64,000 nucleotides of DNA from positions 6,298,746 through 6,362,745 of the forward strand of contig JBJCIZ010000239.1 of assembly GCA_051294375.1 (NCBI GenBank), given 5' to 3'. Position 1 is the stretch's first letter, and each line of letters starts with the position of its first letter. Below, piece by piece: positions 1 through 64,000 of the stretch. A model generated the notes under the pieces. That model ran no database searches. It was given only the letters and a program-made list of their open reading frames with translations, and had not been told where the DNA came from. This DNA is from Paraspadella gotoi (lineage: Eukaryota > Animalia > Chaetognatha). The position numbers and the translations under genes are program-made.

Positions 1-820
1 GTTTTCGCCAACGACGACGACGACGACGGACGACGACACGTCCCGACGGAACTTTCCTTCCCCCTCACCGGCGCAGAGTCCCCAGCCTCCGCCGCTGCTC
101 CGCTGAATCAATTGAAGCAACAACAGCAGCTACAGCAGCAACCACAACAGCCACAACAACAACAGCTACAGCAGCAACCACAACAGCCACACAACAACAG
201 CTACAGCAGCACCACAACAGCCACAACAACAGCTACAGCAGCAACCACAACAGCAACCGACCGCCTCTCAATCTCCCAATTTTCTTCGGCCTTTCTCTCC
301 GTCGGTGACTCAGCCAGCGTCGCAAGCCAACGCTTCTCCGCTGCACCAAAAGCTGCAGATGCCTCCGCAGCAGCAGCCGATTCCGCCGCAGCATCAGCAG
401 ATGCCGCCACAGCAGCTGCAGATGCCGCCGCCTTCGATGTCGTCGCAGCTGCAGACGCGGCCGACGGTGCCGGGGCAAATGGGGTCCGGTCAAATAGCGC
501 CGGGACAAATGGCGCCGGGTCATATGGCTCCGGGTCAAATTGTGCCGGGTCAAATAGCGCCGGGACAAATGACGCCGGGTCAAATGACGCCGGGTTCAAT
601 AGCGCCGGGTCAAATGGCGCCGGGACAAATGGCGCCGCGTCAAATGGCGCCAGGTCAAATGGCGCCCGGTCAAATGGCGCCGCATATTTCCAAAGCCGGA
701 TTGACGCCGTTTCGACAATCTTTTCAGTTGACGCCGGAACAAATCCAGATGCAAACGCAGCAGATGCAGCAGATGCAACAGATGCAGCAGATGCATGGCG
801 GAAGGTCGACTGGACAGATG
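1..820 (+). CDS. Gln/Pro-rich low-complexity exon with MAPGQ pentapeptide repeats; probably TET N-terminal region, linkage unproven
   Basis: GC-rich open frame (ORF 305..874: QMPPQQQ...MAPGQ repeats...QQMQQMH) ending at the donor CAGATG|GTAAGG at 820/821, followed by an AT-rich intron; same strand as and upstream of the TET exons. Confidence 0.45.
472..682 (+). repeat. 15-bp coding minisatellite (GGGTCAAATGGCGCC-like, about 14 units)
   Basis: Tandem units visible directly; encode GQ(M/I)(A/T/V)P. Confidence 0.9.
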
Positions 821-1399
821 GTAAGGAACGAAGCGATCTATTATAATATTATTGATATTATTAGTATTTTTTAGTAAAGTCAATATAAAAAATAGTAAAG
901 ATTCCATATCAAAAAGTGAAAAATTATTAAAATATATGTATATTTATTTCTTTTAAAAAAACCAAAATAATTCATCAATTTTTAAAATTTGAATACTATA
1001 TTAAATATTTACACCTTAATTTTTATATATTCAGTGAAGGAATTATTTCATAAGATTAGACATGCTGATAATTATTTAATAAAAATGTATTGATTTTAAT
1101 TTCAGTACCCTGCTGGTTTCGAACCCCAGTCCTNNNNNNNNNNNNNNNNNNNNNNNNNCCGAGACTCTCGCCGCCTCGTAGTCGATCTCCCCGCGCCCCG
1201 CACCATCTACCGCCCCGCTCTTACCTTCCACCCGACCCAACAGCCTCGGGTTCCTCACGCGGCTCTCGATGGCGGTCGTCCCGTGGCCCACCGTGGCCCC
1301 GGGGCCCCCGGGGCCGGTGACTCAGCCGCGCAGCAATTTCGGAGAAGGAGGTGTGGTGAAACTGGAGAAGGAAGAAAGCAATTCGAAGGAAAGTCATCC

Positions 1400-1653
1400 T
1401 ACTGCACAGCCGGGTTGCTGTGATGCCCATTGCGGATGGGCATCTCACTGTTGGCTTTAGTGGGCTTCCGCCCTCAGTGACGCTCCAGTCACTGGCGCGG
1501 TTACCCTAGGACCGGTCTCGCTTTGCCAACGCAGAGGGAAGTCGTTAGGACTGTGGATGAAACACTACGCCTGGTGATGGTGTGTTCCCCCTCTGAGGCC
1601 AATGGATTGGTGACGGATGGTGGACGTGACGGCGGTGTGATATACCCGCCACA
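1400..1653 (-). mobile_element. Solo LTR of the twister-containing small LTR element
   Basis: Near-identical to the LTR at 55208-55462; flanked by the direct repeat ATCC at 1396-1399 and 1654-1657. Confidence 0.85.
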
Positions 1654-3477
1654 ATCCTTTTGAATTTTGATGTTTTTTTATTGAAAATTTTATGTGAAAA
1701 ACAGTTTATTTGATTTCTTGTTTCTGTTTTGGAAAATGCGGTCATTAGCTTTGCTCAATAGAAGACTTCTTAAAAAAAAAAATTACATTAAAACAGCTGA
1801 ATGTTTTTCACTGACTAGTTGAGAAAAAAAAATATTTTAGAAAATATGCTTTATTATCGGATATTTTGGTTTCATTAAGGATACATTATTCATACCATGA
1901 CAACTGATTTGACACAAGTCCCTTTTCCTCTTTGTTTCCAAGGACCCCGCCCTCAGAGCTCCGGTCCCCGCGTCCGCCGCGGTCTCGAGGCGCCGGCCGC
2001 GGCGCCGGTCGAGGAAACGACGGTCAGCGTGGTCCGACGCCGTGCGTCCCCCTCCACTTTGCATCCGGGCGTCGTACCGGCGCCGTTTTCCGGTCCTTCG
2101 TCGTTGGCTCCCTGGTCGAGCGAGGTTGCCGACCGGCGCGCCGTCGGCGGCGGCGATGAGAGTCACAGGTTCGGCGATTTAACAAAAAAAAAAGGATCAA
2201 ATGTGTAGCAGAATTATCGTCACTGAAATAACTTAAAGAGTAACTATTACTGTCTTTTAAAGTATTGTATTTTCGGCTTATCCGTTTCGGTTGCTTTTGA
2301 ATTTAGATTAATGAAATGTTTATTTTGTTTGCAGACAACGAATTTAAAATAAAACAAATTATGGTCTGTAAACAAAAACAAACAAATTCACTTAATTCAT
2401 GTCACTTAAGTAATATTCTTTTGCCTTAAATTTAACAATTTTTTCGAATGTTTAAATTATATAATAACTAATACTATGTCTCAAGTCTCCCTTAAAGATT
2501 TACATTGCCTGTAAGAACTATTTAAGAATGATTTCAATTAAGAGAGCTGTTTGCCTTTGTTTCTTACATAAAACAAATTACGTTAGTAAATGTATTAAAA
2601 GGTTATAGAGTAATCATCTTTATCGTAATCAAAATATAAAAATCCGAGGCAATTATTATATAAAATTAATGAAAACTTGTACATCAACGAAAGTGTTTTA
2701 CATCTAAAAAAATTAACGCATTTAACGAATTTAACTTTACATTAATATGAAGCTAAGCATCTTGAGATAAATAACGATTTTTAAAAAAACATATGAATTT
2801 ACGGCCACATTTGAAATCTTTGTAAAAAGATGATGCGTTAAAAATGTTGTTTTATTTTCGAAAAAAAAAAAAAATCTGTCAATCTGTAAAATTTTTTGAA
2901 ACTGATATTTAACTATTTCCTCCGCGCCCCCTTGCCTCGGGACGGCCCCTTCCCTCCCTCCACCTCCTCCTCCTCCTCTCCCCTCCTACCTCCTCCTCCT
3001 CCTACAACCAGGGGTCAAGATGAATTTCGACGACGTCCCCATGAGTCCCGGAAGATGCGAGCGCTGCTGTATCGGAATCCCTTTCCGTATTTGAAGGCTG
3101 ATGACCTTTGACCCCTAGGGGGCATCGACCCCGCGCGGGTCAAGAAGTGAGAGAGAATTTGGGTTTTTTTTTTTGTTGTTTTTTTTTTCTAATTATATTT
3201 TTTTTGGCGCGTTTTTGTTTCTTTCTTTTATATTTTTTATTTTTCTTTCTGTTTTTCTTCCTTATTTTTTTCCTTTGTTTCTTTTCTTATTTCTCTTTCT
3301 TGTTCTTTCTTTCTCTCTTTCTTCTTTCTTTACTTTGTTTCTTTTTTTTCTTCTATTTTTTTGGCTTTTCTTTTTTTTTTGTCTTTCTTTTTTTCTTTTA
3401 CTTATTAAAGTTATTATATCTTATCTCATTATAAAAGCTCCATTTTAGCACCACCCTCTTTCTCCCCTTCATCATAG

Positions 3478-3888
3478 GGATATACTGGAGCAAGAGCGAT
3501 TTGACGGAGCCACTCAGAACAGGTCCAGCGCGCCCTCAAGGCTGGCCGATCGAATGGCCACAACACCTCAAGTCCCGAATCCTCAGTGCAAATGTCTGGG
3601 TGAATCATGTGAGTGTTGTTGTTGTTGTTGTTCTTTTTTTTTCCAATGACAATTACGGCTTCATTTTATCAAGAATGTTAAAAGACTTTTTTGAGTTGGG
3701 GGCGGAAGATCTGAGTTAAATGTTTTTTTATTTTAGTGAAAAGTCACAATTATCTGGTAAGAAGTTTTGCTATGTTTTTTTTTTAATTTAATTGTTATTT
3801 TGTTTTTGTACAGTTTTTTATGAGAACTCGCCCATTTATCTCTACCTTTTCACTCTCTCTCTTGCTCCTCTCTCTCTCTGTCTATCTC

Positions 3889-3946
<58 letters not shown>

Positions 3947-4292
3947 CTCTACGAAGGGGTCTACAACGAGAACGTGGAGGCCTTTTCTACAGTCACCTCG
4001 GCGCGCCCACGACGTCCCCACCATCGCAAGATCTTCGAGAAGCGAACAGGCTACACTGCGAAGCCATCTCGCATCGAGAAGGTCGCCTACACTGGGCCAA
4101 AGAGGGGAAGAGCTCGATGGGATGCCCCATCTGCCAAGTGGATCATCCGGAGGAGCGGGAGACGGAGAAGATCCTCGTCTCGTCCGCAGAGGCCAGGTGT
4201 GGAGAGGAGGGGAGGAGGAGGAGGAGGAGAGAAATGAGATGAGGAATAGTTCATAATGTTGATATAGTTGGATATTTTGTGAATATGTGGGA

Positions 4293-4339
<47 letters not shown>

Positions 4340-5598
4340 AAGAGAGAGAGAGAGAGAGAGAGAGGAGAGTGAGAGAGAGAGAGAGAGAGAGACGAGAGAG
4401 AGAGAGAGAGAAAAAAAAAGAATGAAAGAAAGAAAAAAACGAAAAAAAAAGAAGAAAAGCAAAGCCAGAAAGACAACAATCCAAACAGACAGACAGACTA
4501 ACCTCACTTCCTCCCCCCCCGCCCAGGCCATCACTCGCCTCCGCCGTCGTCGTCTGCAGCATCGTCGCCTGGACGGTGTTCCCTCACACCGGCGACATCC
4601 TCTACGACGATCGCCAACATCGTCTGCAAGATGGGCGTACCACTCTGCGCCGTGGTGCGCCGCAACGACAACAAACCTGCGCCTGCCAGTAAGAGGAAGG
4701 GGGTAATCCTTTTTTTAATTCAAAATGGCCGCCGTTTAGTGTTAGAGAAAATCGGCTTTTTCGTTTCGCCGGGTAGGGTTATTATATATTATTATTATTA
4801 TTATTATATTTTATTCTTTATGTTATGTGTCGCATATTATATTTTTAGTGATGTATTTTTAAGATTTTTATACTAATATTTAGACAATTATTTATTAAAA
4901 TATATAAGGTACATCTCGAGAAATCCTCCCATCTGGTTTAATAAATATTTATATTATTATATAATAAATATGGTAAATATATATTATACGATTTTTACCC
5001 CGCCATCCCGGGCGACATAAACGTCATACAACGCGGTCGTTTTAACTCCAATCAGCTGTAGCGTAATCTTCATTTAGTCTATAGTCTATACTTTACAAAG
5101 TAGAGTCAGAAATTTTATGCATCCGTCATAGGACAACGTAGAAGAAAAAAAAAAATAACATTAACTCCGCGCGGTTTGTTTACCATCGCATCTTGCAATC
5201 CATCGTTTTCATTTCACTTGTAACCATTCAGCTTCAGCGACTACCTTACCATTTTAATTTCGATTAACTCATCCAGCGCTTTTCTCCCATTTTTTTAAAC
5301 CTACTCCATTCGCCTCTTCCCTGACTCATTCCATTCATAATTCCATTCCCCCGCCCCGCGCTCGACATCATTCCATTCCTTAAAAAAAATAAAAATCTTC
5401 TGCCATGCGCATGCCCTTCCTTTAAAAAAAAAAAAAGGGTTGGCATGTCGAAATGCGGCCTCTGCTTCAGCTTCGGCCGTCCTGGTCGATGTATTACAAC
5501 GGATGTAAAATACGCATTTCCTCGGCGCCGAGAAAGTTCGGCTCAACGACCGACGAACAGGGTACGCGAAAAAAGGGGGAAATTAATTTTTTTTTCTT

Positions 5599-5688
<90 letters not shown>

Positions 5689-5927
5689 AAAAGGAATGGA
5701 GCATGGAAAATGTGGAGCCTTCGTTCTCCTCGTTGCGGCGTGGAGCATGTTACATCCAACGGTTGCAAATACGCGCGAAGCAGAATTCCCAAAAAGTTCG
5801 TTGAACGAAAAAAAACGAGGTAGGGCGACAGATTTAAAAAAGGTAAGTTAAAGGAAGGGACGACTCGTCGCGCTTGAAGAAAACGTGGAGAAGATGCCGT
5901 AAGGAGAAGGCCCTGGATTCCGCTCTG

Positions 5928-5964
<37 letters not shown>

Positions 5965-6079
5965 TTTTAATTATGAAATAAACATTTCTTTTAAATATTA
6001 TAAAATTAAATATGTTAAATATATAATATGAGGAGACTAATTTGAAAATATTTCGTCTCTTTTTCCTTTACCGCTCTCT

Positions 6080-6122
<43 letters not shown>

Positions 6123-6388
6123 TTCCCTCTCTCTCTCCCTCTCCCTCCAGTCCGTGGAGGAGATCTGTTTCCAACAGTATCGACTCGAGGAAGACCTCGT
6201 CCGCAAATGGGGAGGAGCTGGACACGCTGAAAAGGAGCAGCAGCGCCGCAATCAAAAAATCGACCTTACCCGATCTGGAGGAAGAGATCTAGTGCCAGGC
6301 TGCAGAATCTCGCCACTTACCTGGCGCCGGTTTATTCGAAATACGTGCCAGAGGCTTATTCTAATATGGTGAGTGAAATATGTGGGGG

Positions 6389-6432
<44 letters not shown>

Positions 6433-6434
6433 GA

Positions 6435-6479
<45 letters not shown>

Positions 6480-6740
6480 AACAGAGCATTTACTCCATTT
6501 CACCTCCTTCAACAGGTCAACACGGAGCAAGTCCGCTCCCACTCCGCCTCGGCGGAACTGCCGGGCGACCCTTCGCCGGGCGTCACCGCCTGCCATGGAC
6601 TTTTGCTGCTCACGCCCACAAGGATATCCCACACATGAAACAATGGGTGAGCCACAGTGGTCACCCCTTAGAGACCTCGGCATCGTCGGCTCTCCAACCG
6701 GACATGAGGAGCAGCTGCACACGCTGCCGCTTGACGTTCC
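3478..6740 (+). pseudogene. TET: Indel-rich duplicate copy A of TET catalytic-domain exons (probable assembly artefact)
   Basis: Same exons and introns as 8967-12446 (for example [25 protein letters not shown]) with scattered 1-bp indels. Confidence 0.7.
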
Positions 6741-8966
6741 GGAGATACCTGAATCTGAGCGTGAGTTTTCGGGAGCTACCGACGGAAAATATTCGACTGC
6801 AACAAGAAAGAAAAGAAAAGGAAAAAAAAGCCAAGATATCGACCAATCAGGAGTAAGTTAAAAGGGAGTGGTGGAGAGTTTATGTTTTTATCTTTTAACC
6901 ATTCTTTCGTTTATATTCGGTTATATTCGCTTTATCGATTTTCGATTTTAATAATTCTATGCTTATCCAATGTTGAATTCATAAATACGATAATTCCAAT
7001 TAATATTTTCCTTGTTTCTTCAGTATAATACTCTTATTTTATTTAACTTTTCAATCAAAACCTAAAATATCACATATAAACCAATCCACCTCTACTCCCA
7101 CAGGGTACATTAGAAAAATTGACCTTAACCAAATACCCCACCGACAGAGTAAGAGGAAATAACGCACACGTCCCATGACGCCACTGGAGCAAGCGAGGAC
7201 GACTAGGAAGACAAGAGAGGAACGAGAAGAGCCCTAACCCTTAAGAAAGTAAGGGCAAGAGAGCCGTAAAAAAAAAAAAAAGACACGCCGCGAAGACATA
7301 AATCACACCCAGACACAAATAAAAAGTAACAGTCGTAAGTCAAAAGGATAGGAAGAAAAGAAAGAGGATTTTTGGCAGGGTATTACTTAACTTTCCTAAC
7401 GAATATATACCTTTTAATGAACACCTTATAATTATGTTAAATAATACACCAGTTTCATCTTCTTTCATAATTAATACATATTATATCTTATACTTAATCA
7501 ATATCTTTGCTATTACTAATAAATCATTATACATTTTACTTTAATAACTTAATGATATAACTTAATAACTCTTAACTATAATATCTACCAGATCAAATCC
7601 CCTGTTCAACTACCTAACGGAAGAAGAGACATATAACGAGATCTCATACAAGTGTACAATCTGAGACCCCATATTAAGGGATAAACTCAATATGACACAA
7701 AGAGAACCTCAGACAATCCAGAAGAAAAGTACGAAACAAAAAGTATACACGGAAAAATATAAAACATTCAAGAAACTCAAACCCCCGACCTTAAAAGATG
7801 GACCGATCTCTACTCAGAGGCGGATTATTAACAACAGGAACAGAGAACTAGAGGAACTTAAAATGCTATTCTCTTGTTCTCGTTTCTCATCCAGCTAACG
7901 TAAGAAATATCCCTCTTATTTGGGCTAGCATGCGATAGACCAGCCTGAAAAAGGGCCCTGCCCGACAGAACTAACCTCGCTTTGACCAAATCCAGCAAGA
8001 AGGCCAAAAACGATGAGCCTTTTCGACGACTGTAATCTGTCCAATGCTCAAATGTACAGGTGTGGCATGTTGATATTAGGTCGATCATTAGCAGCACGGC
8101 CTCGCGCTCAAATATCCGAGTGCACGCTTGTGTTATATCAAGTGTAAGAAGCGAACATCCTCAGTGAGTTCTGTGGTTGGGAGTGCAGGCAGTGCTCTCT
8201 CTCTTCTACATCTTTATTTAACAATTAAATTTGACTCTTTGATACTTTCAATTCATATACAAAATGCGTTTTAATATCGGATGAACACTCGTTCGTCCGG
8301 CTCATCAAAGAGTCAACCCTCTCAGCAAGGAATCCATTAACCAGCTCGTGTAGGTAGCTCAGGCACTGTCAGAAGTAGATATAACTAGTAAACAAAATGT
8401 ACTTCTACCTAAAAGTATAGTGATCCTCCGCCAGACGTTACTATCAAAGAAAATTAATCTGGAGAGAAAATAATAATGTCTAAAAACATTACATACATAA
8501 TATTTGAGACCTCAGTTATTTTAACGTTACCGAAATATACACGCAGTATTTATAATGTTTTTTGTTTCACGCATTCAATATAGTAGCTTATTTTGAATGC
8601 TATTACAAATTTATTAATAATAATTTAGAGCGCTTCATTTTACATACTAAATTTTAAAAGCCCTTTCTCTATAGTTTTTACTATTGACTTAAGCTATTGA
8701 TGTGAAGAATGATTAAAGAGTCATCCTCTCTGAATGTACGTTGTCACAACGAAATATTAATGAAAAAAATCACAGACTGTTCGGGTCTTAATTTAACTCT
8801 TTTTCCATTAAATTTAAATAGTTTTCGAGCTCTCTTTCAAGAGCGCCCATTTCTGTTCCTTTATCCCGTAATTTCATACCTTTATTTTTTCCTTATTACT
8901 TATTATATCTTATCTCATTATAAAAGCTCCATTTTAGCACCACCCTCTTTCTCCCTTTCATCATAG

Positions 8967-9099
8967 GATATACTGGAGCAAGAGCGATTGAACGGAGCCA
9001 CTCCAGAACAGGTCCAGCGCGCCCTCAAGGAGCTGGCCGATCGATTGGCCACCAACACTCAAGTCCCGAATCCTCAGTGCAAATGTCTGGGTGAATCAT
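8967..9099 (+). CDS. TET: TET exon starting the Cys-rich region (DILEQERLNG...QVPNPQCKCLG)
   Basis: TAG acceptor at 8964-8966 and GT donors at 9091 or 9100; the CxC matches the PxCxC preceding EGPFY in TET proteins. Confidence 0.7.
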
Positions 9100-9509
9100 G
9101 TGAGTTGTTGTTGTTGTTTCTTTTTTTTTCCAATTGACAATTACGGCTTCATTTTATCAAGAATGTTAAGAGACTTTTTTGAGTTAAATTGTTTTTTTTA
9201 TTTTAGTAAAAAAGTCACAATTATCTTGGTAAGAAGTTTTGATATGCTTTTTTTAAAATTTAATTGTTATTTTGTTTTTGTACTGTTTTTTTATNNNNNN
9301 NNNNNNNNNNNNNNNNNNNNNNNNNNNNNNNNNNNNNNNNNNNNNNNNNNNNNNNNNNNNNNNNNNNNNNNNNNNNNNNNNNNNNNNNNNNNNNNNNNNN
9401 NNNNNNNNNNNNNNNNNNNNNNNNNNNNNNNNNNNNNNNNNNNNNNNNNNNNNNNNNNNNNNNNNNNNNNNNNNNNNNNNNCCTCTCTCCCTCTCTCCGC
9501 CCTACGAAG

Positions 9510-9752
9510 GGGTCTACAACGAGAACGTGGAGGGCCCTTTCTACAGTCACCTCGGCGCCGCCCACGACGTCCCCACCATCCGCAAGATCTTCGAGAAGCG
9601 AACAGGCTACACCGGCGAAGCCATCCGCATCGAGAAGGTCGCCTACACGGGCAAAGAGGGGAAGAGCTCGATGGGATGCCCCATCGCCAAGTGGATCATC
9701 CGGAGGAGCGGGGAGACGGAGAAGATCCTCGTCGTCGTCCGGCAGAGGCCAG
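9510..9752 (+). CDS. TET: TET Cys-rich domain exon
   Basis: Reads [81 protein letters not shown], matching the TET hallmark EGPFYTHLG...[17 protein letters not shown]. Confidence 0.95.
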
Positions 9753-10062
9753 GTGTGGAGATGGGGAGAGGAGGAAGANNNNNNNNNNNNNNNNNNNNNN
9801 NNNNNNNNNNNNNNNNNNNNNNNNNNNNNNNNNNNNNNNNNNNNNNNNNNNNNNNNNNNNNNNNNNNNNNNNNNNNNNNNNNNNNNNNNNNNNNNNNNNN
9901 NNNNNNNNNNNNNNNNNNNNNNNNNNNNNNNNNNNNNNNNNNNNNNNNNNNNNNNNNNNNNNNNNNNNNNNNNNNNNNNNNNNNNNNNNNNNNNNNNNNN
10001 NNNNNNNNNNNNNNNNNNNNNNNNNNNNNNNNNNNNNNNNNNNNNNNCCCCCCCCCGCCCAG

Positions 10063-10232
10063 GCCATCACTGCGCCTCCGCCGTCGTCGTCTGCAGCATC
10101 GTCGCCTGGGACGGTGTTCCCTCCACACCGGCCGACATCCTCTACGAACGCATCGCCAACATCGTCTGCAAGATGGGCGTACCCACTCTGCGCCGCTGCG
10201 CCGCCAACGACAACAAGACCTGCGCCTGCCAG
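10063..10232 (+). CDS. TET: TET exon (HHC...RRC...CACQ zinc ligands)
   Basis: Reads HHCASAVVVCSIVAWDGVPSTPADILYERIANIVCKMGVPTLRRCAANDNKTCACQ, bounded by CAG and GTAAG. Confidence 0.93.
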
Positions 10233-10983
10233 GTAAGAGGAGGGGGGGTAATCCTTTTTTTAAATTCAAAATGGCCGCCGTTTAGTGTTGAGAGAAAATC
10301 GGCTTTTTCGTTTCGCCGGGTAGGGGTTATTATATATTATTATTATTATTCTTTTATTCTTTTAATGTTATGTGTCGCATATTATATTTCTAGTGATGTA
10401 TTTTTTTAAAGATTTTATACTAATATTTAGACAATTATATAAAATATATGAGGTACATCTCGAGAATCCTCCCATCCTGGTTTAATAAAATGATTTATAT
10501 TATTATATAATATATATGGTAAATATATATTATACATTTTTACCCCGCCATCCCCGGGCGACATAAACGTCATACAACGCGGTCGTTTTAACTCCAATCA
10601 GCTGTAGCGTTAATCTTCATTTAGTCTATAGTCTATACTTTACAAAGTAGAGTCAGAAATGTTTGCATCCGTCATAGGGACTGACGTAGAATATAAAAAA
10701 ATAACATTAACCCGACGGTTTGTTAACCATCGAATCTTTGCAATCCATCGTTTTTATTCACTTGTAACCTTTCAGCTTGCAGCCGACTAACCTTACCATT
10801 TTAATTTCGATTAACTCATCCAGCGCTTTCTCCCCTTTTTTTTAAACTTACTCCATTCGCCTCTTCCCCTGACTCATTCCATTCATAATCCATTCCCCCG
10901 CCCCCGCGCTCGACGTCATTCCAATTCCTTAAAAAAAATAAAAATCTTCTGCGCATGCGCATGTTACTTCCTTTTAAAAAAAG

Positions 10984-11112
10984 GGTTGGGACATGTCGAA
11001 ATGCGGCCTCTGCTTCAGCTTCGGCTGTTCCTGGTCGATGTATTACAACGGATGTAAATACGCCATTTCCTCGGCGCCGAGAAAGTTCCGGCTCAACGAC
11101 CGGACGAACAGG
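10984..11112 (+). CDS. TET: TET DNA-recognition-loop exon, variant A
   Basis: 129 nt, phase 0-0: [43 protein letters not shown]. Confidence 0.92.
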
Positions 11113-11264
11113 GTACGCGAAAAAAGGGGGGAAATTAATTTTTTTTTCTTNNNNNNNNNNNNNNNNNNNNNNNNNCTCTCTCCTCTCTCGTGCGTGCGTC
11201 TGCGTCGCTTCTCTCTCTCTCTTCTCTCTCTCTCTCTCTATCTCTCTCTCTTCTCTCTTTAAAA

Positions 11265-11514
11265 GGGATGGAGCATGGGAAAATGTGGGAGCGCGTGTGT
11301 GGTGCGGTTCAGGTTGCGCGATGGTAGCCATATGTACACCAACGGTTGCAAATACGCGCGAAAGCAGAACTCTCCCCAAAAAGTGGTCGTTTTGAACGTA
11401 AAAACGATTGGTAAGTGCGAAAGATTTAAAAAAAGGTAAGTTAAAGGGAAAGGACGACTCGTCGCGTGGATGAAAACGTGGAGAAGATGCCGTAAGGCAG
11501 AAGGCCTGATTCCG

Positions 11515-11560
<46 letters not shown>

Positions 11561-14500
11561 ATCTCTCTCTCTCTCTTTCTCCTCTTTTTATTATGAAAAT
11601 AAAACATTTCTTTAATATTATAAAATTAAAATATGTCTAAATATATAATATGAGGAGACTAACTCCTTTGAAAATATTTCGTCTCTTTTTCCTTCTACCG
11701 CTCTCTCTCTTCTCTTCTCTCTCTCTCTCTCTCTCTCTCTTTCTTCTTCCTCTTCTCTCTCTCTCATATATACTTTACCCTCTCTGCTCTCCCTCTCCCT
11801 CCAGTCCGTGGAGGAGATCTGTTCCAAACAGTATCGGACTCCGAGGAAAGACCTCGGTCCGCAAATGGGAGAGCTGGGACGACGCTTGAAAAGGAGCAGC
11901 AGCGCCCCGCCAATCAAAAAATCGACCCTTACCCGATTGGAGGAAGATGACCTCAGGCCAGGGCTGCCAGAATCTCGCCACCCTTACCTGGCGCCAGAGT
12001 TTATTTCGAAACTATACGTGCCAGAGGGCTTATCTCAATATGGTGAGGGAAATTTGTGGGAATGGAAGAGGAGAGAGAGAGAGAGAGAGAGATGAGAGAG
12101 AGAGAGAAGAGAGGGAGGAGCAGAGATGAGAGAAGCAGAGCATTTGACTCCATTTCAACCTCCTTCACAGAGTCAACACGAGCAAGTCGCTCCCCACTGC
12201 CGCCTCGGCGAACTGCCGGGCGACCCTCGCCGGCGTCCACCGCCTGCATTGACTTTTGCGCTCACGCCCACAAGGATATCACAACATTGAACAACGGGTT
12301 GACCACAGTGGTCACCCTGACCCCGGCATCTCGCGGCCTCTCCAAACCGGACATGGAGCAGCTGCACACGCTGCCCGCTTTACCGCCCGGAAACCACGGA
12401 ACGAGTTCGGGAGCGAGGAGGCGCAAAAGGCCAAGGATCGCCGCGGGTAAGTAAGGGGAGGGGGTTTATGTTTTTATCTTTCTTCCTTTCGTTGTTTTTT
12501 TCGTTTTTCGTTTATCGTTTTTCGTTTTTTTTTTCTTCCAATTTTTCTTTCTTTCCTTTTTTTTCCTTGTTTCTTTCTTTACTTCTTTTTTTATTTCTTT
12601 CATCAAAACCATAAATATCCTTTACGCCAATCCAAACCTCACTCCCACAGGGTCATGTCGATGCCTACCAAATACCCCACCGAGGTTAAGGATTACGCGC
12701 CGTCCCCATGACGCCCTGCAAGCGGCGCAAGAAGACAGAGGACGGGAAGACCCCTACCCCTGGTAAGGGTCGATGCGTCCGCCGGGACTATCCCCCAGCA
12801 AGGTAAGGAAGGTGGGAGAAAGGCGTTTTGGGTGGGTTTTTGGCTCTTAACTTGCCTAACGAACTTACCTTTTGACCCTTTTATTTTTATCGTTTTTCTT
12901 TCTTTCTTTCTTTCTATCTTTCTTTCTTTTATCTTTCTTTCTTTTCTTTCTTTCTTTCTTTTTTATTTCTTTCCTTTCTTTCTCTTCTTTTCCTTCTCTC
13001 TCCCCTTTTCCTCCAAGGCGGAGAAGGCGAATGCGCATCTCCTCAGGTCTCATGGCCTCCCATGGGACTCACTTCAAACGCCCGTTCGACTCCAAACTTC
13101 ATCCGAGCGATCGGGCGGCGGCCAAGGAGCGGCTCGTCTCGTCCTCCAGCGACGGCGGCGGCCGGTAGCGGCAGCGGCGGTCAATTCGGGCACGCTTTTT
13201 AATTGTTGAGTCGAGTCGTTGTTGTTTTTTACTCAGTCTCTCTCTCTCTCTCTCTCTTTTTTTACATTTATTGCTCTTATTAATTCATTCATTGCCCGTT
13301 ATTTCCGGTAGATCCGTCAGCCAGCAAGAGTCAAGTTTCCCTTCTCAGCCAAAATCCTTCCTCGGTAGGTGGCAAATTAACATTGATTAAATGACTTAAA
13401 TCCTTGAGAAATAATAATAAAAAATTCTCTATTTTCAGAGTCGTTTTAAGTTACATCCGTTTAATGTTTTTTCTTCACGATATGTACAAATGATGGTTTA
13501 AATTATTTGTTTTTTAAACCCTTTTTCTGAGATAAGAAAAGTTTTCTTTGTTTTCACAACGAAATATTAATGAAAAAATCCAGACATGTTTCGGTTCTTA
13601 ATTTAACTCTTTTTCCATAAATTAAATAGTTGTTCGAGCTCTCTTTTCCAAGAGCGCCCCATTATCTGTTCCTTTTCCCGTAATTTCATTTTAACTTTAA
13701 TATTTTGCTTAAATATATTCAACTTTATAACCAACCATAAACCTTTTCCCTAACCTTAATCCCAAACCTTAACGTAATCCTAAACCTTAACTTAAACCCT
13801 AGTCCCTATTCCTAATCGCGCGTAACCTTATCTCTAAACTCAACCCCTCACCCTTAATCTTAACCCTTAGCTTCCAACCTAATCTTTAATCTTAAAAAAT
13901 TCATCTAATTTAAATTTTTGATTAAAAAGGGTTTCGTTTCTGGGAAAATAAGCTATTGCATCTTTTTCTCGCTACAATTAACTAAATGTTTTTCCTTTCT
14001 TAGACCGTCGCTTCTCGGCGGCCAATTCGACCGCCAACGCTTACCCGTTAACGCAGGCATTCGGCGCTTTCCAGATTCCAATGGACAACCTTTCGCCTTG
14101 GGGCGGCCGCCTCAGAGAGTTAACTTTTCCTTGCTCACGCCAATATTTATTTAGTATTTACTGTATTTACTATTTACTAGTTTAGTTTATGTATTAAACT
14201 TTTATTGATAAATGTATTTCATATCAAAAGATAGTACTGTTGCTTAATATATTCATACCGCCTCAGTCCATTACCTTTCGGCAAATACCATTGACTCAGA
14301 GGTGGAACCGAAACGCACCATCCCAGGCGTAGTGTTTCCATCCACAGTCCGCACGACTTCCCTCTGCGTTGGCAAAGCGAGACGTCCGAGGGGTAACCGC
14401 CGCCAGTGACTGAATGACCGTTCACTGAGGGTCGGAAGACTCCAAAGCTAAACAGTCGATTGCCCATCCCAAATAGAGAGGCATCATAGTTTCAACCCGG

Positions 14501-16000
14501 CTGTTGCGCGTAATACAATACAGACATCATCCAACAATGAAAGAGAATAAATAGTTGACAATTTCGCTAGTCCAATTCAGAATTTTTGAAAAAAGTAAAA
14601 AGTCTGAACTATCCAAAACCAATCCATCAAGTGCCGGTTACACTTTCTCCGTAAACCAATCTTTTAACTTAAATAAATTATTTCCTCTGTTCAGCACGGA
14701 ATAGCATGTTCCTCAAAACTCGATGCGTGAACCAAGCTTCGATGGGCCGGTGAGACATATAAACAATAGATAAATAAACAAATAAATTAAATAAATAAAT
14801 AAATGAATGAATGAATGAGATGAATGAATGAATGAATGTAATTGAATGAATTGAATAAATAATAAATAAATAAATAAATAATAAATAATAAACCATAAAA
14901 ATGAAATAAATATTATAATTAAATAAATAATAATAATAATAAAATATAATAAAATAAAATATAATAAATATAATAAATAAATAAATATAATATCATAAAA
15001 AGAAGAAAAAACCTGCTCGCAAGAGAACCAACCAAGCTTATGTTTCCTTTCCTCGCCCCCCCCCCCCTTAAACGCAGAACCACCGATGCGCCCTCCATCG
15101 GCGGCGTCATCCTGCGACGCAGTCGACAATCAGCGAAGACGCCGACGACGACGGTACTCCGGGACGTCACCCCGTCATGAGTGACATGAAGAATAATTTC
15201 AAGGACGAGTCCAATTGGTAATGGTTTGCTCTCCTTTTCATTTCTGTTCCAGAACTTTAATTTTAAAATTAAAGTTAAACCTTTAACCCAATTCTAAGCC
15301 GTTTACCCTAATCCCCAGCTTTAATATCTCAAACCCTAATCCTCTTTACCCTTAAACCTAATCCCCTAACTTTGTAACCCTATTTTCAAATAAAAAAAAA
15401 ACGGATTCGATCCGAATTTTAAAATGATTATGGGGCGTTTGGAGGAAAATGAAAGTCCTGTATTTGTAATTATGTACGTATCATAACCTACTTTATATAC
15501 ACCCTAATATTATTCCATATTACCGTTTTATGACTGCTTCCTCCCTCCCTCCCTCCTTCCTCCCTCCTTTCCTCCCTTTCCTCCCTTCTTCTCTCCCTCC
15601 TCCCTCCTCCTTTCCTCCCTTCCTCCTCCCAGGGGGCGTGGCCATCGCTCTCTTCACGGCTGCCGTCCTCTTCGAATGGCGCAGAAACGAGAACTTCCAC
15701 GCCACCAACTTCGATCAGAGAACGAACAGAACGAGGCGACCGGATCAGTAATTGGTCTCATATATATCAGGTAGCTTTGATACAGGGGCGTGTATTAGGG
15801 TTAGTATTACAGGGACGTGCAGGAGAGGTAAGCAACCATTCGCAAAGTTAAACAGAAATATTAATAGTTTAGTTTTTAGTTAGTTTTAGTTAGTTTTTTA
15901 GTTCTTAGTTTTTTTAGTTTAAATATAAGCTTGCCACTTAAATCTCTTAACAATTTATCTTTCCCTCACCTTTCCCTCCCTCACCTTCCCCTCCCTCTCT

Positions 16001-16066
<66 letters not shown>

Positions 16067-16572
16067 CTCAGCACAAAAACATGAAACGCGTGTGAGACAC
16101 GCGTCGAGAGATTTACTTGAAAAACTGGAGGAGAAGAGGAATGAGAAAAAAGGAGGAAACGTGGTCGGCAGCTTGGCGCGGCGGCGTGCCGCGTCGGCAG
16201 CGCGGCGGCTGCTGCAGGCCGGTTCAAGCTTGCCTCTACCTGGCTGCGTCGCAAGCAGCTGCATTCGTTTCGGTTATACGGGCTGGGCCAGCGTCGAGGG
16301 TTTCCTCCTGGCCAAGCCGCGGAGGTCAAACCTTCAAAAAAGTCAACTGAGAATGAGGTATTTTTTTATGTTTTTGCTGTTTTTGCGTTTATGGGTTTTT
16401 TTTGGTTTTGTTGTTGTTTTTTTTTTTTTTTTTTATGTTTTTTTGAGAGTTTTTTTTGACGAAGATATATATATGTAGCTGGCATTTTTGTTTATAATAT
16501 TGCAATTTTTTTTAGACACTAAATCACGATGCTCGTTCGCTCGCTTAACTTACTCACTTTCTCAATAACTCA

Positions 16573-16603
<31 letters not shown>

Positions 16604-18400
16604 TCTTCTCTCTTCCTTCTCTCTCTCTCTCTCTCTCTCGTCTCTCTCTCTTTCCTCCCTCCCCCCCCGCGGAAATACTATTACATATAACTCACACACG
16701 CCTATTCACCCCCCCACCCCCTTTTTTTCCACAAGCCGCGTTTTCTCAACGACGGAAAATTCGTCTCGAACTTCGACGGCAGTTCGGTCCGAGGTTAAGT
16801 TAAAAAAGCGGAGGCCGAAAAGCATTGGATTGAGTATCTGGTTCAGTGTTTGGGTTCGAATTGAGAATTACAGATACGATTAATGGGACGACTTTCGGAA
16901 AAGATAGTGCCAAGCGGTTTTAAATCAAATAATAACCGTGCAAGAAACTTCTTTGCTAAGTTTAGCGATGGTTAGACTATATTATTATTGCGAGTTACGA
17001 ATGAGTCGGGAGTTCTTTACGACTTAAGGTATCAATAGTTATGTATCAAGACTAACAATATAAAATACTATACGCAAATGAATATAACATTTTCTTTCCC
17101 GCAGTTTGAAGAAGAAGAAAGCCGTTTTACCGATCCGACGACGGCGACGACGACGACGACGTCGAAATCTTGTCCGCCCAAGGCGGCCGCAGGTACGACC
17201 CTAATACCGATTGTTTCGGTATCGTCCGTTGGACTTACTTTTTTATCTCTACTGTTATTGAAATTTTTTTAAAAAAATTTCTTTGAACTAGTAAAGAATA
17301 ATCGTAATTGTGTTGATTACTGATACTATACTTAACATACCAAACTTATGAAAAAGACTTTGATTGATCTGGATCTTGCATATCTTGTAAGAGGGAATGG
17401 GAGGCCCTCAACCCAGCATAGTACCTGTCCGTTGTCATGAGCGAATACCTCAATTTATTAAATGAAAATAATTAAATAATTTTTGGTACCCGGTTTTACC
17501 TATTCATAAATGTTGTTCCTATATAATTAAGAATATTAAATTTGAACCAATATAAAAATTAAAAAGTTGACATTATTAATCCAATTTACTTTGGAGCAAG
17601 CTAGCTTTTTTTTAAAATTTATAAAGTTTCCATAAAGATTCTGCCACACTCCGGAGCAGCTGGCTTCACTATCTGTTGAAATGTTCTTGTGTCTATCGTG
17701 ATTGTTTGTATCCATGTTTAGAAACTGTTTTCAATTTTGTTAAAGGATAATATTAATAGAATTCAACTTAAGGCAATCTCGGAAATTCGTTTTTAACAAC
17801 ATTTTACAACAATTCGCCCTCACTTATACAGGTCGTCATTCTTCTAAACTACGAAAGCGTCATGCCGAATTTCTGGCCCTACGTCTCGCCTTCCTCACGC
17901 CCTCCTACATACTTCGTACACGGTCATGCAGCCTTCGAGGAACCTCTGGTTTACCGCTCCTTATCACAGTGAGTATGACGTTTGTAAGAATAAACATGGC
18001 ATGGGCAGCGGAGCATGCGCGACATTCGCCCCCTCTCCCACCCGAGCTTGCGACCAATAAAAAAAAGGGACTTCAGCGCATGCACGAAGCCATAATCGAC
18101 GTATTCATGAGGAAAGCAGGCGAACAATCCTCAGCGAAGAAAATAGGAAAACGTTGTTTTGCTCCAGTTTTTGTTATGCAAAAAATTTGTGGGTTTTTAT
18201 TTCGGGTCTTACGTGTTAAATGATTTTTTAATACTAATTTAATAATTAATTTTACCAATGATCACTTAGTGACTTTCTTCTTAACGAAAAAAATTATCTC
18301 TTCTCATTTCATAGCATTCTCTCTTTCGCTCTCTCTTTTTCTAATTTTTTAAAAAATTGGGTGATGTATTTATGTTCTGTTTTTCACGCATTCAGACTTC
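11265..18400 (+). pseudogene. TET: Indel-rich duplicate copy B of the TET 3' half (probable assembly artefact)
   Basis: Colinear with about 18470-25400 (offset about 7.2 kb), including introns and the same LTR insertion, but with many 1-bp indels breaking exons. Confidence 0.75.
14238..14512 (+). mobile_element. Solo LTR; noisy duplicate of the 21372 insertion
   Basis: Same flanks and sequence as 21372-21631 inside the duplicated block. Confidence 0.75.
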
Positions 18401-18411
18401 TCCGTCAAACC

Positions 18412-18442
<31 letters not shown>

Positions 18443-18489
18443 CTCTCTTCTCTCTCTCTTTCATCTCTCTCTTTTTTTCTCTTTAAAAG

Positions 18490-18617
18490 GGATGGAGCAT
18501 GGGAAAATGTGGAGCCTCGTTCTCCTTCGGTTGCGCGTGGAGCATGTACACCAACGGTTGCAAATACGCGCGAAGCAGAATTCCCAAAAAGTTTCGTTTG
18601 AACGAAAAAAACGATTG
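18490..18617 (+). CDS. TET: TET DNA-recognition-loop exon, variant B
   Basis: Reads [40 protein letters not shown]..., with an AAAAG acceptor and GTAAGT donor; 128 nt as written, 129 nt if the A-run has 8 As as in the copy near 5808. Confidence 0.85.
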
Positions 18618-18727
18618 GTAAGTGCGAAAGATTTAAAAAAAGGTAAGTTAAAGGGAAAGGACGACTCGTCGCGTGGATGAAAACGTGGAGAAGATGCCGT
18701 AAGGCAGAAGGCCTGATTCCGCTCTGC

Positions 18728-18774
<47 letters not shown>

Positions 18775-19018
18775 ATCTCTCTCTCTCTCTTTCTCCTCTT
18801 TTTATTATGAAAATAAAACATTTCTTTAATATTATAAAATTAAAATATGTCTAAATATATAATATGAGGAGACTAACTCCTTTGAAAATATTTCGTCTCT
18901 TTTTCCTTCTACCGCTCTCTCTCTTCTCTTCTCTCTCTCTCTCTCTCTCTCTCTTTCTTCTTCCTCTTCTCTCTCTCTCATATATACTTTACCCTCTCTG
19001 CTCTCCCTCTCCCTCCAG

Positions 19019-19234
19019 TCCGTGGAGGAGATCTGTTCCAAACAGTATCGACTCGAGGAAGACCTCGTCCGCAAATGGGAGGAGCTGGACGACGCTGAAA
19101 AGGAGCAGCAGCGCCGCATCAAAAAATCGACCTTACCCGATCTGGAGGAAGAGATCGAGGCCAGGCTGCAGAATCTCGCCACTTACCTGGCGCCGGTTTA
19201 TTCGAAATACGTGCCAGAGGCTTATCTCAATATG
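19019..19234 (+). CDS. TET: TET exon (...EEEIEARLQNLATYLAPVYSKYVPEAYLNM)
   Basis: 216 nt, phase 0-0, CAG/GTGAG boundaries; the C-terminal part matches TET LQNLxTxxAPxYxxxxPxAYxN. Confidence 0.92.
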
Positions 19235-19255
19235 GTGAGGGAAATTGTGGGAATG

Positions 19256-19294
<39 letters not shown>

Positions 19295-19328
19295 CAGAGC
19301 ATTTGACTCCATTTCACCTCCTTCACAG

Positions 19329-19599
19329 GTCAACACGGAGCAAGTCGCTCCCCACTGCCGCCTCGGCGAACTGCCCGGGCGACCCTTCGCCGGCGTCACC
19401 GCCTGCATGGACTTTTGCGCTCACGCCCACAAGGATATCCACAACATGAACAACGGGTTGACCACAGTGGTCACCCTGACCCGGCATCGCGGCCTCTCCA
19501 AACCGGACATGGAGCAGCTGCACACGCTGCCGCTTTACGTTCCGGAACCGACGGACGAGTTCGGGAGCGAGGAGGCGCAAAAGGCCAAGATCGCCGCGG
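19329..19599 (+). CDS. TET: TET DSBH exon with the Fe(II)-binding HxD motif
   Basis: Reads [81 protein letters not shown], the canonical DFCAHxHxD...EQLHxLPLY...DEFGS. Confidence 0.97.
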
Positions 19600-19803
19600 G
19601 TAAGTTAAGGGGAGGGGGGAGTATGTTTTTATCTTTCCTTCCTTTCGTTTTTTTTTCGTTTTTCGCTTTATCGTTTTTCGTTTTTTTTTTCTTTCCAATT
19701 TTCTTTCTTTCCTTTTTTTTCCTTGTTTCTTTCTTTACTTCTTTTTTTATTTCTTTCATCAAAACCTAAATATCCTTACCCAATCCAAACCTCACTCCCA
19801 CAG

Positions 19804-19955
19804 GGTCATTCGAATGCCTTACCAAATACCCCACCGAGGTAAGGATACGCGCCGTCCCCATGACGCCCTGCAAGCGGCGCAAGAAGACAGAGGACGGGAA
19901 GAGCCCTACCCCTGGTAAGGGCCGAGGCCGTCCGCCGGGACTATCCCCCAGCAAG
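19804..19955 (+). CDS. TET: TET exon leading into the low-complexity insert
   Basis: Reads GSFECLTKYPTEVRIRAVPMTPCKRRKKTEDGKSPTPGKGRGRPPGLSPSK; CAG/GTAAG boundaries. Confidence 0.85.
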
Positions 19956-20080
19956 GTAAGGAAGGTGGAGAAAGGGTTTTTGGGTGGGTTTGGCTTTAAC
20001 TTCCTAACGAACTTACCTTTTTGACCCTTTTATTTTTTATACCCGTTTTCTTTCTTTCTTTCTTTCTATCTTTCTTTCTT

Positions 20081-20113
<33 letters not shown>

Positions 20114-20786
20114 TTTACTTTCTTTCCTTTCTTTCTCTTCTTTTCCTTCTCCTCTCCCCCTTTTCCTCCAAGGCGGAGAAGGCGATGCGCATCTCCTCAG
20201 GTCTCATGGCCTCCATGGGACTCACTTCCAAACCGCCCGTCGACTCCAAACTTCATCCGAGCGATCGGGCGGCGGAGGAGCGGCTCGTCTCGTCCTCCAG
20301 CGACGGCGGCGGCGGTAGCGGCAGCGGCGGTCAATTCGGGCACGCTTTTAACATGTGAGTCGAGTCGTTGTTGTTTTTACTCAGTCTCTCTCTCTCTCTC
20401 TCTTTTTTTACATTTATTGCTCTTATTAATTCATTCATTGCGTTTATTTCGGTAGATCCGTCAGCCAGCAAGAGTCAAGTTTCCCTTCTCAGCAAAATCC
20501 TTCCTCGGTAGGTGGCAATTAACATTGATTAAATGACTTAAATCCTGAGAAATAAATAATAAAAAATTCTCTATTTTCAGAGCTCGTTTTAAGTTACATC
20601 CGTTTAATGTTTTTCTTCACGATCATGTACAAATGATGTTTAAATTTATTTGTTTTTTAAACCCTTTTTCTGAGATAAGAAAAGTTTTCTTTGTTTTCAC
20701 AACGAAATATTAATGAAAAAATCACAGACATGTTTCGGTCTTAATTTAACTCTTTTTCCATAAATTAAATAGTTTTTCGAGCTCTC

Positions 20787-21084
20787 TTTTCCAAGAGCGC
20801 CCCATTTCTGTTCCTTTATCCCGTAATTTCATTTTAACTTTAATATTTTGCTTAAATATATTCAACTTATAACCCAACCATAAACCTTTTCCCTAACCTT
20901 AATCCCAAACCTTAACGTAATCCTAAACCTTAACCTTAAACCCTAGTCCCTAATCCTAATCCCTAACCTTAATCTCTAACTCAACCCCTCACCTTAATCC
21001 TTAACCCTTAGCTTCAACCTAATCTTTAATCTAAAAAATTCATCTAATTTTAAATTTTTGATAAAAAGGGTCGTTCTGGGAAAA
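20787..21084. mobile_element. MITE-like element with degenerate (CCCTAA)n interior
   Basis: Starts TTTTCCAAGAGCGCCCCATT, ends TCGTTCTGGGAAAA; interior resembles telomeric repeats; same family as 57332-57630. Confidence 0.55.
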
Positions 21085-21371
21085 TAAGGCTATTCATCTT
21101 TCTCGCTACGAATTAACTAAATGTTTTTCCTTTCTTAGACCGTCGCCTTCTCGGCGGCCAACTCGACCGCCAACGCTTACCCGTTAACGCAGGCATTCGG
21201 CGCCTTTCCAGATTCCAATGGACAACCTTTCGCCTGGGGGCGGCCGCCTCAGAGGTAACTTCCTTGCTCACGCCAATATTTATTTAGTATTACTGTATTT
21301 ACTATTTACTATTTAGTTTATGTATTAAACTTTTATTGATAAATAGTTATTTCATATCAAAAGTTAGATAC

Positions 21372-21631
21372 TGTTGCGATATATTCATACCGCCTCAGTC
21401 CATTACCTTTCGGCAAATACCATTGACTCAGAGGGGGAACCGAAACGCACCATCCCAGGCGTAGTGTTCCATCCACAGTCCGCACGACTTCCCTCTGCGT
21501 TGGCAAAGCGAGACCGTCCGAGGGTAACCGCGCCAGTGACTGGATGCGTCACTGAGGGTCGGAAGACTCCAAAGCTAACAGTCGATTGCCCCATCCCAAT
21601 GGGCATCATAGTCAACCCGGCTGTTGCCGTA
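21372..21631 (+). mobile_element. Solo LTR (more diverged copy) in a TET intron
   Basis: TGTTGCG...GTTGCCGTA, the reverse complement of the 55208-55462 repeat; TSD ATAC at 21368-21371 and 21632-21635. Confidence 0.85.
21499..21579 (+). ncRNA. Type-P5 twister-like ribozyme, probably decayed (L4 AAGC changed to AAGA)
   Basis: GTTGGC AAA GCGA GA CCG TCCGAGGG TAA CCGC GC CAGTGAC..GTCACTG A GGG TCGG AAGA CTC CAAA GCTAAC. Confidence 0.6.
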
Positions 21632-21889
21632 ATACAATTACAGACATCATCCACAATGAAAGAGAATAATAGTGACAATTTCGCTAGTCCAATTCAGAAT
21701 TTTGAAAAAAAGTAAAAGTCTGAATATCCAAAACAATCCATCAAGTGCCGTACACTTTCTCCGTAACCAATCTTTAACTTAAATAAATTATTTTCCTCTT
21801 TCAGCACGAATAGCATGTTCGCTCAAAACTCGATGGTGAACCAAGCTTCGATGGCCGGTGAGACATATAACAATAGATAAATAAACAAA

Positions 21890-21920
<31 letters not shown>

Positions 21921-21965
21921 ATGAATGAATGAATGAATGAATGAATGAATGTATGAATGAATGAA

Positions 21966-22008
<43 letters not shown>

Positions 22009-22191
22009 ACCATAAAAATGAATAAATATAATAATAAATAAATAATAATAATAATAAAATATAATAAAATAAAATATAATAAATATAATAAATAAATAAA
22101 TATAAATATCATAAAAAAGAAGAAAAACCTGCTCGCAAGAGAACCAACCAAGTTATGCTTCCTTTCCTCGCCCCCCCCCCTTAAACGGCAG

Positions 22192-22326
22192 AACCACCGA
22201 TGCGCCCTCCATCGGCGGCGTCATCCTGCGACGCGTCGACAATCAGCGAAGACGCCGACGACGACGGTCTCCGGGACGTCACCGTCATGAGTGACAATGA
22301 AGATAATTTCAAGGACGAGTCAATTG
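22192..22326 (+). CDS. TET: TET exon ending the insert (...DVTVMSDNEDNFKDESI)
   Basis: Matches TET SDxExxFxDxxIG; GTAAGT donor. Confidence 0.85.
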
Positions 22327-22721
22327 GTAAGTTGCTCTCTTTTCATTTCTGTTCCAGAACTTAATTTTAAAATTAAAGTTAAACCTTTAACCCAATTTCT
22401 AGCCGTTTACCCTAATCCCCAGCTTTAATATCTAACCCTAATCCTTTTACCCTTAAACCTAATCCCTAACCTTTAACCCTATTTTCAAATAAAAAAAAAA
22501 ACGGATTCGATTCCGAATTTTAAAATGATATGGGGCGTTTTGGGAAAAGAAGTCCTGTATTGTAATTATGTACGTTCTACCTCTTTTTTACCCTTTTATT
22601 CCAATATTACCGTTTTATTGACTGCTCCTCCCTCCCTCCCTCCTTCCTCCCTCCTTTCCTCCCTTCCTCCCTTCTTCCTCTCCCTCCCTCCCTTCCTCCT
22701 TTCCTCCCTTCCTCCTCCCAG

Positions 22722-22852
22722 GGGGCGTGGCCATCGCTCTCTCTCACGGCTCCGTCCTCTTCGAATGCGCAAAACGAGAACTTCACGCCACAACTTCGAT
22801 CAGAGAACCGAACAGAACGAGGCCGACCAGGATCAGTTTGGTCTTTTATCAG
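22722..22852 (+). CDS. TET: TET C-terminal DSBH exon with the distal Fe His and 2-oxoglutarate-binding RxS
   Basis: Reads [44 protein letters not shown]; the next exon at 23157 begins HKNMN. Confidence 0.97.
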
Positions 22853-23120
22853 GTAGCTTGATACAGGGGCGTGTATAGGGTTAGATTACAGGGACGTGCA
22901 GAGAGGTAAGCACCTTTCGCAAAGTAAAAAGAAATATTAATAGTTAGTTTTTAGTTAGTTTTAGTTAGTTTTAGTTAGTTTTTAGTTTAAATATAAGCTT
23001 GCCACTTAAATCTCTTAACAATTTTATCTTTCCCTCACCTTTCCCTCCCTCACCTTCCCCTCCCTCTCTCTCTTCTCTCTCTCTCCCCCTTCTCCTCTCT
23101 CTCTTCTCTCTCTCTCTCTC

Positions 23121-23154
<34 letters not shown>

Positions 23155-25408
23155 AGCACAAAAACATGAACGCGTGTGAGACACGCGTCGAGAGAATTTA
23201 CTTGAAAAACTGGAGGAGAAGAGAAGAGAAAAAAGGAGGAACGTGAGTCGGCGCTGGCGCGGCGGCGCTGCCGCGTCGGCAGCGGCGGCGGCTGCTGCAG
23301 CGTCAGCTGCCTCTACTGCTGCGTCGGCAGCAGCTGCATCGTCGTCGGGCTGCAGCGTCGACGGGTTTCCTCCGGCAAGCCGGAGGTCAAACCTCAAAGT
23401 CAAAACTGGTGAGGTTTTTTTTTGTGTTTTGCTGTTTTGCTGTTTGTTTTTTTTGGTTTTGTTGTTGTTTTTTTTTTTTTTTTTTTGTTTTTTTGAGAGT
23501 TTTTTTTGACGAAGATATATATATGTAGCTGGCATTTTGTTTATAATATGCAATTTTTTTTAGACACTAAATCACGATGCTCGTTCGCTCGCTTACTTAC
23601 TCACTTTCTCAATAACTCATTCTCTCTCTCTCTTCTCTCTCTCTCTTCTCTCTTCTCTCTCTCGCTTCTTCTTCTCTCTCTCTCTCGTCTCTCTCTCTTC
23701 TCCTCCCACCGCGGATATATTTGCATTCTCACCACGGCCTAATCTCACCCCCCCACCCCCCTTTTTTTCCACAGAGCCGCGTTTTCTCAACGACGGAAAA
23801 TTCGTCTCGAACCTTCGACGGCAGTTCGGTCGAGGTTAAGTTAAAAAAGCGGAGGCCGAAAGCATTTGGTTGAGTATCTGGTTCAGTGTTTGGGTCGAAA
23901 TTGAGAATTAGATACGATAATGGGACGCTTTCGGAAGATAGTGCCAACGGTTTAAATCAAAATAATACCGTGCAAGAACTTCTTTGCTAAGTTTAGCGAT
24001 GTTAGACATATATATTAATGCGAGTTACGAATGAGTCGAGTTCTTTACGACTTAAGATATCAATTAGTTAATTATCAAGACTAACAATTAAAATTACTAT
24101 ACGCAATGATTAACATTTCTTTCCCGCAGTTTGAAGAAGACAGAAAAGCCGTTTTACGATCCGACGACGACGACGACGACGACGACGTCGAAAAACCTTT
24201 GTCCGCCCAAGGCGCCGCAGGTACGAACCCTATTGCTCACCGATCGTTTCGTCCGGTCGTTGACTTACTTTTTTATGCTCTACTGTATGAAATTTTTTAA
24301 AAAAATTCTTTGAACTAGTAAAGAATAATCGTATGTGTATACTATACTATACTTAACATACCAAACTATGAAAAAGACTTTGATTGATCTGGATCTTGCT
24401 ATATCTTGTAAGAGGGATGAAGGCCTGAACCCAGCATAGCCTGTCCGTTGTCATGAGCGAAATACCTCAATTTATTAAATGAAAATTAATTAATAATTTT
24501 TGTACCGGTTTTACCTATTTCATAAATGTTGTTCCTTATAAATTAAGTATATAAATTTGAACCAATATAAAATTATTGAATTATTATCCATTACTTTGGA
24601 CAAGCTAAGCACTTTTTTAAAATTATAAGTTTTCCATAAAGATTCTGCCACACTCCCGGGAGCAGCTGGCTTCACTATCTGTGAATGTTCTATGTTCTAT
24701 CTGTGATTGTTGTATGATGTTTTAGGAACTGTTTCAATTTTGTTTAAGGATATATTAATAGATTTCAACTTAAGCAATCTCGGAAATTCGTTTTACAACA
24801 TTTACAACAATTCGCCCTTCACTATACAGGCGTCATCTTTAAACTACGAAAGCGTCATGCCCGAATTTCTGCCCTACGTCTCGCCTTCCCTCACGCCCCC
24901 TACATACTCGTACACGGTCATGCAGCCTTTCGAGGAACCTCTGGTCACCGGTCCTTATCACAGATGGATATGACGTTGAAGAATAAACATGGCATGGCAG
25001 CGGAGCCATGCGCGACATCCGCCCCCTCCCCCACCGACGCTTGGACAATAAAAAAAAGGGACTTTAGCGATGCACGAACGCATAATGACGTATCATGGAA
25101 AAGCGCGAACAATCTCAGCGAAGAAAATAGGAAAACGTTTGTTTTGCTCCAGTTTTTGTTATGCAAAATTTGTGGGTTTTTATTTGGTCTTACGGTTAAA
25201 GATTTTTTAATATATTTAATAATTAATTTTACATGATCATTAGTAGACTTTTTTCTAACGAAAAAATTATTTTCTCATTTCATAGCATTTCTCTCTTTCG
25301 CTCTCTCTTTTTCTATTTATAAAAAATTGGGTGATTATTTATGTTCATGTTTTCACGCATTCATTGACTTCTTCGTCAACCCCGCTCTCTCTCTCTCTCT
25401 TGCTCTCA

Positions 25409-25468
<60 letters not shown>

Positions 25469-26330
25469 TCTCTTTCTCTCCCTCTCTCGACTGTGCTAAG
25501 TCTATTTATTATTAGCTAAATACGTTACACTCGTTGCATTTATGGGTAATAATCGTTTGTTTATTTGTTTTTTTCTTTAATCGTAGGATGAATTTTATTG
25601 CATTGATATTTGATCTTTAGTTCCAATATGATCCTACACATGAAACAATGGTTTGTTGATTTCTTGTTGTTCAGTTTTTTTATTCATACCTATAAGCAGT
25701 TTTTGAAATATTTGTACATTATCTCATTTTTAGGTCACGAATATTCGTGTGAATTAATATAACTTAATATATATTCTCCATGACACTGATTAGTACGTTT
25801 GGCCATAAAAACATAGAGATCAGATTAAATAACAATGGCAGACTTTGGTTACCTGGATGTACTTAACCAGCGAAATTTCAAACTTTTAGCTATGAAAGTT
25901 TAATTTGGTCATGATTTTCAAAACGCCCCATTTCGAAATAAATTCGAAATTAGGTTAGTTTTTTATTAAATTAGTACAACTAATATAAAAAATTATCTAT
26001 TAATTTAATAAATAGGCTATCTTGATCAGATATTAGCGTCAATGATATGGGGCGTTTTCGCAAAATAGCGCCGGTTATGACTCTTTCTCCGCGTTCTTCT
26101 TAGCGATGATCCTTTGATACAATCGACTTTGCAACCATTTGTGATTCGCATCTTTTTCACGTGATTTATTTTCGTCGTCGCTTTCGTTTTTTTGACACCG
26201 TTGCTTCGCTCGTCGGAAGATGCTTAAGATTCTCTGGAAATGGTAAGGGAGGAGAGAGAGAGAGAGAGAGAGACATTGAGAGATGGACGGATAAAAGTCC
26301 TAATTTTAGATCAACTCAATATTTACTTAC

Positions 26331-26447
26331 CTGTAATCGAGGAAGTAGGTTAAAAGGCGGCGGGAGAACAGTCCCGTGCTCCACCGACTGCCAGATAAAA
26401 CACGCGCGAGAGAATTTCCATTCACGATCGCTGTTTCTCAACGTGTC
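26331..26447 (-). CDS. TRPC-like channel, TRP-box exon
   Basis: Reads DTLRNSDREWKFSRACFIWQSVEHGTVLPPPFNLLPRLQ (TRP box EWKFAR-like plus LPPPFN). Confidence 0.92.
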
Positions 26448-26592
26448 CTTTAAAGCCGGGTGTGCGAAGAATGAATTAGGGATCGACGGACATATTATTG
26501 GTCAACTTTTTTTTTGAGAGCTAGGTGTGCAACGGAATAAAATAATAGTACAATCGATATACAAAGGTTATTTATCATTTAGGCTGGAGGAG

Positions 26593-26631
<39 letters not shown>

Positions 26632-26633
26632 AA

Positions 26634-26910
26634 CCTGAAAGGATTGCCCCATTTTGGCGACGAGAACGTTCATCATAAGCACCACCAGCAGAGCGTGATG
26701 GAGCGCGCTGATGGAGTAGCCGAAGAACTCGGTCGCCTCGTGGGCGTTGGACTCGATGTCGAAGGGAAGTCGGAGGCGGAACTCGTCGACGATCCGCTGG
26801 AAGGTGGCGTTGGTGAGCGTCGGATGGCAGAGTAAGTTGCGGAGGTGAGTCATCGTCGGTTCCGGGAAGAGTCGACCGTCCGAGTCGCGAAGATTTGGGA
26901 CGTAGACCTT
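26634..26910 (-). CDS. TRPC-like channel, pore-to-S6 exon
   Basis: Ends HEATEFFGYSISALHHALLVVLMMNVLVAKMGQSFQ, similar to TRPC S6 VLLNMLIAMMxxSYQ. Confidence 0.85.
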
Positions 26911-27304
26911 CCAGGTGTAAAGCGAAGTGAAAATTGTAAATTTAACATTAAATACAATTGTAAAGGAATAGTAAGTAAGGAATAAACAACTCATGAACAT
27001 TAATTTATAAAATATAATTTTATTATAAATTTGTAATTTACGCATTAGGCTTTATTTAACCATATGAATGTTTAAATTTCATAACAGCCTTTTTTTNNNN
27101 NNNNNNNNNNNNNNNNNNNNNNNNNNNNNNNNNNNNNNNNNNNNNNNNNNNNNNNNNNNNNNNNNNNNNNNNNNNNNNNNNNNNNNNNNNNNNNNNNNNN
27201 NNNNNNNNNNNNNNNNNNNNNNNNNNNNNNNNNNNNNNNNNNNNNNNNNNNNNNNNNNNNNNNNNNNNNNNNNNNNNNNNNNNNNNNNNNNNNNNNNNNN
27301 NNNN

Positions 27305-27450
27305 TCGCCTTGTAGGCCTTTGGATTGCCCATTCCGAAGACGTCCCACAACACGTTGGTGAGGATCTTCTTGTAGTTGGACATTTCCCAGGCGGTGGATT
27401 CGCAGAGAGGAAGATTAGTCACGGGGTCGGTGCGGATGTGCCAGTAGTCC
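27305..27450 (-). CDS. TRPC-like channel, pore-helix exon
   Basis: Reads DYWHIRTDPVTNLPLCESTAWEMSNYKKILTNVLWDVFGMGNPKAYK, similar to LFWSxFGL. Confidence 0.75.
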
Positions 27451-27794
27451 TGAGTTTAAGGAGGGTAAGTTCATCTGGGTGGGAATTTTTCATTCTCGAC
27501 TCGTTGCGTTTTTCAAGGAACAAAGAATTTTAGGAAAAAGGAAAGAACGGAAGAGAAAAGGAATTAAATGTTCCGTTCTGTTCTGTTCTGTTCTGTTCTG
27601 TTCTGTTTTGTTCCGTTTTGTTCTGCTCTGTTCTGTTCTGTTCTTTTTCATTTTCGTTTACCTTCCCTTTTCCTTTTCCATGTCCCTTTTCTTTTTTCAT
27701 GTCCCTTTTCCTTTTCCATCTCCCTTTTCCTTTTTCATGTCCCTTTTCCTTTCATTTCCTCTTCCCCTTTTCATCTTCCTTTCTACAACTCACC

Positions 27795-28000
27795 CTGTAG
27801 GCAAAATAGAGAAACTGATATCCCATCGAGAAGCAGATGATGACAGCGACGCCCATGACCAACACGTAGCTCACGTCCCTGATCGTGCTGCACAGCATGA
27901 TTTGCAGCACGCCGACGGAGCGGTTCAGCTGGCAGATCTGCAGCAGCCGCAGGAAGGAGAGCAGGGTGGCGAGGAAGAAGAAAATCTCCGCAGCCAAGAG
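27795..28000 (-). CDS. TRPC-like channel, S4-S5 exon (5' end lies in an N gap)
   Basis: Reads LAAEIFFFLATLLSFLRLLQICQLNRSVGVLQIMLCSTIRDVSYVLVMGVAVIICFSMGYQFLYFAYR, similar to GPLQISLGRM. Confidence 0.88.
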
Positions 28001-28849
28001 NNNNNNNNNNNNNNNNNNNNNNNNNNNNNNNNNNNNNNNNNNNNNNNNNNNNNNNNNNNNNNNNNNNNNNNNNNNNNNNNNNNNNNNNNNNNNNNNNNNN
28101 NNNNNNNNNNNNNNNNNNNNNNNNNNNNNNNNNNNNNNNNNNNNNNNNNNNNNNNNNNNNNNNNNNNNNNNNNNNNNNNNNNNNNNNNNNNNNNNNNNNN
28201 NNNNNNNNNNNNNNNNNNNNNNNNNNNNNNNNNNNNNNNNNNNNNNNTATTGGAGACAAATTTGTGTGGACGGAGCCTGATTACCATGGGTTTTTCCTTA
28301 AATGTTATTTTTGACTAATAAATTTAGTAATTGAACGTTTATTAAATGTATTTATAGTTCAATAAATGTTTATCAGCTCATTATTCGGACTTTTGATATC
28401 AAGTTCCAATGCACAATCAAATATAAACTTTTAGATGGCCAATTTATTTTATATGCGGCCATCTTTGACTAATTGTATCATTTAATAGACTTTTGTTTTT
28501 CATTTANNNNNNNNNNNNNNNNNNNNNNNNNNNNNNNNNNNNNNNNNNNNNNNNNNNNNNNNNNNNNNNNNNNNNNNNNNNNNNNNNNNNNNNNNNNNNN
28601 NNNNNNNNNNNNNNNNNNNNNNNNNNNNNNNNNNNNNNNNNNNNNNNNNNNNNNNNNNNNNNNCCAGTCCCGTCAACCTGTCATCCGACGCTACGCCACA
28701 CATATTGTTTTCAATAAACGATAATTGAAAAAATAAAAAAGTAAATAAGATTAAAACAAACAACAACAACAACAGCAACAACAGCAAAAACAAACAAAAA
28801 ACAAAACGAAAAAAAATACCTCCACCCCCTCCGCCGCCGCCGCCGCCGC

Positions 28850-29108
28850 CGCCTTCCCCTCCGTTGACCAAAAACCCGACGCCCCAAGTGACGTAAGACG
28901 CCGCGAACGCCGCCGCCGTCGCGACGGCGTACAAGTTCCACGACTGAGAAAAGTAGAGTCGCGCCGCTTTGGCGCAACGCCAAGGAACGGCGCCGGCCAC
29001 GTGCGCCGCCAGCGCCGCCGAGTAGACGAGAAGTACGAGCTCGATCCGGTCGAGGCCTTGGCGGTGGAGGCTCATGTGGCGGGGACCTCCAAAGGCCTGC
29101 TTGGTCAC
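28850..29108 (-). CDS. TRPC-like channel, S2-S3 exon
   Basis: Reads ...IELVLLVYSAALAAHV...RLYFSQSWNLYAVATAAAFAASYVTW, similar to YxxxxWNxxD; end coordinate approximate. Confidence 0.75.
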
Positions 29109-32100
29109 CTGTGGGTGGGGAGATGGGATTGATTGGTCGCTTGAAAGAGATTGATTGGTGAAAGGAGACCGGATAATGATTGGTTCGAATGATTGGAGGG
29201 AATTGATAGGAAAGAGTTGATTAGTTCGTCGGATTGATTGATTGATTGACTAATTCTGATGGTTTTGACCAATTAAAAATCAATTAGAAAAATTGGAAAG
29301 ATTTCTAAAAAAAATAGACNNNNNNNNNNNNNNNNNNNNNNNNNTTAGACTGTCTTCTCTTTTTCTTGGGTCGTCTCTCGAATGTCTCCTCCCTCTCAGG
29401 GTGTGTCGCTCTCCTCTCAAGTCTCTCATCTCTCTCCCCTCTTCTACATCTACTTCATCCTCGTCGATAGCGTCGTACTCCGTTCACTCTACATCGTGCC
29501 ATCGCTCGCTTTCTCGTTCTCAATCTTTCTCGTGCGTAAACTCACTGTCCGTGGCACGTCGGTCCGAGAAGAATCTTCTATACTGGTAGATCCTCGGCTC
29601 TCAGACCGCCCCCCGGTCGACACTTCATCCCACTTAGCGTCCCCCCCAACCCCATTCCCCCCCCTTCAAACTCTCAACTCGCAGCAGACCCCAGAGAAGA
29701 CTCAAAGCAGACCCAACTCTCACCCTCGCAGCAGAGCAGAACCAAGAAGAACGACGTATGCCGCGTAGAACCTCAAACCCTGGCGGCGTCCCGCTGAGAA
29801 GGCTCGAAGGGCCCTCGAGGCGCGAGGAAACTGGCACGAGCATCTCGTAGATGAGAGAGTCGCAGGCGAGGGAGACCCGGAAAGCCAGGGAGGAGGGAGG
29901 CGGTGCCATGTTGAGTGTGGAGGAGGAAGCGTGCGGTGGGTGTCGAGCGGATGGCGAAGGGCTGCGTGCGAGTAGAGAGCAAGCCGCAAGCAAGAGCAGG
30001 CAAGAGACGGGGCGAGACTGTGAGCAGAAGAGAGTAGAGAGAGGTAGAAAAAACTTGAAATACATTTCAAATTTTTTACGAGTGAATTGTGAGATGGAGA
30101 GAAGCGAAGAACGAGGAGACTCTCTCGAAACAGAACGCAAGAACACTGACAGCAGTACAACCTGTCGGTTGTGAGACCTTACGAAGTCGATGTCGAGACA
30201 CTACAGAGAGAGGAGCATCAGTTTATATATTTTCCCTACACTTATTTATCACTGTGGTCTTACATTACTCTGGATTGGCGCATCTTTTCCTTTATTGGTG
30301 TCAACCTTGTTTATTCGATTCTCTCTCCTCCTCTTTTTCTTGTGTACTAATACTCTGTTATCTCAGAATCTTTCTTGTGTGCCATCTGTAGCTATTTGAC
30401 TGTTATTGCTTTCTTTAACATTGTAACTTGTAGTTTTCCTTCTTATTCATTTATCGGTGTGTTTGTTAAGATATATTCCACACACTTACTTCTTTTTTTA
30501 CATCTTTTGATTTCCACCTTCTGTCTTTCGTGTGCCTGCCCTCTTAATCTCATCGCTTTGGTTTCGACCTCGTCCCGACTCTAGATCGCGCCACACCCCC
30601 ACCCTCACTCAAAAAGAAAACTCAACACCGATATATATAACATCCCATACAACCACCAGACACACACCCGAACGAACCGCCCACAACAAAATGAAGGCCA
30701 AATACTACGTTCAGCCTCAACAAAGTCGGAGAGCGAAGAGCTCAGCGCCCACGTGGCGCGATGGTGCCCCGCAAGCGACAAAGTGTTGTTAAACGTATCA
30801 TTCCACCACACCCACGCTTTCTCTCTCTTAAAATTTGATATCCTGCTTTAATTTGTAAATATGAAGCCGCTAATTTTCTCTCTGCGCAGTAACCTCCTAT
30901 TTTTTTTTCTCTCTTTCCTGCTCCATCATCCCAACTGTCCTCTACGATTACGAGAGTCTGGTTTGTTCACCATATATCGTCCCTAATATACAATACTCTC
31001 CTCGCTCTCGATATAAGCAAGTTCAGCAGTTTTTCCTATATAATAGTTCAGAATCATAATAGGCGTAAGGGCAGAAATACAATCCTCCTATCTATTATAA
31101 TTTCAGAGGCCAAATTTATTTTTCAATAAAGTGGAAATAATAAGTTTATCTAAATATGTCATCCCGCTTTCGTAGCTATTATTTCTATACAATAGCCCCG
31201 AGGCTCTGTACAATCTGGCCATTAGTCTAATCCTAATTTCAGGACAAGGCTTTAGGGTTTCATACGAACACGCGTGTAGCGGTGGACTGGAGAGGTACCC
31301 AACAGGGAACTCTCGGATAGCCAAAAAGACAACATTGAAGGTCCCGCATAGAGGCGCTTACTCTAGCAATTAGAAGTGTGTTTCGTCCGCAAGTTCTAGG
31401 GACATGCTTACGCTCATACTTTAGAGAAAGGACTCTGCCTATGGAATTGAATTGAAATATTCTACGACTGCACCAGCATATATCTCGGATCGACGCGACA
31501 GTCTCGGACTTCTACATACCGCGACTCGCCCTACCTGCGCGTACAATGCCCATTATATCTGTAGTATATAACATATGATACATAAGTGTTTGCGAGATGC
31601 CGGTAGTTCCGGCCGCCCCACACTGTAACACATTACTAACCTCGCTAGCCAGCTCGTTTAAGGTCAGGGGCCAAGATATTTATTTAGAATACATCTCGGT
31701 GAAATTGATGTGACGAATCTCCCTTCAGCTGGGTACGCATAGTACCGTCTTTGCATAACGACGTACTGTGTATGCCCCCTTTCTGTTTTAGTAGAATTTC
31801 ATAGGAAAATTTCCACCCCGAAGAGCAAACATGGCGCATATCATCCTGACATACAGATACTAACCCCACACCGTATGGGCCATCACACACGTCCAAGACG
31901 CCATCCACCTGACCCACACTTCATCAACAGCGTAAGCGCATTCCCACCGTCGTCATGCAGAGTGCCCATGCGCCGGACAACGTCGCACACGAAAGACCGC
32001 AAATGTCTCTGATCCCAGACTTTTGACCGCGCCGCGACAACGACTCACCTCATCAAGAGGCCGCACTCGCGCGTGTCCACTCGCCGGCTCGAACCGCCAC

Positions 32101-33295
32101 ATACCTCGCGGCTGTCGTGTGGCCTCAGTATGCAACTCTGCTGCCCGGACTGCCTCCTGTCAGCGTGAGCGCGGAGACTCCGGGAAAAGAGAGGAGGCGA
32201 GGCAGATCGGTAGGAAAGCGTGTCAGCGGACCTCTTGTGCTTCCCGGATTCTCCGGTGCATACTGCGGTCTGGTCCGCTGATTATGTTTCCACCTAACTC
32301 CCGGGTTTCTTTCGTCATATCGTATCGAATGGTCTAAACACGCAACGCTCACTATAAATTAGACAGTCTCCGTATAGCGTGTGTGCGTCTTACGCCTCAT
32401 TGTCTCAAAAGACAATACGGAATATGAAGATCGCACACTCAGAATGACCTATTATTCGTGAGGACCTCCTGCCGTACCGGCGCCAGACCTATGCCAGGAC
32501 AATCCCTAATAACTATCAGAATGGAAGAGAATAAGAATGACGTCGCTGAGAGGCGTCACCCGGCTCCATCTTCAACACATTACTTCGTATACCAAATACA
32601 CGCGTCCTGCCATCAGACGTCTCGTTTATGTCATAGTCATTCCTTGGCAAAGTGCTCCTCACCATCTCGAAGAGTAACAGTTTCAAAGGAAAAATTAAGG
32701 ACCCGCAATTTCTTGGCGCGTGCACGCCCTCCTCATCTACTGCGGTTAGTACAATATGTGCTCGTGCTGATACCGTAAAGTAGTTATGTTTCAGTTATAT
32801 AATGGCACAACACTCTATTAGGACAGGTCATATCGCCTCTCGCTTCGTGTCCGACATTGTCTCCAAATGGCATGAACACAAGTAACTCGTTTTATATACT
32901 TTCTCCTTCTCTTCTGGACAAATCTAATAGAGGCAACCTTCATCTTCTACTCCTCTCTCTTTTTTTCTTTCTTTCTTTCTTTCTTTCTTTCTTGCTTTTT
33001 TTTCTTCTTTAACTTGTAACATGTAGTTTCCTTCTTTCTTTATGTTTTCTTTCCTTCTTTTTTTAAATTTTTTTTCACTCTTTCTTTCTTCTCCTTTCTT
33101 CCTCTTCCTCTTTAANNNNNNNNNNNNNNNNNNNNNNNNNNNNNNNNNNNNNNNNNNNNNNNNNNNNNNNNNNNNNNNNNNNNNNNNNNNNNNNNNNNNN
33201 NNNNNNNNNNNNNNNNNNNNNNNNNNNNNNNNNNNNNNNNNNNNNNNNNNNNNNNNNNNNNNNNNNNNNNNNNNNNNNNNNNNNNNNNNNNNNNN

Positions 33296-33432
33296 CAGCA
33301 GAAAGTGGACGATCATCCAACCGCGCCCGATGACGCTGTAATGAGGCAAACCTTCGGTCCAGATGTCCTCGACGATCCCCTGGCAGAGAGGGTGCGCCAC
33401 AAACTCTTTTTGCCTTTTGTGCATCGCGTCCT
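33296..33432 (-). CDS. TRPC-like channel, pre-S1 exon (duplicated at about 38200-38385)
   Basis: Reads DAMHKRQKEFVAHPLCQGIVEDIWTEGLPHY, matching TRPC QKxFVAHPxCQxxLxxIWxxGL. Confidence 0.9.
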
Positions 33433-34799
33433 TTGAGGAAGGGGGGGAAAACAATATTAATAATGTATAACTAAAGACTAAATGCATCGCTGGGCTATAT
33501 TTTTCAAAAGAGCCCCAAATCTGCTTTAATTCTATTTAAGGAAAGTTTTAGGTTTAAAGATTAGGTTACGGGTCAAGAATTTGGAAAGACATTAAGGTCA
33601 AGGTTTAGGATTAGAAGTTAAAGTTTGGGTTAGGGATTAGTTATTACTGTTAGAGAAAATTATATGGGAATTGAATTGAAATATTCTTTGAACAATTGTG
33701 AGAGAGTCTTGATTGAAAGCTTACAGGGTCCTTTTATGTTATCTTGTAATAGTGAAAGGGGCCGTAACTTACTTTAGCATGTTTAAGGTCAGGGGCAAGA
33801 TAGTTTATTTATTAAATGTATGTGTAATCTTTATATTGGTTTTACAAATTTCATTAGAAAATTTCCCCCCAAAAAATGATATCATCTAAATCTAACCACG
33901 ATTCCAACGACGACGACCAACTGCCCACACCTTCAGCACAGCGTAAGGATCCCACCGTCCATGCGAATCCGTCCGTCCCAGCAGCGTTTCCACCTCCGCG
34001 CCGCGACAAGCTCCCAGCAGAGCCGCGGCGTGGCCACTCGCGGCAGCCGCCATCTCGCGATAGTCCTCGAAGAACTTGGGCTCCTTGAGAATCGGGAGAG
34101 GAGGTAGGAAAGTATAGATTGGGTCGGTCGGTCGGTCTGTCGGTATGTCTATCCGTTTTGTTATGTTAAAAATGCATATAATTCGCCTATAGTCGGTTGC
34201 TCATTTGTTAAGACAGGAAAAAACCTCAAATTTTAGTGACTGCTAGCGCCGCCTTCAGGAAATCCTAAAACTATAAGGAATAAAAGACGGAATTACTTGT
34301 CATAAATACACGGGCTCAGAACGTTTTTTAGTCATGTCATGTCATGTCATATCAGGTGATCAAAGGAAAATTCACGATTGGATGAACCGATCTTGTTAAA
34401 AATATGTTTACTGTTTGTCCGTAGTTATTTTTTATTTCACAATCTTTGACAGTCTTTCTATCTTTCATTGTCGATGCTGAAGTAATTTTAATCGGTCTCT
34501 TCTAATAGAGGCAACTCTATCCGTCTGTCAATCTGTGGATAAGGCCCCAAGTTGGCAGAAAATTTTCATAAGTAACTTCTTAGCCAAGCTTGAGCAGATG
34601 TTTTCACTCAAATGTGACACCGGGTAACAGCATAAGAAGTCTCGCTTAAAGGCGAGATAAACTTGTCCCTAAGCCCGAGTACAAATCTGTCTCTCCGCTC
34701 CTAACTGCGATATGATTATTTAATATGATCTTGAATGCGATTGAATTTCTCAATCTCATTTACANNNNNNNNNNNNNNNNNNNNNNNNNACCTCCTGTG

Positions 34800-37760
34800 T
34801 TAAAGCCGAAGTGAAAATGTAAAAAAATTTAACCATAAATACAATTGTAAAGGTAATAGGTAAGTAAGAATAAAAAACTCATGAACATTAATTTATAAAA
34901 AATTTTATTATAAATTGTAATTACGCATTAGCTTTATTTAAACCATACTGAAGTTTTAAATTCATAACAGCCTTTTTTTCATTTGGATTCTTCTGTTCTT
35001 GAAGTGATAGAAAGACAATAAAACTCCTAATTTAAATTTCTCATTCATTTCATCTCTCTCTTCTCTCTCTCTCTCTCCTCTCTCTCTCTCCCCCGTCCTC
35101 TCTCATCTCTTCCTCTCTCTCTCTCTCTCCTCTTCTCTCTCTCTCCTCTCTCTCTCTCATCTCGCCTTGTAGGCCTTTGGGATTGCCCATTCCCGAAGAC
35201 GTCCACAACACTGTTGGTGAGGAATTCTTCTTGTAGAGTGGACTTTCCCCAGCGGGGATTCGCAGAGAGGGAAAGAATTAGTCACGGGGTCGGTGCGGAT
35301 GTGGCAGTAGTTCCTGAGTTAAAGGGGAGGGTAGTTCATCTGGGTGGGAATCATTTTCGGACCGTTGCGTTTTCCAAGGAACAAAGAATTTTAGGGAAAA
35401 AAGGGAAAGAAACGGAAGAGAAAAGGAATTTAAATGTTCCGTTTTCTGTTCTGTTTCTGTCTGTTCTGTTCTGTTTTGTTCCGTTTTGTTCTGCCTGTTC
35501 GTTTCTGTTCTTTTCAATTTTCCGTTTACCTTCCCTTTCCTTTTCCATGTCCCTTTTCTTTTTTCATTCCCTTTTCCTTTCCATTCTTCCCTTTTTCCTT
35601 TTCATGTCCCTTTTCTTTCATTTCCTCTTCCCCTTTTCATCTTCCTTCTACAACTCACCCTGAGGCAAAATAGAAGAAACTGATTATCCCATCGAGGAGA
35701 AGCAGATTGATGGACAGCCGACGCCCATGAACAAACACGTAGCTCACGTCCTGATCGTGCTGCAACAGACATGATTCCTGCAGCACGCACCGACAACCGA
35801 GAAGCGGTTCACTGGCAGATCTGACAGCAGCCGCCAGGAAGCGAGAGCAGCGGTGGGCGAGGAAAGAAGAAAATCTCCGCAGCCAAGAGGTAATTCTCGG
35901 AAGACGTCCAGAGGCGTAACGAGATGAAGGGGATGGGGAAGCTCCGGAGAGAGAGAGAGAGCAGAGAGAGAAGAGTGAGGTAATTAGAGTGAAACGGAGA
36001 GTAGAAACCGCCCAAGCGAGGCGGAGAGAACGGAGACAAGACGCTGACCCCTACGAGAAGGAGGTGAGTTATTTTGGCAAATTTGTGAACACTCCGTGGC
36101 CACGGACGCCGAAATTACCCATGCAGGTTTTTCACCCATTAAACTTTATTTTTGACTAAATAAAAACTTTAGTTACATTGAACGCTTTATTAAATTATTT
36201 ATATTTCACATAAATTGTTTATCAGATCATTATTTTACCGGACTTTTGATATCAAGTCTCCAATGCACCACGAATTCAAATATTAAACTTTAGATGGCAT
36301 TTATTTTATATGCGAGCCCATACTCTGACTAATTGTATCATTTAATAAGGACTTTTGTTTTTCATTAAAACTAAAGAGTCTCATCTGTTAACTTTTGTTT
36401 TCATTAATTGCTTTCTTTAACTCTTGTTTTATCTTGAAATTATTCAGTGTCTTGATTTTACTCTTCCAATGAATAAATTGATATACTTTTATATCCTGAA
36501 TGTTTTTTATCTCCTTCTCATCAATGTAACTAATACTATTTACAAAAAGAGAGAACTTTCAAACTAGAGGAGAATCTTTTCATCAATCAAATAATTAAAA
36601 GACAATCAGTTGATACCATAACGTTGTGCCTTCCCTGCGGTCAACTACAGCTAATACATCTAAGAACCACATTCGTTGTCCTGTGGTCGTCATCAACCGT
36701 CTACTAGCTACAGGTCGGCCGTCCCCGATCCAACCTGATCTCCACACCGACTAACGCTTCCCAAACATATTGCTTTTCAATAACAACGATCTAAATTAAA
36801 ACAAATAAAAAGTAAATAAGATTAAAAACAAACAACAACAACAACAGCAACAACAGCAAAAACAAACAAAAAACAACAAAAACGAAAAACACAAATACCT
36901 CCACCCCCTCCCGCCCGCCGCCGCCGCCGCGCCTTCCCCTTCCCTCGCTTGACCAAAAAACCCGACGCCCCAAGTGAACGTTAAGACGCCGCGAAACCCG
37001 CCGCCGTCCGACGCGGGCGTACAAGTTCCACGACTGAGAAAAGTAGAGTCGCGCCGCTTTGGCGCAACGCCAAGGAACGGCGCCGGCCACGTGCGCCGCC
37101 AGCGCCGCCCGAAGTAGACGAGAAGTACGAGGCTCGATCGTCGAGCGCCTTGGCGGTGGAAGCTCATGTGGCGGGGACCTCCAAAGGCCTGCTTGGTCAC
37201 CTGTGGTGGGGAGATGGGATTGAATTGGTCGCTTGAAAGAGATTGATTGGTGAAAGGAGACCGGATAATGATTTGGTTCGAAATGATTGGGAGGGAATTG
37301 AAGGAAAGAGTTGATTAGTTCGTTCGGATTGATTGATTTGATTGACTAATTCTGATGGTTTTGACCAATTAAAAATCGAATTAGAAAAAATTGGGAAAGA
37401 TTTCCTAAAAAAAAATAATACGCACGCTACTCACCTTCTCATCTCTTGCCTTACACTATCCTCTCCTTCACCTCAATTCCCCCACACAACCCTTAGACTC
37501 GTCTCTCACCCCACCCCCCGTTCGCACACTTCATCCCCTGGTCCCCCCCCAACCCATTCTCCCCCCCTTCAAACTCTCAACCCGCCAGAAGCAGACAAAG
37601 ACAGAACACTCAAGAGCAGACCCAACTCTCACCTCGCAGCAGAGCAGAACCAAGAAGACGACGTATGCCGCGTAGAATCTCAAACAATCTGGCGCGTCCG
37701 CTGAGAAGGTCGAAGGCGTCGAGGCGGAGGGAAACTGGACGAGCATCTCGAGGATCGGGG
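34800..37760 (-). pseudogene. Indel-rich duplicate of the TRP region 26910-29850 (probable artefact)
   Basis: Colinear repeat of exons and introns with frequent 1-bp insertions. Confidence 0.7.
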
Positions 37761-37804
37761 CGAAAGCCGGGCGTTCTTTTGAGGTGTGTGTGTGTGGAGA
37801 GAGA

Positions 37805-37878
<74 letters not shown>

Positions 37879-38903
37879 GAGAGAGTTTTCTCTCTATTAT
37901 CCTTGTTTCTTTTGATTTTTTCTCTTTTTGCTTTTATTCCATTTTTCTCTTTCTTTCTTCTTTCTTTCTTTTCTTTCTTTCTTTCTTTCTTCTTTCTTCC
38001 TTTCTTTCTTTCTTTCTTTCTTGCTTTTTTTTCTTCTTTAACTTGTAACATGTAGTTTCCTTCTTTCTTTATGTTTCTTTCCTTCTTTTTTTAAATTTTT
38101 TCACTCTTTCTTTCTTCTCCTTTCTTCCTCTTCCTCTTTAACCCCACCCCCACTCACCCCCCTTTCTTCCCCGTCCCCCGCCCGCGACGACGGACCCCAC
38201 AAGTAAGCCGAGGTCAGCGGGAGCAGCGCCAGGCTAGCCAGAAAGTGAGGACGAATCATCCAACCCGCGCCCGATGACGCTGTAATGAGGCCACAACCTT
38301 CGGTCCAGATTGTCCTGACGATCCCACTGGCGCAGAGAGGGTGCGACACAAACTTCTTTTTTGCCTTTTGTGCACATCGCGGTCCTTTGAGGAAGGGGAA
38401 AAAAACAATATTAATAATGTATAAACTAAAGACTAACAATGCATCGCTGGGCTATATTTTTTCAAAAGAGCCCCAAATCTGCTTTAATTCTATTTTAAGG
38501 AAAGTAGTTGGTTTAAGATTAGGTTACGGGTCAAGGAATTTGGAAAAGACATTAAGCGTTCAAGGTTTAGGATTAGAAGTTAAAGTTTGGTTTAGGGATT
38601 TAGTTATTACTGTTAGAGAAAAATTATATGGGAATTGAATTGAAATATTCTTTGAACAATTTGTAGAGAGTCTTGATTGAAAGCTTTACAGGGTGGTCCC
38701 TTTATGTTACTCTTGTAATAGTGAAAGGAGGCCTAACTTACTTTAGCATGGTTTAAGGTTCAGGGGCAACCCAGTTTTACTTTATTACACTGCTATGCGT
38801 GTTAATCTTTATATTGGTTTTACAAAATTCATTGAAAATTTCCCCCCAAAAAATGATATCATCTAATCTAACCACGATTCAACGACGACGACCAACTGCC
38901 CAC

Positions 38904-39062
38904 ACCTTCAGCACAGCGTAAGGATCCCACCGTCCATGCGAATCGTCCGTCCCAGCAGCGTTTCCACCTCCGCGCCGCGACAAGCTCCCAGCAGAGCCGC
39001 GGCGTTGGCCCACTCGCGGCAGCCGCCCATCTTCGCGATAGTCCTCGAAGACTTGGGCTCCT
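38904..39062 (-). CDS. TRPC-like channel, helical linker exon (duplicate at about 33930-34085)
   Basis: Reads approximately EPKFFEDYREMAAAASGHAAALLGACRGAEVETLL, similar to EFKxxYxxL...LLxxCRxxxExExxL; contains indels. Confidence 0.6.
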
Positions 39063-39908
39063 TGAGATCGGGAAGAGGACGGTAGGAAAGTATAAAATGC
39101 TCGGATCCGGAGCAGGGTCTCGTTCGAGTACCTCTAGTCCATATCCATTTTGATATGTGTAAAAAAATGCATATAATTCGCCTATAGTCGGTTGCTCATT
39201 TGTTAAGACAGGGAAAAACCTTCAAATTTTAGTGACTGCTAGCGCCGCCTTCAGGAAATCCTAAAACTATAAGGAATAAAAGACGGAATTACTCTGTCAT
39301 AAATACACGGGCTCAGAAGTTTTTAGTCATGTCATGTCATGTCATATCAGTGATCAAAGGAAAATTCACGATTGGATGAACCGATCTTGTTAAAAATATG
39401 TTTACTGTTTGTCCGTAGTTATTTTTTATTTCACAATCTTTGACAGTCTTTTCTATCTTTCATTGTCGATGCTAAAGTAATTTTAATCGGTCTCCTTCTA
39501 ATAGAGGCAACTCTATCCGTCTGTCAATCTGTGGATTAAGGCCCCAAGTTGGCAGAAAATTTTCATAAGTAACTTCTTAGCCAAGCTTGAGCAGATGTTT
39601 TCACTCAAATGATGACCACACGGGTAACAGCATTAAGAAGTCTCGCCTTAAAGGCGAGATAAACTTGTCCCTAAGCCCGAGTACAAATCTGTCTCTCCGC
39701 TCCTAAAACTGCGATATGATTATTTAATATGATCTTGAATGCGATTGAATTTCTCCAATCATCATTTACATGTTGTAAGTTAAATCTAAAATGGCGTTGA
39801 TTTATTCTGGAATTTTATATTAGTCTGTTTTTCGGTTTTCAGTATGTTTCATTACATACAGTATACAAATAAGCTATTATATTAACTACCTAAATATACT
39901 TTACCTAC

Positions 39909-40185
39909 CATGTGTACCGTCTCTCGCACCTGCTTGGCTCGGCGCAGCACGCCGCGCGAAAAGTCGAAGCAGAACCCGCACGGGATCCTCAGCTCGCAGC
40001 AGGGTTGGTGACGCTAGGCAAGGCCCCAACTCATTGGCCCTGAAAAGCGCTCGGCCGAGCAGGCGCCATCTCCAAGGTTTCCGGCGTCTTTGAGGAACGA
40101 TGCGGCGCGCCGCTCGGAGACAGAAGCCCATCGGCTGAGAAGAGAGACGAGGGGGAAATTGGTCCACGAGAGAAGCGACGAGCTG
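39909..40185 (-). CDS. TRPC-like channel, N-terminal exon
   Basis: Contains CLASPTLLRAEDPVRVLLRL, similar to TRPC LASPSLIALSSEDP; boundaries approximate. Confidence 0.65.
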
Positions 40186-41340
40186 AGATGAAGAGGGGAA
40201 GAAGGAGGAAGAGGAGGTGGGATGGAGGAGGAGGAGGAGGGGGGTGGAAAGAGGACGGGACAGCGAAGGAGTAACGGAAGAGGAGGTTGAGGGACCTAGA
40301 GGAGGTATGGGAGGTGGAGGTTGGCAGGAGGAGGGAGGAAGAGGCCAGGTGAGGGTGGAAAAGAGAGAGTGGAAGGAAGAGGAGGAAGAGGAGGGGTGGG
40401 ATTAAAGATTAAAATAAATAAAAAAAACAAAAACTAAAAATGAAAAAAAAAAGAAACATAAGCGATGAACACAAACGAAGCAAACAAAAAAAAAAACAAA
40501 TAAACATTGAACATAGAAACAAAACAAAAAACAATAAACTAAAAGAAAAAAAAAAACAAACAAAAATAAACGAAACCAAACAACACAAAACAAAAAGAAC
40601 GAAAAAAAAAACTAAACCCTCCACCTTAAATCAACACCCTCTCCCTCCTCCTCCTCCTCTCCTCCTCCTCCTCGCCCCCTTTTTTCTTGTTGCCCCCTAT
40701 ACCCAACGGATCAGCAGCAGCTCTCGGAAAAGTCGGAGCTGCTGAAGCCGACTCTCCGAACGCCGCCGGAGAGACGCGATGGAACCGAAGCCGAAACCGG
40801 CGCCCGGCGGATGGACGTGAGACTACGTGCCGCCTCGTGACAGGCGGGACAGGCGGCGCCGCGGACACTCGAAACCGGCCGTCGTGGTCCCCTCGCGCGT
40901 CGATTTTCGATCTTCGGAGTCGCGAGAGTCGATTCGTCAGCAGCGGATCGTCCGCGGCGTCGGCGGCGGAGGCACGGCGGAGCGTCGGGGACCACGATCC
41001 GGCACGCACCAGTTACTCGCAATCCATCGCCTCGATCTTTGCGCGACAGAGAGAGGGAGAGTGGCAAGATCATGTGGGGGGGGGAACTTTGGTGGATGGG
41101 GGTGTGTGGGGTAGGGGAAGGGCGTCGGGGTTGTGCGAAGGAGAGCAGGAGGGAAGGATTGAGTGATTGCGTTGAGGCACAATGCACGTTGAACAACATT
41201 GTGCTAATTAACGTTAATGTATAAAAAAATTGTTTGTTAATTTACCAAGTAGGCTCTTTATATATATATTTTTTGGGACAGAAATGGGGCGATTTCGGAT
41301 AATAGAGCCAAAGAGAGACCGACCGACCATAACCTCCTAC

Positions 41341-41609
41341 CTCGTCTCTCCCATCCTGACGGCGTGAGCGAGGGCATCTCCCAGAGGCAGCCGCGTCCGC
41401 AGCCTCGAGCGCCTCGTCAAGAAGCGGACGAGATCCTCGCGTCTCCGACAGACGGCGTTGGCGAGGAACCCGCGCCCTCTAAAGTCCAAGTGGGCGGCGT
41501 CGACGACGGGGGCGTTCGTCTCCAGCGCCCTCATCGCCGATTTGGAATCGCCCGTCGAGATGAGTTCGTCAATCTCCGCTTCGAGGGACGGAGCCTCTTC
41601 GTCGGCCAT
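41341..41609 (-). CDS. TRPC-like channel, probable first coding exon (ankyrin repeats)
   Basis: Reads MADEEAPS...DFRGRGFLANAVCRRREDLVRFLT...LGDALAHAVRMG, similar to TRPC DxLGRxAL..A...GDALLxAI. Confidence 0.8.
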
Positions 41610-41828
41610 CTTGGAAAGTTAATTCAAAAGATTAAATTAAAATAAAAACAAAAATAAAAGATTTTAATGGGTTGCGCCGGTTTTTTCATATAAGATTACG
41701 TAACTGTTCAAGTACATTTATACTTTACGTACAAGTAGCGTTTAATGATTTATCACCTCTATCAATATATATATACATATTACATAATAATTACTGTATT
41801 GACTAAATAATTTCACGGCTTGACCTTC

Positions 41829-41897
<69 letters not shown>

Positions 41898-43820
41898 CAT
41901 TCATTCATTCATTCATTCATTCATTCATTCATTCATTCGTTGATCGACTTATTTTTCAGGATGTTGTCTTGTTGATTTTACCACTGTACCTTGAATGCTT
42001 GGAGAGAGCAAATCGAAAAAGCAAAACAATTATAAAAATGTATTACAATTAATTTTTTAAAAAATCATTTTTGTCATCAATACATTCTGAGACAATCATT
42101 TTTCTTTTTTTTTAAATTTATTTTGTTTTCATTTCCAAAATTTAAAAAATCAAACGGAAAAATAAATTAAGGGACGAATTAAATTTTTCTCGTTCTTTTC
42201 CTTTATTGCTAATTTGTTATCATCGTCGTCGTCGTCGTCGTCGTCGTTTTCGATATTTACTCATTTGAATTCGGTCAGGGTCACTCAACGTCACACAAAA
42301 AAGAAACAAAGGGAAAATAAATAACAATAAAAATGAAAAATATTTTTACTTTGCTCCTGTGGCGGTCAACTTGCTCAAAATAAGGTATTTATTTTTAAAT
42401 TTTAGAAATTTTTTTAAAGTTGTCGACTTCTCTCTGTTTTGTTGACGAAATGTCCAATTTTAACAATTTTGGTTCTATGATAGATATGGTTCGTTTTATT
42501 TTCTTTTCGTCGTTTGTTTGAGGTAGAAATTTAAATAGTTTGTTTATTTTAGTACTGTTTTTTGTTTACTATGTTTACTATGCCGACTATGTTATTTTGC
42601 TTGATGTGATCTGACCGTGAGAATCGCATTTTGTCTTCACTTTTCGAATATAAATGTATTTAAAATTAAGAATTAGTCTTAGAACTACTCACTAATTGCG
42701 TATGATGGTCTCACTTTAACTATCTAAGTGAGCGAGAGAAGGTTTCGTCGTGTCCCTTTGACTGTGTGGATAGCGCCCACACTCAATATGCTCAGTGGAT
42801 CTGAAAGATCACTAACCTAATCCTTAACCCTAGTATTTATCCTAATCCATAACCCGAAGGGCCTAAACTCAAATCCAATCATTTGTCCTCAAAATAAATA
42901 ATTAATAAATTAATAAATTATTATTAATACATTATTATTAATAAATTATAATTATAATTATTATTATTATTAATAAATTAATAATCAAGTTTGATTATCA
43001 ATTTAAGGTGACGTTTTGGGAAATTAAGGAATTTTGAGCCTTCATGAAACTTTTTGCTTTCTTTTTTTGGGTTTTTTCCCGTTGGGCGGGGCTGCTCTTT
43101 TTTTTAAATTTTTGGGGGGTTAAAAAGTTTCCGGCCGAAGCGACATCTCTCGGTTCCCGCCAGACATTAGAGGAAGAGCAGAGAGCCGGGCTGTGATGAT
43201 GACGAGGGAAAGAGGAAAAAAGGGAGGGAGCTCATCTTCGTCTCGTTTCAACTCTTTTAAGCTGAACTGTTACCAGTGCGTAGGGGAGGCTCCCCTCTCA
43301 CATGACTGTTTTTTGTTATTTTTTTTTTACAGCTTTTAGCCGCTTATTCACTTCTCGCGATAAATGCTTCTTCATTTTTACTGGAAACTCATTTCTCTGA
43401 TTCTTTTTTTTTTATTTTTTTTATCTATAATTACTGACGATTGCGCAATATATTGTAATTTGTAGTTTTATGCAAGTTTTACAATAATCAGTTTGACGCG
43501 TCGTATCGCGTCGTTTTTCTATAACAAAACACGTATTTATATTGAAGGTGGCGATCCATTCATTTCGTTCATCTTTTATCGTTAATTCTTTTAATTATTT
43601 TAGACCTCTGGTGCGTATAAATCTCCAGGAATGCCCTGAAGTCTAATCTTCGTTATCGCCAATTTAAGTTCCAGATGTATTAAAGGTCGATCAACCCTTT
43701 AAACTCTTTTTTTTTTCAGACCCAGGTACCTAATATTAATAAAGAAAAAGATTTATAAAATAAAATCTTTTTTGTAATAAAAAAAAAATAACTCATCGAA
43801 GTTTCCTGCTCGCCGAGACG

Positions 43821-46625
43821 ATGAATTTCGCCCGTCACGATTTGGAACGGGATTTGGCGGCGTCGTCTGCCTCGCCGTCAACGCCCTCGTTAACATCGAG
43901 CCCTATGGAATCCCGCAGCCCTCGTCTCCCGGCTCCGGCTGCGACGCCGTTCCCCGTCGGCCTTTTCTCCGCTTCGACGCCGTCGCGCGACGCCGACGAG
44001 GCGCCATCTTTCTCGGCCCGCATCGACGACGACGACAACCGTCTCCTCATCGCCGACGCCGATTTCGAAGACTCCGCGACGCCGGGTATCTCTCTCTACG
44101 AGGAAACGGCGCCGCCTTCCGTCGGCGTTTCCTTCCATTGCAGCTTTTGCTTCTCTCGATTTTCTACGAAGGGTGAAGCGGAAGTTCACGTCGCCGAAGC
44201 ACATCAAAATCTCGCCGAAGTCGTCATCGAACGTCTAGACGGAAACGTCGTCGTCGCTGAGATCGGCGCCGCCACGCCCACGCCCACAACCACACCCTCG
44301 ACCGCAACCGCGGAGATCATCCACTGCGGCGTCAACCCGGCCGCCGCCGCTGCAGTCGCCGCTATTTCACGCTCCAATCGATACACTCAAAGATTTATCT
44401 GCCGCCTTTGCGACTACAGCGCCGCCAGCAAGAAATCTCTGCAGAAGCACGTCGTGACCAAACACTCGGACGAGTTCGATCAAAACTCGCTCAACCGTCG
44501 CGAGGACAAAAACGCGGCGCTCAAAGCCGGATTGAAATCCTCCTACGCGAAGCTTCCTTTTGCTTGTAACGCTTGCGACAAGAGATTTCACAACGAGGTT
44601 GGTCTGCGCAGACACCAGCAGCTGAGTCATCGCAATTTGATGTGTTCAATTTGCGGAGAAGTTTTCGCGGCGTCGAGATATTTGTGGCGACACGGGGAGT
44701 TGGTTCACGGAGGGCTGCTGACGAGCTTAGCGTCAACGTCGTCCGAGAATAACTCCATCGAACTCGCTCCAGCGCTGGAGATTAACTCCATCGAACCTGT
44801 CGTCATTCCGGCTGAGATCAAATTTCCAAAGACTCAACATCGCGACGTCGGTTCTGAAGCGGATCCCCGCTCGCTGCCCGAGAGAAACGTTCCACTCCTT
44901 AATCAGACAAACTTGCCGCAATCCGTCTTGAACGTGGCGCAACATGTGGCCCGGCAGGTTATTCAGCAAGCCTCTCGGCAGCAATCTTCGACCATGTCGC
45001 AAGCTTCGCATGAGTTACCCTCTCAGACTCCCGCGATGCAATTGCCCATCATCAGCAGCGTGATGTCGTTGAATTCGAAGTTGGCGACGCAACCTCCGCC
45101 AATGAGCTCCAGTTTACAGCAACGTTCATCGATTCGGCAGAATAATCAGCCATTGCCGATTAATCTTCCGGAACGGCCCCAAATTAGCCTCGCACGTTAT
45201 CCTTCTTTTCAGCAGGGGACGAATCAACCTCAGCCACTGAGGATCTCGCTCGCTCCTTTTAGTAACACCAATTCCACATTGGCCAATGGTTGTGTCCGGC
45301 CTCTCTTGACTCGGGCTTTTCCCAATTCTCTTCAAAGTCAACGGCCCGTGCAGCAACAGGCAGCACCCAACTCCTTACAAAACATATTACAACTTCGTCC
45401 ACCTGTGCAAAACTTCAATCAAAATAGGTTTCAGCAAATTTTCCGGCCTTTGACCGTGCAGCAACAAAGAACTCAAATCCGTCAATCCCTTCTGCAGCCC
45501 ATGAGACTTCCTCTCCAAAATTCCGTCCAGTATCAACAGCAACAGCATCATGCGCAACTCCATAACCAACCTGCTCCACCTTCGACTTCCTTTCCTTCAG
45601 TTCGGTCCCAGTCTTACCAGGTGTTCCAGGTGAATCCAACTCGACTTCCTTCCGGCCCGACCCTTCAATCAGCTCGTCAACCTCCTCCGCTGCAGAGGCT
45701 ATCGGTGGATCCGTCGACGAGCGGTTCCGACCCGTGCAGAAGGCCGTCGCTCTCCATTTCTGGCCCGCAACTGCGGCAAATGCTGCAATGTCCGGGTATG
45801 AGCTTGCAGCTGCCGCGAACAACTGCTTCTGCTACGGCGTCGTGCGTGGCGGGGCAGTGGCGTCGAGCGTGGCGTGGTCAGCGCGGCGTCGTACGTGCGG
45901 GGCAGCGGCGTCGTCACGTGGCGGGTCAGCGGCGTCGAGCGTGGCGGGGTCAGCGGCGTCGAGCGTGGCGGGCCAGTGGTGGCGTCGAGGTGGCGGGGCC
46001 AGCGGCGTCGAGCGTGGCGGGGCAGCGGCGTCAGCCCGCCGTGGCAAGGATTATTAGCTGTGGCGTCTCGCCCTCCAGTTTCACGGACCCGCGTCGATCG
46101 CCTCGGCGTCTTTGCCCCCGGCGTCGTCAGATTCGGCGGCCAGGCGGTGTTGCCTCGACGACAGACGTTGCCGAAGGCTTTTACGGCGGAGTAGACGACG
46201 CCGACGTCATCCTCGAGGACGCCGAGGATTCCAATCCAATTCAAGACGTTTCTTCCGTCGTCGGCCCGCAGAAAGACGCCGCCCTCGTCGCCAGCGGTGC
46301 CGCCCCAGCCTCTGCAGCCGTCGCCCCAGTGGCCTTTATCCGTCGTCCCTCCGCTCAGCAGAACCAATGCCTCATTTGCGAATCTTTCTTCGACGATGAC
46401 GACAAACTTCGGGTTCACTTTCTCTCTCACGTGGAGGAAGACTCCAAAGAGTGTCTTCTCTGCGGGACCGAGTTCGAGTCGCCCGTCGCGATGCTCTCTC
46501 ACTTCGGCAAAGACCACGGAGGCTTCGAGAAGCATCGTTGCAGGTTTTGCGAGAAGACGGCCTACCTCAAGCGGTCCCTCAATGAACACATGAAGATTCA
46601 CCCGCCAGAGGAGATTCAGCTGTGA
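43821..46625 (+). CDS. C2H2 zinc-finger protein, 934 aa, with about 7 fingers and a Gln/Pro-rich centre
   Basis: Uninterrupted ATG-to-TGA ORF; CxxC...H...H fingers at CSFC, CRLC, CNAC, CSIC and a C-terminal cluster CLIC, CLLC, CRFC. Confidence 0.9.
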   Translation: MNFARHDLERDLAASSASPSTPSLTSSPMESRSPRLPAPAATPFPVGLFSASTPSRDADEAPSFSARIDDDDNRLLIADADFEDSATPGISLYEETAPPSVGVSFHCSFCFSRFSTKGEAEVHVAEAHQNLAEVVIERLDGNVVVAEIGAATPTPTTTPSTATAEIIHCGVNPAAAAAVAAISRSNRYTQRFICRLCDYSAASKKSLQKHVVTKHSDEFDQNSLNRREDKNAALKAGLKSSYAKLPFACNACDKRFHNEVGLRRHQQLSHRNLMCSICGEVFAASRYLWRHGELVHGGLLTSLASTSSENNSIELAPALEINSIEPVVIPAEIKFPKTQHRDVGSEADPRSLPERNVPLLNQTNLPQSVLNVAQHVARQVIQQASRQQSSTMSQASHELPSQTPAMQLPIISSVMSLNSKLATQPPPMSSSLQQRSSIRQNNQPLPINLPERPQISLARYPSFQQGTNQPQPLRISLAPFSNTNSTLANGCVRPLLTRAFPNSLQSQRPVQQQAAPNSLQNILQLRPPVQNFNQNRFQQIFRPLTVQQQRTQIRQSLLQPMRLPLQNSVQYQQQQHHAQLHNQPAPPSTSFPSVRSQSYQVFQVNPTRLPSGPTLQSARQPPPLQRLSVDPSTSGSDPCRRPSLSISGPQLRQMLQCPGMSLQLPRTTASATASCVAGQWRRAWRGQRGVVRAGQRRRHVAGQRRRAWRGQRRRAWRASGGVEVAGPAASSVAGQRRQPAVARIISCGVSPSSFTDPRRSPRRLCPRRRQIRRPGGVASTTDVAEGFYGGVDDADVILEDAEDSNPIQDVSSVVGPQKDAALVASGAAPASAAVAPVAFIRRPSAQQNQCLICESFFDDDDKLRVHFLSHVEEDSKECLLCGTEFESPVAMLSHFGKDHGGFEKHRCRFCEKTAYLKRSLNEHMKIHPPEEIQL
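45836..46032 (+). repeat. GC-rich minisatellite (about 23-24 bp, GCGTCGAGCGTGGCGGG..CAGCG) inside the zinc-finger ORF
   Basis: About 8 tandem units visible directly. Confidence 0.85.
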
Positions 46626-48821
46626 TTGGGGAAAAGGCGAGAGAGAAAGAGGAAGGTGGTAGAGAGGCCTATTTGTCTGGCTAATTTAGTCAGTTGACAA
46701 ATATATATATATATTGTTGTATGCTAGTTTTTGGCATAAGTTCTTTTCGACGCGTTATTTTTCTTAACATGACACTTGTATTAATTTTTATTTGTAATCT
46801 GGGCCAGAGTAGCTTATCCTTCATTTTATGTTACTTTGTTTCAAAATGTGCCGCTCTAAAAATACTCCTTCGTTTGTACATAAATTACATCATCGCAATA
46901 GTTATAAATGGTTTTTGTTGAGATGTACATTGTACAATGAAAATTTGCCATTGTTAGTCTTTGGATTTTTATTAGTCCGTTGTTTTTCTAGACTTTTGTG
47001 TTATATAAATATTTTGTTGATTTTTTTTAATTAACAGCTGAATAAAAAAAATAACCGTTTTTATATCAGCATTCTCGCTGCTCATTTTAACTACAAAGGT
47101 TGCATTGTCATAAATCGTTAACAACTTCAATTCGAGAGATTAACGCGTAACCTCAGCGGGTCAGACTGTGATTAAATTTAAAGTTTGTAATTAGCGGTAT
47201 CCGACAAAATTCAAATTTTAATAGGAACAGCATTAAACTAATCCATTATTGGTATTAATTATTGTGTTAAAATATTTTTTTTGCAAAAATGTTCCGAACC
47301 ATGAGTAATTCGCTAATTAATATTATTATATTGCTATATAATGTCAAAACAATTTTTGGATATTTTAAGTTTTTTAATTGATTCTGATAGAGCTTAAAAA
47401 GTTAAGCAAAAATATAATTACAACTTTTAAAAATTTTGATGTTTTATTATAAAATTAATAAAACTGCTAAAATCATTGGATGATGATGATGATTTTTTAA
47501 GGTTTTTCTCAATTTAAAAACCCACTTATCATCAAATATTGAAAAAAGAATTATACTTTGTGTAGATAACTTTTCATAAGCTATTTGAATCTGCTTTTAA
47601 AAAATAAAAAAATTCCAAAAAAATTTTTTGACATTTCCTATCTATAAATAAATATTAAAAAATTAATTACTAATGCTTCTTGCCATTTTAGAAAATTTTG
47701 CTCCATTGAAAGTTTTCTCAGAATGTATGAAGTTTCATTTGGAAAGGTTCCAAAATCAAACTTCTGACCCCACCCCATTGACGAAGTTTGGCTCTATTGT
47801 AATGACAAGGTAAACAGTGAAAAAAAAATTTAATTAATAAAAAACATTCAACGTTGACAAACGATACAAAACAAAACATTTAAATGGGAGTGGGCGACAT
47901 GCGGTTTAAACAACGTCAACACAACCTCAATTTTATAATTAAAAATAAATATTTCGAATACAAGCGAGTAAGATATTCAATTAGTTAAAACACGAGAAAC
48001 CGTCGAAACGCAAAAATAAAAAAAATTCCTGAATATCTCCTGTACAAACGTATGAATAAGCGCAGTCAGTGTAGTTTTATCAAAACCTTTTTTCCTCAAT
48101 GCATAATTGGCAAAATTTTACTTTCGCCGACCGTGGTTTTGGCGTCTTTTTAAAAAAATATTTAAAAATATTTATTTTTTTTAAAAACCCGGTCGGCGAA
48201 AATAAAATTATGCCACATATTAATTTAATAATAGTTCATTTGTAAGTTTCTCTGATAAAAAACGAATTCTTGCTGTCGGTTGTTGACAGCAGCCGCCGCC
48301 GCCGCTGCTGCAGCGGGTGATGGTGAAGCGAGTTGAAAATTGGGATCCAGAGTTCCGGTCTCGATGCCACATGACCCTTCAAGGTGCCAATTAAATACAT
48401 TTAAATTTTAATCATCGTGTAAAGATGCTTCAGAATTAATTAATTTCTCTTGCTCTACCTTTTGTTTCTTGAGCGTTTTTCGCCGAGATGCATCCGCCAT
48501 CTAAAGTTTCGTGCCGTAAACTAAAAATGAAAACAATCGCACTTAAATTTTTCTCCTCTGGAAATCCGGCTTGTCATTTCTTATTTATTTTATTTCTTAT
48601 TTAGTTTTTTATTTACTAATAAACATTTTTATTACTGAGCGCTTCCGGGATTTTGAATTCTGTGTCCTTCTGTCGTCGTCGCTCTCGTCGCCCTCTGAAC
48701 TCCGGGTGCCATTTGGCTCATGTATTCCATGACACTAACGAGAATGAATTAGCCCTTTGAATCAATTCGTACATATTATAATTATAAATTAACTATCTTT
48801 CATGAGTATAATAACGCTCAC

Positions 48822-48889
48822 GTGTCGTCCGGCTCGCAGTCCCTAAATCCTTTGGCGAAGGGGTTGCTAGCGATCTTCAACTGCGTGAT
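48822..48889 (-). CDS. TBX1: Tbx1/10 exon ending the T-box
   Basis: Reads [22 protein letters not shown]; partial duplicate at about 48914-48953. Confidence 0.93.
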
Positions 48890-49383
48890 CTGAAATGAAA
48901 GAGAGAGATATAACTTTGGCGAAGGGGTTGCTAGCGATCTTCAACTGCGTGATCTGAAATGAGAAATTCGTATTCAACCAAATATGAAAAATCATCCATT
49001 CATTTAACAAATAAGCTATCTTTGCCCCCGACTTTCGAACATCCCTCTAACAAGAGAATAACATTGCAGGACCGTGCCAGCTTTTAAATCAAGACTCTCT
49101 CAGAGTCTAGTTTATTCACCCCCGGAGCACTGCGCTATTCAATTATATTAATATTCTAATCACATGATGAATATTTTAATTTTAAGTCATATTGAAGATG
49201 CTTTCTTTTTCGTTGTAGTAGTGATTAAGAACGATTCGTTGCAAAAAACTTTGCAATTCTCCTAATTTTAAAGTCAAAATCCAAAGGTAAGTAAATCCTA
49301 TATTCGATAACTTTTATTTCCGAGCCGTGCTAACCCTTAGATATATAGTAAGTTAAGGTTATCACCGCCGCAATTCAACTCAC

Positions 49384-49598
49384 CCTGTGATTCTGATACG
49401 CGTGTGACGGCGATAAATTTGGTCTCGGCGAATGTGACGGTCTTGAAGTTGTCGACGCCCGCCGCTGCTGCCGCGCCGCCCGCCGCCGTCGGACGCCAGA
49501 GCAGGAGGCGCCAATGGCGAGGAGGAGGAGGAAGAGGACGGAGGGACGAAGACGATGTGAAAACGAGGCTGATATCTGTGCATCGAGTTGAGGATAAT
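49384..49598 (-). CDS. TBX1: Tbx1/10 T-box exon (duplicated at 50462-50672)
   Basis: Combining both copies gives IILNSMHRYQPRFHIVFV...DNFKTVTFAETKFIAVTAYQNHR; each copy has indels. Confidence 0.9.
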
Positions 49599-52500
49599 CT
49601 GTAGGGGGAGGGGAAATGGGGAGGGGAATTTCGGGGGAAGGAGGAGGAGAATTTGGGGAAAGGGGAAGGGGAATTGGGTGGAAGGGGAGGGGAATTGGGG
49701 GGAGGAGGGAGGGGAATTCGGGGAAAGGGGAGGGGAATTTTGGGGGGAAAGGGGAGGGGAATTGAAGGGGAAGGGGAATTTGGGTGGAAGGGGGAGGGGA
49801 ATTTAGGGAAAGGGGGAGGGTAATTTTTTTTTTTTCGTTCTTTTTCGTTCTTTCTTTCTTTCTTTCTTTCTTTCTTTTCTTTCTTTCTTTCTTTCTTCTT
49901 TCTTTCTTTCTTTCTTTCTTTCTTTTCTTTTTTCGGCCTTCGAGATTTACTCACCTGGAAGCGTCAATCACGCAGTTAATGAGGCTAAACTCTGAGGGAA
50001 TTATTCTCTCTCTCTCTCCCTATTTTCTCTCTATTTTTCTCTCTCTCATCTCTCGATATCTCCGGGTATTTTCCCAAAATGAGCCGGCAGGAACTCAANN
50101 NNNNNNNNNNNNNNNNNNNNNNNTGAAGAGGTTCGTATTCAACCAATATGAGAAATCAATCCATTCATTTACAAATAAGCTTCTTTTGCCCCCGACTTTC
50201 GAATCCCTCTCAACAAGAGAATAAATTGCAGGACCGTGTGCCAGCTTCAATATAAGACTCTTCGAGTCTAGTTTATTCACTCCCTGAGCACTCGCTTATT
50301 CAATTATTATTAATGTTCTAATCACATGATGAATAATATTTTAATTTTAAAGTCAAAATCCAAAGGTAAGTAATCCTCATTCGATAACTTTTATTTCCGA
50401 GCCGTGCTAACCACTTAGAAGTAAGGTAAGTTAAGTTATCACCGCCGGCAATTCAACTCACCCTGTGATTCTGATACGCGTGACGGCGATAAATTTGGTC
50501 TCGGGCGAATGTGACGGTCTTGAAGTTGTCGACGCCGCCGCTGCTGCCGCCGCCGCCGCCGTCGGACGCCAGAGCAGGAGGCGCCAATGGCGAGGAGGAG
50601 GAGGAAGAGGACGGAGGGACGAAGACGATGTGAAAACGAGGCTGATATCTGTTGCATCGAGTTGAGGATAATCTGTAGGGGGAGGGGAAATGGGGAGGGG
50701 AAATTTCGGGGGAGGAGGAGGAATTTGGGGAAAGGGAAGGGGATTTGGGTGGAGGGAGGGGAATTTGGGGGGAGGAGGAGGGGAATTCGGGGAAAGGGGG
50801 GAGGGGAATTTTGGGGGAGAAGGGGAGGGGAATTTGGGGAAAGGGGAAGGGGAATTTGGGTGGAAGGGAGGGGAATTTAGGGAAAGGGGGAGGGTAATTT
50901 TTTTTTTCTTCGTTCTTTCGTCTTTTCTTTTTCTTTCTTCTCCACCAATTTATCTTAACGTTCTTACGTTTCTCGTACAAATGTAAGAAAAATTCTTCCA
51001 TTATTTTCCAATACACAAGATCTAGTTTAAGTTCGATCCTTTCATTTCCATGTTTTTAAAAAAAAAGATAGTGGATTTTTTTTTGGTTAAAATATGGGGG
51101 AAGGCTGGGGCTTTTAAGTGCGGGGTTAGAATATGGGGAGTTAGCAAACAAATCAGAAAATATTATTGTGACACGTTGGTGGGCCGCCAGCTTGGCCCAC
51201 AAAGCCGTAAAAAATAATTTTTTTATATTAAAAAAAGAGAGATTTGGAGATGCGAACTCTCGACCATATAGATGACGAAAGTCGCCCTGCTGTTCGCGCC
51301 TCAAAAGCTGTTAAAAGTTTCGTTTTTTTGTAATATAAAAAAAAGAGGGTTTGGAGATGCGAACTCATCGACCATATGGATGAACGAAAGTCGCCTCACT
51401 TTACCCATTGAACAAAAAAAACAAAAGCAGATTGAGGAGTTTAAAAAACAAATCCACTAATGATATCCTTTCGTAATGTTTTATATTATTTCAGTTTGTA
51501 AATGTAATTTTCGAATAATAAGCTTCATTTCTTTTAACCTAGAGATCTGCGATTCGATGCCTATTAGGGTTGCTTTTTTCACACTAAACCCTTATATAAA
51601 TAGAAGTTTGAGCAAACATGTCGGATCTCCCTACGGATAATTTAAGTTGTATTATCGATAATTTTAATTAATCGTATTAATTTTAATTGTATAGAGTAAT
51701 GTTAATTTTATTCTAACTTATCGATCATCGAGCTCCTTAAACATTGGTGTTAAAGGACAGTTATAATATGTTTTGTATTTTATCAAAACAACAATATCCT
51801 CTATTTTATTATTATGTTCGCATTCTCTTTCTCTCTCTCACTCTCCTCTTCGGTAAGTTGGGGTAATTTCTCTTCTTCATCTCGTCCTTTAACAATTGCG
51901 ACATGTCTTTTATGCTTTTAAGATTTTTTTAACTTGCAATCATTTTTCTCACAGTTAATTAATTAATTAATTAATTAATTTAAAACATTTATTAGTAATC
52001 ATTAATATTAAGAGATTCAGTTTTTTCCCATGCGAACCATGTTCCACTGCACAATATGCCGTCAATTTAATGATTTTATATATTATAAAATTATTTTAAA
52101 AAAGCTTCAGTGCAACAGCGCCAATGAACTAAATTCAAAAAGCTACATTAAAATACGATTTAGTGTAAAAGGAAGAAATTTTAAATGAGGAAACTAGAAG
52201 TTATAAAAAAGTGTTCATATTTTGGGCACGCGCTTACATATTTAGGTCCGGAGACAGGTTGAAACTAAAAGTTTTTAAATTTTTGCTTATCAAATTTTTT
52301 TTAATTAGATTTGATAAAGCTTATAAGAAGTTAAGCAAAATATTTACAACTTTAAAAAGTTTTGTTTTATGACTAAAAATTAATAAAATATAAAATTCAT
52401 GGCAATTGATGATGATGTGTTTTTTAGGTTTATTTTCTATTTTTTAAACCATTATTGTTAAAATTTGTAAAATAAAAGTGAATAGTACTAACTTTCATTT

Positions 52501-53053
52501 AAACTTTTTAAGGCTCTACGAACCCGTTTCTTAAAAGTCAACCATTTTTTAAATTTTTTTTTGTCATTAGTATATATATTAAAAATATTTAAAAGGCTTC
52601 AGTGCAAACACCAATGAACTATTTCAAAAGATTCAAGTAAAATGTGACTCATATTTTTTTCATTTAACTCATTTCCACTCGTAGCTTTCCACCGAAACTT
52701 TATATAAGCATCGTTACACATTTTTTTACCCACACAAAAGTATTGAACTCAATCTATCAATCCAATTATGATTAATTAAAGTAGCTTATTGGTTAAATAG
52801 TAAAATATTTTAGTAAATGCACTTATGTTTTTTCCATTATCTCATTTCCACTCAGCATGCAAGACGGAAATCTCGACAAGTCGTAAAGAACGAATAGTGA
52901 GGAATTGAGGGATCAAGTCCCGTTGAATTAGTCCATTATGATTAATAAGAATATTGTTCTTTTATTTTGAATTGTAATGTAACAAAAAAACAAATATCTT
53001 CTCTCTCTCTCTCATCTCTCGTCTCTCTCTCTCCGTCTCTCTCTCTCTCTCAC

Positions 53054-53145
53054 GTGTCCGTTGTCGTCCAATGAATTGTTGGTCAGTTTTAATTTGTCGA
53101 AAGAAATGACTTGTTTCATCCACTGCGATCCTTTGGCGGGAGAAT
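53054..53145 (-). CDS. TBX1: Tbx1/10 T-box exon
   Basis: Reads [31 protein letters not shown]; CAG/GTGAG boundaries. Confidence 0.95.
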
Positions 53146-53719
53146 CTGTAAAAAAGCCTCATGAATTTGAAAAAAAGAAACCCCTTAAATAATATTTTTA
53201 ATTTCTTACGCTATACACTTAATTGTTTTCAAAATTTAACCTTAAAATTTCTAACCCCATTACTGCTGTTTCAAATCTCCGTGGAAATTTTATGGTTGTT
53301 GCCATAAAATTACTAAATATATTTCAAACGCAACGTATCACGAGATAATAAACAACGTCATACATAAACAAATAATATTGTGCTAATTCTATTGTGACTT
53401 TATCCCCCCTTTAATTATGACTATTATGACTTAAGCCCCGATTTTTCTTCTTTCTGGGGGTGCATCCTGCCCCGCAACGTCCCCGCCAACCTGCCTACAT
53501 TCCGTACCAAATCTCTAACCCGTGTGCATATCAATCCCTCCCCCAACATCCTGGGCTACCCCATATGCCCTACCCAATCTCTATATGCCCTACCCAGTAC
53601 TCACTCTTTGCGAATCCTGCCCAGCAACATCCCTCCATGCCCTACCCAGTACCCACGCTCTAACCCGGGTGCACGCAGATCCTGCCCTACCTCCCTCCAT
53701 GCCCTACCCACTCTCTAAC

Positions 53720-53901
53720 CCGGATGCATGTGAATCCTGCCCGGCATGTGTGGGTCCGCCTTTCCGGCCACAACCCAAGACGATGAGTGAAAGGCGTAGC
53801 GGTAGCGTTTGTCGTCGAGCGGCTTGAAGTCCATCATCAACATGTAGTCGGCTGAAGGGTCCAGGCCGAAGAGCTTGACTTGGAAGGTGGGGAACATGCG
53901 C
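53720..53901 (-). CDS. TBX1: Tbx1/10 T-box exon
   Basis: Reads [60 protein letters not shown]; [14 protein letters not shown] is diagnostic of Tbx1/10. Confidence 0.96.
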
Positions 53902-54091
53902 CTGGTGGTTGGTTCGTTTGTGGGGAGGGAAGGTGGCTTTAAAATTTTAGGCTCTCTTTTCCAAAAGCGACCAAAACTCATAACCCATAATCTATTAAAT
54001 CTACGAACGAATATTTCATTCAATCTAATCAATCAATCAATCAATCAATTAAATCTATAATCATAAGATTCTTTCAATCCAATTGAATCAC

Positions 54092-54321
54092 CGTCCCGCC
54101 TTAGTGACGATCATCTCCGTTCCCAGTTCATTAAATTCGCTCCAGAGGGCGCGCATCTCCAGCGTCGCTTTGACTCCAGCGACTTTGGGGTGAAGGAGCT
54201 TTTTGTCGGCGCAAGGTGAGGAAGAGGAGCGAGGGGAGGAAGAGGAGGAGGGAGGGGAGGAAGGGGCTGAAGTAGGGGGTGGAAAGAGTTGCGGGGGGAC
54301 AAAGGGGGTACGGATATTCAT
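54092..54321 (-). CDS. TBX1: Tbx1/10 exon starting the T-box (5' boundary uncertain)
   Basis: Reads ...[34 protein letters not shown]; its phase joins the next exon to give AGRRMFP. Confidence 0.92.
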
Positions 54322-54767
54322 AAATGCTTATTTTTGCCCTTCTTTTCCGATAGCGCTTTATTTCAGACGAAATTTTGAATTAACGTTAATTTTGAAATTA
54401 GGTTTAAATATTAGGCATTGAGGATAAGGATTAAGTAATTGATTAAGGTCAAGATCTAGGTTAGGGATTAGGTTCTGGATTGCGGTTAAGGAATAGGTTA
54501 GGGATTAAGAATAAAAATCAGATTAGTAATTAAGTTTTTGTAAAATTGAGCTTAGAATTTGGGTTATGAATTAGGTTAAAGTTAAGGATTAGGGTTGGGA
54601 ATCATATTAAGTATTTGGAAAAAAAAATTTTAATTAAATGATAATGTATGGCAACAGCCGGGTTGCCTGTGTGGCAAGCTCTGAGAGTTGAGCCACAGCT
54701 TGACGGAGGGCGTTGTCACAAAGAGCACTGGTTCTAAAGAGTTCAAGTAATAATGGGGCATCTCACT

Positions 54768-54847
54768 GTTGGCTTTGGGGGCTTCCGACCCTCAGTGACG
54801 CATCCAGTCACTGGCGCGGTTACCCTAGGACGGTCTCGCTTTGCAAC
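54768..54847 (-). ncRNA. Type-P5 twister ribozyme candidate in the 3' LTR (best-preserved core)
   Basis: Minus strand: GUUGC AAA GCGA GA CCG UCCUAGGG UAA CCGC GC CAGUGAC UGGAUGC GUCACUG A GGG UCGG AA GC CCC CAAA GCCAAC; P2, P3, P4, P5, T1 (CGG/CCG) and T2 (GC/GC) can all be assigned. Confidence 0.75.
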
Positions 54848-55069
54848 GCAAAGGGAAGTCATTAGGACTGTGGATGGAACACTACGCCTGGGATGGTGTG
54901 TTCCCCTCTGAGCCAATGGATTTGGCTGAACGATGGTGGACGTGAGGCGGTGTGAATATACCGCCACAGGATCCCGGACCAAGACATCACTCAGGTTCCT
55001 CAAGCCTGAGAGGTGTCCTGACAAGACTGTCACCATAGTGGAGAGAGAGAGAGAGAGCGCGAGTTGTGG

Positions 55070-55167
55070 GGGCATAGGCGTTTGTTCGTAGCGTACCCCA
55101 GGGGCATAGGCGTTTGTCGTAGCGTACCCGAAGTCGGCAGGGCATAGGCATTTGTCGTAGCGTACCC
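55070..55167. repeat. Three tandem units of about 30 bp (GGGCATAGGCGTTTGTCGTAGCGTACCC) in the element core
   Basis: Visible directly. Confidence 0.9.
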
Positions 55168-55258
55168 TGAGAAGGTTGCGTGTTCGATAGTAGGGCTCCA
55201 CCACTTTTATGGCACAGCCGGGTTGCCTGTGATGCCCATTGGGATGGGGCATCTCACT

Positions 55259-55340
55259 GTTGGCTTTGGGGGCTTCCGACGCCTCAGTGACGCATCCAGT
55301 CACTGGCGCGGTTACCCTAGGACGGTCTCGCTTTGCCAAC
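55259..55340 (-). ncRNA. Type-P5 twister ribozyme candidate in the 5' LTR
   Basis: Same motif with a perfect P5 (GUUGGC/GCCAAC) and one extra base in the P4 5' strand. Confidence 0.68.
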
Positions 55341-55875
55341 GCAGAGGGAAGTCATTAGGATGGTGGATGGAACACTAACGCCTGGGATGGTGTGTTCCCC
55401 TCTGAGCCAATGGATTTGGCTGAACGATGGTGGACGTGAGGCGGTGTGAATATACCGCCACAAATGTTAAAATTGAGGGATGAGGAACAGAAAAAGGCGC
55501 GTTTTGGGAAATTAGTGCCATTATTTTCTTCATTAATAACTTGAAACTATTTTGAAGAATCACCATTTCTGGCGGCGTCGCGCTTCAAACTCAAAACGGC
55601 GTTCGTTGCCGGATATCACGGCGTCGTTGCCGGAATTCGCCGGGTCGTTGCCGGATTGAGAGACGTCAATTCCGGCGTCGATAGTATCCATTGTCGTCGT
55701 CGTCGTCGTCGTCGTTGTCGTCGTTGATTCAACTGGAGGCCGAAGTTCGGTCAAGTCGTTAGCGGCTAAAAAGAAAATATCGTCGTCGTGAAATTTATAT
55801 TTCTCAGAAATCGTCTTCGTTATCATCATCGTCGTCGTCGTCATCGTTATCTTCGTCATCGTCATTAACTGGAAA

Positions 55876-55907
<32 letters not shown>

Positions 55908-55957
55908 CTCTTTCTCTTTCTCTCTCTTCTCTCTCTCTCTCTCTTCTCTCTCTCTCA

Positions 55958-56018
<61 letters not shown>

Positions 56019-56413
56019 TTCCATCTTCAATCGCGCTTCGCGCCAATCCCGCCTTTCTCTTGACCTCCTCCGTCGCTCCCCACACTTTCGTTTCGCGCCC
56101 ACGCTTCGCCCACGCCTCCGCCACGCCCTCCGCCCACGCCTCCGGCTCCGTGGTCGCCCCGATACATGGAGGCCGCCTCGAATCCCAGCGGCGCGCTCCA
56201 AAGGCTCGCCCGGCGTCGTCACGGGCGCCGACTGAGGAACCGGCGTCGGTCAGCGTCATCGGAGGACGATGAAGAGGATGAGCGGCGTCATTGTTGAGGA
56301 GAAGATGAGGAGGAGGGGGAGAAGAGAAGGGGATGTGGTTGTTTGCCAGGTCGGCGATAACGCGTCTTTGGGGGGGGGGGCAGAAAAAAGGGAAAAAAGA
56401 ATAAGTGGCTCCC

Positions 56414-56647
56414 TTATCCGAGAGTGCCCAATTATCGTTCCTTTATCCCATAATTTCATTTTAACTTTTAACCTAAATATATTTTTAGTTTAGGGTTAAA
56501 AATTAAGGATAACAGTTTTAGATTGGGTTAAGGTTTAAAGATAAGGGTCAGGAATTGGTTTAAAAGTATAACCATACATATTATAAATTATAAGGGTTAA
56601 AATTAACTTCTGGGATAAAAAAACAGAAATGGGGCTCTCTCGGAGAA
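56414..56647. mobile_element. MITE-like element with degenerate TTAGGG interior
   Basis: Imperfect TIRs TTATCCGAGAGTGCCCAAT / ATGGGGCTCTCTCGGAGAA. Confidence 0.6.
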
Positions 56648-57331
56648 GAGAGTCGTCGTAACGTTGAACTCACCCAAAGGCTCGTGATGCGCGGAAATTC
56701 TAGACGAGGATCGAATTGAATGAGTAAAGTTGGGTAAGGGAAGGTAAGGGTGATGATGATGATGATGATGATGAGAAGGAGGAGGAGGATGTTGATGATG
56801 ATGTTGACGATGAGGAAACTGATGGTGATTTGAGGAATCTGCAAAAACAATTTTATTTTTAGTAGGTTTTTTTGCTTTTAATATATATATATTTATTATA
56901 TTTATTATTTAATATATAATTAATACTGGAGCAGAAATGCAATATTCATTTTATTCTGTATCTATTTATTCTGTATCATTTTACTCTGTATCTATTCGCG
57001 AATAATACCAAAAAAAAATCCTTACTATTTCTCAATGGTCAAAAATATTTTAACTTTATTATTACAGTAAATACCCAGGAGCGTGTTTAAACATGGGGTA
57101 AGTTTACAGTAATATATTAAAGTTGCAAACTATGGTGGACTNNNNNNNNNNTACTGTCTCTTCAAAACAAAACTACCTGCGTCATTGTACAGATCGGTCG
57201 AATAACAAGCGGGGTTTACGGCATAGTGAAGCGAAGTCTGCGATGAGTGAACTAAAAATAAAATAAATGATTTAAGTTTAGTATATTTAAAGATGTTGTA
57301 GAATTGCTCCCCATAATTTTAAATGGAATTA

Positions 57332-57630
57332 TTTTCCCAGAGCGCCCCATTTCACCTTAAATTCGGGATTCAATTATATTGGTTTAAAGGTATAAAGATC
57401 AGGGTAAGAGATTAGGGTTAGCGATTAGGTTAGTGACAAGGTTTAAGGATATACTAGGGTTAGGGGGTTAGAGATTAGATTGCAATGTTTTCAGTTAGGG
57501 TCAATGATTAGGTTAGGGTTACAGATTAGGGTTAAGATAGGGTTTTAAATTTAGTAATAGATTAAGGTTTAATATTATGGCTAAATTAATATCAGTGATT
57601 AAGGAACAGTTATGGGGCGCTTTCAGAAAA
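57332..57630. mobile_element. MITE-like element with degenerate TTAGGG interior
   Basis: 19-bp imperfect TIRs TTTTCCCAGAGCGCCCCAT / ATGGGGCGCTTTCAGAAAA. Confidence 0.7.
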
Positions 57631-58935
57631 GAGAGCCTTTTAAGTTTTAAACAAGTCTATTTGACACCGATGGGGTCGTTATTTGTTTATCCACGTTTCC
57701 AAGGCGTTTGTTAAAAAAAAGAACTGTTTTTATCAACGTTCGCGTAAAGAGTCATTAAGATCTTACATTAACTCATAAATCTCTTCTGGATTCTGTCTAG
57801 AAAAAAAAATTCTTTTTTCTTTTAAATTTTCCAAATTCTTTTTATCTGAATTTTATTTTCTTTTTTTTTTTTTTGCTTTCTTATTTTACGCAACTTCCCT
57901 TTTTTCTCCTGTAAATCCAGCAACTTTAAATTTCTTTCTTTTTTGTTACTTTTAAACTTTATTATTACAGTAAATACCCAGGAGCGTATTTAAATATGGG
58001 GTCCAATATACAATCGCTCTTGCTCCTGTCTTTGGCCAGGTTGTTTTAGAATTTTATAATTTCAAAATTAATTCTATAAAAACTTTTTTTTCCCCAACTT
58101 TCATCGTCTTCCTCTTCCTTTCCCCTTTGCCTTTGGATTGTCTTTTTCTCTTCCTTGTTCGTCTCCTTCCATTTTTATTCACTTTTTCTTTACATCTTTT
58201 TCCCAAAATTTCTCCCTTTTTTTTTCCTTTTCCTTTATTTTGGGTCCCTTTTCCCTTTATTCGTCTCTCCTTTTTTTTCTTGACGAAATCCAGACGATGG
58301 TGCTCGATTTTTATCGAAGAAAAGTCGATGATTTATGAAAGAGGGAAAAGAGATTTGTGAGTTCTCTCGCTCTCTGTCTCTTTCTCTTTATGTCTCTGTC
58401 TGTCTCTGTCTCGTCCCTCCAATCTTTCTCTCGCTTTCTTTCTTTTTTTTTTCGTCTTTGTTCTTTCTTTCTTTCTTTCTTTTCTTTTCTTTCTTCTTTC
58501 TTTCTTTTCTTTCTTCTTTCTTTTCTTTCCTTTCTCTCTCTCATCTCTCTCTCTCTCTTCGTCTTTTCTTCTCTCTCTTTCTTCTCTCTCTTCATTCTCT
58601 CTCTCTCTCTCTTCCTTATCCCTAGCGATTTGTTCTGCCGCTGCTGAAATTATCATCATCATTAGCAACTTACCTTATTTCTATTAACCACGATAACAGA
58701 CAAAACCATCAAAACCATCAAATCGTTCACAATATTACTCAATTAATCCATAATTTAATCCACTCAATTGTGAATAATTTAACTACTTTTCCTTCTCTTC
58801 CTTCCTCCTCCTCCTCCTCCTCCACTCCTCCCGCCGTTTTAGCTTAGAGAAAACTTCGCTTGTCCCACATTGTCTTGGACAACTAAATACTTGTTCAGTG
58901 TTCACCAACCGTGAGTTAAGTTAACGACCTGAATT

Positions 58936-59057
58936 AAGTGTGGATGGTGTCGGCGTAAACTCTCCCAAGTGACATCCTGGTGGTTACTGCAGGTCCAAAC
59001 CCCTGAGCGGAAGATGCCTCACTCCCAGGGCATCACTCATGTCTCCCCGTTGCCATA
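58936..59057 (+). mobile_element. 3' part of a diverged relative of the twister LTR
   Basis: Same order of elements: GA-TGG, TAA, AGTGAC/GTTACT stem, CAGG-TCCAAACC-CCTG, GATGCC..GGCATC hairpin, GTTGCCATA end; 5' boundary and TSD not found. Confidence 0.5.
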
Positions 59058-59579
59058 AATATTTATTTATTAATTGAAAAGATAATTTAATATTGATTGT
59101 ACCGATTCCATATTCCTCCATTAATCTTGAATCAAGGTTTATCCTTTCATGTTATTATCTTGGTCATGAAAGTCCTAAACCACCATAGCTTCTTTGACAA
59201 ATGTATTAATAATTGTTATATTATTACTCTTAACAAACTTTGGGCTCTGAATTTTTATACGATCTTTATTCAATTACGATCACGATTTTACAACTTGGAA
59301 AAAAATAGCGAGTTACTCTATCGAATTTATTGATTAATTCTCATCCATGAGCAAAATTTAAAATTTAAAGTCTCAATCAAAATTGTCGGATCAAAAGAGA
59401 GAAAATTCCTGATCTCTCTCCCTCTCTTCTCTCATCTCTTCTCTCTCTCCTCTCTCTCTCTCTATCTCTCTCTCTTCTCTCTCTCTCTCCTCTCTCTTTC
59501 TTTTTCTCCTTCTTGAGTCTCACGCTTTCGTCGCCATCACAGAACTTTCACCTATGATCCCGGATTGTTTCGCTGAAGA

Positions 59580-59610
<31 letters not shown>

Positions 59611-59675
59611 GCTCTTCTCTCTCTTCTCTCTCCTGCTCTCTCTCTCATCTCTCTCTCTCTCGTCTCTCTCTCTCT

Positions 59676-59718
<43 letters not shown>

Positions 59719-59899
59719 CCTTTTTTTCCTTCCCCCTAAACGTCCGAGTAAAAAAGGCGGTTGTCAGCGCGAGGGCCGGATTTCGAGACTCGCCGGGAAT
59801 TTCTCTGTCTCCTCTCGATCGAGCTCATTCTCCGTTGGGAGAGAGAGAGAGATAGGGAGAGAAAAGAGAGAGAGAAAGAGAGAGAGAGGAGAGAGAGAG

Positions 59900-59955
<56 letters not shown>

Positions 59956-61718
59956 CCCTCTTTGAACTCCGATCATTTCGCTACTCACTTTTCTTTTCTT
60001 TAAGCCTAATTTTTTCTCATTCACCCCCCTTTTTTTTAATCTCTNNNNNNNNNNNNNNNNNNNNNNNNNNNNNNNNNNNNNNNNNNNNNNNNNNNNNNNN
60101 NNNNNNNNNNNNNNNNNNNNNNNNNNNNNNNNNNNNNNNNNNNNAAACCTCTGGCTTTGTTCGTCAGAGCTTAGTCCTAATATATACTGTCAAAATTTCA
60201 AAATAGTTTTTTTTAAATTCTGAGAACAGATTCTAATTCCTCGTATATAGTTGATAAAAGAAAATATAAATTTTTTTTTCAAAAATTATGTTATTAAGTA
60301 GGTTAAAATTACAAAAAAATATATTTTTAAGCAGGAAATTGAAAATCGGCATCTTAAATATAATTTTTTACATTTTTAACCAACTTAATGAAATAATTTT
60401 TAAAAAAGAATTATACTTCCTTACATCAACATTTTGTAAGAAATCCAAATCTGTTCTTAAAATTTAAAAAAATTATCTTATTATTTACTTATTATTAAAT
60501 ATAAATATAGCTCACTGGTGCCCACTAATGTATAAAATTAAAAAATAAATTTACCAAAGTATTTTTATTGGTTTTTATTTTCAAATTTTATGTGCTAAAT
60601 TTTATTTTTTAAAAAATTTATTATTTTCACAACACTCTATTGTATATACTATATGCGAATGTAATGTTTATGTAATATCTATTTTAAAAAGTAGCAATAT
60701 ATTATATTTAATATTTAAAAAAAAAAAAAGAGAGAGAGAGAGAGAGAGTGCAAACGAATGGGTTTATTAATAATTTTTAAAAAATGTGCGTGATCCTCAT
60801 GACATTAGGTCAATTACCAAATTTTTTTTTTAAATGTTTTTTAATAAGCTCGAAAAAATTTTTTTCTCATGGTCAACAAATTAATAAATTTTTTTTTGTC
60901 ACGGACGAAAATGCAAAATTTTTGCAAAAATCCAGACCAAAAATTAATGTTTAAAAACAGCGAAACGAACTTTAAACGAGAGAGATCAGAGGAGAGGAGA
61001 GAGAGAGAGAGAGAGAGAGGTAGAGAGAGTAGAGAGAGAGAGAGAAAAAGAATTTTGCATTTTGATAAAGACTTATTAGAATTTAAAACCTCCTGTTTCT
61101 AACGAATGGGCTTTCTTGACCGAAGACCTCAAGACTCGCAGGACCATCTACCCCCAGACCCCAAGACTAGATCGCCATAAGAACCTAAAGAACAATTTTA
61201 GAAGAAAAATCACGTTCACTTGTGAAGTCTGATTTGATGATGATATTTTTTCACTGCCATCATTACCCTTTTCCTTTCTCTTTTCTTCTTTTTTCCTCCT
61301 CCTCCTCTTTCATCCTCCTCCTCTTCATCAAATATTAACTTTAATCTTCTTCTCTCTTCGTTCTTTTACACCGCGCTATCGTGAGGCGCGCGCTTACGGC
61401 CGCTCGTCGTCGTCGTCGTCGTCGTCGTGTCGTCGTCGTCGTCGTCGTCGTCGTCGTGTCGCCTTCTTAAAAACTTTTTTCATTTTCATCCAAAAAGTTT
61501 CGGGGTTTTCGGNNNNNNNNNNNNNNNNNNNNNNNNNNNNNNNNNNNNNNNNNNNNNNNNNNNNNNNNNNNNNNNNNNNNNNNNNNNNNNNNNNNNNNNN
61601 NNNNNNNNNNNNNNNNNNNNNNNNNNNNNNNNNNNNNNNNNNNNNNNNNNNNNNNNNNNNNNNNNNNNNNNNNNNNNNNNNNNNNNNNNNNNNNNNNNNN
61701 NNNNNNNNNNNNNNNNNA

Positions 61719-62075
61719 GAGCGGGGGTTTTTCCGCCCTAATATAACAACATACTTGTAAGAGTGATGGAGGCCTTAAACCACCAAAGCCTGTACAAGTC
61801 AGCGGGCAAGATAGCTTATTTATTAAATGCCAATGGATAATTTATTTGATTGTACCAAATTCTATATTCATATGAATTAATAAACAAACAGAATGTTTAT
61901 AAAACAATATTTATGTTTAATTTTTACAACACTTTACACTTTTAATCTAACTCATTGACCCACTCCGCTGAAGGAACACTCATTTAAGCCAGAAATCAGT
62001 CAGTCCGTCCGTCCCTCCGTTCTTCCGTCAGTATGTCCGTTATCTCGAGAAAAAAAAAACTTTTATTTTCAAGCT
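61719..62075. mobile_element. Short interspersed element with a (GTCC)n-like microsatellite, possibly Helentron-associated (HINE/DINE-like); inverted copy at about 63735-63964
   Basis: CAGTCCGTCCGTCCCTCCGT...ATGTCCGT tract; reverse-complement copy downstream. Confidence 0.4.
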
Positions 62076-62662
62076 CATCAATATCAAATTTTAATCTTTT
62101 TTTAAAAATTTAATCTTATCCTTAAACTTTATCCCAAACACCAATCAAATTTTTATCATCAATCCCTTATCCCTTAACTTATTCTACAACCTTTACAACC
62201 CTAATCCTGGACCAAAATTTTAACGTAGTTTTTAACTTAATCTCTTACACTAATCTCTAACCAACTTGTTATTCCTAACCCATTACCTAATTAATAATCA
62301 TAAAAACTTAGTTTTAACCTAAATTAAAATTTAAAGTTTAAATAAAAAGCACATTTTGAACTTAATTTTAAACTTAATATAAAAAAATCTAAAATAATTT
62401 AAATATGATTTATAAGAATAATATTTTTTATTTCATTTTTTTTGTAAACCATATTAAAATTATTTTATTTTTCCTAATCTTAAACGTAATCTTTAACCCA
62501 AATCCTAATTCGTATCCCTTAACCCGAAACCCGTAATTCTCGAAATTGAAAATAAAATAACTTAAAAATTTTGAGTATTAGGCTGAAATGGGGCTCTTTT
62601 GGCAAATATGGCCCAAAAATCAAATTGATAAAAGGCGGAGGAACCAAAATGGAACGAAGATC

Positions 62663-62702
<40 letters not shown>

Positions 62703-62913
62703 CGGTGACGGTGATGACGACGATGATAACGACAACGATTAACTTATGACGATGACAAAGGCGATGACAACGACGATGAATATCATGAAGAAGGTGACGA
62801 CGACGACAACGACGATGACAATGAGTATTAAGATGAAGACGACAATAACGCCGATGATGATGACGACGATGACGACGACGATGATGATGAGAATGAGGAT
62901 GAAGAAGAAAACT

Positions 62914-62950
<37 letters not shown>

Positions 62951-63569
62951 ACAGTAGATAACGAAACCGGCGATGATGATAAACGAGTTTTCCTTTTTTT
63001 TTTATGAACCAAACGATAAGATTTAGCAAAAAGTCAAAAATAATAAATAAATAAATAAATAAATAAAAAGTTTTACCAGTTAGAAACTCGTAAGATAGAC
63101 AAGCAAGCGAGCAAGCAATCGAGCAAGCAAGCAAGCAATCGAGCAAGCAAACATGCGAGCAAACAAGCGAGACAATTCAATTCGCGGCAGCCGTAGATAT
63201 TTTCTATTTTAAATCCGAACCAAAAAAAAAGAAAAAANNNNNNNNNNAAGTTAATATTTGAATGAAGAGGAGGAGGAGGAGGAAGAGGAGGAGGAGGAAA
63301 AAATGGAAGAAGAAGAGGAAGAGGAAAAGGGTAATGATGGCAGTGAAGAAAATATCACAATCAGATTCACAAGTGAAGGTGATTTTTCTTCTAAAATTTG
63401 TTCTTTAGGTCTTTATGGGCGATCTAGGGTCTTGGGGTCTGGGGGTAGATTGGGTCTGCTGAGTCTTGAGGTCTTCGGGTCAAGGAAAGCTCCATTCGTT
63501 AGAAACAGGAGGTTTTAAATTCTAATAAGTCTTTATCAAAATGCAAAATCTTTTCTCTTTCTCTCTATC

Positions 63570-63618
<49 letters not shown>

Positions 63619-64000
63619 TCTCAATGTTGGAGCAAAGTTGAAGAAAACCTGCCAAGTGGGTGATAATTGTTATCTTTTTCCAAGTTTCTATGTTGCCCAT
63701 GAAGAAAACGATAATTTTTTTTTTTGAAAATGAAACTTGAAAAAAAAGTTTTTTTCTAGAGATAACGGACATACTGACGGAAGAACGGAGGGACTGACGG
63801 ACCGACTGATTTCTGGCTTAAATGAGGTTCCTTCACGGAGTAAGTCAATGAGTTTAGTAAAAGTGTAAAAGTGTTTAAAAATTTAAACAATAAATATATG
63901 TTTATAAACAATACTGTTTGTTATATTTCTATTGATATGTTTTAATTAGCGGAAAACCCCGCTCATCAATATCAAATTTTAATCTTTTTTTAAAAATTTA

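Follow-up and report, generated by a model that had tools for sequence, protein, structure and literature searches.

The 64-kb window, i.e., the whole stretch of Paraspadella gotoi DNA analysed, contains an 816-bp non-coding element at positions 54647-55462. The question raised by this locus is whether an animal LTR element may employ a twister ribozyme in the way in which plant LTR retrozymes employ the hammerhead. The element is built as LTR, core, LTR and has TG...TA ends. Global alignment confirmed all the coordinates of the original prediction, namely, those of the 255 bp and 322 bp repeats, the 239-bp core, the AATG target-site duplication and the termini. The 4-bp AATG sequence is found on both outer flanks of the element and on neither inner flank. 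Apart from an 81-bp segment present in the 3′ LTR only, the two LTRs differ by three substitutions and three gap columns per 219 aligned columns. The GC-content of the element is 56% versus 28% and 48% for the flanks. No reverse transcriptase (RT), protease or integrase motifs were found in the element, and no RT motif was found in the six frames of the window. With a length of less than 1 kb (816 bp), two LTRs, no encoded protein and a short duplication, the element has the features of a TRIM. A textbook TRIM also carries a PBS and a polypurine tract (PPT) at the core ends; here, a PBS-like site is present and a PPT is absent. The features are listed in Table 1.

Table 1. Features of the LTR element and of the related LTR copies in the window.
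Feature	Positions	Strand	Remarks
Target-site duplication, left copy	54643..54646	.	AATG
Target-site duplication, right copy	55463..55466	.	AATG
5′ LTR	55208..55462	-	255 bp, TG...TA
3′ LTR	54647..54968	-	322 bp, TG...TA
Foreign segment of the 3′ LTR	54672..54752	-	81 bp, 3′ LTR only; replaces hairpin loop and 3′ arm, ~13 nt
Non-coding core	54969..55207	-	239 bp; PBS-like site, three hairpin repeats, (TC)n run, terminal hairpin
PBS-like 8-mer	55196..55203	-	Complementary to the tRNA-Ala 3′ end including CCA; starts 4 nt past the 5′ LTR
Complement of T-loop-like GTTCGA	55182..55189	-	6 nt beyond the PBS-like 8-mer
Hairpin repeats of the core	55069..55170	-	Three copies of a ~29-nt bulged hairpin
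Type-P5 twister-like motif, 5′ LTR	55259..55340	-	Predicted cut 55314/55313; P4 one-base insertion versus the other four copies
Type-P5 twister-like motif, 3′ LTR	54768..54847	-	Predicted cut 54822/54821; P5 one-base deletion versus the other four copies
Cut-to-cut RNA unit	54822..55313	-	492 nt, predicted
Solo LTR	1400..1653	-	ATCC on both flanks; indels disturb the twister region
Solo LTR, diverged variant	21372..21631	+	ATAC on both flanks; pseudoknot T2 disrupted by a single substitution
Second copy of the 21372 solo LTR	14238..14512	+	Within a 6.5-kb duplication

The 81-bp segment has no second occurrence within the 64-kb window. It lies inside a hairpin and, on the ribozyme strand, has one frame free of stop codons, about 37 codons long with the flanks. 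The segment may represent mRNA captured in break repair, or a template switch.

Three further LTR copies were found within the window using BLAST. Two of them are solo LTRs with duplications of their own, ATCC (1400-1653) and ATAC (21372-21631), as had been claimed. The third, at 14238-14512, is located in a 6.5-kb duplication and represents the same insertion as the copy at 21372; hence, the number of independent insertions is three and not four. All three feature fixed TG...TA ends, read on the ribozyme strand, and 4-bp duplications, and the attribution to an LTR-type, integrase-style element is supported. The fixed ends, together with the 4-bp duplications, also led to the rejection of a Penelope-type insertion. 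The window contains one two-LTR copy and two solo insertions; no further LTR or core fragments and no Gypsy-type helper were found within the 64 kb.

Several regions of the window are present as near-identical duplications (12094-18482/19256-25454, 4513-5964/10049-11556 and 33299-34764/38239-39770), in which indels far outnumber substitutions. The 6.5-kb duplicate pair shows 346 gap openings versus 158 mismatches. The assembly is error-rich, and some of the duplications may be uncollapsed haplotypes or tandem gene copies. Since the assembly is indel-rich, single-base differences among the LTR copies may be errors.

The PBS-like motif reported previously is indeed present. It starts 4 nt past the 5′ LTR, and the match to tRNA-Ala covers only 8 nt, with mismatch thereafter. 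The tRNA-Ala end used is the human sequence, as given in the accessible portion of a preprint (bioRxiv 10.64898/2026.01.26.701835), and the PBS was compared with human tRNA only. By arithmetic, the chance of an 8-nt match to any of ~40 tRNA ends within six positions is ~0.4%. Further into the core lies the complement of GTTCGA, which we take to be tRNA T-loop-like and which is placed here 2 nt nearer the CCA than in tRNA; it is a possible second tRNA contact. The hairpin repeats of the core are a candidate packaging or protein-binding signal. Compared with shuffled sequences, the core folds no better (z 0.47) and the LTR folds somewhat better (z -2.45). Folding of the core alone predicts 9 bp between the PBS-like site (55196-55204) and ~55035-55044, a mimic of the tRNA 3′ end. 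This modelled pairing may mask the PBS or may be due to chance beside the microsatellite.

No polypurine tract adjoins the 3′ LTR in either orientation, six purines being found in the last 15 core bases. Neither AATAAA nor ATTAAA is present in the LTR. Regarding Pol III signals, no tRNA gene and no A- or B-box match were found in the LTR; hence, a Helenus-type Pol III promoter was rejected. A hammerhead ribozyme was rejected as well, with no match to an Rfam hammerhead model at E ≤ 10 and no hammerhead core words on either strand.

The twister-like fold is located on the same strand as the PBS-like site in both LTRs. As read by hand on the minus strand, the motif begins with a P5 strand, AAA, P2′, GA, T1′, a short P1 hairpin, U/AA (the slash marking the cut), P2 and GC, and then continues with a 7-bp P3 hairpin, P4, GU-T1-AAGC-C, P4′, AAA and the other P5 strand. 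This order and the invariant bases agree with the Rfam P5 consensus and with Table 1 of Liu et al. 2021 (PMC8501958, accessible in part). T1 is CGG/CCG in the LTRs versus CCC/GGG in the consensus, and both changes preserve pairing. The invariant nucleotides of the catalytic core are present in P5 order in both LTRs, and both pseudoknots can form there (T1, 3/3 pairs; T2, 2/2 pairs); T2 is broken in the 21-kb solo LTR and its duplicate. Stem P2 contains three of four pairs, P4 two of three together with a closing pair, P1 2 bp and P5 5-6 bp. Three imperfections are common to all five copies: C.A at the inner pair of P2, A.C at the outer pair of P4 and a P1 of no more than 2 bp.

A search of the whole window with Rfam yielded no matches at the gathering score. 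A match to a twister model was one of the tests set for the original prediction, and none was obtained at the Rfam threshold: the best and only match in the element at E ≤ 10 was to twister-P1, with 16.1 bits and E 2.8 (54816-54773, minus strand; threshold 67.2). Its strand and location agree with those of the twister-like motif of the 3′ LTR. At E ≤ 10, nothing was found for the 5′ LTR or the 21-kb solo copy, and RF02684 (twister P5; threshold 37.6 bits) was not listed. Much of this miss is explained by the P5 model, which has an 8-bp P1, no P3 and T1 written as fixed single-stranded letters, while the motif is permuted and compensated.

A descriptor comprising 14 invariant bases and pairing tests for T1, P2, P4 and P1 was written after the motif had been seen. 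Both LTRs pass it. Among 200,000 dinucleotide shuffles, the skeleton occurred in 118, and none passed. The chance control consisted of 93 loci with a CGG/CCG-T1 skeleton (one viral, 74 from metagenomes and 18 from prokaryote genomes), and none of these passed the stem tests. Eight type-P5 twisters from phage contigs exceeding the Rfam gathering score (L002, L003, L006, L007, L008, L010, L085 and L088) served as positive controls; five of them passed, against 0/13 of the other loci from those two scans. All eight are devoid of P3, and their mutual alignment is poor. None of the three solo copies passes, one owing to loop indels and the duplicated pair owing to the T2 substitution. When P3 and P5 are added, the chance estimate falls to ~8e-12 per LTR-length sequence, a product that assumes independence and employs thresholds set post hoc. 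The passing of both LTRs and the failure of shuffles and chance loci point to a twister-derived motif. Thus, as judged from the sequence, a twister-derived motif in each LTR is real and beyond chance, and the claim of such a motif on the PBS strand of both LTRs stands in this form, with the Rfam gathering-score match missing. Scans with the pattern of the family motif found no loci in metagenome contigs and none in viral contigs. No other twister with a CGG/CCG T1 was found among the 93 loci or by text match in the supplement of PMC8501958; such T1 variants might occur among the ~2,600 type-P1 twisters assayed in PMC11662667.

The predicted nested fold compatible with twister lies above the minimum-energy fold by 9.6 kcal/mol in the 3′ LTR, 14.4 kcal/mol in the 5′ LTR and 10.4 kcal/mol in the 21-kb solo LTR, with the pseudoknot energy uncounted. 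The same gap is 2.5-6.4 kcal/mol in all eight phage P5 twisters. For the CGG of T1, the CCG of P2 is an alternative partner to the CCG of T1′, which leads to a rival rod. This rod may slow the ribozyme by trapping it, or it may represent a switch in its off-state. In plant retrozyme circles, the hammerhead is blocked in the predicted fold (Cervera et al., PMC4918200, accessible in part).

Compared with the diverged solo LTR, the motif carries four substitutions per 82 nt and the rest of the LTR 19 per 173 (p 0.08; with indels, p 0.017); the other three comparisons of this kind were not significant. Three of the four substitutions preserve pairing or are located in a loop. Two-sided covariation was found for none of the 26 pairs, no better than in shuffles, the set being five close, error-rich copies. 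According to the accessible portions of two studies, natural type-P1 twisters tolerate imperfections in P1, P2 and most of P4, and do not tolerate those in the pseudoknots (PMC11662667; PMC5113685). T2 was sensitive in mutagenesis (PMC5113685), and about 94% of the natural type-P1 candidates assayed cleaved (PMC11662667). On balance, the LTR motif is probably catalytically active.

In our preferred reading, for which the chances for and against appear evenly balanced, the locus is a short non-coding LTR element of TRIM-like build whose mode of action is that of a plant LTR retrozyme, except that twister replaces the hammerhead. The type-P5 twister-like folds would self-cleave between 55314 and 55313 and between 54822 and 54821, releasing a 492-nt RNA; the arithmetic of the original prediction for both cuts and the unit is right. 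The RNA would likely be circularised, with the host RtcB as the ligase, and the enzymes of a Gypsy-type helper would likely copy it back into DNA and integrate it. Reverse transcription would be primed by tRNA-Ala. Such priming and Gypsy-type integration are suggested by the PBS-like site, the 4-bp duplications and the analogy with Helenus TRIMs (PMC10886601, accessible in part). At the predicted cut, the 5′ LTR would be split into a U3-like part of 149 nt and a U5-like part of 106 nt, and an R region would be lacking. Since the 492-nt unit has no terminal redundancy, a normal first strand transfer would be impossible; its place would be taken by a circle, or by reverse transcriptase jumping between ends that are kept together. 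A solution of the no-R problem of this kind, through circles, has been proposed for plant LTR retrozymes (PMC4918200).

In the minimum-energy fold of the circle, both ends are paired, the first bases with the rod and the last four with positions 41-44, so that the nick falls within a small internal loop flanked by two helices. In this model, the geometry of the nick is plausible for an RtcB substrate. The predicted circle is 59% paired with z -1.14, and six of 60 shuffles are as stable. The retrozyme-type RNAs folded in the accessible part of PMC4918200 are more than 70% paired. The case for a retrozyme cycle is weakened by the lack of a PPT, by the rival hairpin and by the unexceptional stability predicted for the circle. 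A bolder version of the preferred reading is tentative and, in our estimation, somewhat more doubtful than credible. It would place the locus in a third retrozyme class: an animal LTR element mobilised by an integrase, with an independently recruited permuted twister, self-excision of the 492-nt RNA, an RtcB-made circle (a natural Tornado), a CCG strand swap as an off-switch and second-strand priming without a classical PPT.

By its anatomy, the element resembles a plant LTR retrozyme (PMC4918200): both are non-coding, with two LTRs that each carry a self-cleaving motif (here predicted) and a PBS (here, a PBS-like site). They also share 4-bp duplications, solo LTRs, an RNA unit without R and a ribozyme that is predicted to be blocked in the circle. 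The direct terminal repeats of ~300 bp around a non-coding core, by which LTR retrozymes are recognised, are present as well (255 and 322 bp; 239 bp). However, plant LTR retrozymes have a type III hammerhead, a tRNA-Met PBS and a length of 600-1000 nt, whereas the locus shows a type-P5 twister-like motif, a tRNA-Ala-like PBS, a predicted unit of 492 nt and no PPT. The plant circles are highly paired and abundant, whereas the circle discussed here is a predicted one and not unusually stable. Since hammerhead and PPT are missing and the circle is predicted only, the element is not classed as an LTR retrozyme.

Animal TRIMs, including Helenus and Ajax (Kojima 2024, PMC10886601), share with the element a size of less than 1 kb, two LTRs, a PBS (here, a PBS-like site), a small structured-RNA module in the LTR and Gypsy as the likely helper, and Helenus has 4-bp duplications, as found here. 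In Helenus TRIMs with such duplications, the PBS sequence is common only to Gypsy elements (PMC10886601). Their LTR module, however, is a Pol III promoter derived from tRNA or 5S, whereas a ribozyme-like fold is found here and the PPT is absent. Animal non-LTR retrozymes (PMC7761336; Li et al. 2026, bioRxiv 10.64898/2026.07.22.740005) are also non-coding, with ribozyme-delimited units of a few hundred bases. However, they are Penelope-linked tandem repeats with a type I hammerhead and no LTR, PBS or PPT, in contrast to the fixed LTR ends, PBS-like site and 4-bp duplications of this locus.

The motif has in common with type-P5 twister (RF02684) the domain order, the UAA cut site, GA, GC, GU...AAGC and both pseudoknots. 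It differs from that model in having a 7-bp P3 hairpin in place of a 6-nt linker, a 2-bp instead of an 8-bp P1, the CGG/CCG T1 and the C.A mismatch in P2. A twister that defines the RNA end of an animal retroelement has been described (PMC8501958), but it is a single type-P1 motif at the 5′ end of an autonomous non-LTR element, with no LTRs and no excised unit. In the engineered circRNA system Tornado (PMC7324948), two flanking twisters give ends joined by the cellular RtcB; this system is artificial, and at the present locus the ribozyme halves would remain in the circle.

The earlier remark that no description of an animal LTR-type element with twister came to notice agrees with the openly accessible literature searched, in which no twister-bearing LTR element and no animal LTR retrozyme were found. 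In its accessible portion, a 2020 review describes animal retrozymes as having no LTRs, PBS or PPT (PMC7761336), and that of a 2026 preprint describes LTR retrozymes as primarily plant elements and does not mention twister (bioRxiv 10.64898/2026.07.22.740005). Retroelement twisters have been described for Perere-3 and, as unpublished work, for RTE 5′ ends (PMC7761336, PMC8501958). The literature search on TG...TA termini returned nothing. A twister-derived motif in each LTR of an animal LTR element is new as a combination. In reviews and a 2026 preprint, retrozymes are divided into plant LTR elements with the type III hammerhead and animal non-LTR elements with type I; an animal twister LTR element, if true, would break both pairings. 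It would also mean that the design with a ribozyme in the LTR and a circle in place of strand transfer arose more than once, and it would provide a directly testable job for eukaryotic twisters, the majority of which are not known to have a role. The case shows that twisters of animal repeats escape Rfam-based screens when they are permuted and compensated.

The preferred reading has to be weighed against the possibility that the locus is an ordinary TRIM with a passenger twister. An RTE or Penelope-like element, e.g., could have been the donor; the twister would by now cleave slowly or be caught in the rival hairpin, and the TRIM would be copied from uncut RNA with a normal R. The large gap to the minimum-energy fold, the broken T2 in the diverged solo LTR, the unremarkable stability of the predicted circle and the lack of covariation among copies are in line with this scenario, and the 5′ ends of RTE-type elements are known to carry twisters (PMC8501958, PMC7761336). 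Nevertheless, the motif sequence is intact in the younger copies, tends to exceed the rest of the LTR in conservation and lies on the PBS strand, and the ~94% cleavage rate of natural type-P1 candidates (PMC11662667, accessible portion) also speaks against a passenger. On this evidence, such a scenario is rather unlikely. The lack of a PPT leaves second-strand priming unexplained, which is the main ground for retaining another scenario. In it, a longer Gypsy-type element with twister LTRs, possibly an autonomous one, would have undergone a single internal deletion that gave rise to the two-LTR copy. The core would then be the 5′ leader, the genes and PPT would have been lost, the twister would serve the cycle of the long element and the 492-nt unit would be incidental. 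The leader-like appearance of the core (PBS, repeated hairpins and microsatellite), the occurrence of one two-LTR copy versus two solo insertions and the rearrangement of the 3′ LTR after insertion suit this origin. However, the window contains no longer element, with no RT motif in six frames and no extra LTR or core fragments, and the 816 bp fit TRIMs of less than 1 kb. We regard a deletion of this kind as decidedly unlikely.

It is highly improbable that the locus is not an LTR element at all, i.e., that a 255-bp DNA-transposon-like repeat occurs in two copies around unrelated DNA or that the two-LTR layout is an assembly error. A short imperfect terminal inverted match (5/6 bases) and the indel-rich assembly fit this explanation, but the duplication brackets the whole element and neither LTR singly, and, on the strand of the twister, the 5′ LTR is followed by a PBS-like site complementary to CCA.

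Other features were also noted in the window. An exon of a TET methylcytosine dioxygenase is located at 9482-9778 on the plus strand, with a second copy near 3930-4219; its best named matches, from molluscs, amphioxus and an echinoderm, are 60-73% identical, in agreement with an animal and likely invertebrate host. By eye, exon fragments at 26575-29249, 32924-33535 and 35655-37345 resemble a TRP-like ion-channel gene in at least two partial copies. A long open frame at 43764-46625 on the plus strand (953 aa from stop to stop) features C2H2 zinc-finger-like motifs at both ends.

What the first reader, a model, noticed from the sequence alone, without database searches (positions are those of the whole stretch)
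54768..54847. Base-by-base fit of the LTR to a permuted (type P5) twister fold
Minus-strand order: P5 GUUG(G)C, P2' GCGA, GA (catalytic G position), T1' CCG, short P1 hairpin UCCUAGGG, cleavage U|AA, P2 CCGC, T2 GC, 7-bp P3 CAGUGAC/GUCACUG, single A, P4 GGG, loop UCGG-AA-GC, P4' CCC, P5' GCCAAC. This mirrors the env22-type twister as I recall it (UAA-NNNN-GC-P3-A-GGG-UCCU-AAGC-CCC...GA-AGG), with T1 swapped from CCU/AGG to CGG/CCG. Caveats: a C-A mismatch sits at the P2 pair next to the active site and P1 is only 2-3 bp, so activity may be reduced.
Basis: partly seen in the sequence, partly recalled or inferred. Interest (0 to 1): 0.85.

Follow-up and report, generated by a model that had tools for sequence, protein, structure and literature searches.

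The report
Twister ribozyme in animal LTR retrotransposon
A small, protein-free jumping gene of an animal carries in each of its two terminal repeats a sequence that fits the twister self-cutting RNA fold, so it likely copies itself through a cut-and-rejoined RNA circle, a route reported before for plant elements that use a different ribozyme.

Summary
The fit is real. A generic twister descriptor hits only this site, as type P5 (0 hits in 150 window shuffles and 20,000 LTR shuffles). Published Osa-1-4 data show that the C-A mismatch (activity 0.97) and each T1 pair swap (0.74, 0.86) are tolerated.

The motif lies in the LTRs of an 816-bp non-coding retrotransposon (54647-55462) with 4-bp target duplications, solo LTRs and a tRNA-Trp primer site, but no polypurine tract. 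The family has at least hundreds of insertions. Across its contigs the ribozyme core is invariant (0 of 67 sites) while the upstream LTR varies (15 of 121).

It may block the ribozyme, or splint the cut ends for ligation.

Best reading: an animal LTR retrozyme-like element that would make a 492-nt circle with a twister instead of a hammerhead. Cleavage, expression and covariation are not shown; Rfam gives only a weak partial hit. New variant of a known kind.

The parts
54647..55462 (-). Complete non-autonomous LTR retrotransposon (TRIM-like), 816 bp, ends TG...TA
   Evidence: two direct repeats 97% alike over 219 bp; ends and 4-bp duplication checked
55208..55462 (-). 5' LTR, 255 bp
   Evidence: family flanks change at these ends (table 7)
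54647..54968 (-). 3' LTR, 322 bp, with a private 82-bp foreign stretch
54768..54847 (-). Type-P5 twister fold, 3' LTR copy (the finding); predicted cut between 54822 and 54821
   Evidence: descriptor hit 54839-54778; partial Rfam twister-P1 hit; element map
55259..55340 (-). Type-P5 twister fold, 5' LTR copy; predicted cut between 55314 and 55313; one extra base in P4 at 55281 in this assembly
54822..55313 (-). Predicted 492-nt cut-to-cut RNA monomer / circle
   Evidence: inferred from the two predicted cut sites; folded
55170..55203 (-). Primer-binding site: long complement of the 3' half of tRNA-Trp, 4 nt after the 5' LTR (2 nt in most family contigs)
   Evidence: 29 identities in 34 columns to a tRNA-Trp called by ARAGORN in L112 (the 16-nt seed was the search pattern); same stretch in a human Trp probe; spacer variants
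54969..55207 (-). Internal region, 239 bp: primer site, three copies of a ~30-nt unit, (GA)8.5; no polypurine tract at its 3' end; no Pfam match
54643..54646 (.). Target-site duplication (CATT on the minus strand), left copy
55463..55466 (.). Target-site duplication, right copy
54672..54753 (.). Foreign stretch that replaces about 12 nt of the 3' LTR downstream of the ribozyme; present in reads at single-copy depth
1400..1653 (-). Solo LTR of the same family, duplication GGAT; several 1-nt indels in the ribozyme
21372..21631 (+). Solo LTR of a more diverged subfamily (85%), duplication ATAC; T2 broken
14248..14504 (+). Twin of the 21372 solo LTR inside a 7-kb duplicated segment; not an independent insertion

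Best explanation
This is a permuted (type P5) twister ribozyme fold inside both LTRs of a small non-coding LTR retrotransposon of an animal, and it likely cuts the element's RNA into a 492-nt unit that would be closed into a circle and copied back to DNA by a helper retrotransposon. Shown: the fold's sequence anatomy; the LTR, target-duplication, solo-LTR and tRNA-Trp primer-site anatomy; the family's size; the invariance of the core. Inferred steps: (1) a minus-strand transcript crosses both LTRs; (2) during transcription P2 forms first, T1 and T2 dock as loop 4 emerges, and each LTR is cut at U|A; (3) the monomer's two ends refold into the more stable rod (GGGU with GCCC, CCG with CGG, closed by P5), which would hold the cyclic-phosphate U next to the 5'-OH A for a host RtcB-type ligase and keep the circle from being cut again; (4) a Ty3/Gypsy reverse transcriptase, probably of a tRNA-Trp-primed lineage such as CsRN1, primes at the site just after the 5' LTR and runs round the circle, which replaces the terminal redundancy that the cuts removed; (5) its integrase inserts the DNA with a 4-bp duplication. 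How the second strand is primed without a polypurine tract is unexplained.
For: Descriptor 1 hit, 0 of 150 and 0 of 20,000 shuffles; upstream block 324 of 200,000. All departures from typical twisters are of tolerated kinds in published data. In run X1 (4353 contigs) sites differing in >=1% of depth: 0 of 67 in the core, 2 of 7 in the P3 loop, 15 of 121 upstream (Fisher p 0.0013; CpG sites 0 of 11 against 5 of 11). A diverged contig from run X11 has 9 listed substitutions: 8 upstream, 1 in the P3 loop, 0 in the core, and a P3 loop shorter by 4 nt. 3 of 3 independent insertions have 4-bp duplications. The layout (ribozyme in each LTR, 4-bp duplication, primer site, solo LTRs, ribozyme predicted blocked in the mature RNA) is that of plant retrozymes; RtcB closes metazoan retrozyme monomers in vitro. 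P2 is predicted at 0.85-0.98 in early transcripts, and the rod holds the junction in the circle at about 0.55. A crustacean CsRN1-clade Gypsy element uses a tRNA-Trp primer.
Against: No cleavage or RNA data. The rival rod is 9.4 and 14.4 kcal/mol below the pseudoknot-free twister scaffold in the two LTRs, and predicted P2 falls to 0.16-0.61 and then 0.04 before loop 4 is complete (the model gives pseudoknots no energy). No compensatory change in 5 window copies; none of the measures beats its shuffles. Rfam score far below gathering (16.1 against 67.2). The predicted circle is not unusually folded (59% paired, z -1.14, 10 of 100 shuffles as stable), unlike the >70% quoted for retrozyme RNAs. 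No polypurine tract. The LTR downstream of the ribozyme is also free of variants at the 3% level (55217-55277), so invariance is not peculiar to the core; variants are inherited by subfamilies, so the p-values are descriptive. Only the 3'-LTR copy passes the descriptor as assembled; the 21372 copy has T2 broken.
Confidence: 0.6

Rival explanations
1. A silenced or relic twister: the LTR once captured a twister, but the rod fold now wins, and the element moves as an ordinary TRIM; the sequence is kept for another job (packaging, dimer contact, promoter or end signal).
For: Rod predicted at 93-100% in both LTR copies; downstream LTR is as invariant as the core; the circle is not well folded; a young burst from few masters would also give low variation.
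Against: The upstream P2'-GA-T1' block lies outside the rod yet is intact and invariant; only the P3 loop, the one part that the twister ignores, varies inside the motif (but it is also the rod's loop); plant retrozyme hammerheads are also predicted blocked in the mature RNA and still cut.
Confidence: 0.2
2. The twister cuts, but only to trim a linear RNA: it frees the element from host read-through transcripts, as HDV-like and twister ribozymes do at the 5' end of R2 and RTE retrotransposons, and no circle is needed.
For: Twister variants do this for Perere-3 and RTE elements. The weak fold of the circle fits.
Against: Cutting both LTRs at the same site removes the terminal redundancy that LTR reverse transcription needs (passage), and the P5 permutation clamps the two cut ends together.
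Confidence: 0.15
3. Chance: a stable hairpin in a repeat that happens to resemble twister.
For: No Rfam hit at gathering score; no covariation; hairpin-rich sequence matches descriptors more often than shuffles do.
Against: 0 of 20,000 LTR shuffles; 0.1-0.16% for the upstream block given the hairpin; both changed T1 positions are changed on both strands relative to the CCC/GGG of published twisters.
Confidence: 0.05

Closest known systems
Plant LTR retrozymes (Cervera et al. 2016, PMC4918200)
   Same: Ribozyme inside each of two LTRs; 4-bp target duplication; primer site after the 5' LTR; non-coding centre; solo LTRs; ribozyme predicted blocked in the mature RNA; Gypsy helper inferred.
   Different: Animal host; twister P5 instead of type III hammerhead; tRNA-Trp instead of tRNA-Met, with a long (about 34-nt) complement; no polypurine tract; shorter LTR (255 against 300-400 bp) and unit (492 against about 700 nt); circle not shown and not strongly folded.
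Metazoan non-LTR retrozymes (Cervera and de la Pena 2020, PMC7229834)
   Same: Animal, high-copy, non-coding, ribozyme-bounded unit of a few hundred nt.
   Different: Those are tandem repeats with type I hammerheads, under 50% GC, and are stated to lack LTRs, primer site and PPT; this one has LTRs, a primer site, 4-bp duplications and 57% GC.
Twister ribozyme, type P5 (Roth et al. 2014, as described in PMC5408937)
   Same: Block order, conserved A-A, GA, GC, U...AAGC, both pseudoknots, P3 and P5.
   Different: T1 is CGG/CCG (two pairs inverted), P2 has 3 pairs plus C-A, P1 has 2 pairs; below Rfam thresholds; strong built-in rival fold.
Twister variants of S. mansoni Perere-3 and RTE non-LTR retrotransposons (PMC8501958; PMC7761336)
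   Same: Twister serving a retrotransposon in an animal; weak P1.
   Different: Those are type P1, single, at the 5' end of autonomous non-LTR elements; this one is permuted and doubled in LTRs.
Animal TRIMs, including Helenus (Kojima 2024, PMC10886601)
   Same: Under 1 kb, non-coding, two LTRs, 4-bp duplications, tRNA 3'-end primer (tRNA-Trp among those used by wasp Helenus), Gypsy helper.
   Different: Helenus has a tRNA-like promoter in the LTR and a PPT; no ribozyme was mentioned in the passages read. Here the tRNA-like stretch is internal and antisense.

Membership tests
Twister ribozyme, type P5 | Stems P1, P2, P4 with termini in P5, in the permuted order | tested here: met
   definition from PMC5408937
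Twister ribozyme, type P5 | Conserved L1 and L4 nucleotides (N|AA, GA with the catalytic G, U...AAGC) | tested here: met
   the middle T1 pair is inverted relative to Osa-1-4 C26-G48
Twister ribozyme, type P5 | Pseudoknot T1 (3 Watson-Crick pairs) and T2 (GC/GC) can form | tested here: met
   both LTR copies of the full element; T2 broken in the 21372/14248 copies
Twister ribozyme, type P5 | P2 of four Watson-Crick pairs | tested here: not met
   3 pairs plus C-A in 5 of 5 copies; P2 imperfections occur in active natural twisters and G44A keeps 0.97, so this is typical rather than strictly defining
Twister ribozyme, type P5 | Score at Rfam's gathering threshold | tested here: not met
   best 16.1 bits to twister-P1 (a weaker overlapping clan hit would not be listed)
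Twister ribozyme, type P5 | Covariation in stems and pseudoknots across homologues | tested here: inconclusive
   0 compensatory changes in 5 close, error-rich copies; no true relative in 22 pattern hits
Twister ribozyme, type P5 | Site-specific self-cleavage at U|A | not testable with these tools
   needs an in vitro assay
LTR retrozyme | Self-cleaving ribozyme in each of two LTRs | tested here: met
   fold present in both LTRs; activity untested
LTR retrozyme | The ribozyme is a type III hammerhead | tested here: not met
   no hammerhead family hit at E<=10; twister anatomy instead
LTR retrozyme | 4-bp target-site duplication | tested here: met
   3 of 3 independent insertions
LTR retrozyme | Primer-binding site after the 5' LTR | tested here: met
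   tRNA-Trp type, not tRNA-Met
LTR retrozyme | Polypurine tract before the 3' LTR | tested here: not met
   6 purines in the last 12 nt; best window 9 of 12, ending about 20 nt upstream of the LTR
LTR retrozyme | Non-coding central region | tested here: met
   239 bp; the one long stop-free frame has no Pfam match
LTR retrozyme | Highly self-paired monomer | tested here: not met
   59% paired, z -1.14; assembly indels may lower this
LTR retrozyme | Accumulates as circular RNA | not testable with these tools
   only contig runs were available
TRIM (non-autonomous LTR retrotransposon) | Under 1 kb, two LTRs, no proteins, primer site, target duplication | tested here: met
   definition in PMC10886601
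TRIM (non-autonomous LTR retrotransposon) | Polypurine tract | tested here: not met
TRIM (non-autonomous LTR retrotransposon) | Autonomous partner with matching LTR ends and primer site | not testable with these tools
   no genome is held for this window
Metazoan non-LTR retrozyme | Tandem units with type I hammerhead, no LTR or primer site | tested here: not met

The most novel reading that the evidence does not exclude
The first LTR-type retrozyme of an animal and the first built on a twister: a permuted P5 twister works as a two-state switch that cuts during transcription, then refolds to splint its own ends for ligation and to lock the circle, and the circle is reverse-transcribed from a long tRNA-Trp primer site without any polypurine tract. 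Ribozyme-circle replication would then have been invented twice among LTR parasites, with interchangeable ribozymes.
Probability: 0.45. Interest if true: 0.78.

Novelty: new variant of a known kind. Interest (0 to 1): 0.64.

Why it matters
Papers read here draw a line: LTR retrozymes in plants with type III hammerheads, non-LTR retrozymes in animals with type I hammerheads. An animal LTR element with a twister would break that line. It would give genomic twisters a second biological role beside 5'-end trimming of non-LTR elements, and show that the ribozyme class is interchangeable in this life cycle. The T1-swapped P5 form falls below Rfam thresholds and differs inside the rice 16-mer that seeded a recent large twister survey, so more such families may be hidden in animal repeat libraries. 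The predictions are sharp and cheap to test: a cut at a named base and a 492-nt circle.

Tried and rejected

Rfam: nothing at gathering over the window; nothing at E<=10 for the internal region, the 5' LTR or the 21372 copy.

Relatives outside the host: a P5/T1-swap pattern gave 1 viral and 21 metagenome loci; none of the 22 has more than 2 of 4 P2 pairs or BLAST similarity to the element, so all were treated as chance. An exact family motif gave 0 viral loci. The tRNA seed gave 0 tRNAs in 16 viral loci and 10 tRNAs in 120 genome loci, of which 4 Trp, 4 Arg, 1 Thr, 1 Gly: the T-arm seed alone is not Trp-specific, and the acceptor end decides.

Expression: no RNA holder listed. Run X9 is only guessed to be RNA; it covers the flank and the private stretch, and its LTR-to-single-copy depth ratio (about 12,000) lies between those of DNA runs X1 and X6 (about 8,000 and 30,000), so it says nothing on expression. 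The 'goes back 488' joint also stands in a DNA run and is the ordinary LTR-internal junction.

Covariation in 5 window copies: none. Mapping upstream variants on the predicted circle: 10 of 15 at paired sites against 79 of 121 paired, no signal. Plus-strand orientation of the element was rejected: no primer site follows the plus-strand 5' LTR. A tRNA-Ala primer (my first reading of TGGTGGAG, from recall) was rejected once family contigs showed one base fewer there. Sigma-70 scan is not relevant to an animal. Earlier scan notes: nothing. The supplement of PMC11662667, which lists about 1000 new twisters including crustacean ones, could not be read; this motif may be listed there.

Full report
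Setting. The window is animal DNA: a stretch at 9485-9769 matches human TET2 at E 2.6e-28 and a long frame at 43764-46625 holds C2H2 zinc fingers. Microsatellites, N gaps and many 1-nt indels between duplicated segments point to an error-rich assembly. 'Arthropod, probably crustacean' is my inference from repeat content and is not shown. No genome is held.

Observation. A descriptor written from the published twister model, free in the letters of T1, P2, P3 and P4 and allowing one P2 mismatch, finds 1 site in the window, 54839-54778, in the P5 order; 150 dinucleotide shuffles of the window and 20,000 of the LTR give 0 hits. Because hairpin-rich sequence could match more easily, I also fixed the central hairpin and shuffled only the upstream LTR: the P2'-GA-T1' block appeared in 324 of 200,000 shuffles, and in 195 of 200,000 for the nearest 40 nt. 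Rfam is weak: no gathering hit, and a partial twister-P1 alignment of 16.1 bits over P2 to P4' (E 3.1 and 0.41). Overlapping clan hits are reduced to the best, so a weaker P5 hit would not show; the 5' LTR and the 21372 copy gave no hit at E<=10.

Are the departures tolerated? In the Osa-1-4 mutant matrix (PMC5113685; whole main text, supplement part 6 and passages read) the equivalent of the C-A mismatch, G44A, has relative activity 0.97. C26G/G48C has 0.74 and C27G/G47C 0.86, against 0.09 and 0.13 for C26G and C27G alone. These are 2-hour end points and the paper warns that they hide rate losses; both swaps together were not tested. A survey of natural twisters found P1 and P2 imperfections well tolerated and pseudoknot imperfections harmful (PMC11662667, section 32 part 1), and P1 is dispensable (PMC5408937 passages).

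The element. The motif lies in both LTRs of an 816-bp element, 54647-55462, read on the minus strand: 5' LTR 55462-55208, internal region 239 bp, 3' LTR 54968-54647. LTRs start TGT and end TA. The full element and two solo LTRs (1400-1653, 21372-21631) each have their own 4-bp duplication: CATT, GGAT, ATAC; a fourth copy at 14248-14504 is a twin in a 7-kb duplicated segment. Right after the 5' LTR lies a complement of the 3' half of tRNA-Trp: 29 of 34 columns match a tRNA-Trp in L112 (16 of these were the search seed), and a human Trp probe holds the same stretch (PMC5737633, one passage). A crustacean Gypsy element of the CsRN1 clade has a tRNA-Trp site beginning TGGTGA (PMC3587641 passages), which makes that clade a candidate helper; this is a lead only. 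No polypurine tract precedes the 3' LTR. No Pfam match was found in the long open frame.

Family. Laid on one LTR plus the internal region, run X2 gave 8958 contigs, X5 2434, X9 460, X10 1. In X2, 169 contigs run into unrelated sequence at one LTR end and 90 plus 93 at the other, so there are at least hundreds of insertions; summed depth is about 10^6 over the LTR against about 90 on the flank, but the tool warns that this is no copy number. Flank consensus next to the LTR reads ATAT or GTAT, a target preference. The extra P4 base of the 5' LTR (55281) is absent from 110,138 of 113,559 depth in X2, and most contigs carry the full P5 at 54843-54844, so these two defects belong to this assembly or locus. 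The C-A mismatch shows no listed variant: it is a family trait.

Constraint. Run X1 lists 24 substitution rows at >=1% (the count agrees with table 1, so the list is whole). Two lie in the P3 loop, 16 rows (15 sites) in the upstream 121 nt, and 0 in the 67 core positions. I left out 6 rows at 54842-54847, beside this copy's own 1-nt gap, where depth collapses. Fisher p is 0.0013, or 0.005 without the 3 sites where this copy differs from the majority; CpG positions vary 0 of 11 against 5 of 11. One 506-nt contig in X11 has 9 listed substitutions (12 differing letters in all), 8 upstream, 1 in the P3 loop, none in the core, and a P3 loop 4 nt shorter. Against over-reading: the LTR downstream of the motif is as invariant at the 3% level, subfamily variants are not independent, and five window copies show no compensatory change. 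Pattern scans found no relative elsewhere.

A rival fold. The P2 strand begins with the same CCG as T1', and the P1 strand GGGU can pair with the end of loop 4. The result is a rod (GGGU/GCCC, an A-A by A-A loop, CCG/CGG, then P3) predicted at 93-100%, 9.4 and 14.4 kcal/mol below the pseudoknot-free twister scaffold (the model gives T1, T2 and Mg2+ no credit). In growing transcripts P2 is predicted at 0.85-0.98 at first, 0.16-0.61 later, and is lost as loop 4 appears, so cleavage would be a kinetic race. In the 492-nt circle the junction sits in this rod with probability about 0.55. This can be read as a dead ribozyme or as a switch. Plant retrozyme hammerheads are likewise predicted blocked in the mature RNA (PMC4918200 passages), which favours the switch. 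The 21372 copy lacks the rod but has T2 broken. The circle as a whole is not unusually folded: 59% paired, z -1.14.

Mechanism. Shown: anatomy of fold and element, family size, invariance of the core. Inferred: transcription of the minus strand, a cut in each LTR, a 492-nt monomer whose ends are clamped by P5 and the rod, closure by RtcB (shown for hammerhead retrozyme monomers in vitro, PMC7229834 passages), tRNA-Trp-primed reverse transcription round the circle by a Gypsy helper, and integration with 4-bp duplication. Cutting both LTRs at one site removes the R redundancy, and a circle makes up for it. Second-strand priming without a PPT is unexplained. I give this 0.6; a blocked relic in an ordinary TRIM 0.2; linear trimming only 0.15; chance 0.05. 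Taken alone, that the motif is a true twister by descent I put at about 0.9.

Known systems and novelty. It works like a plant LTR retrozyme but is not a member in the strict sense: not a hammerhead, no PPT, circle not shown. Metazoan retrozymes are described as lacking LTRs, primer site and PPT. Twisters are known at the 5' end of non-LTR elements (PMC8501958 abstract and sections 17, 19; PMC7761336 passage) and in viroid-like circles (PMC12542633 and bioRxiv 2022.07.19.500677 passages). Animal TRIMs with 4-bp duplications are known (PMC10886601 passages). Six searches aimed at twister with LTR, retrozyme, Gypsy or the P5 type listed no paper whose title or abstract start reports a twister in an LTR element or an animal LTR retrozyme; most listed papers were seen only as listings, the library lacks most subscription papers, and the supplement of PMC11662667 could not be read. 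PMC6765202, PMC5680766 and PMC10085705 were seen as passages and added nothing against this. Verdict: observation confirmed, interpretation supported, new variant of a known kind, interest 0.64, held down by the lack of cleavage, RNA and covariation data.

Noticed in passing
window 54672-54753: About 82 bp of foreign sequence replace about 12 nt of the 3' LTR downstream of the ribozyme. Covered at single-copy depth in X1, X6 and X9, so it is real and private to this locus. One minus-strand frame reads like a short helix, but has no Pfam match. Origin unknown (templated repair or template switch?).
   Followed up: partly
window 55170-55203: The primer site extends far beyond the usual 8-18 nt: it pairs with the acceptor end and again with the whole T-arm region of tRNA-Trp, with a looser middle. 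On the plus strand it keeps a B-box-like GTTCGA (motif recalled), so a Pol III antisense transcript is possible.
   Followed up: partly
window 54969-54990: No polypurine tract before the 3' LTR; the junction is a short palindrome GGATCC, also seen in family contigs. Second-strand priming is unexplained.
   Followed up: partly
window 55070-55170: Three copies of a ~30-nt unit (starts 55070, 55102, 55140) and a (GA)8.5 run in the internal region; function unknown.
   Followed up: no
window 54848-54968 and 55216-55250 (minus strand): Several small hairpins in the LTR outside the ribozyme; one keeps its 4-bp stem while its 5-nt loop differs in the 21372 subfamily; another, downstream of P5, has a loop region with many low-depth variants (table 5c).
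   Followed up: no
window 21372-21631 and 14248-14504: A more diverged subfamily (85%) with T2 broken, a G-U pair in P4 and in P5, and no rival rod; its predicted minimum-energy fold is the twister scaffold.
   Followed up: partly
window 54350-54600 and 20900-21040: Degenerate TTAGG(G)-like arrays lie within about 50-350 bp of two of the three insertions; may be a neighbouring repeat or a preferred target.
   Followed up: no
window 11210-18482 and 18427-25454; 4513-6743 and 10049-12391; others: Large direct duplications at 85-92% identity with many 1-nt indels, carrying repeated TET exons; probably uncollapsed assembly copies.
   Followed up: no
window 43764-46625 (+): A 953-aa stop-free frame with C2H2 zinc fingers.
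   Followed up: no
L040, L059, L112, L149: tRNA-Trp genes of eukaryote type (my judgement) in contigs of bacterial metagenome-assembled genomes; likely host contamination of those bins.
   Followed up: no
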